A stretch of DNA of 52,392 nt, filler included, from Jimgerdemannia flammicorona (lineage: Eukaryota), in NCBI GenBank assembly GCA_003990765.1. It is 2 parts of 2 records of this genome, joined end to end, with 100 filler letters (N's around TTAATTAATTAA, not from the genome) between each part and the next. Parts side by side here need not be neighbours in the genome. Positions count along the whole stretch, not along the records: positions 1 to 26,150 come from RBNJ01000756.1; 1 more part is not named here. One strand, written 5' to 3'. Position numbers and translations under genes: made by a program. The notes under the pieces were generated by a model. It did no database searches. It was not told where the DNA came from and saw nothing but the letters and a program-made list of their open reading frames with translations. Below, one piece after another: positions 1 to 52,392 of this stretch (the first letter of the stretch is position 1; the number at the start of each line of letters is the position of its first letter).

Positions 1-11
1 AAAAAAAAAAA

Positions 12-223
12 AGAGATAGGTGGGGCAGTGATGAGTATAATATCCCTAGAAGAGGTATTAGGGGTACTGAGGAAAGTGTAGGCAGGTTTGTCACCTGGGG
101 AGGATGGGCTGCCTTGGGAATTCTGGAAGGAGTTCCAGATTGAGTTTGGTAACTAGTTAGTAGAAATAGTGAATTTTGTATTGAAGAAAGATAGTTAGAT
201 TGGTAATAGTTTCTTAGGATTGA
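12..223 (+). mobile_element. Decayed L1/Tx1-like LINE fragment (start of RT domain)
   Basis: Manual translation gives ISLEEVLGVLRKV*AGLSPGEDGLPWEFWKEF...FVLKKDS*IGNSFLGL, matching the SPGxDGxxxEF RT domain-0 motif of L1-clade LINEs. It is cut at 224 by an LTR. Confidence 0.8.
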
Positions 224-999
224 TGTAATAACTCTTATTTCTGTCTCTCTTTTGGATACTTAGAGAAATAAGATATTACTTAGAGACTTGGTATACAATA
301 TATACTAAGAAGTCTTTAGTTTGAGGAAGTACTTACTTGAAAGTAGTTGTAGTAACAGTGCTCTTCTTATCAATCTTGGTTGTAAGAAACTTGTTCTTTA
401 TTATACACAAACTGAATTTGTCTTGGAATTCAGGTTCAATGGATTTACTTAAGTCTTTGTGATTTATATACTGGTCTCAGTTCTGGTAGAAGTTAGCTAG
501 GCTTCTGGAGTTTAGTCAGAAATACTAGAGTCACTTAGATGTCATTATTAAGACTCAGGAGAATGTGTGTATAGAGGGGGGACTTGATTCTTATATCAAA
601 GATCAAACTAAAACTGCTTTATTTTGGATAGAAACTGGAGAGTATTTATACAAGTTGGTCTGTAATTTCTGACTAAATATAAGTGACTAATTTGGTAACT
701 ATAGTGAAGTTTGTAATCATAACATTTATCAGATAATTTGTGGCAAAAAATACTTTATAATCAGGACCTCAATTACTAGACAATGATCAGTATTGCTATG
801 GTACTGATTGCTACAGTACTGATTACTAGATATTTTTATTTGTATCATTCATATCATTTATTATATTTATTATTCATATATCATATGTCATACTTGATTA
901 TAACATCATCATTGGGTCATGTGATCTCTTGTCATCACATGCCATATCTCATCTATTTGCTCATTTATATGTCATATCTTACCTATTTGCTCTATTATA
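224..999 (-). repeat. 3' LTR of Ty3/Gypsy element A
   Basis: Reverse complement of the LTRs at 13377-14135 and 21697-22426. It ends TTATTACA at 224 and begins TATAATAGA (TG mutated to TA) at 999, directly after the polypurine tract AAGAGAAGAAGGA (1000-1012, minus strand). Confidence 0.9.
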
Positions 1000-3639
1000 T
1001 CCTTCTTCTCTTAAAAATCAATATTCTCATTAATTTGCAAATTGAGAACCAGGGAAGAGAAAGGTGAAAAATCTTTCTTAGTGTGGTTGTCTTCTCCTCT
1101 AGCAGCTGAAGAGGTGGTTGCTAATAGTTTGATATCTAGGATGAAGAAGTCAATGAGGTCTGTAAATGGTTCTTGAACTGGTATAGACATTGGAATAGGA
1201 GTTCTCCATCTAATGTTATTGAGACCATCCAAGTAGAATTCTTGGTCCTTATATCTAGAGATATCCATTCAGATAGGTAGTTCTTCAAAGAGGTCAGAGA
1301 GACCTTAGAGCCATTGGTCTGGATTGTCATTCAGGAGGAGGCTCTAGTAGGATTCAATGTCAGTGGACTTGAGGGTAATTCAGAAGTTGACTTCTTAGAC
1401 TACCTTGATCTCTAGCTTATCAATTTTGAGGAAGAAGAGGTTCTGGAAGTTCTTCAGTTATATGTAGTTAAGGTTGGAGATTGCAAAAGATATATGATAT
1501 ATAATTTAGTAGACCTTCCTGACTAGTCTTTACTTGTACCTGTCTAGGTTGGTCTAGCCTAAGACCTGGTTAGTGGGTAGGCCATTTGTATATTAAAGAA
1601 GTTGATGACCAATTTCATATTTATACCAGATTTCTAAATAGCTGGTAGTAAGGTAGACCCTTTGATGAGTTTATAGCAATCAAGGACATACTGTCCTAGG
1701 TCCTGGCTGGAGAGGTTAAGGGCCTCAGAGCAGTGGTTTCTTCCTTAGATAGTAACCTGAATATGTCCAAAAAGGTAGTCAACCTAGCTTGAGAGAAGCT
1801 GGCTATGGCAAATAGTTTGGTAGTAAGTAGTAGATATTCTTGTCTTATCTTTTCTTTTAGAGAGAGGAGGGAGATGAGAGTTGTAATATATTCTTACTCT
1901 GGGTATTTATACTATTCATTTGTCTGGTATGACTTCAATTCAATCATGTTTTCTAGCAGAATATATAACCTATTGCTATAAGTAGAGCATGTGCTGATCA
2001 TATGAGGAAAATCCTAATTTCAAGCTATCACTACTTATGGTTGTAGTTATACAGAGTTTACAGATCTTAGTTTTTTTTTTTGTCTGGTTGGTATATTTGC
2101 AAGGACTGGCCATTCTTGTCTAGGATGAGGTCTCTCATTATTGTAGCTAGGGGTTTGAATTTCTTGGAAATAGTATTTCTTATATTCTGAGACAATTTAT
2201 AGTAAAAATATCTATCATATAGATGAACTTAGATTGGTTTCAATATTGTTAGCTTTCCTAAGTTCCATATGAAGTATCTGTCATCATCTAGTAGAGATGA
2301 CACAGATGGCATGAAATGGAATTGTTCAAATATATTTTGCTACACCTTGCTGGATTGTTCTTTGCCAGAGTATCTTCTTGTTGATTAATATAGTATTTCT
2401 ATTTCTATAATATTCAGTATTGCATATTCCAGATAAATTTATAGTATCTTCTTTCTTTGCTATGTGCTCTTGGTTTTAGAGCTGCAGTTTCTTCCTCTGC
2501 TAGAGAGTGAGTATTTCCATGTAGTTCTGGAGAGTATCATATGCATTCTCTAGAGCTTCTTCTTTTTTCCAGGTAGCATCATGGGTGGGGTAACTCTTCC
2601 ACTTGATGAGGAAAAACTGCTTGACTATTTTGATATATTTGTAGATCTTGTGGTTAAGTATTTCCTTAATTTCAAATTCCTTATGATTATTAATCCTAAT
2701 TGGAGATGGTGGTGGAATTATACACTCAGGAAATGGATTCTCATGGTAGTCCACCAGTTGGCTGATATGGAATACCAGGTGTACTTGAATATTGTAAGGA
2801 AGTTGTAACTTGTAGTTAACTTCACTGACTTTTTCCTTAATCTTGTATGGTCTAATTCTTCTAGTATAGAGTTTCTTGGCTGGTTGTTATGCTAGAGTGT
2901 CTGGATGGAGATAGTCTGTTCTAAACATGACTATGTTACTGATATTATAGGAGATCTCTCTTTGTTTCAAGTTCACATACTTGGTCTAGTAGTTCTGTGC
3001 TTTTATGAGAATATCTCTTATCATTTGTATAAGGTCAGAAATGGTCTCAGCCAGATCTTAGGCTGCTGGGACAGCTGATTTTGCAGTAGTACTCAGGGTC
3101 CTTGGGTGTTGGCCATAGTTTAGAAAGAATGGAGTCTTCTTCATAGAGGTTTACTGGCTATTATTGTAGAAAAACTCAGCATGGGTTAGGTACTTGTCCC
3201 AATTATTCTGCTTATAACAGCAGAAGATGCCATTGAGGGTCCTATTAGTTCACTCAGTCTGTCCATCAGTCTGAAGGTGATAGATAGTAGAGAACTTCAG
3301 CTTAGTTCTATAGAGAGAGAAGAATGCCTTCCAGAAGTTACTTATAAACTTTATATCTCAGTCAGATACAATAGTGCTAGATATGCTATATAGTTTGAAT
3401 ACTTAGTTGAGGAAGATCTCAGCAATCTCTGGTACTATGGCAGTGGTCTTGGTGGGTGCAAAATGAGCTTGTTTGCCTAGGTGGTCTACAAATACTATAA
3501 TGGCATCCCATTCTGCCTTGGTCTTGAAGAGCTAGACAATGAAGTCTATTGCAATCTGATCCTAGTTGTGACTTAGAATAGGTAGGGGTTGTAGAAGTCC
3601 TGTAGGTAGCTTGTTACCACTTTTAAACCTTTGGCATAT
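1000..3639 (-). mobile_element. Gypsy chromovirus A, 3' internal part (integrase core/C-terminus, GPY motif, chromodomain, extra ORF3), pseudogenised
   Basis: ORF 2500-2754 (EFEIKEILNHK...FLIKWKSYPTHDATW) is a chromodomain. The region is colinear with the reverse complement of 19040-21696. ORF 1011-1268 matches the ORF3 C-terminus of element B. Confidence 0.9.
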
Positions 3640-4084
3640 TGTAATAGAACGAGGCATGACAAGCGATCATGTGACCCAGCAGTGATGATGTCATCATACG
3701 ATTGAGCACAACATATGAATAACGAATGATGAATGAACAAACAATGTGGAAAATGATGCAAAAAACGATATTTAGCTTATCTCTGATAATCAGTACCACA
3801 GCAATAGTTGCCATAGCAGCTGATCATTGCCTAGTAATTGAGGTCCTGATTACAAAGTTGTTTTTGCCAAAAACCACCTAATAAAGGTCACAGTCACAAA
3901 CCTCACTATAGTTACCAAATTAGTCATTTATATTTAGTCAGAAATTGCAGACCAACTTGTATAAATACCCCCCAGTTTCCATCTGAAATAAAGCAGTTTT
4001 AGTTCAGTCCTTGATACAAGAAATCAAGTCCCCCCCACACACATACATTCCCCTGAGTCTTAGTAATGACACCTAAGTGACTCT
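3366..4084 (+). repeat. Left copy of a ~720-bp direct duplication (element A integrase piece + first 445 bp of element B 5' LTR)
   Basis: Matches 13103-13806 (offset 9737 up to the LTR start 3640/13377, then a ~15-bp indel). It ends ACCTAAGTGACTCT immediately before the poly-T. Confidence 0.92.
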
Positions 4085-4829
4085 TTTTTTTTTTTTTTTT
4101 ATAAAACGAGTAGAAAATAGAGAAATAGTTTAGAGCAAGATGAGATGCTGTTACAGTGGATATGAAGATCAGTGGTAAAAGGTCAAGCAGTAGGAAACGA
4201 TAAGCTTTTGTAAATTTTCACAACAGAACAAAGAAGTGGAATAAAGTGTTTTCTGAAGCAAGGTGCAATAGATCTGCAATCCGCTCATAGCACCACAGTT
4301 TGCAATGGTCTTTATTCAAAATTGAGAACAAAGTTCAGGTAAACAAAGACATGGATCTAACCCCAGAATTCCAGAATTGGACAAGTGCATAAGTACCCAG
4401 ACCTTGCCCCGATCCAAACAAAGGTCTGAATTGGGCTTCATCGATCTACATACATGACAGGCCATTAAAAACCCAATATAGAAACAATCAGGAAAAGGTA
4501 CCAGTCATGTGATCTAATGTTACACAAACAATAAACAATGCTAAAAATGGAACTAGACCAATGACATATCACGTTTGGTCATGTGATTATTACTTATAGG
4601 TTTAAAACTCTAAAAATTGTTGGCACCCGAAGGTGCAGGCATCAGGCCTAGAGCCTCGTGACCGGAGCAGAGTAGAGCCATGGTACTGGAGCAAGCGAAG
4701 CGAGCAGAGGTAGACAGGTGTCACAGAGTGTAAGTATGCAGGCATCAGGCCTAGAGCCTCATGCTGGAGGTTGTCCAGCAATTTTTCACATTTTTAAACA
4801 TCGCACGGCACATATGAGCAGTGCAGCCT

Positions 4830-6836
4830 TCAAGGAGGACTTACAGTGAAGCTGGTGTTTGAGACGGCGTTAAGAATGCTAAAACCATTCTTCTGGGTGA
4901 TGATTGGTCATCGGGCAGTCACAGGGAAACCAAAATGAAGCAAAGTGGTATGTAGGGTCTTATTGGGCTGTTGATGTAGCCATCGGGCCATGTCGTATTG
5001 GATGACAAGTAATGGGGGAGGAAAAGCGGAGTGGGGGATGGGGGGGTGGGAAATAAGGAGAGGGGTGAGAAGTGAAGTTCAGACCTCAAGCCAATCAATC
5101 AAACTCAATTGAGTGGTTACAACATCAACAGGGTATCCTTTCCTGTAAACCAGGAACTCAGCCAATAACTGACAGTCATTAAGCCAATCACAGCGAGATG
5201 AGCAGAGTAGTGAAAGGTGGCAGGCCTCATTCACAATGCATAGATGAAGTGTCTTCCTAGGATGATTGTCCAACCAGTTGACAAACTGAGTACTACATGG
5301 GAATTTAGCGAAGCGGCCTATGCAGAATGGTGTGACTTGGATTTCCAGGTCTAAGTAATAGCACGGTCTGGCGGACAAGACTTCCCATTCAATACGATGA
5401 TGCGGAGGGTACACAGCAGCAAAGATCAAGGCCAAGTCCATAATCGCGGGTATAAAGACAATAAGATCATCAATATACTGGCAGAACTTTAGCCCAGCAG
5501 CGATGGCTCAGCTGAGCAGATGATTGGGTGCTTGCAAGGTATGTAATTCATGAGCAAAACCAATAAGATTGACAAGATCCGGAGCACAATTGGTGCCCAT
5601 AGCAATACCAGTCACTGAGCAGAAGGAACTGATGGTAGATGTAAATGTTATATGAGTTATGACTATGCAGACAAGACCGAGAATGGCTTCAAGTGGCAAA
5701 GAGCCAAGGGGGAAGGCCACTATCGATAAAAAGGTAAGGCAGTCAATGCACTCATCTAGTATGATCCTGGTGTAGAAGGTGGTGAAATCTCCAGTAGCAA
5801 TGTAGTTGCAATCTGACACATCTAGGTAATCCAATCGAACCAGCTGTAGTAGTTCTAACATATCACGTAGAGATGAATAACATGAGTAACCCACATTATG
5901 GCACAAATGGGCCGACCACAGATGGAGAAAGCGAGATAGGAAATGTGAAATCTCAGTTGTGTGAGAGTTAAAAGCACCAACGATAGGGTGCCATGCCACA
6001 TGTGCCCCTTTGTGTACCTTGGACAAAGTGTGAAACATGGGTAACTTGCAATCGTTGGGTTCCATGAGGTGTTCCCAAATCAGCATACAACTCTTGTCAC
6101 TGATGCAGAACTCAAGTAGACCAAGAAGGTCTAACCTCACTGATTCCTTAACATTATCAATTGTAGAGGGATCATTCATGTATGTAGGATCATAAAGGAG
6201 AGACCGAAGACCATCGAGATACAAGGCACGTGGAATTACAGCGAACTCCAGATTTTTGTTGGTAAGATAGACAGTAAAGTCATCATGAGTATGGACCCCT
6301 TTAAGAAGGCATTGGAACTTCTTCAGTACAAGTGCACTGGACATATTCGTCATGGGTCAGACAGCTTGATTCAAAGCAGCACTCATATGAAGCATAATTT
6401 GCATATTTTCCATACAGTGCGGCAGTTGCCATTTAGATGGCACCCAGGCAGAGATCTCCAGGATGTTGTCAGGATTACCCATAGAGGTCCAGAAGGTGGC
6501 AAGGTCAAGATGCCATTAGAATGATGACAATGAAATCGGGTCAATGGTACTATTCATTGATGCTGACCCAGAGAGAACAAACTTAGGGCCAAAGTTCAGT
6601 ATATATGTGAGCTCAGGGGTAAGCCAAGACAGAGGTATATCAGTAACAAAGCCCTCCTCGGTAAACATCCGAAACTGAGGGACGAAAAACTGACTCAAGC
6701 GAGAACCAGGAAGAGAAGACACAAAGGCAAAATCCTCAATTAGTGTTGAGGCCGCTACCCCACATAGAATGGGGACATCGGGGCCAAACCATGCTGCTGG
6801 GAAGTTGTATAAGACTTCCGGGCTGGGGACCTCTAG
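4830..6836 (-). pseudogene. PLE reverse transcriptase ORF2, copy 1 (in-frame stops, no GIY-YIG domain)
   Basis: Motifs LNFGPKF, T(D/N)KNL, PMFHTLSKVHK, HPIV, GDFTTFYTRI, GIAMGTNCAPDLVNL, QYIDDL, YLDL, and thumb NHP...LCSS...KGYP. The reading continues past the TGA at 5079 for about 80 aa (LLVIQY...PIITQKNGFSILN) and then meets the H module. Confidence 0.9.
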
Positions 6837-7993
6837 TTTTTTGATGCTAGAGGACAGACATCACCAGCATTATACCAAACAACATGATGCTTGGCAGCAG
6901 TACACTTGTTGCACTGTGGCACAAATACCCTGGCAGCACTCTTAGATGAGCAGCTTGAAGTTGACGAGTGGCTGGTCACAGTAGAAGCAGAAGAAATGGA
7001 TGGGGAAGGCAAGACCTTATGCGCTCGCTTGACCCCTTTTACAGAACCCTCTGTCAAGGCAGGGGCTAGGGGGCAAGGACCCCAGTGCACCTTTGTAGGC
7101 ACACCGAGGCATCCAGAACAGCTGCAGCAGTTTAGCATGGCAGAGGCTGAAGTCACACTCACCACCTTGGCCTTTCCTACAGCCCCCACAGGCATAGCAG
7201 TAGAGGGTGGGGGGGTGGGGACACTCTTTTTCAGTCAGGTGGAACTGGTGGCAGTAGAAGCAAATATGCATTTTGTACCTGGAGTAATGATCTCGGGGTA
7301 CTTCTCAAGCTCCTCAACCATGGCTTTGTAGGTGGTGGCAGAAATCCCATCTTGTAGAGAGGAGGACGCAGGAACTGTTGGGTGGATGGTGGCAGCAGTG
7401 GCTTTAGCAGCGGTGGTGACGGCAAGATGGCGAGATTGACACATGATAACATCAAAACCACAGAGCAGAAACAAGTTTGTCTTGACTTGGTCAGTGGCAG
7501 CAAGGGTAGCAATATTCTTGCTAACCCCTTGAGTGATATCAATGGATAACTCAAAGAAATTGTGGGCATCGGAAGACCCACTCATGGCTTTGTCGATTTT
7601 AGCATACTGGTCCTTAGTATGCTGGGCGGTGGCATCTTGATCAGAGATGGCAGCCTCGATCATGGCAGTGGCACAGCACTTAGCTTCTGCCGAAGTAGTA
7701 GTAAGGGTGGTGGCATACTGTTCCTCTGGGAGGAGGGCAATCGCAGCAGAGACCTTCTTGGAAGGAGTAAACTTCCAATCAGCAACTTGGGCTCTCAAAA
7801 AGTCAGCACAGCGCTCATGTGCAGTGGTAACCTCGAGAGTACGGAGCACTCTAGTATAAGCAGCATGGAAGGCAGCAGGGACCTCGACAAGCGAAGCAGT
7901 CAAGAAGATGGCCAGATCGTCGAAGTTTGCCAAATCAGTGAAGGAAGCTTTGGGGATAGCAGCATCGCCATCTACATTCATATTGTCTGTCAT
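6833..7993 (-). pseudogene. PLE ORF1, copy 1 (~386 aa; Ala-rich, probably helical N-terminus, basic Ser/Pro-rich C-terminus)
   Basis: ORFs 7235-7993 and 6833-7195 share one frame separated by a TGA that is CGA in copy 2. Homologous to 9211-10371. Confidence 0.85.
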
Positions 7994-8502
7994 GTTGTGT
8001 ATTATAAAATGAGTAGAAAATAGAGGAATAGTTTAGAGTGAGATGAGATGCTGTTATGGTGGATATGAAGATTGGCAGTAAAAGGTCAAGCAGTAGGAAA
8101 TGATAAGCTTTTGTGAATTTTCATGATGGAACAAAGAAGCAGAATAAAGTGTTTTCCAAAGCAAGGTGCAATAGATCTGCAACCTGCTCATAGCACTGCA
8201 GTTTGTGATGGTCTTTATTCAAAATTGAGAACAAAGTTTGGGTAAACAAAGACACAGATCTAACCCTGGAATTCCAGAATCGGACAGGTGCATAAGTACT
8301 CAGACCTTGCCCCAATCCAAACAAAGGTCTGAATCGGGCTTTGTCGATCTATACATGTGACAGGCCATTAAAAACCTGATATAGAAACAATTGGGAAAAG
8401 GTACCGGTCACATGATCTAATGTTATACAAACAATAAACAATGCTAAAAATGGAACTAGATCAATGACATATCACATGTGGTCACATGATTGTCACTTAT
8501 AG

Positions 8503-8702
8503 GTTTAAAAACCTAAAAATTATTGGTACCCGAAGGCGCAGGCATCAGGCCTAGAGCCTCGTGACCAGAGCGGAGTAGAGCCTCGGCACCAGAGTAAGCA
8601 AAGCAAGCAGAGGTAGACAGGTGTCACAGAGCATAGGTATGCAGGCATCAGGCCTAGAGCCTCATGCTGGAGGTTGTCTGGTGATTTTTCATGTTTTTAA
8701 AC
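8503..8702. repeat. H module: loop of the giant palindrome, bounded by inverted repeats GTTTAAAAAC (8503-8512) and GTTTTTAAAC (8693-8702)
   Basis: Also present at 4600-4799 and, inverted, at 12403-12602. It contains the direct repeat GCAGGCATCAGGCCTAGAGCCTC twice and mini-hairpin motifs CCCGAAGG and GCGAAGC. Confidence 0.9.
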
Positions 8703-9210
8703 CTATAAGTGACAATCACGTGACCACACATGATATGTCATTGGTCTAGTTCCGTTTTTAGCATTGTTTATTGTTTGTGTAACATTAGATCACATGACTG
8801 GTACCTTTTCCCAATTGTTTCTATATTGGGTTTTTAATGGCCCATCACATGTATAGATCAACAGAGCCTGATTCAGACCTTTGTTTAGATTGGGGCAAGG
8901 TCCGGGTACTTATGCACCTGTCCGATTCTGGAATTCCGGAGTTAGATCTGTGTCTTTGTTTACCCAAAATTTGTTCTCAATTTTGAATAAAGACCATTAC
9001 AAACTGCAGTGCCATGAGCAGGTTGCAGATCTATTGCACCTTGCTTCAGAAAACACTTTATTCCGCTTCTTGTTCCATCGTGAAAATTCATAAAAGCTTA
9101 TCATTTCCTACTGCTTGACCTTTTACCGCTGATCTTCATATCCACCGTAACAGTATCTTATCTCACTCTAAACTATTCCTCTATTTTCTACTCATTTTAT
9201 AATACACAAT

Positions 9211-10371
9211 ATGACAGACAATATGAATATAGATGGCAATGCTGCTGTCCCCAAAGCTTCCTTCACTGATTTGGCGAACTTCGATGACCTGGCCATCTTC
9301 TTGACCACTTCACTTGTCGAGGTCCCTGCTGCCTTCTATGCTGCTTGCACCGGGGTGCTCCATACTCTCAAGGTTGCCGCTGTGCATGAGTGCCGTGCTG
9401 ACTTTTTGAGAGCCCAAGTTGCTGATTGGAAGTTTACTCCTTCCAAGAAGGTCTCTGCTGTGATCGCCCTCCTCTCAGAGGAACAGCGTGCTGCCACCCT
9501 TACTACTGCTTCTGCAGAAGCTAAGTACCGTACCACTGCCACAATTGAGGCTGCTGTCTCCGATCAAGATGCTGCCACCTAACATGCTAAGGACCAGCAT
9601 GCTAAAATTGATAAAGCCATGGGTGGGTCTTCTGATGTCTACAATTTCTTTGGGTTATCCATTGATATCACTCAAGGGGTTAGCAAGAATATTGCTACCC
9701 TCACTGCCACTGACCGAGCCAAGACAAACTTATTTCTGCTCTGTGGTTTTGACATTGTCGTACATCAATCTTGCTATCTTGCCACTGCCACTGCTGCTAA
9801 AGCCGCTGCCACCACTGTCCACCCGACAGTCCCTGCATCCTCCTCCTTGCAAGATGGGATTTCCGCCGCCACCCACAAAGCCATGGTTGAGGAGCTTAAG
9901 AAGCACCCCAAGATTGTTACTCTGGATGCAAAATGCATGTTTGCTTCTGCTGCCGCCAGTTCTGCCCGACCAAAAAAGAGTGTCTCCACCCCCCCACCCT
10001 CTACCACCGTGCTTGTGGGGGCTGCGGGAAAGGCCAAGGTGGTGAGTGTGACTTTGGCCTCTGCTGCACCAAACTGCTACAGCTGTTCTGAACATCTCGG
10101 TGTGCCTATGAAGGCACACCAGGGTCCTTGTCCCCTAGCCCCTGCCTCAACAGAGGGTTCTGTAAAAGGGGTCAAGTGAGTGCATAAGGCCTCACCTTCC
10201 CCATCCATTTCTTCCACTTCTATCATGACCAGCTGCTTGTCGACTTCCAGCTGCTCATCTAAGAGCGCTGCCAGGGCATTTGTGCTGCAGTGCAACAAGT
10301 GTACTGCCACCAAGCATCATGTTGTTTGGCATAATGCTGGTGATGTCTGTTCTCTAGCATCAAAAAACTAG
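9211..10371 (+). pseudogene. PLE ORF1, copy 2
   Basis: ORFs 9211-9582, 9619-10179 and 10180-10371 lie in one frame, split by TAA/TGA codons explicable as C-to-T changes. It begins MTDNMNIDGNAAVPKASFTDL and ends ASKN*. Confidence 0.85.
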
Positions 10372-12372
10372 AGATCCCCAGCCTGGAAGTCTTATATGAC
10401 TTCCCAGCAGCATGGTTTGGCCCCAATGTCCCCATTCCACATAGAGTAGTGGCCTCAACACCAATTGAGGATTTTGCCTTCGTGTCTTCTCTTCCTGGTT
10501 CTCACTTAAGTCAGTTTTTCATCCCTCGGTTTCAGATGTTTACTAAGGAGGGCTTTGTTACTGATATACCTCTACCTTGGCTTACCCCCAAGCTCACGTA
10601 TATGCTGAACTTTGGCCCTAAGTTTGTTCTCTCCAGGTCGGCATCAATGAACAGTACCATTGATCCAATTTCATTATCGTCGTTCCAATGGCGTCTCAAC
10701 CTTGCCACCTTCTGGACCTCTATGGGTAATCCCGACAACATCCCAGAGATCTCTGCCTGGGTGCCATCTAAATGGCGACCACTGCACTATATGGAAAATA
10801 TGCAAATTATACTCCATATGAGTACCACTTTGAATCAAGCTGTCTGACCCATGACAAATGTGTCCGGCATGCTTGTACCGAAGAAGTTCTGATGCCTTCT
10901 TAAAGGGGTCCATACTCATGATGACTTTACTGTCTGTCTTACTGACAAAAATCTGAGGTTCGCCATAATTCTGCATACCTTGTATCTTGACAGTCTTCAG
11001 TTCCTCCTTCATGATCCTGCATATGTGAATAATCTCTCTATGATTGATAACGTTAAGGAATCAGTGAGGTTAGACCTTCTTGGTCTACTTGAGTTCTGCA
11101 TCGGCGACAAGAGTTATATACTGATTTGGGAACACCTCATAGAATCCAATGATTATAAGTTACCTGTATTTCACACTTTGCCCAAGGTATACAAAGGGGT
11201 ACATATGGCATAGCGCCCTATCGTTTGTGCTTTTAACTCTCCCATGACCAAGATTTCACATTTCCTATCTCACTTTCTCCACCTGTGGTCAGCCTATTTG
11301 CACCATAATGTGGGTTACTTGTATTATTCACCTCTACGTGATACATTAGAACTGCTATAGCTAGTTTGATTGGATCACCTAGACATGTCAGATTGCAACT
11401 ACGTCACTACTGGAGATTTTGCCATCTTCTACACCAGAATCACACTAGATGAGTGCATCAACTGCCTTACCTTTTTATCAATAGTGGCCTTTCCCCTTGG
11501 CTCTTTGCCACTAGAAGCTGTTCTCGGCCTTGTCTGCATAGTCATGACACATATGACATTTATATCTGCCATCAGTTCCTTCCGCTCAGTGACTGGTATT
11601 GCTATGGGCACCAATTGTGCTCTGGATCTTGCCAATCTTGTTGGTTTTGCTCATAAATTGCATGCCTTGCAAGCACCCAATCATCTGCTCAGCCGAGCCA
11701 TTGCTGCCAGGCTAAAGTTCTACCAGTATATTGATGATCTTATTGTCTTTACACCCATGATTATGGACTTGACCTCAATCTTTGCTGCTGTATACCCTCC
11801 GCATCATCATATCAAATGGGAAGTCTTGTCTGCCAGACCATGCCATTACTTAGACCTGGAAATCCGAGTTGCACTGTTCCACACAGACCGCTTTGCCAAA
11901 TTCCCACAAAGTACTCAGTTTGTCGACTGGTTGAGCAATCATCCTAGGAAGATGCTTCATCTATGTATTGTAAATGAGGCCCACTGCCTTTCACTACTCT
12001 GCTCATCTTGCCGTGATTGGCTTAATGAGTGTTGGTCATTGGCCAAGTTCCTGGTTCACAGGAAAGGATACCCTATTGATGTTGTAACTACTCAATTGAG
12101 TTTGGTTGATTGGCTTGAGGTCTGAACTTTACTTCTCACCTCCCCTTATTTCCCACCCCCCCATCCTCCACTCCACTTTTCCTCCCCCATTACTTGTTGT
12201 CTAATACAACATGGCCCAATGGCTACATCAATAGCCCGACAAGACCCTACATACTGCTTTGCTTCGTTTTGGTTTCCCTGCAACTGCCCAATGACCAATC
12301 ATCACCTGGAAGAATGGTTTTACCATTCTTAATACCATCTCAAACACCAGCTTCACTCTAAGTCCTCCTTGA
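10368..12372 (+). pseudogene. PLE reverse transcriptase ORF2, copy 2
   Basis: LNFGPKF, TDKNL, LPKVYK, GDFAIFYTRI, GIAMGTNCALDLANL, FYQYIDDL, YLDL, SNHP, KGYP. It lies in the -1 frame relative to ORF1. Confidence 0.9.
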
Positions 12373-13102
12373 AGACCACACTGCTCATACGTGCCGTGCA
12401 ATGTTTAAAAATGTGAAAAATCGCTGGACAACCTCTGGCATGAGACTCTAGGCCTGACGCCTGTGTATCTATGCTCCATGATGTCTGTCTATCTCCACTC
12501 GCTTCGCTCGCTCCAGTGCCAAGGCTCTACTCTGCTCTGGTCACAAGGCTCTAGACCTGATACCTGCACCTTTGGGTGCTGACAATTTTTAGGGTTTTAA
12601 ACCTAAAAGTGACAATCACGTGACCACACATGATATGTCATTGGTCTAGTTCCATTTTTAGCATTGTTTATTGTTTGTATAATATTAGATCACGTGACTG
12701 GTATCTTTTCCCAATTGTTTCTATATTGGATTTTTAATGGCCCATCATGTATGTAGATCGATGAAGCCTAATTCAGACCTTTGTTTGGATCGGGGCAAGG
12801 TCCAGGTACTTATGCACCTGTCCGATTCTGGAATTCTGGGGTTAGATCCATGTCTTTGTTTACTCAAACTTTGTTCTCAATTTTGAATAAAGACCATCAC
12901 AAACTGCAGTGCCATGAGCAGGTTGCAGATCTATTGCACCTTGCTTTGGAAAACACTTTATTCCACTTCTTTGTTCCATCGTGAAAATTTACAAAAGCTT
13001 ATCATTTCCTACTGCTTGACCTTTTACTGCCAATCTTCATATCTGCCATAACAGCATCTCATCTTGCTCTAAACTATTCCTCTATTTTCTACTTGTTTTA
13101 TA

Positions 13103-13806
13103 ATATAATAGTGCTAGACATGCTATATAGTTTGAATACTTAGTTGAGGAAGATCTCAGCAATCTCTGGTGCTGTGGCAGTGGTCTTGATGGGTGCAAAA
13201 TGAGCTTGTTTGCCTAGGTGGTCTACAAATACTACAATGGCATTCCATTCTGCCTTGGTCTTGAAGAGCTAGACAATGAAGTCTATTGCAATCTGATCCT
13301 AGTTGTGACTTAGAATAGGTAGGGGTTGCAGAAGTCCTGTAGGTAGCTTGTTACTACTTTTAAACCTTTGGTATATTGTAATAGAACAAGGCGCAACAAG
13401 CGATCACATGACCCAGCAGTGATGACATCATCATATGATCAAGCATGACATATGAATAATGAATGATGTGGAAAATGACACGAAAAATGATATTTAGCTT
13501 ATCCCTAACAATCAGCACCACAGCAACAGTTGCCATAGCAGCTGATCATTGCCTAGTAATTGAGGTCCTGATCACAAAGTTGTTTTTGCCAAAAACCACC
13601 TGACAAAGGTCATGGTCACAAACCTCACTATAGTTACCAAATTAGTCACTCATATTTAGTCAGAAATTGCAGACCAACTTGTATAAATACCCCCCAGTTT
13701 TCATCCAAAATAAAGCAGTTTTAGTTCAGTCCTTGATATAAGAAATCAAGTCCCCCCCACACACATACATTCCCCTGAGTCTTAGTAATGACACCTAAGT
13801 GACTCT
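13103..13806 (+). repeat. Right copy of the ~720-bp direct duplication
   Basis: Matches 3366-4084 and continues seamlessly into the rest of the element B LTR. Confidence 0.92.
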
Positions 13807-14135
13807 AGTGTTTCTGACTAAACTCCAGAAGCCTAGCTAACTTCTGCCAGAACTGAGACCAGTATATAAATCCTGAAAGACTTAAGTAAACCCATTGAAC
13901 CTGAATTCTAAGGCAAATTCAGTCTGTGCACAGCAAAGAACAAGACCCTTGAAAGATAGGGCACACAAGAGAAAGATCTTTGAAACAGAAGGCACTACCA
14001 CTATAACTACTTATAAGCGAGCGCTTCCTTAACTGAAGGCTTCTTGGTATACATCATGTACTAAGTCTCTAAGTAATAGTCTACTTCCCTAATTATCCAA
14101 TGGATAAGAGAGGGGTAGAAGTGAGAGTTATTACA
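13377..14135 (+). repeat. 5' LTR of element B
   Basis: Runs TGTAATAG...GTTATTACA with terminal inverted repeat TGTAATA/TATTACA. TATA-like TATATAAA near 13863. Confidence 0.93.
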
Positions 14136-14138
14136 ACT

Positions 14139-14150
14139 TGGTAGCAGCAG
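14139..14150 (+). promoter_or_regulatory. Primer-binding site, probably for initiator tRNA-Met
   Basis: TGGTAGCAGCAG lies 3 nt (ACT) after the LTR end. TGGTAGC is complementary to the 3' end of tRNA-iMet, as in Ty1/Ty3. Confidence 0.7.
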
Positions 14151-14221
14151 ATTACCAGCCAAGAAGATACTAAAGAACACACTCCTGAAGTTGGAACAAT
14201 ACCAACCTTGGACAGGAGTAA

Positions 14222-16665
14222 ACCCCAGAACCAACTGTGGATCCTCAAACCAGAGCCAGAGAAGCCCTTGCCATTAGGACCAGGTGATACCAGGAAACAA
14301 CAGACCCAAGGACCCACCAGCTTGTAATTGACCAGGCTTATAAGGATCTATACCAGGCCTTTAGGACTTACCACCCAGGACTTAGGAATATTGTCAGCCA
14401 CCATAGGTTCTATGAACTCCTCCGAGGACACATTGGAACCACTAGGACCCCAGAATCCACTGCTGCAGCCACCCAGGATTTTTTAGATTATATCTCACCC
14501 CCTGCTGCAAGAGAAGCAGCTGCTGAGTGGATTACCTCTGACAGATATCACTATACCCCTACCAAGACCTCCCTCTACTATAGGCTAGTTGTATACTATG
14601 CCTCTGCCATAACCAGGTACGAGAATGAGCAAGCAGGCCAACTATCCCCTACTGCTGAACAAGAAGCAGGCCCATCTACTTAGCCAGAAACTGATATCCT
14701 CTTTGAAGGACCTAGTCAGTATGAGGACACACTATCTCATCAGAGAAGGGAGTCAGATGAAGACTCTATAGGATACCAGTCTGATGATAGTCAACAAAGA
14801 ACAGCAGGTCTAAGAATTTACCAAAGAACTACAGGTTAAGAAGATCAGACCCCAGAACTAACCCAGCCACCAATACAGAGGTTTGGTTTACCCTCCCTCA
14901 TAGGACTCTTTGATCTGATATCTGAGAATCAAGTAACCTCAAGTCATACAGCACTATAACCCCATCAAGCAGAACAATCTTCAGGAGAATCTACCCCAAC
15001 AGGCCCACCACCAAAAGTCAACACAATGGTAGATGTCAACATTGCAGCACTGACTACCCAGCTAGCAGCACTAGCAGAGATAGTAGGACAGATTGCTGAA
15101 CAGAACAAACCAACCAAGACCTTATGAATTCCAACATTCAGTGGAAAGAACAGTGACATTGAAAACCTCATCAATGTAGTTGATACAGGCTACTGAGCAA
15201 ACCAATGGAATGACAACTAAGTGTCTATAGGAATGCTCACCAACAACCAGAATAGCACCCTTCAACAGCTGTTTGCCATATCAGCAGCACAAGTGGAAAC
15301 AGTAGCCACATTCTTCACTGGAACAGCAGCCAAATTTTGGCAAACCTTGGAACAACACCCAGTAACCTGGGAAGACCACCCTCAAGTCAATGGACAAGTA
15401 TCTGCCAACAATAGACTAGGTTGGGATGACTATGAAGCAGGCCCAGGACTCAAGACCTTGCTACTGACTAAATTCCAAAATGCAGCCTATATACAAGAAA
15501 CTTGGAACAAACTGTCTCAGATGAAGTTCTACAAGAGCAGTGAGGAGGATCTAGAGACCTTTGCCACCAGAATAGATGCCTATCTCAAAACCATTGGACT
15601 TACCTATCAGGAGAACAACTTGGCCATCAATGATACTAGAGCCAACCATCTTTTTGCAGCCCTACAAGACTGGCTCACCCAGAAGATCAAGGAACAAGGT
15701 CTTCCCCAAGGATGTCCCCACTACTCATGGTACTTTGCCCAAGTACAAAGAAGAGCTGGTGAAATCCTTGCTGTACAGGCCCCACGAAATCAAGAATACA
15801 AAAAGGATAACCAAGATAGAAGGAATCCTACCAGGAGAAATGACCAAAGGAAGGACCAAAGATATGATCAAAGGAATGATCAAAGGAACCAGTGAAACCC
15901 CAGAGGACCCAGAGCTCTCACCAAGGATGAAAAGAAGCAGCTCTGCAAAAAGGGATTGTGCTTCATCTGCAAGAAGACAGGACACATCTCAGTCAAATGC
16001 CCTGAGAAGAGAAACAGATCAGGCAAACCCAGTAACCAGAACATTACTGTTATTGGAGAAGGCACAGAGAAGAAGAACTCTGAGAATATCATCAAAGTAT
16101 AGAAGATATAGTACAAGGCTACCATCCCCACTAAGGCCCACTCAACTGATGCTGGATATGACCTCTACAGCAGTCAAGATCTCACCATTCCACCAAGTAC
16201 CAATGCTACAGTGTGAACAGGAATTGCAATGCAAGCTCCCAAAGAAACATACATCTGCCTTGCTGAGTAAAGCAGCCTAGCCAAAGAATTCAACATTGGG
16301 CTAGGAGGAGGAGTAGTTGACCAAGGATTTACTGGTGAAATCCATGTCATCTTGCGAAATTTTGGAGATACATTATTTGAAGTCAAAGTAGGCCAAAGAA
16401 TTGCCCAGACAATTATTGAAGAAATCTGTCAAGATCTCACCATTGAAGAAGTCCCTGAACTCTCCCAGATAGATCATGGCAAGAAAGGGTTTGGATCTAC
16501 CAACAAACCTCCTAGTCAAAAGGTCACTACTATGAAGGAAGATGATGAAAACTGGTATAAGAGAATTGCAGATGGTTATGTACTATGTGGACAATGCCCT
16601 CATTCTATCTGAATGTACTACATGGAATATATTGGTAAATGCCATACATGCCTCTCCAAAGTTTT
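14222..16665 (+). pseudogene. gag: Element B ORF1: long N-terminal extension, Gag (IPTFSG, CCHC knuckle), dUTPase, CPH mini-domain
   Basis: One frame throughout, with scattered C-to-T type stops. Knuckle LCFICKKTGHISVKC at about 15956-16000. dUTPase motifs DAGYDL, SSLA, GVVDQGFTGEI, RIAQ, GKKGFGST at about 16090-16502. Confidence 0.85.
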
Positions 16666-16669
16666 CTGA

Positions 16670-19600
16670 GAAATGCCAAGTCCAACAGACTGAGGAACCC
16701 AAACAAGACAACCCTCCTTGTGAAGGATGGAGAGAAACTGACTTTGAGGAGACTGATAGCAATTGGGACAATAATGAGAATGAAGAGCTCAACACCATCA
16801 AGAAGGAGGACAGTTGCATTAAGTTTACAGGTCAAGTCCACAGACAGAATATCAATGTCTTGCTTGATAGTGATACTACTGAAAACTATATCAGCACCAA
16901 GACTGCCAAGAGGATTGGAGCCCAAAGCAGACCAGCCACCAAGAAAAGAAGTGTTATCTTTAGTGATGGAAAAACTGCACCATTGAACAAGATCTGCAAG
17001 GATCTCTTGCTCAAGATTGGCAAATATCAAGAGAAGTTGGACCTCAGCATTGTAGACCTCCCAGGACAAGATATTATTCTAGGAAAAGCCTGGTTGACCC
17101 AGTATAACCCAGACATCAACTGGAGAACCAACGAGATTAACCTGACCCATGAAGGCAGAAAGATCACCCTGATACCCCAGAAAGGTACCAATTACCAAGG
17201 AATTGAAATCATCTCCACCATTCAAATGAAGAGACTCTCTCGAAAAAAGAGAAACACCTATTTCATCTGTACAGTACAAGAAGTCACTGAAGCTACAAGT
17301 AGCCCAATTCCAACAGAAGCTCAAGAACTGTTTAAAGAATTCCAAGATGTATTCCAAGACCCCTAAGGACTTCCACTCAAGTATCAAATCCAATATGGGA
17401 TTGATCTTATTCCAGGATCTGAACCCCCATATAAGAGTATCTATCAACTGGCCCAACCTGAGCTCAAGACCCTCAAGGATGAGTTGACCAAACTACTGGC
17501 CCAAGGATATATTGAACCCAGCTGCTCTCCATTTGGAGCCCCTATTCTATTTGTCAAGAAGAAGGATGGTTCTCTGCAAATGTGTATTGACTACAGAGCC
17601 CTCAACAAGATCATCATCAAGAACCGATATGTCTTGCCCAGGATTGATGAGTTACTACACCAAATCTTCAAGGCCAAGACCTTTTCTCTACTGGACTTGC
17701 AAAATGGCTACCACCAGATTCTCATTGATGAGAAGAACATTGAGAAGACAGCTTTCCAAATACAGTTTGGACACTACCAGTTCCAGGTCATGCCTTTTGG
17801 ATTGACCAATGCACCAGCAACATTCCAGTACCTGATGAACGACATCTTTAGACCACTTCTCAATATCTGTGTCCTTGTATATATTGATGATATACTAATC
17901 TACAGCAAAACAGTAGAGCTACACTACTACACCCATCTCAGACAAGTACTGACCCTCCTGTGAGAACACCAGCTCTATGCCAAGATGAGCAAATGCAAGT
18001 TCTATCAAGACCAGATTGAGTATCTAGGACACATTATCTCTGCTGAAGGTATCAATGTAGACCCCCGAAAGGTATCAGCCCTTAAGGATATTCCTATTCC
18101 CACTACCCTCAAGCTACTCCAGCACTTTCTGGGTATTGCCAGTTACTACTGAAGGTTTATCCAAGAATACTCTGCTATTGCAGCTCTATTGACCAGCCTG
18201 GCCCGCAAAGAAGTGAACATCAAAACTGAATGGACCCCTGAATACACCCTAGCTATAGACTATCTCAAGAGACTCCTTACTGAGGCCCCAGTGCTAATTG
18301 CACCTGACCCCACCAGGCTATTCATGCTGACCACAGATGCCTCTGACATTGCTATTGGAGCAGTGCTCAGCCAAGAAGACCACCTAGTGGCCTACCTTTC
18401 CCAAAAGCTCAAGCCAGCTGAGACCTGGTACACTACCCATGAGAAGAAACTCCTGGCCATTGTTATTGCATTTCAAGAATAGCACCACTTCCTCCTAGGA
18501 CAACCATTTGTAGCCTACACTGATCACTATGCCCTGCAGTATATTCATACATAGCCCATGCTAACCCACAGACAAGCCCGCTGGATGGAAATCATTGCCA
18601 ACTTTGATATGGAAATCAAGTATATCTCAGGCAAAACCAACTGTGTGGCTGATGGTTTCTCCAGATACATAGAAGATGAACTTGTCTTCATGGTCAAAAT
18701 AATTGGAGATCTGACCGAGATGATCAAGGATGGCTACAGCAGGACAGCCCCCTGACGAAATTTCTCCAATTCTGCCAAGACCCAGAAGCCGAGATCCCAG
18801 AACTCATGAGTCAAATGTCCAAGAGATTCACTTACCGTGATGGACTTATCTACAGAGACTATGATAGAGTAGTTGTACCCAACAATGATACTCTGTGACT
18901 CAAGATCATGCAGGAACTCCATGATACCCCTACAGCAGGACACTTTGGTTTCAAAAAGATCTATAACCTCCTCTCAAGAGAGTTCTACTGGCCAAAGATG
19001 ACTAAGGACATCAAAGACTTTGTGGCTTCTTGTGAGATATGTCAAAGGTTCAAAAGTGGTAATAAGCTACCAGCAGGACTCTTACAACCCTTGCCTATCC
19101 TAAGTCACAACTGGGATCAGATTGCAATGGACTTTATTGTCCAACTCCCCAAGACCAAGGCAGGATGGGATGCTATTGTAGTATTCATGGACTGCCTAAG
19201 CAAACAAGCCCACTTTGCACCCACCAAGACCACCACTACAGTACCAGAGATTGCTGAGATTTTTCTCAATCAAGTATTCAGGCTACATGGCATGCTTAGT
19301 ACTATTATATCTGACTGAGATACCAAGTTTACAAGTAACTTCTGGAAGGCATTCTTCTCTCTCCATGGAACTAAGCTGAAGTTCTCTACTGCCTACCACC
19401 CTCAGACTGATGGCCAAACCAAGCAAACCAATAGGACTCTCAAACAGATGCTTAGCATCTTCTGCTGTTACAAGCAAAATGATTGAGACAAGTATCTAGC
19501 CTATGCCGAGTTTGCCTACAACAACAGTCAGCAAACCTCTACAAAGAAGACTCCATTCTTCCTGAACCATGGTCAACACCCAAGGACCCTGAGTACTACT

Positions 19601-20209
19601 GTGAAATCAGCAGTCCCAGTAGTCCAAGATCTGGCCAAGACCATTTCTGACCTTACCTGAATGACAAGAGACACTCTTATAGAAGCACAAGACTACCTGA
19701 CCAAGTATGCAAACTTGAAGCAAAGAGAAGCCTCCTACAATATTGGTGACATGGTTATGCTTAGAACAGACCACCTCCACCCAGATACCCTAGCACAACA
19801 ACCAGCCAAGAAACTCTGTGCTAGAAGAATTGGACCATATAAGATTGTGGAAAAAATCAGTGAAGTCAACTACAAGTTGCAACTTCCCCACAATATCTGA
19901 GTATACCCAGTATTCCATATCAGCCAACTAGTGGACTACTATGAGAACCTATTCCCTGAGAATACAGTCCCACCACCACCCCCAATTAGGATCAATGATC
20001 ATGAGGAATTTGAAATTGAGGAAGTACTTGACCACAAGGTCCACAAACATCCCAAAACAGTCAAGTGGTTTTTCCTGATCAAGTGAAAGGGTTACCCCAC
20101 CCATGACACCACCTGGGAAAAAGAAGAAGCTCTGAAGAATACACATGAAGCCCTCCAGGACTACATGGAAACACTCACACTCCAGCAAAGGAAGGAACTA
20201 CAGCTCTAA
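16670..20209 (+). pseudogene. pol: Element B pol: aspartic protease, RT, RNase H, integrase, chromodomain
   Basis: VLLDSD (DSG mutated), SPFGAPILFVKKKDGSLQMCIDYRALN, VMPFGLTNAPATFQ, VYIDD, TDASDIAIGAVL, HHCC (HDTPTAGH...CEIC), MDFI, IGPY, EFEIEEVLDH. Confidence 0.93.
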
Positions 20210-20857
20210 AGAATTGAAGCACATAGTGAGCAGAAGGATACTACATATCTTATCTCAAATATATTATACCAAACATTGCAGCAAAAAGGAACACTATGGA
20301 TAACTAACAAGAGGATGCTCTAGCAAAAGGACAATCTAGTACAGTACAGCAAAATGCATTTGAACAACTCTATTTCATGCCATCTGTATCATCTCCACTG
20401 GATGATGACAGATACTTCATATGGAACTTAGGAAAGCTGACAATGTCAAAACTAGTCTAAGTCTATCCACGTGACAGATATTGTTACTAGGAATTGCCTC
20501 AGATTATAAAAAAAGTCTATTTCCAAGAGGTTTGAACCCCCAGCCACAATAATGGGAGCCCTTGCCCTAGAAAAGGATGGCCAGTCCTCACAAATGTGCC
20601 AACTAGACAAAAAAAAAGAGGACTAAGACCTGTTAACCCTGTGTAACCACAACTACAAGTGATGATACCTTTGGAAATCAGAATTTTCTCATGTAACCAA
20701 CACATGCCCCACTTATAGCAACAGGTCACACATTTTGCAGAAAAGCATAACTGAAAGAAGATCACACTAGATAGGTGAACAAGTATAAATACCCAAGGCA
20801 AGAATATCCCACAACTCTTATCCCTCTTGCCTTACAAAGAAAAAGAACAAGACAAGA

Positions 20858-21685
20858 ATGCCTGCTACCCACTACCAAACTGCCCACTATAGCCAGCCCC
20901 TCCCAAGCCAGGTTGACCACCTCTTTGGATACATCCAGGTTGCTATCCAAGGAAGGAACCACCACTCAGAGGCCCTTAACCTCTCTAGCCCGGACCCAGG
21001 ACAATATGTTCTTGACTGCTATGAACTCATCGAAAGAGCCTACCTTGCTACCAGCCACCTAGAGATCTGGCATTAATATGAGATTGGCCATCAACTCCTC
21101 TAATGGGCAAAGGACCTGTCCACTGACTAAGTCTCTGACTGGACCCACCTGGACAGACATGAGCAAAGACTTGCTAAGAAGGTCTATCAAATCATGTACC
21201 ATGCACCCTTTGCAATCCCCAACCTCAACTATGTCCAACTGAAGGATTTCCAGAACCTCTCTTTTCCTGAGGTTGACAAACTAGAGATCAAGGTAGCCCA
21301 AGAAGCCAACTTCTGGATTTCTCTCAAGTCTACTGACTGCAAACCCTACTAGAGCCCCCTCCTGAATGATAACCCAGATCAATGGCTCTAAGGCCTTTCC
21401 GACCTCTTTGAAGGACCCTCTATCCGAATGGATATCCTCAGGCATGAGGATCAAGAACCCTACTTGGATGGTCTCAACTGCATCAGATAGAGAACCCCTA
21501 CACCAGTACCTATTTCAATGCAAGAACCATTTACAGACCTCATTGACTTCTCCACCCTGGAAAGCGAGCCATCAGCAACCACCCCCCCTGCCACTGAAGA
21601 AGATGGCAACAACCCTGAGGAAGATTCTCCACCTTTCTCTCTCTTGGTTCTCAATTTCCGAATCAACGAGAATGTTGATTTCTAA
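20858..21685 (+). pseudogene. Element B extra ORF3 (~275 aa, unknown function) between pol and the 3' LTR
   Basis: The ATG at 20858 and TAA at 21683-21685 are in one frame with a few in-frame stops. The C-terminus (QEPFTDLIDF...LVLNFRINENVDF) is shared with element A ORF 1011-1268. Confidence 0.7.
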
Positions 21686-21696
21686 GGAGAGAAGGA

Positions 21697-22426
21697 TGTA
21701 ATAGAATGAGGCATGATAAGTGATCATATGACCCAGCAGTGATGATGTCATTATATGATCAAGCATGACATATGAATAACGAATGATGAATGAATGAATG
21801 ATGCAGAAATCGACATAAAAAATGATATTTAGCTTATCTCTGACAATCGGCGCCACAGCAACAGTTGCCACAGCAGCTGATCATTGCTTAGTAATTGAGG
21901 TTGTGATCACAAACCTCACTATAGTTACCAAATTAGTCACTCATACTTAGTCAGAAATCACAGACCAACTTGTATAAATATCCCCCAGTTTCCATCTGAA
22001 ATAAAGCAGTTTTAGTTCAGTCCTTGATATAAGAAATCAAGTCCCCCCCACATACACACATTCCCCTGAGTCTTAGTAATGACACCTAAGTAACTCTAGT
22101 GTTTCTGACTAAACTCCAGAAGTCTAGCTAACTTCTGCTAGAACTGAGACCGGTATATAAATCCCCAAAGACTTAAGTAAACCCATTGAACCTGAATTCT
22201 AAGGTGAATTCAGTCTGTATACAGCAAAGAACAAGACCCTTAAAAGATAGAGCATACAAGAGAAAGACCTTTGAAACAGAAGGCACTGCTGCTACAACTA
22301 CTTATAAGTGAGCACTTCCTCAACTGAAGGCTTCTTGGTACACATCATATACTAAGTCCCTAAGTAATAGTCCACTTCCCTAATTATCCAAAGGATAAGA
22401 GAGAGATATAAGTGAGAGTTATTACA
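21697..22426 (+). repeat. 3' LTR of element B
   Basis: Preceded by the PPT AAGGAGAGAAGGA (21684-21696). Direct repeat of 13377-14135 with an internal deletion between TCACAAA repeats. Confidence 0.93.
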
Positions 22427-23333
22427 TATATCTTGCATGAGGTCATAAAATCTTTAATATTCTTGGTCATCTTTGACTAATAGAACTCTCTTGAGAGGAG
22501 ATTGTAGGTCTTCTCAAAACCAAAGTATCTTATTGTAGGAGTGTCATGAAGTTCTTGCATAATCTTGAGCTACAGAGTATCATTATTGAGTATAACTACT
22601 CTATTATAGTCTCTGTAGATATGTAAGTCCATTATAGTAAGTAAATCTTTTAGACATTTGCCTCATGGATTCTGGGATCTTGGCCTCTGGGTCTTGGCAG
22701 AATTGAAGGAATTTCACCAGAGAACTGTCCTGTTGATAACCATCCTTAATTATCTAAGTAAGATCTCCAATTACCTCAACTATAAAGATAAGTTTGTCTT
22801 CTATATATCTAGAGAAATCATCAGCCATGTAGTTGGTTTTGCCTAGGATATACTTAATTTTCATATCAAAGTTGGTAATGATTTCTATCCAGTGGACTTG
22901 TCTATGAGTTAGCATAGGCTGTATATGAATATACTGTAGAGTATAGTGATCAGTGTAGGCTACAAATAGTTATCCTAGGAGGAAATAGCACTATTCCTGG
23001 AGTATAGTTACAATGGTCAGGAGTTTTTTCTCATGGGTAATATACTGAGTCTCAGCTGGCGTGAGCTTTTGGGAAAGATAGGCCACTGGGTGATCTTCTT
23101 GACTGAGCACTGCCCCAATGGCAATATTAGAGACATCTGTAGTCAGAGTAAATAGCCTGGTAGGATTAGGTGCAATTAGCACTGGGGTCTTGATAAGAAA
23201 TCTCCATAGTCTGAGTATACTCAGGGGTCCATTCTGTCTTAATATTTACTCCTTTATAGGCCAGGCTGATCAGTAGGGCTGTAATAGCAAAGTATTCTTA
23301 AATAAACCTTTAGTAGTAACTGGCAATATCCAG
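22427..23333 (-). mobile_element. Gypsy A, remaining internal part (end of RT, RNase H, integrase N-terminus), 5'-truncated
   Basis: ORF 22991-23182 (LTTDVSNIAIGAVLSQEDHPVAYLS) matches element B RNase H. It joins 3639 exactly once B and its TSD are removed. Confidence 0.9.
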
Positions 23334-23989
23334 CTAAACAAAGAGAGTTTGTAGGGGGCTGTCTGATTAGAGACAGGACAGCTTGAGGATATGGTATCAT
23401 TAAGAAAGCTTGTACTGCTAAGGTGGATGAATGACTGGTTTTCTTAGATTAAGAGAAGACCTATGATAGAGTCTAATAAGTGTGGTTAAAAGGAGTACTA
23501 AGGTACATTGAGATCTCTCCTGGGATCTAGCAGGTCTTGGTCAGCCTGCTAGATGGGAGTCAGGCAGTAATTATAGTAATTGGGTACAGAGGGGTTTCAT
23601 TCCCTCTGGGCAGAGGAGTGCTACAGGGGGATTCACTGTCACGGATTCTATATATACTATCCCTAGAGTCTCTTTTGGATAGGATATGGCAAAAGGTGGG
23701 AGGGTTGGATATTCTGGGAGTTAATTGGAAGGTAGGGGCCTTTACTGATGATATAGTAGTTGGGCTAGAGTTAGTTGAGGATGTTACAGTACTGAAAGAT
23801 ACAGTAGAGTAGTATGAGAGGTTCTTAGGTGCCAAGCTCAACTGGCATAAGTATGAGACTTTAGTATTAGAAGGAGGGATAATAGGTGGGGATATCATTA
23901 GAATAATTATCTCTGTAGGAAAGTCTGTGCACTATCTGGGAATCTACTTCTTGATGAATAGTTCTTTGCTACTATACAGATAGTGGGAG
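23334..23989 (+). mobile_element. Decayed L1/Tx1-like LINE RT fragment (possibly the continuation of 12-223)
   Basis: FVGGCLIRD, LVFLD*EKTYDRV, RGVLQGDSLS, GAFTDD, HYLGI. Confidence 0.85.
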
Positions 23990-26150
23990 CAGTGGTTGAC
24001 AGAGTGGGGAAGTACTGGGTGAGATGGCTGCTCTCTGTGACTATGTTCTTCAGAGTGGTGAGTGAGTTGGAGAGCAGGATCTCGGATTGGTGGCCTTGTT
24101 GTACAAAGACAAGGGGAGGAGAGAAGACTGGAAGAACTGGCAGCCGATCATACTTCTGGATATGGACAGGAAGATGGTGACTAAGGTGATTGTCACAAGG
24201 CTGCAGAAAATTGCCCAACAGGTGCTGGGAGAGGAGCAGCAGGATTTTGTTGGGGGCAGACTTATCAGAGATGAGACTGTATGGGTTCATGGTGTCATTG
24301 AAGGGGCCCAGGCCTGTGGACTGGATGGAAGGTTGGTCTTTTTGGACCAGGAGAAGGCCTATGACCATGTACAGCGAGTGTGGCTGGGCAAGGTATTGGA
24401 CCGAATTGGGGTGCCCACAAGATTTAGGGCCTCTATGTTGAGTCTGCTGGAAGGCAGCCGGGCAGCTCTGATGTGTAATGGTCACTATGGGAGGGCATTT
24501 TCCTTGGGAAGAGGAGTTCCTCAGAGGGACCCTCTGTCCCCTATTCTCTATGCCCTTTCGCTGGAGCCGTTGATGGATAGGATTTGTCGGAAGGTGGCAG
24601 GGCTCTCTATATATGGTATAGTGTGGAAGGTGGGGGCCTTTGCTGATGATATGGTGGTTGGACTTGGGTTGGTGGCAGATGTAGAGGCACTTCAGGAGAC
24701 TGTGGCATGGTATGAGGATCACTTGGGGGTGAAGCTCAACTGGCATAAGTGTGAGACGATGGTGCTAGGGAATGGACTAGTGGGTGGGGATATCATTGGA
24801 ACAATTGTCCCTACTGGTGAGGTGGTACAGTATCTGGGTATCTTTCTCTCTGTATATGGTTCTGTCCTGCCACAAGTGTAGTGGGAGAGCAGGGTGAATA
24901 TTTGTGGGGAGGCCCTTCGGGGTTGGGGAGGCCGCCATATCTCTCTAGCAGGGCGGGTGTCAATCCTGAATGTATATTGGTTCCCCAAGCTGTGGTATGT
25001 GGCATATCACCTTGACTTCCCAACATGGGTGGTGAAGAAGCTGACGAAGATGGCTAGGGATTGGATTTGGGTGGGGAGGAGGTCCCAGGTCAGTTGGGAT
25101 ACTCTTGCGAGACCAGTAGTCAGGGGAGGTCTTGGCCTGGTGGACTTCCCTAAGAGGCTACACTGTTTGTGAGCTTGGTGGTTGAAGAGAGCAGTGGAAC
25201 TGCAGGGAGGAGGTTGGGTGCCTCTGCTACAGAAGGTGTGGGAGATGTGAACATCCCCTAGGGGGTCCTCTGGGGACCTGATCTCTTTGGTGGGACTGAA
25301 TGGACTTTGGAGGTTGCATTTCAAAGGCTTTTGGTGGGGAGTGGCAGATAGAGCTCACCAAATTGGCCTGCAATGGCAAGGCAATGAGGGGGAGGCAGTG
25401 TGGGGGCCTAATATATGGTGTTGGGATAGGCTGCTCCTGGGGGGTACTCCACTGGCTCTGTTCGATATTGGGGAGGGAGTGGAGTGTCAGCAGGGGCTTG
25501 ACTAGGATCTTTGGCTGAGTGGCTGGCAGGCAGCTGGGATCAGCAAGGAGTGGGACTGGGCAGGTATCTGGTCTTGGAGTGCAGAGGTACAGCAGTGACT
25601 GCCTCCCAAGTTCTGGGTGGTATGGTAGAGAATGTTGAGGAGGAATGTCATGCTGAATTTCCGCATGGGACATTTGGTAGAGGGTGGATGATTCGACTGT
25701 GAAGAGTGTTATGATGTTGGGTGAGCTGAGGGTCATGTACAGATGCCAGAACATTGGCTGGGAGAGTGTGAGGTTTTGGGGGAGTTTTGGGCTGAAATAG
25801 GGGATAGACTGGGTGTAGGGAGGAGGCTGGGGAGGGAGGGGGGCCGCTGGGTGAACTTGAGGACTTGGCTTGTGGGTGAGGTGGGGGGTACTAGCAGTAT
25901 GGGTGGGATTAGCTGGACATTGGCTTTTTGTATTTGAGGAGGGGTGGTGGTTGGGGCTGCGAGAGAAGGTGTTAAGGTGGGAGGAGCTGTTGGGGGATCT
26001 GCTGACTGGATGGTGGGTGGGTTGGGGACCTCAGGGGGGTCGGCGTCGCAGTTTGGTGGTAAGGATCTGTGAGCAGAGTGGTGGAAGGGTGGTGATGGTG
26101 TTAGACAAGGTAGTCTTTCGTCAGAAAAGAGTGGGGAGGGGGGGGTCCCA
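23990..26150 (+). mobile_element. Second L1/Tx1-like LINE copy, RT to C-terminal Cys/His region
   Basis: LLYKDKG..WKNWQPI, FLDQEKAYD, RGVPQRDPLSP, FADD, YLG, SLAGRVSILN..PKLWY, GGLGL, EHWLGEC. G-rich sense strand. Confidence 0.9.
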
Positions 26151-26250
26151 NNNNNNNNNNNNNNNNNNNNNNNNNNNNNNNNNNNNNNNNNNNNTTAATT
26201 AATTAANNNNNNNNNNNNNNNNNNNNNNNNNNNNNNNNNNNNNNNNNNNN
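26151..26250. other. Artificial contig linker / gap
   Basis: N44 + TTAATTAATTAA (stops in all six frames) + N44. The two sides need not be adjacent in the genome. Confidence 0.95.
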
Positions 26251-28658
26251 TTTTTAAGTTATTTACATCTCGCGGTCGCCAAGTTTTAGCGGAGGAAAAT
26301 TGCTGGCACATTGAACGATTATTGGATAACACCTGACTGGACGAGCGTGTGCAAGAACCGGGCTTGGCATATGTTGACCACATATTATCTGTGCTGTTCA
26401 GGTGCCATATATTTTTCATACGACGTGCAACCCTCGCCGACGTCTCTGATACAGGTTTCATAAGTAAACTAGATCAGTCACAGAACCTAGATTACGTCAC
26501 CTGTATACAACCGTACCTTGCAATGACCATAAATGAGTATGTCGGTCTGATGGGATATTCTGGCTGTGTTTTTTCTTTTGGGGATGGGGGAATTCGTGCA
26601 TCGAGACTGTGTCGTCACCATCGAGGCCGAAAGTCACCCTTCGAGGCTGGGACGTCACCACCGAGACTGGGACACCACTAGTTGAAAGACGTTTCGTCTT
26701 GATCTGTCCCTTCTCACCATTTGGAAAATTGTCCAGTCCATTATCCCGTCATAGAGTTCACATTTGCTCGTTCTCTTGGCAGTCCATCATCCAGTCCACC
26801 GTCAATCGTCCAGTCCACGTTTGCTCCGTGGTCCATTGTATAGTCCACGTTCACTCAAGTGTACATTGCCGTTCCAATCATTGCGATATTGTATTAAGCC
26901 GACCGCATGTCAGGCACAGTAGATGTTTGTGTACGGTCCTGCAACAGCTGTGTGGTTTGAACTGAAACGAGTTAATGTCGACCGGTCGAGCCCGGTCGAG
27001 TTAATGTTGACCGAACTGACGAGTGAATGTTGTAAGACGAGCGAATGTTGTAAGACGAGCGAGTGCGAAGGTTTTAAGGACGAGCCCAATAGCGGTTGCG
27101 TGACGTCACATGCTAGTTTGGCCCCAGACCAGATCCCATGAAATACGTCATCCCAGATCCCGTGAAATGTCGTAAACTGCGCCTCGAACGAAGACAAAAT
27201 TACATACGCAAAATTATATTATCTACACTTGGGGATCCTACAAAACTGTCTGTTAGTGTGGTTCTTTCACTGAATGCTGAAGAGTCCTAATAACCTGCTG
27301 GCCTGCCACTCGACGGTTACACTTTTTTTTTTCATACACTAATATACCCACGACAGTGGAACGAAATAGACCAAATTCATTTACATCTCAGGGGTTGAAG
27401 TAGACCCTGGTCATAAGGTCACGTTTCGCATAATGTTCTTGGGATGAGACATGGCGCGCAGGACATGAGTTAAGTTTGTGACGTGTTATCCGAAAGGGGC
27501 CGCGGAGCCGCATGAGGACCATGTGCGCGGTCCTCATTGGTGCGCAGGTTGGCGTATGTTTTCGACAACCCGACTTGACCGCAGGAATGGCAGGTCACCA
27601 TATGTCACCGAATATAAACAATAGTGAGGAGTGAGAAGACCTCCGGGGTATTTCGCAAACATGAACCAAAGAAAATCCCGTTAGCACCTCCCACTCATGG
27701 CCTATGATTCCGCGCAACACTGAATTTTCTTAATACCTCAACGTTCCACTACCGCGTCATCGCAATTCGAATTCAGCCGCCGACGGCCATGTGGCCTCCA
27801 TATGGCGTTTTTTGTTTGTTTGTTGCTTTCAACGTGGTCGTCTTATGGTTTGATTGGTGCCCATTTTTAGCAAACTCTGCGCGTGTACTCTTTGGTTTTA
27901 TTTGTGACGCAGCACGGCGTGCTTGGTTTAAACTTTTATAAAACCGCAGCATGGAACCATACGTGTGGACAGCTGGCTTCCTGTTGGCCAGTCGGTTTGG
28001 TGAACGTTGACGGTGGCGTTTTAATTCGGCCCCGCGTGCAGATGATGCAGGGCTGGAAATTTGGACATAACCTGATAGGGGTGCAACCTTGTCTTGTCTA
28101 CGCTCTATCACGTAACTCCAAGTCATTTATAAACACAACACCCCGCGGTTTTACCGCCCAACATTAATAGGTGACGGCACAACCTTTGACGGTTACCCAA
28201 GCCCCAGACTTTCCTTCACCATCACCGATGGATACTAATCGAGACGATACGAACAGGCGATTTCCTCTGATTTAAAGGTCCTAAACCTTTTGTTGACTAT
28301 TAGCCACCAGGCGACCACGAGCCGCTGAGCCATAATTAGTAGCTGAGCGACTATGCACATTGCTCCCACGGCACCCGACTGGTGCGGCTTGCCCACCTGC
28401 AGACATGCCTTGTTTGAAGCGCCGATTCAAGTTTCATACCCAAGGACGAAAAATGTGGATATGGACTGACTGGATGAGTTTGGATTTATGTGAGGGAACA
28501 TATGGAGCACGTTTGTTTGTTTGTATTTTTCATGTTGTCATTATCTTTCATAATGCATTGAACATCTACATTGTATTGTCAAACATATTCTAATAAACAT
28601 ACATCGTTTAACAAAGTAGCTTGAAAGACAGTTCTATGCCTTCCACAAAAAAAGCTGT

Positions 28659-29156
28659 CTATTCAAAGTCGAGCTGAAAGCGAATCAAACGCATTTTTGC
28701 ATCCTTCGTAGGGGGGGGATACATTTTGAGGTCCACACTGAGGCGGCCCCTGTTTACCTCTGTCGCCAGCTCCCACTTGAATTTTTCGAATTCCTTCTGG
28801 ACCTGAGTAGAACGCTCTTCGAGGAAATCCCAAAATAATCCCCAGTCGAGGCGACGGCAGGCGCTGCGCTCCGTGGATTTGAGCCTTGTCAATATCTCCG
28901 TTCGATTCGTACTGTCGGCGGGAACCTCTGCGGTGGCCGCCAATAGCTTTTTCGGGTTTGAGCTCCGGAATCGCAACTCCAATACGCAACGACGCAAGCG
29001 GTTGTGGCTCCCCGTTAGGAGGTGGTCGTGGATCATCTGAATGAATGGCACGATGAACACACCGTATAGCTGCGTCGTGGAAGTGAGGCGGGATACCGCA
29101 TTTTCGGGAGATGCGCGACGTTGTGGTACACGATGCCGAGATGTTATGCTGCCCAT
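28659..29156 (-). CDS. Hypothetical protein, 165 aa, paralog of 32068-32604
   Basis: Intact ATG-to-stop ORF. Shared blocks YGVFIVxFIQMIHD, LRFxxSxP, LKSxERxxCxRLDW, VNRGRLxVD, RLxxFQxxF. Confidence 0.8.
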   Translation of the reverse strand: MGSITSRHRVPQRRASPENAVSRLTSTTQLYGVFIVPFIQMIHDHLLTGSHNRLRRCVLELRFRSSNPKKLLAATAEVPADSTNRTEILTRLKSTERSACRRLDWGLFWDFLEERSTQVQKEFEKFKWELATEVNRGRLSVDLKMYPPPTKDAKMRLIRFQLDFE

Positions 29157-29809
29157 GTGATAGGGCAGGAAGGTTTTGAGCGAAGATATGGAATGTTAAA
29201 TTTTTTTCTGACAAGACGAAGGATTTATTGGAGAATTTATTAGATTGAGAGCTCGGGATGTTGATGTATAGATTCAGCCTCCTTCAAAAATAAGGTGAGA
29301 ATATTACATTGGGGTAACCCTCCTCGACGGTTACATGCGTTGGTCACGACCAACGTCGGAGTAAGGGAGGGGGAGGGGAGGGGCGCAGGGGGCAACACTG
29401 TTTGTCCACAAGGGGGACCCACGTAATTACTGGTTCTCGTTCGAGAATATTATGCCAACTGACTGATCAACTGATCGGATTAATTTGTGGAACAGGAAAA
29501 ACGCTCTTGACATGTGAATATCTGGAAAAACATCCCTTTCGACAGACCTAGGTGACCCTAGTCTCTTCCCGCTTCTTCGAAAACGTGAAGGGCCTGCGCA
29601 AGCTCTGTGAGAAACCAACAACTGCCCGCTACTGCGTACCATGAGTAAGTGCCGCGTCAAGCATTACAGTGTTGGCGACCGGGCTGAGGGAATATTCATC
29701 CTCCGTTGTAATCAGGACGGCGCGTCGAGTCCTCGGTAGGTTTGTATAGCACTTCTCATACCTTTTTTTCTCGTCTCACTTTCAAAGACCAGCAAGCATC
29801 TGAGGAATC

Positions 29810-31201
29810 AACAAAGGCCGGAGCGAAGCCTTGAATCCTTATCAGCACTAGGAGCCGAGTTTGCTTGACTAAAAGGTATTTAGTTTGCAAATCAACCTTG
29901 GTTGGAATCCGGGACATACAGAAGGAATCGGAAGGGGCGAACCAGATAGTTGTGTCAATGGCGACTACAGGTCTTGGACAGCCGGATATTCTCGGGGCGT
30001 CAGCGGGTGACAGAATGCTCTAGAATTTTTAAAGTCGTTGTTATGGTTGCTGACAATCATGGAAGACCTCTGGTGTTTCTGTACTCTGACAACCCAAACA
30101 ATATTTTATTTCTAGCTTTTGGCAGCAAACGCCTATAGAAGGTATCTTATTTCGTACTCACAAAGTGAAGCAATTGACGTACTCGCGACAACTGCAAGGT
30201 TATTACATGGATTTTTTTTTTTTTTTTTTTTTCCTGCCAATGTTCCGTTTACACGGCTACTTCTACGGTGGACGGGAGAGTGGGGAAGGCAGATAGTCGC
30301 AGCAGTGATAGATGCGGGGGGGTTAAAGTCACGGAGATTAGTGAAGGAGGGAGCCGTTGAGTGCATGAAAGAAGAGATGTAGTGGTACTCGAGATCGCGG
30401 AGCCAGCGAAGAAGGAATGCTCCACGACACCTTTTCTAACCCACAACTCAAAACATTTTATCCCTTGTTGAACTTGTACAGACCTTCCCAGAATATGCAC
30501 CATCACGAAGCAAGTAGGCTGCTGTCGGCGGAATGAGGACTAGAACCTTTGATGTGGTACATCCTTGGTTCACTTTGTTCAGGATGTCTGGTGAAATTCT
30601 CAATGCCTTGTAAAGATAGCTAAACGATGCTTTGTCACCAATATACGCTAGAAGACAATGGTATCGTATTTCTGACTGGTGACATGAGAAAACCGACACC
30701 CTCATTGTGAGCGTGGTGACCATCTCCGCCCGAAGAGACCGAGGACTCTTTCCACTCGTTCATGAAGACAATGGCAACCCCGTTTGAGCTACCTGCCAGC
30801 ACCAACGTACACGCGGTCCATTTATAATCACATGTGCAGGAAGATCTACTCGGTTAGGGGAGAGGATAAATCAGAGGGATCCGACAAGGACGGAATAATT
30901 TGGACCTATGGAATAGCTCTGTATATCATGGGTAGGCCTCCCTTCCATATCTATAATTATTCATATAGAGCGTTTTGCTATGTGCTCAATGTTAATTTCT
31001 GTTGTCATGTAATTACTATTACGCAACTGAGAATTGTGATTATAATTGGATCGTAGGGTTGTGAGTTCGAACCTATGGCGGACGCGAGACCGCATCTATC
31101 ACATGCGACGGATAATCAATTTATGCTCACTCATCGAATCGATGACGAATGGGATTCTATTTCATCAAATGCCAGGATTTCTTCCGATTATCAGTGAGCG
31201 G

Positions 31202-31204
<3 letters not shown>
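29810..31204 (+). repeat. Dispersed repeat, copy a
   Basis: Shared blocks AAAAGGTATTTAG, GACAATC(A/G)TGGAAGAC, ACATGAGAAAACCGACAC, CACTCGTTCATG, ATAATTTGG with copies b and c. Boundaries approximate. Confidence 0.8.
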
Positions 31205-31268
<64 letters not shown>

Positions 31269-32067
31269 TTTTTGTTTCGTTGAAAAGGTTTATAATTAGA
31301 TATAGAACCTGACTCCTTTTCCCATTTCGTCGCAGAGAGAATCGCGCCATGAGGCGTACGGCATAAACATCAAAAAGATCTACAAGGATCCGGAAAGCGA
31401 CGGTGTATCGCTCCAGTACTTTGTTCGAAGATGACAATCCACGGAAGCCTATTCGATTGACTCGCCATTTCAAGGGGGGAGGACGCAAGACTCGCCACAG
31501 GTTATCATACAGTGGCCGCCGCCCCTTACAGCTCTGCCGGCGTAGTTCTCATCTCATGTGCTTTGGAGTGATTTCTCTCGCTGTACCAAGCTTGTCTTGA
31601 TTAAACGCGATCTCGTTTATGCTGATTGTGCGCGGCGGCGTGGGCGTCAAGAGACATGGTGTTGCATAACGTCAAATTGTGGACAATGTAAAGCTCGTGG
31701 GCTTGTTCATTCGATTTATATTGGTCGGAAATCCAATTTTCCGACCCAGGAATGACGGGTCGGGTTCCGTTTTTTTTTTTTGACCGGACGTCTGAAATTT
31801 ACGATCTTTATCTTGTCTGAAAGCTAAGGATTGGGGTTTTCCATCCCATCCAGAAAATCTAGTTTTAGGCGCCATTTTGTTTCTACAGAACGATTTTTGT
31901 AAATTTGGTGAGTTTTCGGGTCGGAAGTTCTACTCGGGTTGTATCGTGCCTATTTAGGAGGTCGGTCAAGTCGCCGTTTCAATATCTGAGCCGATAACAA
32001 TCCCCACCATTATCCTATCCCAAACCCTGTCAGTCCCCCCCCTCAGTCCCTCTCAGCTCTATCCAAC

Positions 32068-32604
32068 ATGGTCAAAAAATTCTTTCGTCTTCGCTCCTGG
32101 ATATGTGGGTCCGGCGCACCTCTTAAAGAGAGGGAACCTTGCCCTAGCCTTATTATGGAGGTGGAGGTGTACGGTGTGTTCATAGTGCGATTTATCCAGA
32201 TGATCCACGACCGTATACTGGTGAAGAACCGAAAACGCTGGGGAAGCTACGTGTTTCTTGACTTGCGGTTCCCGAACTCAGACCCGCAGAACCTGGCGTC
32301 GGTCACGGCAAATGTCCCTGGGGACAGCAAGACTCAAAAGGACATGTTGAAGGAACTCAAATCCGCGGAACGCAAGACCTGTCTTCGCCTGGACTGGCCC
32401 ATCTTGTTAGACTGGATCGAGGAACGCAAAATTCAGGTCGTGGAAGAGTTTGAAAGGTTTACGTTCCAACTTGCAGAAAGGGTGAATAGGGGCCGGCTCA
32501 CTGTGGACGTCGACATGACGGCGAATCCCCCGGTGGACAGCCCTTCGAAGGACTCGGGAACGCGCTTGCTTCAATTTCAGATTCGATTTCATGCCCTTGA
32601 ATAA
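32068..32604 (+). CDS. Hypothetical protein, 178 aa, paralog of 28659-29156
   Basis: Intact ORF with good start context (CAACATGG). It aligns with the 165-aa ORF with few gaps. Confidence 0.8.
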   Translation: MVKKFFRLRSWICGSGAPLKEREPCPSLIMEVEVYGVFIVRFIQMIHDRILVKNRKRWGSYVFLDLRFPNSDPQNLASVTANVPGDSKTQKDMLKELKSAERKTCLRLDWPILLDWIEERKIQVVEEFERFTFQLAERVNRGRLTVDVDMTANPPVDSPSKDSGTRLLQFQIRFHALE

Positions 32605-33309
32605 CATTTTGTTTGTGGAACATATGCATTCTCAGAAATAGAATGACTTTCTGGAAGATGCGGAGTATGTTCTCACTAGACGCGCCATATGGGAATATAT
32701 GTAGCAATAGAATTGTATTTTTTTCCAATATGCACAACTATGTAACAATAAGATAGAGGACCAAAAACAATGGGAGCGTATTTGCTGATACATTGTATAG
32801 ATAGTATAGATCACATTTTTGCTGCCCACGCCGCCGCAACACCATCAACATAATTAAGCTTGCCCTAGTTGGTTTGCCATCATTTGAAGCTTTCACAAAA
32901 CTATGGTGGGAACCTAACTGACCCTCTAATTATACGTTATAGACGAGTGATATAATCATGCACATATTGCCAGGAGTACAGCGAGAGAAATCATTCCCAA
33001 GCACACGAGTTGAGGACTATGTCGGTGGGCGGCGCCGACTATACAATAATCGATGACGAGCCTTACATCCTTTCCTCTTGAAATGGCGAATCAATCGAAT
33101 GGCGAGGATGAAATGCTGAATGCAAGGATACCGCGGATTGTCATGTTCGAGAGCGATACACAGTCGCATTCCAGTTCCTTGTAGTTTTTTATGTTCGTGC
33201 CGTGCGCCTCGGTGGCGCGATTCTCTCTGCGATAGAATGGGAAAAGGAATAAGGTTCTATTTCTAATTGTAACCCTTTTCAACAAGAGGGGGGGGGAAGG
33301 AAAGAAAAG

Positions 33310-34445
33310 ATCCTCGACTCACTTATAATCGGAAGAAATCATAATCGGAAGGCATCCTGGCAAATGGTTCATTCGTCATCAATTCGATGAGTACTTATCC
33401 TTTTGCATGTGATAAATACAATCTCGCCCGCCGTAGGTTCGAACCTACAATTCGCGTTGCCCTCCGATCTAGCACAATGGCACTAGTATGTGACAACAGA
33501 AAACAACATTGAGCACATAGCGAGACATATTACATACACAATTACATGTTGTTCAATAAAAACCTGGAAGGACGCCTACCCATGATTTACGGAGGTGTTC
33601 CACATGTCCAAATTATTACGTCCTTGAGCTACGCCGTCGTGTCCCTCTGATCTGTCCTCTCTCCTAACCGAGCAGACCTTCCTGTAGATGTGATCGTAAA
33701 TGGGCTGCGTGCTAGCGGTACGTAGTGCTGGCAGGTAGCTCAAACGGAGTTGCTATTGTCTCCATGAACGAGTGTAAAGAGGTCTCGGTCTCTTTGGGAG
33801 ATGGTTGCGCCGGTGTCCTAACCTCATCACGCCGACAATGAGGGTGTCGGTTTTCTCATGTGACGGCGCATATGCCGAGAAGGCCTAAACAAATTCAACA
33901 AGGATAGAATTTTGAGTTGCGGGTGGCTCCTTCCTCACTAATCCCTACTTCCACCTCACGCAGTTAACAGTGCTACAACATCCCGCTTGCTCCGCTGTCC
34001 CGTCCACCATAGACATACTATTTAAATAATGCAAACAAAACCTTGGCAAAAGATAAAAAAAAAAAAAACGTAATCACCTTTCAGTTGTCGCAAATCCGTT
34101 AACTGATTCTCCGATACCTTCTAGAAGCGTTTGCTGCACTACGTAAGTTATAGAAATAAAACATGTTTGGGTTAACTGAGTATAGGATCGCCATGATTGT
34201 AAACAACCATGGCAACAACTTCGGAAATTCAAGAGCCCACGAGGCTCCCTTTCAGACTGCCAGTAGAGCATCCTACCAATATCTGGGTGTCTCTGACCCA
34301 CAGCCGCCATTGACAAGACCTTCTGGCTCGCATTCCTCTATACGTCCCGGATCCCAACCGAGAATACTGTAGCTAAATACCTTTTAGTTTTAGTCAAGCA
34401 AATTCCAGAACGCGGTCGACAACGTAGTTTCCGCTTCAGCCTTTA
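33310..34445 (-). repeat. Dispersed repeat, copy b (inverted, internal deletions)
   Basis: The reverse complement matches copy a, for example TGCTGGCAGGTAGCTCAAACGG, ACAATGAGGGTGTCGGTTTTCTCATGT and TTCGTCATC(A/G)ATTCGATGAGT. Confidence 0.8.
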
Positions 34446-35786
34446 TGAGTGGGCTTAGCCATGTCGCGACAGTCTGCTTACCAAGAGCCGAAGAATTGGC
34501 AATGGCGACCCTACGTGGGTCAGAAGTCACTCCCACAACGGTATAAGTAACTGAAACAAGGCGTTTCGCACTTGAGGAAAAAAAAAAAAAAAAAAAAAAA
34601 AACGCCAGACTCAAACAATTGGCACGATGTCATTACATAAGAGGTTTCAACGCATCGATCACGCTTGGTCCCACGCTTGGTCGCACACCGTCCACAAATG
34701 AGAGGTCATTGGTTTTGGGGAAAATGCCCGTTGGCTACGTGGTTCGTTTCTCGATTTTGTTTTATGAGTCGACTTCCAGAAGGAAGCGAAAGCGCCTCAT
34801 GCTCCTTGTTTTCTTGGGAATCCCAAAAGGGCGGCAAACAAAGAGAAAGTATGTGCCACCACGGATTTGTTCATAAAAAGCACTGGTCGAGGATGTTGAA
34901 GGTGCACGTGTAATGAGAAGATTTTCCTTGCAACACAATCGAAATAGCCATAAACAAAACCCATGTCATCACATATATCTATTATAAAATAGGTTTGTTT
35001 ATGTAATTGTGTTGCATAGACCGTTGGGGTTCATATTTTCTCACGCGTTAATTTTTTTTTTTTTTTTGGGGGGGAGTGACGTCACGCGTACGGACAGTCA
35101 CGCATTAGAGATTCAGGAGATATGCATTTGCACATAGGCATTGCGGAGTTGCGTTCACTACTCCAATGAGACATAACCAATTAACTTTAGTTTGCGCAGT
35201 AGTTTTCGAGAATTTTTTATTGTCCTTCGTTTCCTAACTCAAAATTTGCTTGATCATAGAATCCTAGCGGCATCATCGTAGGGCCGTTGTCGATGGTCAC
35301 AAAGGACCGACTTGGGATTTAGGTGACCCGACCAGTGGACTTCAGAATAGCTGGCACCCCCGTTCATAAAATCATTGTAACATTCTAAACGGATGTCGTC
35401 AAATAATTAAAAAGGTTTACTGCGGAAATGGACCGCATTTCACGTCTCGGATCGCGCAGCGTTTGGTCACCCCCTTTATATCTTCGGACTCGAGATTTTT
35501 TGGTTCGATAGCTTGTGGTAATCCAATCCCCGTATAAAGTCATACGTCATAAGGATTTCACGTCTCGAACCAACTATATAAGCTCTACCCAGCATCGTCT
35601 TGTCGTTTCGGCCAATCCATCGTGGGGATCAACAAGCAGAACACCAGAGCTAGCCACGCGATAAACCAATTTTGAATTAAGGGATATATTGCCGACAAAG
35701 GGATATATAAAATGTACAGTCGTGCTTTTCAACTAGAAAATATACAGAAAATGCAAATACAAAACGAACTCCATTTCTACGTTTAC

Positions 35787-38700
35787 TTAGCAGGTGAGAC
35801 TCTTTACTTTCCGTCCCTTTTCGCCAATGCCAATACCTATAGAGGAACATATAAAATATATACACGTGATTGTCAGCTAGGACACTGAAAAAATGAATGC
35901 AAATAATAAAAAGAATGCGCTTCATTTCGACATACATTGTAGATTTAATTTGTGCAAGCCCTTAATTTTCAATGCTTCGGCTAGTGCCCTGGTTCCATTC
36001 TCGCCAATATCATTCTCTATATAAGAATACATAAATTGTATATGCTCCATTGTCAGTTAGAATGCAAAGTAAATGAATACAAAAATATAGTGCGCTTCAT
36101 TCCTACATACTTTGTAGATTCAGGTTTTGCAGGCCCGTGTTAATTTTCAGTGCTTCAGCTAGTGCGCTGGCTCCCATCTCGTTAATATCATTGCCTACAG
36201 GGAGACACATAAATTTATGCGCGTGCACCATAAACAGATCGATGCAAAAATATAATGTGTTTCGTTCCTACATACTTTGCAGATTCACAGTTTGCAGGCT
36301 CGCGTTAATTTTCAGTGCTTCGGCTAGTGCGCTGGCTCCAATCTCGCCAATACCATTGTCTACAGAGAAACACAAAAAATGTGTGTGCGCCATAGTGAAT
36401 AAAAAATTCATCAAAAGAGTGCTAAAATATAACATGCTTCATTCCTACATACTTTGTAGATTCAGGTTTAGCAGGCTCGTGTTCATTTTCAGTGCTTCGG
36501 CCAGTGCGCTGGCTCCCTTCTCGCCAATAGCATTCTCTATATAGCAATACATAAAATGTATACGCTTCATTGTCAGCAAGAACACAGACTGAATGAATAC
36601 AAAAATAAAAAGTTTCATTCCTACATACTTTGTAGATTCAGGTTTTGGAGGCTTGCGTTCATTTTCAATGCTTCAGCTAGTGCGCTGGCTCCCTTTTCGC
36701 CAATATCGTTGTCTACAAAGAAACACGTACAATATGCGCATTGATGACAGCTAAAACAAATGCAAAACGATAATGCGCTTTATTCCTACTAACCCCAGAG
36801 ATTCAGGTCTTTTAGGTTCGCGTTTATTTTCATTGCTTCGGCTAGTGCGTTGGCTCCCTTATCGATAATACGATTGTCTACAGAGGAACACATAAATAGT
36901 ATACGCGTGGTTATTATCCCGCTAAGCGAGTGAAAACAGAAATATGATGCATTTGAATCCTACATACTCCGTAAATTCAGGTTTTGCAGGCTCGTGTTAA
37001 TTTTCAGTGCTTCGGCCAGTGAGCGGGTTCCCTTCTTGCCAATACCATTCTCTACAGAGAAACACATAAAATGTATGTAAGCGATTGCCAGCTAGAACAC
37101 CAAACAGGTGAATACAAAAATACAGCTCGCTTCATTCATTCATACATACTGTCAATATTCAGGGTTTGCAGTCTCGTGTTTATTTTCAATGCTTCGGCGA
37201 GTGCGCGGGCTCCATTCACACCAATACTATTGTCTACAGAGGAACACATAAAGTTTATGGACATGGTTTTCAGCCAAAAACACTAAAGGTGAATGCAAAA
37301 ATGTAATGCGCTTCAATCCTACCAAATAGATTCAGGTTTTGCAGGCTCGTATTAATTTTCAGTGCTTCGGCTAGTGCGTTGGCTCCCTTCTCGTCAATGC
37401 TATTGTCTACAGAGTAATACATTACACGTGGTTGTCAGTCATAACGTTAAAATGAAGAATGCAAAAGAATAGTGCGTTTCATTCCTATGTACAGTATAGA
37501 TTCAGATTTTGCAGATTCGTGTTGATTTTCAGTGCTTCGGATAATGCGATGGCTCCGATTTTGCCAATTTTATTGTCTACACAAAATTTATGGGCAGAAT
37601 TTTCAGTCAGAACTAAAGACAGGAATGCAAAAATATAATGCAGTTTGTTCCTACGTACAGTATAGATTCAGGCTTTGCAGGCTCTTGTTTATTTTCAGTG
37701 CTTCGGCTAGTGCGCTGGCTCCCTTCTCGCCAATACCATTGTCTAAAGAGGAATACATAAAATGTATGTGGGTGATTGTCAGACAGCATACGAAACGTGT
37801 GAATGCAAATAAATAGCGCGGTTCATTCCTACATACAGTACAAACTCAAGTTTTGCAGGCTCGTGTTCATTTTCAGTGCTTCGGCTAGTGCGCTGGCTCC
37901 CTTCTCTTCAATGCCATTATCTGCAGAGGAACACATTAAATTGATACAGGTAGTTGTCCGACAAAAACACTAAACAGACGAATGCAGAAATAAAATGCTC
38001 TTCATTCCTACATACTTTCCAGACACAAGTTTTGCAGGCTCGTGTTTGTTTTCAGTGCTTCTGCTAGTGCGCTTGCTCCTTTCTCGCCGATACCATTGTC
38101 TACAGAAAATGGTATACACATAGTTGTCAGAACACTAAACAGATAAATACAAAATATAATGCCATTTATTCCTACATACTGTGTATATTCAGGTTTTGCA
38201 GGCTCGGGTTAATTTTCAGTGCTTCGGCCAGTGCGCTGGCTCCATTCTCGCCAATCCTATTGTCTACAAAGAAACATATAAAATGTATGCGCGTGATTTT
38301 CAGCTAGATCAACAAACATAAAATATAACAATATAATGCACTTCATTCCCACGCACTGCTTAGATTCAAGTTTTTCAGGCTCATGTTCATTTTCAGTGCT
38401 TCGGCTAGTGCATTGGCTCCCTTCTCGCCAATACCATTATCTACAGAAAAAAATAAAATAAAATAAGAAACACAAATGCATGGGCGTGGTTGACAGCTAG
38501 AAAACTAGCTGGATCAAGAAAAGAATGTAATGCGTTTCATTCCTACATACTGTATTGATTCAGACTTTGCAGACTCATGTTCATTCGCAGTGCTTCGGCT
38601 AGTACGCAGGCCTCTGTATCGCCAATATTACTGCCTATAAAGATATATAAAAATAATATACATAGTTAATAGTTAGGAGTAAAAAATATATTGTAGTTTG

Positions 38701-40994
38701 ATTTCATATATTTCGTGGTGCCATGTTTATCAGTAACAGTGAGCCTTTTTTTGTTGTTGTTGTTGTTGTTACTGATGTTGTTCCCACAAATAAAAATTTC
38801 AAATGTGATATGCGAAAATGCTACAGTTGTTATGCTATACCTGTAAGATCAAACTCTCTAAGTTGTAGACACTTCTGAAGAATGTTTTTAATCCTAGAGA
38901 CAGGTAAAAGTTAGTAAGTATTATGGTAGAGATATCAAACAAGAGTATTAAATTTATTGTGATCGCACTGTATGTTCTTAATCTGCTTTAGCCTAGATAT
39001 ACAATAGTAATGCATGTTAGTATTTATTAAAAAAAATTCATCAAAACCAATATTAACATAATTATAACTTACACGAGAATTTCAATGGTGGGCGCAGCAT
39101 TAATGAGAGTTTCTATGTCTTCTGAATGAGCATTTTCGCATGCTACAAAGCTATAGTTTGATAACTCATTAGTCAATTGGACAAGAAAAAAAATAAAAAA
39201 ATAAAAAATGTTTACCTGAGTTTCCGCAGAGGGACACTAGATAGCTCGCGTGCCACAGAATTTTGAAATGTATGCAACGATCCCCTTGACAATCTCTCAA
39301 TCCTGGTATTAAATAAACAGTCATTAGTATAAATCTACATATATATGAATGACACATGTCGAATCTTTAAGACCGGTAAAGAATACAAACGTCAGCTCCC
39401 AAATATCGTCGTCAAACCTAACGGTGCCATCTATGGAACTATCTCTGATGGCTACCTGAATGTTCTGAACAGCGATTGTCGTCGTCCCCCATTCTGACGC
39501 GTGATTTTTGCATACCCATCGCACTGTTATGCTACCATTTTCCCCGCGACGGAGTACGCGCTGAAGATTTCCTAGTCGGTTGGCGTTATCCAAACCCTGA
39601 AGATAAGCTATAAACCAAAATTCAAAATAATAATAATAATAATAATAAGTATATAGAAATCAGCGCATGCGCACCAGAAAGAGAAAATAAATTTGTCATT
39701 GCACTTTGAAGTTCTCGTAGATCAGGTCTTTCCATCATTCCCGACGTTTTTCCTTGCGTTTGAGCCAACGACCGAGGATCAGTCGTACATTTCGTGGTCT
39801 GCTTATCTATAGCCACGAGGTTGTCTTCAACTGTCTTAAAAAACTTCTCAGTCTGCGTGCAGAATTCAAGTTCGGGTTCCGTAAAGATTGACGGTTCCAT
39901 TGCTCTGCGTACTTCTGAAGCAGTGTCACCGACAGCCCCTAGGACCTCTGCCGCCGCATTCCCGAATCCAGGGATGCATTTCATTAAGCGCCCACCCAAG
40001 CGTACAGCCAGCAATAGACAAGGCAAAATCTATCGCACGAGATATGTTAGATGGCGTGCAAAGAGAATTCGGATGCTCAAGCTCAAACCAACGACATACC
40101 GTCCGTATATATGGTCCATATTTAGCTACAAACTGAAAACCATGAAGTAGTTATGTGTTCAACAGAAAAGTAAGCATCCATACGATAATGAAGCGAAAGT
40201 CATATTGAATATAAATATACTATACCTCGCGTGGTCGGGCGACAGGGTAGCCATCATGGTACGCCAGATGAAAGTGTTTCCTTGTGACGCCGTTTTCGAT
40301 GGTCTCGTGCTCGCAAAGGAAGTATAGACGAAACGTTTTGTTGAAGAGGCTGTCATATGATGCCTCCCACCAATGACCATCCTCGGGAAAGATGAAGAAG
40401 AGTCGCGGGACTGTATCCTCATGGAGATCAAGCATAAGCTTTGGCAAACCGTCAACCTTGCCGTGGAGTTCTTCGAGGTTGCTGAGGATGTCTCTCGTGT
40501 CGATTTTAATGTCTCCCGTGTCGTTTTTTATGTCTCCTGTGTCGTTCTTAATGTCTCCCGTATAATTCTTTATCACTTCTGTGTCACGCTTTATGTCCCG
40601 TACGATCTATATACATGAGAGAGAAAAAAATGTAACGTACTAGCTATTACATAAACATTATATCTGGACAATCCGGAACACAAAATATCGATTGCTACTA
40701 ACCGACGCCAAGCCAGAAGACAGAGCTGGGAGAAGAAAGAATATAAAATAATGAGCAAAAAGGCTTGTTAGCTTTAGTGAATTTTCTGAAATCTCATCTC
40801 TTTGAATGACTGCACAGTAAATCGCATATTCCACCTACGTTGGAGCTGATCCTTTAGAATTTTAAGTATGGATTCGGTCACCATTTGCATCAGTTTATCA
40901 ATTTCATTTTGGCCGATAGCTATTAGATGTAATTATATAAATGTCAATTATGTTACAATTTTAAGATGACAGGTGTATTTGAAACATTGGTTAT

Positions 40995-41025
<31 letters not shown>

Positions 41026-41467
41026 AATACCTCCTGGAAATGCATGCTGAACGATGCCTGGTTGTAGGACAGATATAATTAAAATGCTCAAGTTTCAGTC
41101 AGCAAAGATACTGAAGGTTCAAATATTTAAATCTGTTGGCAGATTTATTAACTCGAAATTGAATCCTTGAATAACCTTCGAAACCATAGTCTATAATAAT
41201 ATGTATTTGACAGTAGTTACCTTGTAATCTCGCAATCTCACCCATGATTTTGGCCACAGGGCCACCTGGTAAATTATACGGAGGTCCCAATAGATCTTCT
41301 TTGGTAAGCTGAACGAGAGCTTTCCAATCCACTTCCTGTTCACGTAAGATTTTTGCATATTTGGGTTTCAATTTGAGAGCGGGATGCCGAAAGTGTTCAG
41401 AGACTCTGTTTTCATCCCAGGTCTTGATTTCGTCAAGCGAAGGAGTTGGAGGTTCGGAGGCAGACAT
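35787..41467 (-). CDS. Multi-exon protein: SAM-like N-terminus, heptad coiled coil, PRLF/FRLYFLCE/WVCxxH domain, 16 RNI/NLRC3-type LRRs
   Basis: Exon 1 (about 41467-41221; alternative ATG at 41563) reads IKTWDENRV...ILREQEVDWKALVQLTKEDLL...LPGGP, which is SAM-like. Further exons give LHEDTVPRLFFIFP, FRLYFLCEH, FVAKYGPY and LGNLQRV...VRWVCKNH. Introns are GT-AG. Stop TAA at 35787-35789. The small middle exons are uncertain. Confidence 0.85.
35935..38634 (-). repeat. Tandem array of 16 exon+intron units (~175 bp), each exon (mostly 84 bp) encoding one 28-aa LRR
   Basis: Exon consensus NxIGEKGASALAEALKxNTSLQNLNLxS. The introns are mutually homologous (GTATGTAGGAATGAA...TATGT(G/A)TT..TCTGTAG). 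Confidence 0.93.
40490..40602 (-). repeat. Coding 21-bp tandem repeat (DIKNDTG heptads, about 5 copies)
   Basis: DIKRDTE VIKNYTG DIKNDTG DIKNDTG DIKIDTR DIL, in the frame of ORF 40220-40576. Confidence 0.85.
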
Positions 41468-42839
41468 AATGACAGAGGTAGAGGTGTACACTGAATTTTT
41501 TTTTCTGGTAACCGAAAGATTGTCTGAAGTTGTGAAAGTAATCTTCGCGAGGTCTTTATCCATGTAAAACAACCTCCGAACTCCGTAATGGGATAGTTAC
41601 ATGCAAGGTTGACAGGACACACTGTGCCACTGTACCACAGCTAGTGAACAAATCATTGTCATGCATATGCATGGTTGCCATTCATGCATCGTTCTTCGTA
41701 ACCGATATATGGATACCATCTTTACAGGGTCTCGACGGTTCAGGACAATTGTTTGAAATGTGTTACTCGATTTAGTTTTTGGGGCGCAGTATTTTGAATC
41801 ACGCCAGCATGTACGTTCTCTCTCCTCAAAGGTGTGTAAATAATGCACAAGTCGGGCATCCTATGCATAGTTTGGGTGGGCAGGTTCCTCAACGTAGGTG
41901 AGGTGATGAAGGGGTAAGTTTACGTGCGGTGCTTCTGCCGAGCATTGGCGACAGTCCCACCCATTTATAAGCGAAGGGGTTGCGCCCAGTTAATGGCACC
42001 ACTGTCGAACTTGAGAGTTGCGGATGGCGCAGTAGTGGGATGCGGTTACGGATTCTATTCTTGTGTTGTCTGCATTGTTGTTTGTTCCGCTGATTGATCC
42101 GCAGCCATTCTTTTTTGTGCATCGTCAACAAACATAGCAGTCGCACTAACCTAATAACCTAGCTTTCCGCTTGGAGTGTTTACATGATAAATCCCATCTA
42201 TGTTTTTTTGCGAAAGATGAGACCAGGCTCGCCCGACGTACTGCAACACGTAATTGGCGCTTACCAAACTCCTTGAACCAGTCGATGCCGTTCTTTCTAC
42301 GATTGACGTGATAGTTGAGTTTTCGTTTGTTTGGCGAACTATCTCAGAAACTATGAACAATATGACAAAGTCAATTCCGACGACAATCCCGAGCCAATCA
42401 GCGATATGACATAATGATTCAAACCGTCGCTTGTTATGCCATGGAGAATAATAAATGTTTTCCGGCAAGGAGGTCGCCTCTGTGAAGTATCACGATTCTC
42501 AAGTTCGAAGTGTACATTCTTCATGTCCGAAACATTGCGCACCTACCAAAAGATCAGGAACAAATTGCCACAGAGTTTTAAGACCTTCTCGTGCACATGC
42601 TCGGGCGAAAAGATCAGTATGGATAAACAAGATACTGATAAAATCTATACTTGAAACTCAGATCCCATTTACAGCACTACTATAGATATTAATGAAGTTT
42701 TTTATTTTATTTTTATTTTTTTAATTTTTTCAAAAAAAATTTCTACCATAATTGAGGTCTTATATTTAATATTGCCTTATTTACTTTGGTCTATTTCCGT
42801 GAATATACTTTTAAATAAAGCATATACAATGAGCAGTAG

Positions 42840-44043
42840 CGATCGCGTTCAGACCCGGAAGCCAAGTTTGTTTCATTAAAAGGTATTTAGCTTGCATTAT
42901 AATTTTGGGCTGAGACCGGGAACGAGCCAGATGTAAATGGCGACTGGAGCAAGGAACACCAGGATATTGTCGCCTGACTTTGAGAGCGATGGACAGAAGG
43001 CTCCACTGGCTCCCGAGGTTTCTAAGGCTGTTGACAATCGTGGAAGACTTCTGGATTTTCTGTGCTCTGTTAACCCAAACACCATTTTATGTTTTTAATT
43101 TACTTAGTGCAGCAAACGCCCATTGAAGGCACGGAACCAGTTAACGGACTTGCGCGACAACTGCACGATGATTACGTTTTTTTGTTTATCCTCTGCTAAG
43201 GTTTTGTTTCAACGATTTAAATAGTACGTCCATGGTGGAGCAAGGAGGACGGTCGTACCACAGATAGCTGCGAGTTGAAGGTCGCGGGGAATAGTGATAA
43301 AGGGAGCCGGTGTGTGCGTGAATAGAGATATGTCGTGACGCTCGAGATCGCGGAGCCAGTCTTGCGTGCGGGAGGAAGGAGATGCTTCATGGTTAGGGAA
43401 TGACATCTTTGCTGACTCGCAACTCTATCATACTATCCTTTGTTGAAATTGTCTAGACCTGCCCAGAATATGCGCCGTTACGAAGCAAGTAGGGCCGGAA
43501 CCTTTTCATATGATACATTATCACATTTCCTTGGTATCCTTGTTCGGGATGTTAGTGATGAATGCCTTTGCAAAGAAAACTAAACCGATGCTCACGTCCA
43601 TCAACGAACTTTCGACATTCCTTGATCAGCCGCTCCCTGACGATACAGTGTCACTAATATACGCTAGAAGACATTGGTATCGTAATTCGGATAGGTGACA
43701 TGAGAAAACCGACACTCTCACTATCGACGTGGTGGGACAGCACTCTGGCGCAAACCGACCGGGGCCTCTTTCCACTCGTTCATGGGAGGCAATGGCGAGT
43801 TACCTGCTAGCACCTAGTAGGCGGCCCAGCTATGATCATCTGTAGGAAGGTCTGTTCAGTTAGAGGAGAGGGGAAATCAGAGGGACCCGATAGCCCAGCT
43901 CAAGGACGAAATAATTTGGGCCTAGGTAGGCTTTCTTTTCATATTTTGATCAATTTGTAATTGTGCGTATTTTGCTGTGTTCAACATTATCTTCTGTTGT
44001 TATATATTATTATACAACTGATCCCATTATGATTATAGTTGAC
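42840..44043 (+). repeat. Dispersed repeat, copy c, truncated by a Copia LTR
   Basis: Matches copy a (CTCGAGATCGCGGAGCCAG, CCCAGAATATGC, AATATACGCTAGAAGACA) up to GATTATAGTTG, where TGTTG begins. Confidence 0.8.
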
Positions 44044-44162
44044 TGTTGTAAAGAGAGAGGCATTTTTATTGAAGTTGCTTAGGTCGCGTATTTCACGCGT
44101 TACTGATGAATGACGTAAAACTGATGGAATGGCATAAGTCACGTGCTGATATATCGACAACA
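44044..44162 (-). repeat. Short (119 bp) 3' LTR of a Ty1/Copia element
   Basis: TGTTGT...ACAACA termini. The adjacent CTCCCGCTCAA (44163-44173) is the minus-strand Copia-type PPT TTGAGCGGGAG. Confidence 0.8.
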
Positions 44163-46431
44163 CTCCCGCTCAACGAGATATGTAACCAAAAAAAAGAATG
44201 CAAACTAGAGTAAAAAAGCAATGCAATGCATGCAAAAACTAGAACTGCATATAACCCAAAAACTAATATAAAATCCTATATCTAAGGAATTTTCGCAGGT
44301 CAAAAAGTGTTCCAAAATATCCGAAATATCCGAAATACCCACAAAATGCAATGTATATAATCCGCTCATAGATGAGGGATGTCAGTATATATGTATGCAA
44401 ATGTAATGCAGTAAGAAAGGCTTTTGAGGGCCTGAAAAAAAAAAAAAAAAAAAAAACTCATAATTAACTGCTAAGCTGGCATATTGCTTGCTCTTGTAAG
44501 ACTCATTTCTTTAATACATTGCTTGAACTTTGGCTTTGGAAGGGCTTTTGTAAGTGAATCAGTGATCATGTACTCTGTGGGGATATATTCCAAGTATATG
44601 GTGCTATTTTCTATGCATTTCCATACAAAATGATATTATATATTGATATGTTTCATTCTACTATAATGTACTGGATTTTTGGCCAATATAATTGTAGACT
44701 AGTTATTCTGGTGTAGCATAGTGCTTCATTTTTGAGTGAATCCAAGTTCTTTTAACAGTTTGTGGAGCCAAATAGTTTTTTTTATTACCAATAACAAAGC
44801 CTGATACTCTGCCTATATTGATAATATTATTATAGAACTCTGCTTATATATCTACTATAAGATGACTCTTTTGTTATTTTCACTAATATAGAAGAGATAT
44901 CCAATTATAGATTAGTAGTTATTTAGATCACCTGCCCAATTGGCATCACATGTACCAGATAGCTGAATACTATTTCTCTTTCCATTACTTTTACTTAATC
45001 TACTAAGAGTGAGTATATAGTATACTATATCCTTAAGATATCTGAAAATTCTTTTAATGATACTCTAATAAAATTATCATAGCAGGAAGAATACTGTACT
45101 ATCTTATTTATAGCATATAATATGTTAGGCCTTATTCCTAATATGAGATATATAAGAGAACTGATTGCTTATCAATAAGATATATCTTTAGTACTATTTT
45201 TGACTAGTATATTGTTGTTATCCTCAGAAGTAGTATCTAGCTTTCTTAATTCTATAGAAGTATTCATAGGAGTATCAATAGGCTTACATTCATTCATATT
45301 GAAATATTTAAAAATTGTTTAAGTATATATTACTTGCAAGAGGTATATAGTATATATATTTTAATTATATATAATAGATATCTCCAAAAAGAAGGATATA
45401 TCATCTATATTTATTATCTTAAATTCTTGACATAGGGCTTCTTTAACTCTATTAAGTCTGTTCTTACTAGCAATAATAATTATATCATTAACCTAAATAT
45501 CAATTAATACTATATCACTATTGTTATAGTACTGAATATATATACAATAATCTGCTTTATAATAGATAAATCTATTACTAAGAAGATATTTATAAATTCT
45601 TTTATTTCATAATTATATTGCTTATTTGATACTATATAGTCTCTTATATAGTTTGTATACAAACTTGTCTTTTTTATATCCTTGTGATTGATAGACATAT
45701 ATATAGTTTAGTATCTATATTACTATTTAGGAATACTATCTTTATATCTATTGAATAGATTTCCAAGTTATATAGTACACTGATCACAAAGAGTATTCTA
45801 AGTAAAGTAAGCTTGAATATTAGTAAAAATATCTTATTATAGTTCATACTATATCCTTGTGAGTAACTCTTAGTAATAAAATAAACTTTATATTACTCTA
45901 TACTTCTATCACTCTTATACTTAATTCTATAGACCTACTTTGATCTAATTATTTAGTAATTTGGTAGAAGAAGTATGAGATTCTATATACTATTCTCAAT
46001 AAGTGAATTATATTTCTTATTTATTATATATTTCTATTTTTTGCTATCCAGAGATTGTATGGCTTTATTATATATATTTAGCTTACTGAAAGTTATAATA
46101 TATATATTTTTTTATGCTTCAACATAGCTCATATAGTCCTGTTATTATTATCTAAGACTTGCTGATATATTTTAATAATTTTCTAAATTAGAACAAGTTT
46201 CTTGGTAAACTTAGAGTATTTTTGCATTTGTTTATCCTTTGTAAAGGATTCCTCATTGGTGGAGATTTTGTCATTATCTTCATCTTTGATTTCTATTATT
46301 CTTAGATTAGGTAACTCTGGCTTAAGTATATATAGTAGTTGAAAATAATTTTAATTGACTACTGAAGAGGTTAGCACTGATAGCTATATTTGTACTAGCT
46401 GGAATATAGAAATATCTACTGATATATCTAT
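44044..46431 (-). mobile_element. Heavily decayed Ty1/Copia element (RT, RNase H, 3' UTR, 3' LTR)
   Basis: Minus-strand translation LAKNPVHYSRMKHINI*YHF...EYIPTEYMITDSLTKAL, plus CDANWAGD at about 44930. Very AT-rich. Interrupted at 46432 by LTR C. Confidence 0.88.
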
Positions 46432-46898
46432 TGTGATAATATAGCCAGATTTGAAAGAAGAAAATAGGGAACAGACACTTGATCACACCTAGTCTCAAAG
46501 TAGTATAGCCACATAGTTAGCAGTCCTCAATTCCACCATTTGCTAAATATTTTACAAAGTGCAAGGTTGAGCTTCTTGATTTAGTATAGCATTTCACAAC
46601 TGGCGAAATATTTCACAAAGTGTTAAATGACTCATAACTTAGCTACATAACCCAGTAACCATCTCATAGCTAGCAAACTTGTATAAATAACCCAGTATCT
46701 TCAAGAGAATAAACCTCAGATCGAAATAGTTCAAAGCAAAGAGATAGCAAAGGAACTAGTAAGCCTGTGGGCAGATATACTTCAAACTCATCCATCCTCC
46801 CCTTCAACTTCAAGAGACTCTACAAGAGTCAGAACAGTCAAGTTTTTAAGATACAGAAATCTGACATACTTTCAAGAGTAAGCATCTGCTACATTATA
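46432..46898 (+). repeat. 5' LTR of Gypsy element C
   Basis: Starts TGTGATA and ends CATTATA (CA mutated to TA), followed by ACT and a PBS-like TGGTGCCCATTG at 46902-46913. No partner LTR in the window. Confidence 0.65.
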
Positions 46899-49800
46899 AC
46901 TTGGTGCCCATTGGCTAGTGATTCAAGATGAATCCCTCACTTTCAAGCTGAACAACGAACAACTGTCACTACCCGAACAACCATACAAACTGAGCCCCAA
47001 TACTCAGACAAGATGGATATGAGACCACCAGTATTCCACGGATATACCTCAGATGAATCAATCATTACCTTCATTGATGATTTTGAACAGTATACCATTG
47101 TAAGAACCCTGACAGCAGCACAGCAAGTAGCCCTCATGCCCTTCAGCCTATGAGGTTCTGCCAGAGCAGCATTCACAGCTGCAACCCATACAGGAAATGA
47201 TACCAATGCTATACTGACAGCACAGAAGACCTGGCTCCATAATATATATTATACAGATGAGATCAAGCAAGCCCTGAAGGATCAGCTCAATACAATATGC
47301 CAAAGAATGAGTGAGGATCTAAACACATTTTGTACCAGAATTTGATATCAGATAATTCTTGCAGATTATGCTGCTACTATCTAAGATCAAGTAGCTGAAG
47401 TCACCTTCATGAAAGGAGTCCATCCAGAAATAGCCATAGCCATCCACTCATCACCAGTGATTCTGGATCTGCCACAAAAGGTCACCTATGCTTAGTGATA
47501 CTGGATAGCCAGACACCCACAAGACCATATAATGGAGAGAGTTACAGGAGTCAGGATTGAAGCACCCAAGGCAACCAGTGTGATCTCTACCACAATGATC
47601 AATCAAAACACACCTCAGCCAAAAGCTACAGAGCAGCAAAAGAACAGTGACTCTATGGAGGAACTCACCAAAAGGTTTGCCGAAATGACTGCCCACCTGG
47701 GAGATATGGTAAAGGAAATTCAAGGAAGAGACTGCCACCTTGTTCAGAAGTTTGCCACCACTTCAAACAAGAAGAAAGGTACCTGCTACAGCTGCAGAGA
47801 AGAAGGCCACTACTCCTATAAATGCATGAGCGAAACCAAGTACAAGGCTCAACCAAGCAATGCTATACAAAACAAGGAGCAGACCAATACAATCACCTTT
47901 GAAGAAATCAGAGAATCTGATGAAGAGGAATGGGAGGCCTATCCTGCTCAGACCACCAAGAAGGATGTTTGCAAAGAACCCTACAAGAGACCACCAGGAA
48001 GACCCAAGAAGAACCTAGTAGAAAAGCAGATAGAAACTGCCACAGAAAGCCAAGCTGAAGAGATGGACCAAGATATCGAGCTGGAGCAAGTAGTTTAAAA
48101 TATCATCTGAGAAACCACTCCAGCCAGTGAAGGAGAAAAAGAAAAGAAGCTTCGCAAGACCAAGACCTTCAAGTATGATATCTTCAAGGATCTCAGTCAA
48201 TAAAAGGTCAATGCAACCTTTGGTCAGCTCGCAGAAATCTCAACATTTAGACAGCAAATGAGGTTTGGACTTGCCGAAACAACTAAGGAACAAGGATGGA
48301 AGATAACTGAGGCCAATAATGTTCAAGAGGACTCAGGAGAAGAAAGTGAGGATAATCACAAAATCTCTGTATACGCAACATGCCAAATCAAAGATAGAAT
48401 CTTTGAAGCCATCATCGATATGAGAGCAGGAGGATATCTCCTTAGCAAGAAGGCAGCGGACTGCCTAGGTTGGGATGTAGAAGAAGCAACTAAGCTGGTA
48501 TTCATTACAGCTGATGGCACAAGAGCCACACCTCTGGGAAAGATCTGAGATATTCCCATCAAGATTAGAGAAGCAATAATCTCAGTAGATGTAATTGTAA
48601 TCAATGCCACCAACTATGACATCCTCATCGGTAATCAATGGCTTCACAAAGCCAAGACAGTAATCAATCTCAATGCTCAGAAGATGCAGATCACCTACCA
48701 GGGACAGAAGATATAAATTCCCATCAATGTCAACAAAGAAGTCCTGCCTGATATGGAGGAAGAAGAGAGTGAGCAAGAGGAAGCTTATATGGTAACTACT
48801 CTAAAGAAAGTTGGATAGATGAGTGAAGAAGAATGGTGCAAGAAGATGGCAGAAGGCTATACACCACAAGGAGTCTGTCCTCATGGGATCAAGATATACT
48901 GTATGGAGTATGTCAATAATTACTACCAGTGCACCATTGGAATCAGGAAGATCCACCAGGAAAGAAGGCAGAAAGCTCTTGAAAAACAAATCAGAGAAGA
49001 AGAGAAGGAGGAAGATGATGAACCACCAGCTCTCCTGGAGGACAGTGATGATGAAGAAGAAATCAAGGTCAAGATTCGAAAGATCCACCCTGATGCAGTC
49101 TTGCCAGAATACAAGTCAGAAAATGTAGCTGGAATGGACATTACTATAATAAAAAAGACTGTACTGGAACCCCAGATAACCACCCTACTTGCAACTGGAC
49201 TGGAGATGACCATCCCAAAGGATCATATCAGGATTCTCAAGACAAGAAGCAGTCTGGCTAGAAGTGAAATCACAATCGAAGGAAGAGTCATCAATTCAGA
49301 CTATACTGGAGAAATTCTACTCATTGCTAGGAATCACAATCCTACAATCCCATTTCCAGTCAAGAAGAAGGACTGATTGATGCAAATGTTGATCTTTCCG
49401 ATGCTACAACCAAAGATCATAGAAGTTAAGAAGCTGGAGGAAATGAAAAGAGGAAAGAAAGGATTTGGATCTACAGGAAGAGGAGTATTCACCAATACCA
49501 AGATTACCAAACTTGAGCATAAGAAGGAGGAAAACACAAGCAAGCACAGCTACACTATCAGAAATGAATTTTCACTCAAGAAAGAACTCAAGGAAATACT
49601 CCACAAATTTGAAGATATCCTTGCCACAGATTTCAAGGATATCAAAGGAAAGATCTCATACTACTATCATGAAGTAGATACTGGAGACACTGAACCAATT
49701 TATCAGAAGGCAAGACCTGTCCTACCAGCCTACCAAGAATGGCTCAGAGAAGAAATCAAGCAGATGGAAGAAGCCAGCATCATTAAAGAAGCAAGCAGCC

Positions 49801-51270
49801 CCTGGTCCTCACCTATTTTACTAGCCCTAAAAAAAGGCAGCAAGCCTGGAGAATTCACCCCAAGACTCTGTGTTGACTACAGAAAGCTCAACATGGTTAC
49901 CAAGAAGGATCGCCAACTACTGCCCCTCATCAATGACATCCTCATAATACTGGGAGACAAAGTACAGTACTACAGTACTTTGGACTTATACTCAGGATTC
50001 CACCAAATCGGACTCACAGATATGGCAAGTGAAAAATCAGCTTTCATCACTCCAGATGGAACCTATGTCTACCTATGAATGCCATTTGGAATGTGTAATA
50101 TACTAGCAAGTTTCTAGCAAATAATGAACAAAATCTTCCACTATGACATAGAAAGATGAATGATGGTCTATATTGATGATATAATCATCTACAGTCAGAT
50201 ACCAGAAGAATACCTGCAGTATATCTGGTAGATAATAGAAAGACTGAGAAAGCATGGCCTATACATCAAGCTCAAAAAATGTAAATTCACAGAAATTAAG
50301 ATTTTCTATCTCAGCCACATCATCAACCAAGATGGAACACACATGAACCCCCTCAAGATACAAGCAGTGACAGCATACCCAAGACCCACTACTGTTATGG
50401 AAGCCCAAGCCTTCATGGGACTTGCCTCCTATTATCACAGATTTATTAGAGGATTTTCTAATATTGCAGGACCAATCTATGAACTTAATAAGAAGGATAC
50501 CAAGTTCCAGTAGACCGACAGACAACAAAAAGCATTTGATGAACTCAAGGTCAGACTGACCCAGGCACCCATCCTTAGAAGACCTGACTGGACTCAAGAA
50601 TTCATCCTACAGACTGATGCAAGTGCACAAGGACTAGGAGCAGTCCTAGCTCAAAAGAAAGATAAAGTGGAGTATATCATCACATATCTCAGCTGCAGAA
50701 CTTGAGGAGCTGAAAAAGAATATGAATCCTATAAGTTGAAATACCTCACAGTTATCTGGGCAGTAGAAAAGTTCTACTACTACTTGGCTGGAAGACACTT
50801 CACCATCCAAATGGACCACTCAGCTCTCACCTGGCTACTGACAACCAGACAATCCAAAGGAATCTATGCTAGATAGATAATGAAGTTGTAAGCTTATGAC
50901 ATAACCATCATATACTGCTCTGGAAGAACCAATGCCAATGCTGATGCTCTCTCATGGACACCCCAAACTACCTCCAACCAACAAATCAATCATGAATAAG
51001 GAGCTCTACTACAGAATTATCACATACCTGGGACAGTGAAAGATGCCCCAACATCTGGAAGAATGGACACAAATGATTATCAACAGAACATGGAAATAAT
51101 TCGAAACTGATGGAAAAACACTGAAGAAAGGAAAACTACTAGTCATACTAGAACACAAGAAGGAGCAAGCAATGAAATCAGTATACAAACTTGGCCATCT
51201 AAGAGGAACAAATACATATGACAAGGTAAGGAGAACAATATAGTGGCCAGGGATGGAGGAAGATATCAGA
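46432..51270 (+). mobile_element. Ty3/Gypsy element C (Gag, PR, CPH mini-domain, dUTPase, RT, RNase H, start of integrase), 3'-truncated and decayed
   Basis: RPPVFHG, knuckle CYSCREEGHYSYKC, AIIDMRA (degenerate DTG), dUTPase (AGMD, RSSLA, INSDYTGEI, RGKKGFGSTG), SPWSSP..RLCVDYRKLN, VYIDD, TDASAQGLGAVL, GH...WPGMEEDIR. Confidence 0.92.
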
Positions 51271-52392
51271 CCAGCTCCTTTCTCTGCTACCTTACCAGTC
51301 ACAAGGTTTGGTAGGTGACCTTCTAAGTCCCCTTTCCCCTATTATTACCCCCTCTACTTCGGGTTGGTTTGCTGTGCCTGCAGGGGCATGGTGGGAGGAG
51401 GGCAATGGTGATGAGTTGCCCCTTTATCGGTGTTAGATCGGTGCTTCCTCCACTTTTTCGCAGATTCTAGTGCCTTCAGCTACATCTGGGGTGTACCCGT
51501 TTTGGTACGGCACCTTCTTCCTTTTGCCATTGCCAACAAGGTATTGTCTCAGTGTGTCTTGGGCTATGTAGGGAGTCAGCTGACCTTGGGCATCAAGTGC
51601 TCAGTGTAGGTTACCTGCAGGTCTTCGGTGCCTGTAGTGGGGCCCTCTGGCTTTGGCAAGCTTCCCGGCAAGCATGGTTCTGGCATAGGTGACTGCTTTT
51701 CGGGTGTTGTTGGGATGGGAGGGGAGATGGCCGTCACAGATAGGTGGAAGGGTGATTACAGCAGACCTATAGGGTGCCAGGCTGGGGGCGGTCATCAGGG
51801 CTGGGGCAGGTGCTGCTTCAGTGGGGCCTTTTGATTGGTGCAGCGCAGTTAGGTGGTAGGTGTCACTATCAGCTTCATTTGGCGGTCAGCGGGGTTGGGC
51901 CCCAGTCATCAGGGGGAGTCAGGAGGCCTGAGGCTACCCATTTCAGGCATCTTGGCTGCACTCAACTGGAACCAGGAGCTGACATGGCAACATGATCGAG
52001 GCCTGCAGGCTTGAGTAGTGGGGTATTGGGGGTTTCCTCCCACCTCATGTGTAAGTCCTTTACTCACCTCAACTGGGAGAACCAGGCCCTACCCACCATA
52101 TTGTGCTTTGATGAGGGTTTTTTTATTTACCTGTCATTCTCTTTGGGGTGGCAGGGGCTATTCTATTCGGCTTGGGCGTGGCCTTGTATATACATTGGGT
52201 TCTCAGGTATGCGCTTTCAGTCATTGGCATATGGTTGGGTTTCCTCTGGTGGTAGGGAGAGCATGGTGCACAGAATGAGGTGCAGGCCAATATAGGCCCT
52301 GCTGCGCCTGGCATGGTCGAGCTGCTGGACAATAGCTAGCCTAGGTTAATGGGGGGGCAGTGCTTGGTGGGTGGTGGGGGAGGGTTTTGGCC
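51271..52392. mobile_element. Unclassified G-rich repeat fragment, possibly the 5' region of a LINE
   Basis: Abrupt compositional switch that truncates the element C integrase. The G-rich plus strand resembles the LINE at 24000-26150. No diagnostic motif seen. Confidence 0.3.

Follow-up and report, generated by a model that had tools for sequence, protein, structure and literature searches.

A 9,018-bp insert in the genome of Jimgerdemannia flammicorona consists of two decayed, two-ORF Penelope-like elements (PLEs) that lie head to head with their 3' ends facing outward, and a 719-bp direct repeat of target sequence directly adjoins it at either end (Table 1). The first-pass annotation of the 52,392-nt stretch of DNA analyzed here (the window) had reported that positions 3366-4084 recur at 13103-13806, and both self-BLAST of the window and a global alignment bear this out. 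We consider it somewhat probable that this arrangement arose in one event, in which two 3' ends, lying on opposite strands with a 719-nt overlap, each primed reverse transcription, the products then being joined at an inverted repeat of the element.

Architecture of the insert

LTR-element DNA extends at least 4 kb from one side of the insert and at least 9 kb from the other. The reverse transcriptase (RT) protein of host element B matches named plant and algal elements at ~50-60% identity and others at up to 69%. A LINE RT lies ~10 kb away on the same contig. Within the insert, each arm is bounded by 700-bp direct repeats (pseudo-LTRs) and adjoins an inverted arm, the pseudo-LTR organization known from PLEs. 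The right arm begins within the outer arm of the junction inverted repeat (8503-8702), and in the left arm's inner repeat a single C-to-A change makes the central stem perfect. A TGA at RT codon 594 of both arms was considered as the end of the ORF and rejected, as the nearest relative reads through this position and the tail aligns. A search of the rest of the window for a second PLE found none.

Table 1. Features of the insert, its target duplication and host element B (window coordinates)
Feature	Position	Strand	Remarks
Target duplication copy 1, 719 bp	3366..4084	+	274 bp of element A, CATAT target site of B, first 445 bp of B 5' LTR
Left-arm poly(A) tail	4085..4099	-	poly(T) on +; extra T at 4084 common with target
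Left-arm 3' pseudo-LTR, about 700 bp	4100..4799	-	200-bp module bounded by A/T-rich inverted repeat, ~4600-4800
Left-arm ORF2, PLE-type RT and thumb	4830..6860	-	no GIY-YIG; interrupted by stops; short C-terminal tail as in EN-less relatives
Left-arm ORF1, about 386 aa	6833..7993	-	Ala/Thr/Ser-rich, Cys/His clusters; no Pfam family; one internal stop
Left-arm 5' pseudo-LTR	8000..8702	-	from self-comparison
Head-to-head junction	8503..8702	.	perfect 10-bp inverted repeat (8503-8512 with 8693-8702), 180-nt spacer
Right-arm 5' pseudo-LTR, 5'-truncated	8693..9202	+	
Right-arm ORF1	9211..10371	+	
Right-arm ORF2 (RT through thumb)	10344..12125	+	C-terminal tail beyond is frameshifted: 2-bp indel relative to left arm
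Right-arm 3' pseudo-LTR	12403..13102	+	no poly(A); last base is same base as left arm's poly(A) site
Right-junction microhomology, 5 nt	13103..13107	+	common to element read-through sequence and target
Target duplication copy 2, 704 bp (15-bp deletion)	13103..13806	+	runs on into complete B 5' LTR (13377-14135)
Host element B, Ty3/Gypsy-type LTR retrotransposon	13377..22426	+	protease, RT, integrase zinc finger; nested in reversed relative A

Relationship to other PLEs and endonuclease status

Judged by their PLE-type RT sequence, both arms are Penelope-like elements. A full protein scan returned 663 RT relatives at E<=0.001 (a word-indexed search gave 1), with which the RT motifs and a DKN-like motif (named per PMC13159263) align. 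Among the 150 best of these relatives, 24 carry a GIY-YIG domain, as endonuclease (EN)-bearing PLEs do. No such domain was found by Pfam in ORF2 or ORF1, RVT_1 being the sole Pfam match in the RT ORF. A custom profile built from 25 GIY-YIG domains of the retrieved relatives, all of the C-terminal type, likewise detected no such domain in the six frames of the window, its best hit (E 0.18) falling outside the element, although in copies this decayed a very divergent nuclease may escape it. None of the 12 nearest relatives has a GIY-YIG domain. The elements thus share the lack of an endonuclease with the Coprina clade and do not show the GIY-YIG domain of EN-bearing PLEs. In a tree of 65 sequences, composed of relatives without named Coprina references, the arms cluster with three EN-less relatives with a support of 0.99, separate from the EN-bearing group. 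The nearest named RT match, a Racocetra fulgida protein (32%), was left out of the tree by a length filter.

There was no Rfam match to a hammerhead ribozyme at E<=1 in 3300-14200, and the strict hammerhead core motif is absent from all four pseudo-LTRs, in sequence with heavy C-to-T decay. ORF1 has no Pfam or Atlas match, and the RT profile found none in PDB. A metagenome scan yielded three related loci from 99 pattern matches, 22-25% identical; they lie on contigs of 2.6-3.1 kb without internal repeats and are therefore uninformative.

The target duplication and its junctions

The two copies of the repeat are 91.8% identical with one gap. Over 704 aligned bases they differ at 44 positions, all transitions with no transversions, and by one 15-bp indel, lost in copy 2 and retained in copy 1 and in the B 3' LTR. 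As the repeat comprises 274 bp of the integrase region of LTR element A, on the reverse strand, and the first 445 bp of the B 5' LTR, the A/B nesting junction is present in both copies. This agrees with the first-pass annotation except in one detail: the CATAT that it placed in the repeat is the form of copy 1 (CATAT|TGT), while copy 2 reads TATAT|TGT and TATAT follows the B 3' LTR. Homology between the copies breaks off sharply at each element end, and neither junction shows a short duplication or missing target bases.

The left junction carries a 15-16-nt poly(T) tract, one T of which is common to the target. The right junction does have the short microhomology noted earlier, at a length of 5 nt instead of 4: ATACA in the element read-through and in the target, read as ATATA in the window. 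A 5-mer of this kind occurs at 0.40-0.46% of host positions and a single A at 27-32%, so that, given the first A, the chance of a 5-nt match at the right is about 1.5%. Telomeric repeats are absent from the junctions, where only isolated hexamers occur (these may differ from the host's own telomere repeat). The pair is interstitial and does not have the telomeric site with telomeric border repeats that is typical of Coprina.

Relative age of the duplication and the arms

Applying the trinucleotide rates of the arms to the duplicate predicts 46.5±5.3 transitions, close to the 44 observed, and per-context Fisher tests of duplicate against arms gave p=0.50-1.0. The comparison of divergences proposed with the first-pass annotation thus returns similar values, albeit on a coarse clock: CpG-context sites are ~70% discordant in every compared pair, and the two LTRs of B, which must be at least as old as the duplication, are barely set apart by it (55 transitions against 45.8±5.2 expected, z=1.8). 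The duplication and the arms therefore share an epoch, which is the finest unit that this clock resolves. The duplicate has 0 transversions in 704 positions and the pair of arms 15 in 4,418 (Poisson P=0.09, Fisher p=0.25), too few events for a clock of their own; the arms also differ by two small indels.

A proposed single event at two pre-existing 3' ends

Abutment of the repeat on the insert, decay like that of the arms and the lack of a detectable GIY-YIG domain together make a one-event, insertion-coupled duplication at pre-existing ends the best reading. An element without an endonuclease would use DNA ends not of its own making. The geometry, the junction sequences, the similar decay and the lack of a detectable endonuclease are direct observations; a single event, two RNAs and the following origin for these ends are what we infer. 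Two 3'-OH ends would lie on opposite strands, the top one ending at 4084 and the bottom one at 3366, each including the intervening 719 nt; they might be two one-ended breaks on sister chromatids, a single break whose ends repair has extended, or a pair of distant nicks. At the top end, priming on the poly(A) tail would involve one base pair; the bottom end would prime on a second transcript at the same point, via the 5-nt microhomology. Each cDNA, ~4.5 kb long, would run through a whole unit and then into the upstream pseudo-LTR. The 8-10-bp inverted repeat of the element itself would serve to join the cDNAs, with fill-in fixing two copies of the target. Parts of this scheme have been described: PMC3846280 proposes that EN-deficient PLEs prime at double-strand breaks, PMC11702581 describes opposed L1 RT products at a pair of DNA ends, and bridged one-ended breaks, two on sister forks, are reported to give tandem duplications in PMC11406185.

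The main rival, which we regard as unlikely though well short of negligible, needs one priming only, at 4084 on the poly(A): the cDNA would fold back at the inverted repeat of the 5' pseudo-LTR, copy itself and, at the first A of the tail, switch to the target 719 nt upstream, so that the target is copied twice. This too would be a nuclease-free, insertion-coupled duplication, and it is close to the first-pass model, in which RT extends a free 3' end and then switches template about 720 bp back. In its favor, the arms meet at an inverted repeat that is built into the element and has a 180-nt loop, and self-priming is the reading of head-to-head PLE junctions published in PMC3846280. The C-to-A change that turns the left inner repeat into a perfect 10-bp match would suit a hairpin intermediate and thus fits such a fold-back, as does a full-length right arm that stops exactly at the left arm's start. 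However, a copy of the left arm should end in poly(A), and instead four further bases match the read-through (~1.5% by chance). The right junction, following the read-through over 5 nt, fits a second RNA-primed end better. The 15 transversions and two small indels between the arms, against no transversions in the duplicate, also slightly favor different templates (P=0.09), but nothing demonstrates these: two-by-two splits among the four pseudo-LTRs number 16, 9 and 6 (p=0.08). Before the junction overlap was removed, the splits stood at 17/6/9 (p=0.048), a seeming excess of the 3'/5' type on which we do not rely.

The absence of a nuclease does not follow from the length of the duplication. 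The first-pass annotation had taken a target duplication above about 30 bp to imply insertion without one, an argument that is not supported, since EN-bearing LINEs make duplications of 0.9-1.5 kb; its conclusion of a nuclease-free, insertion-coupled duplication survives as the best reading on abutment, arm-like decay and the lack of a detectable GIY-YIG domain. Duplications this long in EN-bearing LINEs (Dualen, NER-deficient L1), together with the LINE RT on the same contig, leave room for target-primed insertion at distant nicks made in trans by a LINE APE or RLE, or by an unseen EN-bearing PLE, and EN-bearing PLEs show the same head-to-head layout. We nevertheless find this improbable: no GIY-YIG was detected in the window, and PMC3846280 reports no cross-mobilization of EN-deficient PLEs in Adineta, describes fungal genomes with EN-deficient PLEs only and gives 8-10 bp for EN-bearing PLE duplications. 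More doubtful still are two separate events, either opposed insertions 719 bp apart on sisters or homologues that recombined via pseudo-LTRs, or an element replacing an older tandem-duplication junction. Unequal exchange would yield an identical final map, and the clock cannot split events near in time; yet this reading would require two rare events in a 0.7-kb span, their breakpoints coinciding exactly with the 3' ends of both arms. Moreover, neither junction has a short duplication or has lost target bases, and the central join lies at an internal inverted repeat instead of an arbitrary point of long homology. We give very little credence to a false duplication or joined haplotypes in the assembly, even though it is fragmented (the window is two contigs and a linker) and long palindromes assemble poorly (PMC8557442). 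Each of the 44 differences is a transition in a methylation-type context; the derived base lies in copy 1 at 24 sites and in copy 2 at 20, the two sets being interleaved. The longest identical runs measure 84 bp for the duplicate and 66 bp for the arms. This pattern indicates independent decay and not a repeated read.

Comparison with known systems

As the published accounts describe them, EN-deficient PLEs (Coprina, Athena; PMC3846280, PMC8557442) likewise have an RT without GIY-YIG and rely on pre-existing 3' ends, and Coprina-1_Alen (PMC13159263) likewise has two ORFs between direct terminal repeats. Coprina and Athena are, however, reported mostly from chromosome ends and bordered by telomeric repeats, whereas the pair described here is interstitial, with no telomeric array, and has a poly(A), a head-to-head dimer and a 719-bp duplication. 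According to PMC3846280, fungal and protist EN-deficient PLEs lack the direct/inverted repeat organization. The architecture is instead that of EN-bearing PLEs, among which Pen2a_Av of Adineta vaga (PMC3846280) and Naiad/Chlamys (PMC8557442) share the pseudo-LTR partial tandem; they are also described with an adjacent inverted copy, ~15-bp overlap at the palindrome, 3' ends outward and an optional tail at one end. For PAc, RT start sites are reported as internal in vitro (PMC11167929). These elements differ in encoding GIY-YIG, in an inverted copy that is usually short and in duplications of 8-10 bp (the latter in A. vaga); the pair here has no detectable endonuclease, a full-length inverted copy and a duplication ~70 times longer.

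Long duplications are described for LINEs: de novo duplications with a median of 900 bp for the EN-bearing Dualen-4b_cRei (PMC9977147, which also cites 126 bp for R9), and a median of 1,495 bp for L1, also EN-bearing, in NER-deficient cells (PMC5223499). L1 has further been reported to bridge a tandem duplication across sisters (PMC7058536) and to give opposed insertions from two transcripts (PMC11702581). As here, the retro-insert in the long-duplication cases lies exactly between copies of hundreds of target bases, and distant nicks or pre-existing breaks are invoked; by these accounts all the LINEs are EN-bearing and mostly in single orientation, unlike a nuclease-less PLE whose two borders each carry a 3'-end signature. 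Paired-nick-induced amplification (PNAmp, PMC11406185) resembles the favored reading in its one-ended breaks on sister forks, annealing or splint joins and duplication of the segment between; it differs in using an engineered Cas9 nickase without reverse transcription, whereas here the bridge would be two cDNAs. The literature search, with subscription journals largely outside its coverage, found no description of long duplications for EN-less PLEs.

Implications

The weight of this case is limited by its being one decayed locus and by the long duplications already known from LINEs. It touches on how EN-less PLEs enter chromosome interiors and on the origin of PLE head-to-head structures. Endonuclease cleavage is held responsible for tandem/inverted PLE structures in PMC8557442, and a nuclease-less pair with this architecture and a 719-bp duplication contradicts expectations from there and from PMC3846280. 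It is conceivable, though we would stop short of calling it probable, that a telomerase-related, nuclease-less lineage has moved off telomeres into chromosome interiors, where it routinely captures overlapping pairs of 3' ends from replication or repair, primes cDNA synthesis on each of them and joins the cDNAs at a built-in inverted repeat. If so, duplications of 0.1-1.4 kb would be the normal insertion signature of the element family, a signature countable by duplication length, 3'-end chemistry at both junctions and a fixed central join, and head-to-head PLE architecture would require no GIY-YIG. Duplication lengths would then record the in vivo overlap of broken or converging forks, and such insertions would also generate sub-kilobase segmental duplications.

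A head-to-head element pair between two copies of its target

Self-comparison of the window placed a 719-bp target segment on either side of a head-to-head pair of Penelope-like element (PLE) copies, the left and right arms of a single insert. This duplication flanking the endonuclease-less PLE arms is a real feature of the locus. The two copies differ at 44 of 704 aligned bases, exclusively by transitions, and copy 2 lacks a 15-bp segment found in copy 1. The duplicate comprises 274 bp from element A, in reverse orientation, and 445 bp from the 5' LTR of element B, A and B being the Ty3/Gypsy-type LTR elements that form the target; its A portion is homologous to a stretch of B just past the B integrase zinc-finger match. 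As the first-pass annotation argued, the duplicate cannot represent two LTR insertions, because both copies hold the A/B junction. Homology between the copies stops exactly at the insert, left and right. The 3' LTR of B lacks 44 bp that its 5' LTR has.

Each arm carries ORF1 and a reverse transcriptase (RT) ORF between 700-bp direct repeats (pseudo-LTRs). ORF1 (~386 aa) had no family match, and Pfam returned only a weak RVT_1 match on the RT ORF. Among 663 relatives of the RT ORF from a full HMMER scan, the GIY-YIG endonuclease (EN) is carried by 24 of the 150 best, 2 of the 50 best and none of the 12 best. Past the thumb the ORF goes on for ~80–90 residues, collinear with its nearest relative, before it ends; a profile built from 25 GIY-YIG domains found no match in six frames of the window. 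A FastTree phylogeny was built from 65 RT domains, those of both arms and of 63 of 136 length-filtered hits; in it, the two arms cluster with three proteins that lack EN (support 0.99), outside the EN-bearing group. Together, the absence of a GIY-YIG match, the ORF end and the tree placement identify a predicted EN-less PLE. A Coprina assignment was set aside: the element is not telomeric, neither a telomeric array nor a hammerhead motif was found at it, and the tree contained no named references. Coprina-1_Alen also has two ORFs but, in the available text of PMC13159263, is located at chromosome ends between telomeric repeats, unlike the element here. The organism carrying this locus is probably a fungus. 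A 200-bp module containing a twice-occurring 27-bp direct repeat had no Rfam match.

Coordinates of features along the window
Feature	Position	Description
Elements A and B	223-23333	B in integrase region of reversed relative A; A/B 77-83% identical
Duplicate, copy 1	3366-4084	
Insert	4085-13102	9,018 bp
Arms	4099-8519; 13103-8686	extent of the inverted match between the two arms in self-comparison
27-bp direct repeats	4634-4660, 4737-4763; 8538-8563, 8640-8666	within 200-bp module
Duplicate, copy 2	13103-13806	
Element B	13377-22426	nested in A, 5-bp duplication; A picks up again at 22428
Decayed LINE	23334-26150	after A remnant; RVT_1, E 1.6e-21 at 24066-24878
Internal repeat of LINE	23607-23989; 24505-24887	70% identical
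Linker between two contigs	26151-26250	two N runs around TTAATTAATTAA
Old duplicates	28722-34602; 43023-43924	inverted and direct, 64-80%; interrupted by poly(T) (73 nt, at 31205) and poly(A) (25 nt, at 34578)
Tandem array	35814-38447	~15 copies of 177-bp unit, 70% match
LTR-type element	47499-50078	zinc knuckle, dUTPase, RT domains

Divergence and sequence context

Before any correction, the copies of the duplicate diverge by 6.2%, the arms by 11.7% and the B LTRs by 8.8%, and nearly all of this is context-dependent C-to-T change. With C/G assumed ancestral at each transition, and sites hit in both copies therefore hidden, discordance at CpG/CpA/CpC/CpT is 0.73/0.15/0.06/0.01 in the duplicate and 0.69/0.17/0.10/0.01 in the arms. 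The trinucleotide rates of the arms predict 46.5±5.3 transitions in the duplicate, where 44 are observed, so the raw gap comes from composition: the A part already lacked CpG when it was duplicated. The similarity in divergence that was proposed as a sign of a single event appears after context correction, by a test that is weak: for the B LTR pair, which is older, 45.8±5.2 transitions are predicted and 55 observed. Transversions (0/704 in the duplicate, 15/4,418 in the arms, 5/715 in the B LTRs) show no significant pairwise difference.

Repeat decay across 1-23333 is almost purely C-to-T, with CpG >> CpA > CpC >> CpT (0.7, 0.17, 0.1, 0.01), a methylation-type spectrum that is not strictly CpA. 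CpG observed/expected is 0.18 left of the linker, about 1.0 in 26251-44000 and 0.17 in 44000-52392. The old duplicates right of the linker lie in CpG-undepleted DNA, and no PLE RT was found in them.

Junctions and routes of insertion

At the left junction, 15 further T separate the target top strand (...GACTCT) from the element end, which lies in reverse complement; this is the usual mark of poly(A) priming. The right arm terminates at the same element base and carries no poly(A). Beyond it lie five bases that are shared with the target and with the sequence after the pseudo-LTR in the element's tandem (ATACA, now ATATA). Such a 5-mer occurs at 0.40–0.46% of host positions and a single A at 27–32%. 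At the centre, an A/T-rich inverted repeat bounds the 200-bp module; the left arm reads through this module and the right arm starts within the outer repeat, so that a spacer of 180 nt remains. In both 3' pseudo-LTRs the stem of this repeat is 8 bp long. At the head-to-head junction it is a perfect 10 bp, through a single C-to-A substitution at 8511 in the inner repeat of the left arm, which could be a hairpin-templated correction or a source-element variant. Projected onto the target, the two 3' ends for priming lie at 4084 (top strand) and 3366 (bottom strand), with a 719-nt overlap.

Three routes by which the insertion itself made the duplication together account very probably for the locus. 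We lean towards one in which both overlapping 3' ends would have primed element copying, as this accounts for the outward orientation of both 3' ends and for the read-through match on the right, although an RNA polyadenylated 4–5 nt further on could serve equally for the latter. The overlapping ends may derive from breaks on sister forks, from ends extended during repair or from nicks far apart. Fold-back of the copy with a final template switch, which we consider rather unlikely, accounts for the perfected stem and for a mirror arm of full length; at the right junction, however, it predicts either poly(A) or a join of 1 nt. A nuclease acting in trans is improbable, and two separate events slightly more so. 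An assembly artefact is the least credible reading, since derived bases are split 24/20 between copies 1 and 2 and interleaved, which makes false duplication unlikely.

Comparison with known systems

Excerpts of PMC3846280 and PMC8557442 describe the head-to-head layout, with ~15 bp overlap at the palindrome, as standard in EN-bearing PLEs, which then show 8–10-bp duplications and for which self-priming was proposed; EN-less PLEs are described there as mostly terminal, and those of fungi and protists, in the excerpted PMC3846280, as without head-to-head organisation. Long duplications are found with EN-bearing LINEs: their median length is 900 bp for Dualen-4b (PMC9977147, in part), and in NER-deficient cells L1 has a median of 1,495 bp (PMC5223499, in part). 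The first-pass argument that length implies no nuclease therefore fails, while its conclusion stands on the missing domain.

Each ingredient of the proposed two-ended insertion has precedent. In the available portions of these reports, an EN-bearing PLE starts reverse transcription internally and extends both strands in vitro (PMC11167929), L1 bridges sister chromatids to give tandem duplications (PMC7058536), and opposed L1 cDNAs from two transcripts are joined (PMC11702581). Their combination in a nuclease-less PLE was not found in the literature searched, of which coverage was incomplete. Long duplications could conceivably, if somewhat doubtfully, be the normal signature of nuclease-free two-ended insertion by this PLE family.

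Follow-up and report, generated by a model that had tools for sequence, protein, structure and literature searches.

Two dead, head-to-head copies of a nuclease-less Penelope-like element mark an ancient insertion in Jimgerdemannia flammicorona

How Penelope-like elements (PLEs) copy themselves is poorly understood, and the tandem and inverted structures of their insertions are the main clue. A biochemical study of a PLE concerned, in the accessible part of its report, a nuclease-bearing element (PMC11167929). Inverted, 5'-truncated copies are frequently found beside an upstream terminal repeat, and a hammerhead motif has been reported in all PLE clades but Naiad and most Chlamys, according to the available text of PMC8557442. 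Palindromes at head-to-head junctions have been published for endonuclease-bearing Penelope and read as signs of self-priming; the same source, as far as it is available, describes the endonuclease-deficient PLEs of fungi and protists as being without this organisation (PMC3846280).

We analysed a 52,392-nt stretch of DNA (filler included; hereafter the window) from the J. flammicorona assembly GCA_003990765.1, in which two dead copies of a reverse transcriptase (RT) element without a nuclease lie head to head, the product of an ancient insertion. The arrangement resembles that of Pen2a of Adineta vaga and related elements, where, in the accessible portion of PMC3846280 and the legend of figure 2 of PMC8557442, each copy carries direct pseudo-LTRs, the inverted copy abuts the upstream pseudo-LTR, a palindrome occupies the inverted junction and a target duplication frames the whole insert. 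All of this recurs here, with an overlap at the junction of 10 nt against 15 nt in Pen2a. As those sources present it, however, the inverted part in the Pen2a group amounts to a lone pseudo-LTR or to a short piece truncated at its 5' end, target duplications measure 8–10 nt and a GIY-YIG nuclease is encoded, whereas our locus has a full-length inverted copy, a target duplication of about 0.7 kb, no nuclease and a poly(A) tail at one end. An earlier note, made from the sequence alone, knew of no complete inverted dimer that turns at a dedicated hairpin module. Head-to-head palindromic PLE junctions and self-priming are in print; what stands of the claim, by the available parts of PMC3846280 and PMC8557442, is that the layout is typical of the PLE class while a full-length inverted copy, and a case from the nuclease-less branch, are unreported.

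Like the endonuclease-deficient PLEs Athena of rotifers and Coprina of fungi and some protists, plants and animals, the element has an RT with a DKN-type motif and a thumb and lacks a nuclease; like Athena and Coprina-1_Alen it has two ORFs, and like Coprina-1_Alen its ORFs are flanked by direct repeats (PMC13159263). Athena and Coprina are located at the ends of chromosomes, are bordered by telomeric repeats, reverse-complemented at the 3' end, and carry hammerhead motifs, whereas this insertion lies within another repeat, has a poly(A) tail and forms an inverted dimer. A search of the 52-kb window for (TTAGGG)2, which we take to be the telomere motif and which was the one motif covered, gave no match with up to one mismatch. 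In this copy we found no short-period terminal array, and its 3' ends, poly(A) on one arm and bare on the other, do not indicate a telomeric location. Rfam returned no hammerhead, either in the window at gathering score or in 3300-13900 at E ≤ 5, in copies that are heavily mutated and for a motif that is minimal in PLEs; among metagenome relatives, 0 of 20 loci matched at gathering score and 0 of 12 at E ≤ 0.5, again for a minimal motif.

Repeat search and self-BLAST of the window pair 4099-8520 inversely with 13103-8684 at 88.3% over 4427 columns, greatly exceeding chance level and confirming that the inverted repeat is real (Table 1). Within strict limits the arms comprise 4102-8512 on the minus strand (4411 nt) and 8693-13101 on the plus strand (4409 nt). 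Their alignment is identical in 3895 of 4408 columns (88.36%), with 499 transitions, 14 transversions and three gap events. Both searches and the strict alignment bear out the full-length, reverse-complementary arms around a 180-nt loop that had been described; at 11.6% divergence the arms are not near-identical, and the right one is full length minus 181–190 nt of one pseudo-LTR. Besides recovering the inverted arms, the self-comparison exposed a direct duplication of about 0.7 kb of flanking sequence that the earlier note had missed.

Table 1. Positions of the features of the dimer and its surroundings, counted along the window
Feature	Position	Strand	Remarks
Left copy of duplicated target, part of older repeat 'Y'	3366..4084		direct repeat of 13103-13806
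T17 on plus strand, poly(A) tail of left arm	4085..4101	-	absent from paralogous empty site and from right arm's end
Left arm, full element copy	4102..8512	-	order: 3' terminal repeat, ORF2, ORF1, 5' terminal repeat; repeat search, self-BLAST
Left arm 3' pseudo-LTR (H + R, about 700 nt)	4102..4799	-	four-way alignment
ORF2 frame, left arm	4794..6722	-	RT: DKN-type motif, RT core, thumb; several in-frame stops, no frameshift
ORF1 frame, left arm	6833..7993	-	252 open codons, then a stop; right arm has a sense codon there
Left arm 5' pseudo-LTR (R + H)	8002..8702	-	last 10 nt are the first 10 nt of right arm
Stem, left half	8487..8512		core GTTTAAAAAC at 8503-8512
Central loop, H segment in left-arm orientation	8513..8692	-	180 nt; homology and alignment
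Stem, right half	8693..8718		core GTTTTTAAAC at 8693-8702
Right arm, element copy	8693..13102	+	5' pseudo-LTR without H; no tail
ORF2 frame, right arm	about 10482-12408	+	2-nt deletion near 12138
Right arm 3' pseudo-LTR	12403..13102	+	self-BLAST, four-way alignment
Right copy of duplicated target	13103..13806		from 13807 older repeat continues as in paralogue
Paralogous uninterrupted sequence, right junction (equivalent to 3366)	19250..19370	-	comparison with right junction
Paralogous 'empty site', left junction	22040..22160		uninterrupted across position equivalent to 4084

The RT places the element among the PLEs. A phmmer (HMMER) search found 641 related proteins at E ≤ 1e-3, with a Racocetra fulgida protein (32% identity) among the 18 closest matches, and 7 of 33 relatives scanned with Pfam carry RVT_1 followed by a C-terminal GIY-YIG domain (0 of 13 and 7 of 20 in two sets). 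The K..HK, P.I, D..Y, G.AMG and DD columns of the RT alignment are invariant and KNL is nearly so; the DKN-type motif reads TDKNL in the right arm and TNKNL in the left. In the tree the query sits in a five-row clade with P0004-P0007 (SH-aLRT 99). The RTs of PLEs form the sister group of telomerase RT; a profile search of solved structures returned generic RTs only (Drt3a at 1.4e-5, a group II intron RT, a retron RT) and no telomerase. By its DKN-type and thumb motifs and its relatives with a GIY-YIG fusion, the RT is Penelope-like. Its ORF2 frame stops about 95 codons past the thumb, the last stop common to both arms being the TAA at 4796-4794, inside the short inverted-repeat motif. No Pfam family, GIY-YIG included, matched at E ≤ 1 in nine read-through frames of the element ends, which covered 1.3 kb at the 3' end of each arm and 1.4 kb at the 5' end of the left arm. 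A Pfam scan of clade members P0004 and P0005 likewise gave no GIY-YIG; P0006 and P0007 end inside the RT. In the frames scanned the element has no nuclease, unlike the canonical EN+ PLEs (Penelope/Poseidon, Neptune, Nematis, Naiad/Chlamys), whose GIY-YIG endonuclease lies C- or N-terminal to the RT. ORF1, read from ATGs at 7993 (minus strand) and 9211 (plus strand), runs about 387 codons to the first stop common to both arms, and it had neither a Pfam match nor a homologue in a word-index search. Both ATG positions had been given correctly, and the identification as an endonuclease-less PLE is supported by the HMMER relatives, the RT motif alignment and the absence of GIY-YIG.

Each arm has two direct terminal repeats of 0.5–0.7 kb, the pseudo-LTR feature of PLEs, and the arms themselves are inverted head to head; within the left arm, self-BLAST aligns 4102-4799 directly with 8002-8702 at 88.3%. 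The four pseudo-LTRs are related in a nearly star-like manner, with 2:2 site patterns that sort 17 times by position, 6 times by arm and 9 times crosswise.

The divergence of the arms is C-to-T decay, mostly at CpG. Of the inferred ancestral cytosines, the share that differs is 329/475 between the arms and 22/30 between the flank copies in CpG, 104/623 and 17/112 in CpA, 59/583 and 4/62 in CpC, and 6/525 and 1/93 in CpT, and the pseudo-LTR pairs follow the same course context by context. The flank copies themselves, over 704 aligned columns, differ by 44 transitions, no transversion and one 15-nt indel. Across the ORF1 and ORF2 frames, 12 of 19 stop positions are stops in one arm only, the other arm having a sense codon one or two transitions away. 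With 499 transitions against 14 transversions, a ratio of about 36, and three indel events, the arms must have begun as one sequence; the earlier note had named many transversions or indels between them as the sign of two independent insertions. The comparison shows that the two arms, the four pseudo-LTRs and both 0.7-kb copies of the flank each set out as identical sequence. Since the arms and the flank duplication have decayed in the same context-specific way, one insertion very probably made the whole structure, dimer and roughly 0.7-kb target duplication alike; the ratio, the few indels and the star-like terminal repeats agree with the note's view that both arms come from one event. The equal age of arms and flanks is strongly supported, not proven: CpG is near saturation, so the argument is carried by the unsaturated CpA and CpC classes, and equal decay would also be expected if a repeat-triggered mutation process had struck all existing duplicates once.

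In a quite different history, one active element inserted twice, separately but close in time, the second copy landing head to head against the 5' end of the earlier one, with the flank duplication an unrelated tandem. If mutation is repeat-triggered, the level of decay alone cannot date events; nuclease-less elements are, moreover, thought to use breaks, in the accessible text of PMC3846280, and two hits at a palindromic or fragile site are conceivable. We nevertheless consider two insertions very unlikely, for the dimer falls precisely between the flank copies, the arms overlap by exactly the 10-nt motif, arms, pseudo-LTRs and flanks have decayed alike in the unsaturated classes, and only 6 of the 32 pseudo-LTR patterns sort by arm.

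The empty-site paralogue within the window fixes both junctions with the host. On the left, the poly(A) tail is joined to host position 4084 without microhomology, which supports the claim that the left arm was primed on poly(A) at this position. On the right, the arm ends without an A run, so that the tail, as had been noted, is at the left end only, and the target 3366-4084 recurs in direct orientation at 13103-13806, abutting the right arm; the dimer occupies the exact joint between the two copies. TTTTATAATACACAAC, which follows the inner pseudo-LTR, has ATA(C/T)A in common with the target at this junction, cagATA(C/T)AATAG. The microhomology amounts to 3–5 nt with a read-through form of the element RNA and 1 nt with the tailed form; it is short, its length depending on an ambiguous C/T site and on an assumed read-through template. 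T17 lacks a template in the right arm, which itself has no A run; the left arm is therefore a primary retro-copy, and the right arm does not reproduce the left cDNA completely.

These ends also bear on whether retrotransposition made the dimer at all. Fold-back inversion at short inverted repeats is a known replication error, and a resident monomer could in principle have been rearranged at the DNA level by such fold-back or template switching; alternatively, the palindrome could be an assembly artefact, as false palindromes can arise from long-read chimeras. Yet the untemplated T17 and the tailless right arm mean that, once the ends are counted in, neither arm can be a simple DNA copy of the other, and fold-back on a monomer followed by template return would yield three copies or an inverted flank, where we see two arms and a direct flank copy, with the remainder of the target starting immediately after it. 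Arms produced by an artefact would be identical, whereas here 513 of 4408 columns differ, in a biological pattern. Rearrangement or artefact is accordingly highly improbable.

At the centre, a perfect 26-nt stem encloses the 180-nt loop, which is homologous to 4617-4799 and 12403-12585 and consists of element sequence oriented as in the left arm. The arms meet in a 10-nt palindromic motif and overlap by exactly these 10 nt. The H-R junctions read AG(G/A)GTTTTAAACC at the outer positions and AGGTTTTTAAACC at the inner one, just as the earlier note described them. Its proposal that the structure turns at the element's own short inverted repeat holds, but the 'dedicated hairpin module' is not supported: in a monomer the repeat flanking H has an 8-nt perfect core inside a 17-nt stretch that is 76–82% complementary, such inverted pairs occur twice per 731-nt terminal repeat, not above a roughly estimated chance yield, and H as RNA folds no better than shuffled sequence (z = -0.56). 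The turn is a 10-nt palindromic microhomology, not demonstrably a dedicated module. A 26-nt direct repeat also lies inside the central loop, with a spacing of 103 nt.

L1 retrotransposons offer a parallel. Twin priming of L1 was reportedly described by Ostertag and Kazazian in 2001. In L1 twin priming and foldbacks, as set out in the available part of PMC11702581, both 3' ends of a staggered target prime, the cDNAs are joined by microhomology and the outcome is an inverted structure with a target duplication, much as seen here. Twin priming in L1, however, copies one RNA once, so that the 5' part is inverted relative to the 3' part, and the target duplications of L1, which makes its own nicks, are 12–18 nt long; our locus has two whole copies, a duplication of about 0.7 kb and no nuclease.

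The locus, a single old copy, is very probably the fossil of one retrotransposition by an endonuclease-deficient PLE into an older repeat; we tentatively hold, with somewhat less than even confidence, that it was made by two-ended priming rather than by snap-back of one cDNA. Reverse transcription would have been primed separately from two host 3'-OH ends that lay 719 nt apart on opposite strands; because the element has no nuclease, these ends would be pre-existing nicks, a staggered break or replication intermediates. The plus-strand end would prime on the poly(A) tail and the minus-strand end, using the 3–5 nt of microhomology, on a read-through RNA or one exceeding unit length, and both cDNAs would overrun unit length to produce pseudo-LTRs. 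Their 3' ends, being of equal polarity, could pair only at the chance inverted repeat GTTTAAAAAC / GTTTTTAAAC, 180 nt apart, where microhomology annealing and fill-in would join them. Filling in the two 719-nt overhangs would create the target duplication, and silencing would be followed by decay mainly through CpG deamination. The process would be akin to L1 twin priming with two full-length products. Two-ended priming agrees slightly better with the direct duplication of the flank, with the 3–5 nt shared at the right junction and with a right end that has no tail. Against it, the need for two pre-existing 3' ends at a distance of exactly 719 nt, together with separated strands, is awkward for a nuclease-less element, and the transversion that makes the left inner H/R junction the exact complement of the opposite side (column 226) is unexplained, calling for mismatch correction or a difference already present in the template.

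The earlier note had instead proposed snap-back self-priming. With its ending amended, a single host 3' end at 4084 would prime on poly(A), the cDNA would extend across the element plus a further R+H, and its 3' end GTTTTTAAAC would fold onto the complementary motif 180 nt upstream. Copying of the folded cDNA by itself would then yield the right arm. Close to where the tail starts, the growing strand would take up host DNA as its template again, 719 nt behind the original priming site, much like a template switch during replication, and this would duplicate the flank. This model accounts for the junction lying exactly at the element's own inverted repeat with a perfect 26-nt stem, predicts that the H of the loop is oriented as in the tailed, first arm, as it is, and needs just one free 3' end, which suits a nuclease-less element. 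Self-priming has already been proposed for endonuclease-bearing Penelope from head-to-head junction palindromes, and self-annealing cDNA hairpins for L1 foldbacks (accessible parts of PMC3846280 and PMC11702581, respectively). As first conceived, however, snap-back predicted a right-end A run and then inverted flank or nothing, and the right end differs: it has no tail, a direct 0.7-kb flank copy and 3–5 nt of microhomology. An A run is missing from the right arm even though its presumed template starts with T17, the return to the host would use 1 nt of microhomology against 3–5 nt for an independent read-through RNA, the monomer's flanking repeat is at chance level with no special fold in H, and two template switches are required. 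We regard snap-back as possible but rather unlikely.

A nuclease-less lineage here displays, at an internal location, the head-to-head architecture with pseudo-LTRs, and both copies are full length. Full-length copies, a 0.7-kb duplication and a one-ended tail without a nuclease argue that this architecture stems from the RT and the template it copies, with priming from whatever 3' end is available and joining at microhomology; the GIY-YIG nuclease does not seem to be its source. The junctions supply concrete features for comparison with younger copies. A further proposal, which we think doubtful, is that a lineage of nuclease-less PLEs inserts intrachromosomally and not only at telomeres, seizing free or nascent 3' ends, and that a cDNA snap-back hairpin on a short inverted repeat completes the insertion, leaving full-length palindromic dimers and sub-kilobase target duplications. 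If true, this would be the first full-length fossil of the self-priming intermediate that has been proposed, never shown, for PLEs, and the pseudo-LTR and inverted organisation would be older than, or independent of, the GIY-YIG nuclease.

A repeat search and self-BLAST of the window recovered two inverted arms, 4099-8520 against 13103-8684, that match at 88.3% identity over 4427 columns. Under stricter limits, taken from the earlier note, these head-to-head copies of one Penelope-like element (PLE) are 4411 and 4409 nt long, with 3895 identical positions among 4408 aligned columns. The same 4408 columns hold 499 transitions, 14 transversions and three gap events (4 columns). The earlier note had described full-length reverse-complement arms around a 180-nt loop, an ORF1 ATG in each arm and a single tail on the left, and the repeat search, self-BLAST and alignment bear this out; the layout is accurate, but the arms have diverged by 11.6%. 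An assembly artefact was rejected because the arms differ at 513 columns.

Coordinates of the inverted dimer, its flanks and the paralogous host repeat (strand in brackets)
Feature	Position	Remark
Left arm, strict limits	4102-8512 (-)	
Right arm, strict limits	8693-13101 (+)	
Central perfect stem, 26 nt	8487-8512 / 8693-8718	encloses 180-nt loop
ORF1 start	7993 (-), left arm; 9211 (+), right arm	
T17 run	4085-4101	adjoins host base 4084
Left-arm pseudo-LTRs	4102-4799; 8002-8702	direct terminal repeats
Right-arm pseudo-LTRs	8693-9204; 12403-13102	direct terminal repeats
Flank copies	3366-4084; 13103-13806	
Paralogue uninterrupted across 4084 equivalent	22040-22160	
Paralogue uninterrupted across 3366 equivalent	19250-19370 (-)	

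In Pfam, the ORF2 reverse transcriptase (RT) frame read through its stops, P0001, drew no more than a weak RVT_1 match, and single ORFs yielded nothing beyond this; an RT alignment displayed PLE-type motifs, a DKN-type motif among them. At E <= 1e-3, a phmmer search of 1.84 billion representatives returned 641 relatives; the top hit had an E-value of 9.5e-59 and was 43% identical. Of the 33 phmmer matches scanned with Pfam, 7 (0/13 and 7/20 in two sets) have the layout that defines canonical PLEs, RVT_1 with a GIY-YIG domain C-terminal to it. At the element ends, nine read-through frames contained neither GIY-YIG nor any other Pfam family. A quick 42-row tree placed the query in a five-row clade (SH-aLRT 99) and the GIY-YIG rows elsewhere. 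Within the query's clade, the Pfam scan covered P0004 and P0005, neither of which has a nuclease by Pfam; P0006 and P0007, the latter a Racocetra fulgida protein by its source name, end inside the RT. A word-index protein search found two relatives of the RT, a solved-structure search returned generic RTs only, and the nearest clusters in the protein atlas were unnamed eukaryotic proteins, some with DUF8422 or RVT_1. ORF1, the upstream frame, had no detectable relatives in Pfam or in the word-index search. Rfam searches of the window and of the metagenome relatives matched no family, hammerheads included, and the telomeric repeat pattern had 0 matches in the window.

The RT also has relatives at 32 metagenome loci (21-40% identity), mostly on contigs of 3-4 kb. 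An inverted repeat of at least 60 nt was present at 0 of the 23 loci examined, a count that says little about the family, the contigs being short and the relatives distant. Direct repeats of about 110-127 nt, 100% identical, lie at both contig ends in 13 of 23 loci, and in L016:1-11146 a perfect 3196-nt unit occurs four times in tandem. From these end repeats and tandem units, we conclude that nuclease-less RT elements in the metagenome loci assemble as tandem arrays or circles.

The flanks of the dimer hold a direct duplication that the earlier note does not mention: the 719 nt left of the tail reappear, in the same orientation, directly after the right arm. The two flank copies align over 704 columns with 44 transitions, 0 transversions and one 15-nt indel. 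Both are part of an older repeat, Y, a second copy of which lies within the window. This paralogue runs uninterrupted across the equivalents of both junctions, and from 13807 on the sequence proceeds as the paralogue does past its 4084 equivalent. The direct flank repeat and the uninterrupted paralogue point to a target A-B-C that became A-B-T17-(left arm)-H-(right arm)-B-C, with a target duplication of about 0.7 kb framing the insertion.

Repeat Y, the host of the insertion, in which no long ORF was seen (223-4084 plus 13807-14135; 18129-23333), ends in long inverted repeats of about 0.6-0.7 kb, where 223-825 pairs with 3640-4084 plus 13807-14135. Its second copy, 19037-22427, is about 80% identical and sits between 0.9-kb inverted repeats (18129-19040 / 22428-23333). 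The window as a whole is a nest of transposable elements, a clear host gene being absent except for a SAM-domain ORF at 41099-41563. It contains a retroviral-type aspartic protease ORF (16542-17366, in retroelement remains 14136-18128), a LINE-type RT (24162-24881, in retroelement remains 23907-25754) related to proteins with an AP-endonuclease domain, and a zinc-knuckle / dUTPase / RT series (47532-50078). A search with a LINE-type RT ORF of the window brought up nothing above 40% identity. Also present are a satellite array at 35814-38447 (period about 177 nt, about 15 copies, 70% match) and long homopolymers, T73 at 31205-31277 and A25 at 34578-34602.

To compare decay, C or G was taken as the older state and cytosines differing between copies were counted by their 3' neighbour. 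Between the arms, 329/475 CpG, 104/623 CpA, 59/583 CpC and 6/525 CpT cytosines differ; between the flank copies the counts are 22/30, 17/112, 4/62 and 1/93. Context values for the pseudo-LTR pairs inside each arm are similar to those of arms and flanks. CpG is near saturation, and the unsaturated CpA and CpC classes agree too between arms and flank copies. Site patterns of the 2:2 kind among the four pseudo-LTRs sort by position in 17 cases, by arm in 6 and crosswise in 9, nearly a star, sorting by position being slightly over-represented. Given the matching context-specific decay and the near-star pattern, arms, pseudo-LTRs and flank copies apparently began identical and were made together. 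If repeats triggered the mutation process and it did not run like a clock, equal decay would tell no more than that every duplicate existed while the process acted.

Differing codons of the ORF2 frame comprise 142 non-synonymous and 59 synonymous ones, a comparison that indicates neutral decay. Counting both frames, ORF1 and ORF2, stops occupy 19 positions; at 12 of them only one arm carries the stop, and its counterpart has a sense codon that differs from it by one or two transitions. Transition bias is high in other repeats of the window as well (ratios 5 to 17). Taking all repeat pairs in the window, including 991-3639 / 19037-21705 and 18129-19040 / 22428-23333, ratios run from 5 to 44. 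The inferred C-to-T spectrum of the arms falls steeply from CpG (0.69) to CpA (0.17) and CpC (0.10), which are comparable, and steeply again to CpT (0.01), with no effect of the 5' neighbour; observed/expected CpG over the whole window is 0.48. This spectrum looks like methylation-driven or repeat-triggered deamination.

A complete pseudo-LTR consists of segment H (about 180 nt) followed by segment R (about 510 nt). The left arm's 5' pseudo-LTR supplies its H as the loop, which matches 4617-4799 directly and 12403-12585 inverted. Since R is where the right arm's 5' pseudo-LTR begins, the arms overlap by 10 nt (8693-8702). In both outer pseudo-LTRs an imperfect inverted repeat of 17 nt, 76-82% complementary, with a perfect 8-nt core, GTTTAAAA, lies on either side of H. 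Each 731-nt pseudo-LTR holds two inverted pairs, this one included, a number no higher than chance was roughly estimated to yield. The left arm's 5' pseudo-LTR loses its homology to the outer ones exactly at the inverted-repeat motif, and the last shared ORF2 stop, TAA (4796-4794; 12406-12408), sits within that motif. As RNA, H shows no advantage in folding over shuffled sequence (z = -0.56), and H as a structured module was rejected on this score. Because homology stops exactly at the motif, the pair count is at chance level, H folds like shuffled sequence and the ORF2 stop lies inside, we read the turn motif as a microhomology that was used; the dedicated hairpin module proposed earlier for the turn finds no footing in the fold of H or in its flanking repeat. 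H also holds a direct repeat of 26-27 nt at 103 nt spacing (8538-8563 / 8641-8666; also 4634-4660 / 4737-4763) and a second of 19-20 nt at 24 nt spacing; inspection of these repeats recognised no ribozyme core in H.

The T17 run has no template in the right arm, and no A run is present at the right arm's end at 13102. These two features identify the left arm as a primary copy made from polyadenylated RNA and show that the right arm does not copy the left cDNA completely. Had DNA alone folded back on a resident monomer, three copies or an inverted flank would be expected; the tail and the flank geometry disagree with this reading, and we rejected it.

We tentatively favor two-ended priming. Two 3' ends on opposite strands would lie 719 nt apart; the + strand end would prime on the tail without microhomology, and the - strand end on read-through RNA. 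Having the same polarity, the two cDNAs could pair only at a chance inverted repeat, and would be joined at the 10-nt motif. Within the element, the sequence after R is TTTTATAATACACAAC, which has ATA(C/T)A in common with target 3366-3370; microhomology at the right junction is 3-5 nt for read-through RNA versus 1 nt for the tailed form. The earlier note had instead proposed hairpin self-priming, here a snap-back that would end in a template switch to host sequence 719 nt upstream. Snap-back uses the 10-nt motif and explains H in the loop, as two-ended priming does equally; the right-junction microhomology and the missing right tail make it a possible but less well supported route, and for these reasons two-ended priming is preferred. 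Neither explains the single transversion (alignment column 226) that makes the left arm's inner H/R junction the exact complement of the other side. For two-ended priming, two suitably spaced 3' ends are a difficulty in a nuclease-less element.

The literature places this structure among known PLE insertions. These often carry an inverted 5'-truncated copy beside the upstream pseudo-LTR and are termed 'complex tandem/inverted insertions' (PMC8557442). In Adineta vaga Penelope, the inverted pseudo-LTR overlaps the direct one by 15 bp, palindromes occur at the inverted junction, target duplications are 8-10 bp, and self-priming has been proposed; this organization is said to be absent from endonuclease-deficient PLEs in fungi and protists, which are described as priming on chromosome ends or double-strand breaks (PMC3846280). 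A two-ORF Coprina element with direct flanking repeats lies at telomeres (PMC13159263), and L1 exhibits twin priming with microhomology and cDNA hairpin foldbacks (PMC11702581). Searches of open-access text turned up no earlier description of such a dimer, full length and inverted, for a PLE lacking a nuclease. Compared with the known architecture, the present dimer is full length, belongs to a nuclease-less lineage, occupies an internal site and has a 0.7-kb target duplication. The mechanistic novelty once claimed for it gives way, head-to-head palindromes and the self-priming idea being already in print (PMC3846280). Taken together, the structure is real, ancient and the product of one insertion event, and the dimer is a variation on known PLE insertion architecture, not a new kind of mechanism.

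Follow-up and report, generated by a model that had tools for sequence, protein, structure and literature searches.

Endonuclease-less Penelope-like elements (PLEs) reportedly carry a module in which a hammerhead ribozyme is combined with telomere repeats. For the Coprina and Athena groups, two accounts describe this module as a hammerhead together with reverse-complement telomere repeats (PMC8557442, PMC13159263). Naiad elements and most Chlamys elements are without canonical hammerheads and possess an N-terminal GIY-YIG domain (Craig et al. 2021, PMC8557442). In Adineta vaga, the 5' ends of Penelope pseudo-LTRs contain palindromes of 18 bp (Pen2) and 38 bp (Pen3a) that are located at inverted junctions (Arkhipova et al. 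2013, PMC3846280). That paper presents these palindromes as a sign of self-priming, and states that fungal endonuclease-less PLEs are without the organisation seen in A. vaga Penelope (PMC3846280). The origin of the direct and inverted terminal repeats of PLEs is still unsolved.

The locus described here adds a fungal case to this series. It contains H, a 200-nucleotide (nt) segment that is the outermost part of the pseudo-LTR (H plus R, ~720 nt) of a decayed, endonuclease-less fungal PLE, and not a free-standing cassette. When positions 8503-8702 are used as a blastn query against the window, by which we mean the entire 52,392-base stretch of DNA that was analyzed, matches are found at 4600-4799 (88% identity, plus strand) and at 12602-12403 (81% identity, reverse strand), and there is no fourth full-length match. 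The first-pass annotation had placed three copies of H at precisely these locations, and the search bears this out. Copy 1 (4600-4799, minus strand) and copy 3 (12403-12602, plus strand), which are 85% identical to each other, lie in the 3' pseudo-LTRs of two element copies, A and B, whose sense strands are minus and plus, respectively. Copy 2 (8503-8702, minus strand) is the outer end of the upstream pseudo-LTR of copy A and is also the central loop of a large palindrome. Throughout the 52-kb window, H is seen only between the segments X and R or at the junction of the two element copies, and never alone.

Read in the sense direction, the repeating unit consists of an ATG (9211), an open reading frame (ORF), a stop codon (12125), X (277 nt), H (200 nt) and R (~520 nt), with a unit spacing of 3,900-3,903 nt. 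Copy A runs along the minus strand from 8702 to ~4101 and reads H-R-ORF-X-H-R, and copy B runs along the plus strand from 8686/8703 to 13108 and reads R-ORF-X-H-R. The ORF of copy B (9211-12125, plus strand) comprises ~972 codons and is a decayed Penelope-type reverse transcriptase (RT) gene with no GIY-YIG domain; its counterpart in copy A extends from 7993 to 5079 on the minus strand. X is the segment of the 3' UTR between the stop codon and H (12126-12402, plus strand; 4800-5078, minus strand). R, the inner part of the pseudo-LTR, is located at 12603-13108 on the plus strand and ends with ...TTTTATAA, and its other copies are at 8703-9209 (plus), 7995-8502 (minus) and 4101-4599 (minus). In the internal copies of R, the terminus TTTTATAA lies 12 nt before the ATG. 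Copy A is followed at its 3' end by a 17-nt A run (4084-4100, minus strand; a T run on the plus strand), and no such run is present at the 3' end of copy B. There is likewise no CCCTAA array at the R terminus. CpG dinucleotides are scarce in the element (observed/expected ratio, 0.35).

The identity of the element is established by its ORF. An alignment with 11 database relatives reveals the RT motifs TDKNLG, LPKVHK, RPIV, GIAMGTNCAP and YIDD. This is the set that characterizes PLEs, namely a DKN/TDKNLG motif upstream of the RT together with LPKVHK, RPIV, G-AMGT--AP and YIDD, where the motif names follow PMC13159263. The ORF has 276 protein matches at E up to 0.001, the best of which is 44% identical, and among 31 matches that were scanned for domains, 18 contain RVT_1 and one contains RVT_1 plus GIY-YIG. 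Among the ORF matches is one partial protein from Racocetra fulgida, an arbuscular mycorrhizal fungus. A scan of seven pieces covering most of the ORF gives no GIY-YIG at E up to 0.1, and the ORF stops directly after the thumb region.

A protein-guided scan of metagenome contigs yielded 77 related loci, which provide a view of how such elements are usually arranged. The order of features in these relatives is an ORF (956-1,077 amino acids), a 3' UTR of ~0.4-0.8 kb, a hairpin, a hammerhead, TAACCCTAA and the next ATG, with TAACCCTAA positioned ~125 nt after the hammerhead and the ATG ~25 nt further; one locus, L019, displays this layout in full. It corresponds to the hammerhead and reverse-complement telomere-repeat module known from endonuclease-less PLEs (PMC8557442, PMC13159263). 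Of the copies with enough downstream sequence, 26 of 34 carry TAACCCTAA within 200 nt after the hammerhead, and all 12 complete ORFs that were tested contain RVT_1 only. No homologue of H is present in any of the 77 loci. Comparison of H, X and R with the UTRs of the relatives by blastn-short produces nothing below E 0.7, and an nhmmer profile of the relatives' hammerhead region, which recognizes six of eight held-out loci in a control, finds nothing in the unit (best E of 37). A search for the H motif in the metagenome contigs likewise gives 0 matches. H had originally been described as standing where a hammerhead would be expected. This is correct for the general region. However, the distance to the ATG is ~150 nt for the hammerhead of the relatives and 520-720 nt for H, which therefore cannot count as a strict positional replacement.

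H contains a pair of direct repeats. The 23-mer GCAGGCATCAGGCCTAGAGCCTC occurs six times in the window, twice in each H, being exact in copies 1 and 2 and carrying three mismatches at each site in copy 3, and it is absent from 100 shuffled sequences. It is part of a repeat unit of 26-27 nt whose two representatives per H are 96% identical and 103 nt apart. In copy 1 this 27-nt repeat is found at 4634-4660 and 4737-4763, and the corresponding pairs are 8538-8563 and 8641-8666 in copy 2 and 12443-12463 and 12546-12566 in copy 3. A second short repeat, TAGAGCC..., begins 24 nt downstream and corresponds to the partial TAGAGCC of the first-pass annotation, whose description of two 23-mers plus this fragment in every copy is accurate. 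Tandem Repeats Finder detects no tandem array inside H. The interior of H is 52-56% G+C, and its flanks are 30-46%.

The two ends of H are inverted relative to each other. In copy 1, the R-side end (4600-4623) is partnered with 4775-4799, and the equivalent pairs are 8503-8526 with 8678-8702 in copy 2 and 12403-12426 with 12579-12602 in copy 3. Aligned without gaps, these ends span 17-23 nt with 74-82% complementarity, a hand alignment that permits one gap gives 21 matches among 25 positions, and the partners are spaced 150-166 nt apart. A signature composed of GTTTAAAA-N3-7-AAAAATYR is present at six of six H ends and nowhere else in the window. Inverted ends of the form GTTTAAAA...AAAAATTG (plus complement) are also present in the two H copies that are not at the junction, and they are therefore older than this junction. 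Imperfect terminal inverted repeats of ~25 bp, as first proposed, do exist at all H ends. They are weak, however, and shuffling the whole ~1-kb 3' UTR produces an equally good ungapped inverted repeat 6 times in 30 and 8 times in 30, so the inverted repeat of H alone is not above chance. A gapped match in two blocks, like that between the H ends, would be expected in ~1-3% of UTRs by a rough analytic estimate (not a computed value). As a result, the view of H as a discrete cassette rests mainly on the junction described below, and not on the statistics of its inverted repeat.

The small hairpins of H prove to be ordinary in both size and frequency. A 5-bp hairpin, GCACC-CGAA-GGTGC (4623-4636, minus strand), which reads as cUUCGg on the sense strand, had been attributed to each copy. 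It is intact in copy 1 only, and it has two non-Watson-Crick pairs in copy 2 and a UUUG loop in copy 3. A 6-bp hairpin, GCTGGA-GGTTG-TCCAGC (4763-4779, minus strand), adjoins the X-side inverted end and is broken in copy 2. The heptamer GCGAAGC, highlighted earlier as an exceptionally stable mini-hairpin, survives in copies 1 and 3 but not in copy 2. The exact heptamer occurs three times on the plus strand of 3301-13300, once within H, and given the two occurrences elsewhere it is not distinctive.

Folding calculations give a similar picture, in that the predicted stability of H is modest and uneven across its copies. For copy 1 RNA, the z-scores are -3.4 (sense) and -2.1 (antisense), and for single-stranded DNA they are -2.2, -3.5 and -0.5 for copies 1, 2 and 3. 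A terminal stem of 8 bp forms in every fold, whether of single-stranded DNA or of RNA. The consensus fold of the three copies retains this stem plus the 5-bp hairpin, with three double-change pairs, many broken pairs and a covariation term of +1.22, which is unfavorable. Beyond the terminal stem and that one hairpin, no conserved structure is apparent across the three decaying copies, and the covariation analysis that had been recommended across family copies obtains no usable signal from them. Restoring CpG dinucleotides in the H consensus, where 44 of 46 variable columns are pure transitions, raises the CpG count from 5 to 21, and the restored sequence folds with z-scores between -2.1 and -3.2 relative to mononucleotide shuffles.

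More informative is the way the two element copies are joined. They are arranged head to head with their 3' ends outward, forming a 9-kb palindrome in which the middle H is the loop. The arms (4094-8519 and 8686-13108) are 4,426 and 4,423 nt long and align with three gap columns at 88.3% identity. A segment pair within them (8134-8519 and 8686-9071) is detected as an inverted repeat, and the innermost ends (8493-8519 and 8686-8712) are 93% complementary. The arms stop at 8519 and 8686, inside both ends of the middle H, reaching 17 nt into it from each side because the ends of H are themselves inverted repeats. H copy 2 tracks copy 1 through ...TTTTTAAAC and then continues with R in place of X. 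This switch places the 5' end of element copy A exactly at the X|H border and the 5' end of copy B exactly at the H|R border. Furthermore, at its right-hand border the middle H carries an end of the X-side type, with TTTTTCATG and not TTTTTAGRG.

On either side of the dimer lies a copy of the target sequence, duplicated in direct orientation (3366-4084, plus strand, on the left; 13103-13806 on the right); the two copies are 91.8% identical over 719 columns. The duplicated sequence of ~0.72 kb comes from the interior of an older repeat, which is uninterrupted in its other copies in the window. Divergence is similar throughout, with identities of 88.3% between the arms, 81-88% among the H copies, 89-93% among the R copies and 91.8% between the duplicated flanks, and these values would fit a single insertion event. 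An assembly fold-back artefact is ruled out by the 12% divergence between the arms. Among seven longer related loci there are no head-to-head PLE dimers, and two of these loci (L037 and L034) are direct tandems. Overall, the element is more unusual than H itself, being without an endonuclease, a hammerhead or telomere repeats, residing at an internal chromosomal location, and being bounded by a long target duplication.

These observations can be brought together in a model whose central claim, that two converging first-strand cDNAs were joined through complementarity supplied by the inverted ends of H, we consider to have about an even chance of being correct. Two DNA 3' ends, ~0.72 kb apart, would each prime reverse transcription at the 3' end of the element RNA, a step that is suggested because the 3' ends of the dimer face outward and the target is directly duplicated. 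Both cDNAs would then run towards the 5' region of the RNA. Having like polarity, they could anneal to each other nowhere but at an inverted repeat. The 3' end of cDNA 1, with all of H copied and ending in ...TTTTAAAC-3', would pair with the R-side H end in cDNA 2, through a perfect match of the terminal 8 nt plus a second block of 8 nt, and cDNA 1 would then be extended along cDNA 2. Such a process would leave one H as a loop with R outward on both sides, which is the layout observed. That the middle H has an X-side end on its right is likewise expected from extension of the 3' end of cDNA 1. In this model cDNA 1 would stop precisely at the X|H border, which may therefore mark the 5' terminus of the template RNA.

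Snap-back of one cDNA alone was also considered and is insufficient: the flank should then reappear in inverted orientation beyond copy B, whereas its copy there is direct. The joining model itself leaves the internal 27-nt direct repeats and the two small hairpins unexplained, and the missing A run of copy B, the uneven stability of the folds and the unfavorable covariation term also weigh against it. Among the roles initially proposed for H was that of a structured origin, priming or turnaround signal, and it is this part of the earlier proposal that agrees with the anatomy: at the one junction available for inspection, the middle H sits at the center of the palindrome and the arms begin at its inverted ends. 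The turnaround reading is plausible, and it would be a variant of what endonuclease-bearing Penelope elements already show.

The alternative closest to this model accepts the joining step and assigns H no dedicated part in it. Selection may have shaped the inverted repeat as a joining signal, or the repeat may simply have been the best complementarity at hand. Given that shuffled UTRs match its score, the repeat may be a chance feature that was used once. Inverted repeats that no shuffle reached occur in 4 of the 14 relatives whose 3' UTRs were analyzed in the same way (L050, L025, L015 and L014), and these differ from one another in sequence and in position.

A different explanation, which we regard as unlikely, is that H is a MITE-like or fold-back DNA transposon that was captured in an ancestral 3' UTR, and that its inverted ends were used at the junction because they were available. 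The combination of inverted ends with an interior richer in G+C than its flanks, the internal duplication, and the lack of an H homologue in the UTRs of the relatives are all as expected for a captured transposon, and the TTTAAA found at both H ends could be a 6-bp target duplication. However, TTTAAA is itself palindromic and is part of the inverted ends, and thus no clear target duplication can be assigned. The chance-level score of the ungapped inverted repeat and the failure to find the H motif in the metagenome contigs also speak against a transposon, as does, more weakly, the confinement of H to the PLE within 52 kb.

It is equally doubtful that H is a promoter or regulatory part of the pseudo-LTR, in which the 27-nt repeats would be binding sites for factors and the TTTAAAA and TATAAG boxes at the border would drive the downstream unit, perhaps in both directions. 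Published accounts note that Penelope and Chlamys pseudo-LTRs carry a promoter and a start site (PMC8557442), and that the TATA box of A. vaga pseudo-LTRs can be read both ways (PMC3846280). In the window, TATAAG is present at the H|R border in three of four R copies, and a double CCAAT is located ~105-115 nt upstream of H (12288-12299). Among the relatives, 14 of 31 loci have TATA[AT]A at a distance of 21-28 nt from the start of the CUGAUGA core, and the hammerhead is preceded by a hairpin. These are nevertheless matches to short motifs, spotted in A+T-rich DNA, and a promoter does not account for the coincidence of the junction with the ends of H. A promoter role would be compatible with the joining of cDNAs by H, and the two are not mutually exclusive.

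The remaining question is whether H is a ribozyme, a reading for which its sequence offers no support. An Rfam search of the whole window at the gathering thresholds returns nothing, and at E up to 10 no ribozyme is reported for 3300-14200, 12100-13110 or 7990-9215 (10.9, 1.0 and 1.2 kb), where the only rows are chance-level matches to miRNA, snoRNA and lncRNA families. The Rfam search suggested with the original annotation thus gives no ribozyme at either setting. The motif CTGANGA occurs at just two sites in 3300-14200, both on the minus strand (6326 and 11000) and outside H, X and R, and a core-motif scan finds no helix II plus GAAA at either one. The CpG-restored consensus, which had also been recommended, folds as described above and contains no hammerhead core on either strand.

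The gathering thresholds of Rfam are insensitive for elements of this type, giving 0 hits in 20 related loci of which at least 11 hold hammerheads, and canonical CUGAUGAGCC...GGCGAAAC cores in related loci were missed. Because Rfam failed to recognize the hammerheads of the relatives, we built a covariance model (R1) from 12 of them; its 84-column alignment has a type I hammerhead as its consensus fold, with compensatory changes at 7 of 17 pairs. R1 identifies hammerheads in 32 of the 77 related loci, all on the RT sense strand. Applied to the window with filters off, it finds nothing in H, X or R. Its best match (14.2 bits, 17820-17884) falls within a Gypsy RT gene and, like those at 4020-4093 and 6088-6156, is noise in the range of 9-14 bits. 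The initial failure to find a hammerhead in H and R is thereby matched by Rfam, by the core scan and by R1, and it extends to X.

Several further candidates were also rejected. A possible decayed hammerhead in R (~12905-12960; ...CCATGAG-long stem-...GGAAAAC), noticed by eye in the alignment of the four R copies, is missing two core bases, has four extra bases before GAAA and no helix III or cleavage site, and is not scored by any model. The sequence AUGAGGCUCUAGGC in H resembles the helix II region of one relative's hammerhead, and its CpG-restored form reads CACGAG, not GAUGAG. Similarly, the CUGAUG within the 23-mer is partly a product of CpG decay, copy 3 having retained CUGACG in its first repeat. 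An HDV-like fold beginning at the first base of H, judged by eye, would have as its P1 an A/U run whose sole partner is the far end of H.

The suggestion of a new ribozyme-like motif consequently has no support, there being no Rfam match, no hit by R1 and no H homologue among the 77 related loci. It is highly improbable that H encodes a new self-cleaving or catalytic RNA that took over from the hammerhead and generates the 5' terminus of the RNA at the X|H border. In favor of this idea, the relatives process their RNA by a hammerhead in the same general region between stop codon and next ATG, this lineage is without one, the junction points to an RNA whose 5' terminus coincides with the first base of H, and the sense strand of copy 1 has the z-score given above. 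Against it, none of the 4,227 Rfam families matches at E up to 10 even on ~1 kb, no hammerhead core appears after CpG restoration, H opens with an A/U run whose only pairing partner is the far end of H, the structure conserved in three copies amounts to the terminal stem and one 5-bp hairpin, and the relatives contain no homologue.

This negative result is useful in its own right, as it adds the lineage in the window to those PLEs that live without a hammerhead. The head-to-head layout has previously been tied to the GIY-YIG endonuclease, and the same layout is seen here without that enzyme, a hammerhead or telomere repeats. If the same junction recurs across the family, then annealing of two cDNAs, or snap-back, at the inverted repeat of the pseudo-LTR would become a concrete integration step. 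Otherwise, H is ordinary UTR sequence. A far-reaching version of the joining model, which we offer as a long shot, is that H and R replaced the hammerhead and telomere-repeat module in this fungal lineage. H would then be a dedicated cis-signal that pairs cDNAs made from both sides of a chromosome break or gap and closes the insertion, head-to-head dimers with long target duplications would be the normal product of a nuclease-free, non-telomeric mode of integration, and the X|H border would be a defined 5' end of the template RNA.

Comparison with known systems places these features in context. Like its Coprina/Athena-type relatives, the element in the window has an ORF of the same size and layout and a 3' terminus that lies ~12-25 nt before the next ATG. 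It differs from them in having H and R with neither a hammerhead nor telomere repeats, in having an A run at one 3' end, and in its internal chromosomal position. With Naiad and most Chlamys elements, it shares the lack of a hammerhead and the occurrence of partial tandems with an adjacent inverted 5' copy, whereas those elements carry a GIY-YIG endonuclease and this one carries none. H resembles MITEs and fold-back elements in being short and non-coding, with inverted ends and internal repeats. Unlike MITEs, it has no independent copies and no unambiguous target duplication in the window.

The closest parallel in architecture is with Adineta vaga Penelope. In both cases the pseudo-LTR has, at its outer (5') end, an inverted repeat that direct copies share and that is found at a head-to-head junction. 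However, a compact and near-perfect palindrome of 18-38 bp is a trait of A. vaga, whereas the arms of H are 17-25 nt long, imperfect (only 74-82% complementary) and separated by a 150-166-nt interior that contains direct repeats. A. vaga Penelope bears an endonuclease, whereas the element described here has none and resides in a fungal host. Finally, the flanking duplication is ~0.72 kb here, versus 8-10 bp in A. vaga.

A parallel in mechanism may exist with the twin priming of LINE-1, in which two DNA 3' ends are said to prime on the element RNA and the resulting cDNAs are linked to each other in inverted orientation, with target duplications on either side. The process proposed here would likewise involve two primed cDNAs, their inverted joining and target duplications. 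It would be distinguished from twin priming by having both priming events at the 3' end of the RNA, by producing two full-length copies, and by generating a target duplication of hundreds of bases.

At the gathering threshold, Rfam reported zero hammerheads in 20 of the related Penelope-like element (PLE) loci that were fetched from metagenome contigs by a protein-guided scan. A covariance model built from 12 relatives finds canonical hammerheads, of the form CUGAUGAG...CGAAAC, in at least 11 of these same 20 loci (L002, L003, L006, L009, L010, L013-L016, L019 and L023). For this group of elements, Rfam negatives are weak evidence. The best match of the model in the window sits within a Gypsy-type polyprotein remnant (MPFGLTNAP...YIDDILIY; 15221-17963, + strand) and is noise.

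The surroundings of the relatives' hammerheads exhibit several recurrent features. The motif YTCATCA, complementary to UGAUGAR in the hammerhead core, lies 10-20 nt past the ribozyme in 23 of the 32 hammerhead loci among the 77 related loci (for example, L049:3091-3115 and L019:1748-1775), against a background of 106 in 4,615 windows of 65 nt. YTCATCA could pair with the hammerhead core and serve as an off-switch in the relatives. Some 20-110 nt upstream of the hammerhead there are stems of 6-15 bp, many of them rich in G+C, and TATA[AT]A is found 21-28 nt from the start of the CUGAUGA core in 14 of 31 hammerhead loci. This arrangement suggests that transcription of the relatives may start at the ribozyme or just before it.

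Within the dimer, the head-to-head pair of PLE copies A and B, the 3' UTR segment X carries a double CCAAT (CCAATGACCAAT, 12288-12299) and a palindrome, GAAGAATGG...CCATTCTT (12310-12335), which reside approximately 70-115 nt upstream of the 200-nt segment H. The two arms (4094-8519 and 8686-13108) differ by 500 transitions, 330 of them at CpG sites, versus only 17 transversions and 3 gap columns. Arm decay is almost purely C-to-T deamination, and therefore the 12% divergence may greatly overstate the age of the insertion.

A direct duplication of approximately 0.72 kb (3366-4084 and 13103-13806; 91.8% over 719 columns) lies on both sides of the complete 9-kb dimer. It derives from an inner segment of an older repeat, whose other occurrences in the window are 2002-3639/20692-19037, 3640-4084/21697-22097 and 13396-14135/932-224. 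Among the related loci L037 and L038, which share one 11.8-kb contig, and the further locus L034, we observed perfect direct tandems, in which three units 100% identical to each other recur every 3,196 nt, and an alternative layout with 3,316-nt spacing adjoining a 73-nt satellite.

The 3' ends of the dimer copies are dissimilar: copy A carries a 17-nt A run (4084-4100), and copy B (13100-13110) ends in ...TTTTATAATATAAT without an A run. An A tail is unusual for Penelope-like elements.
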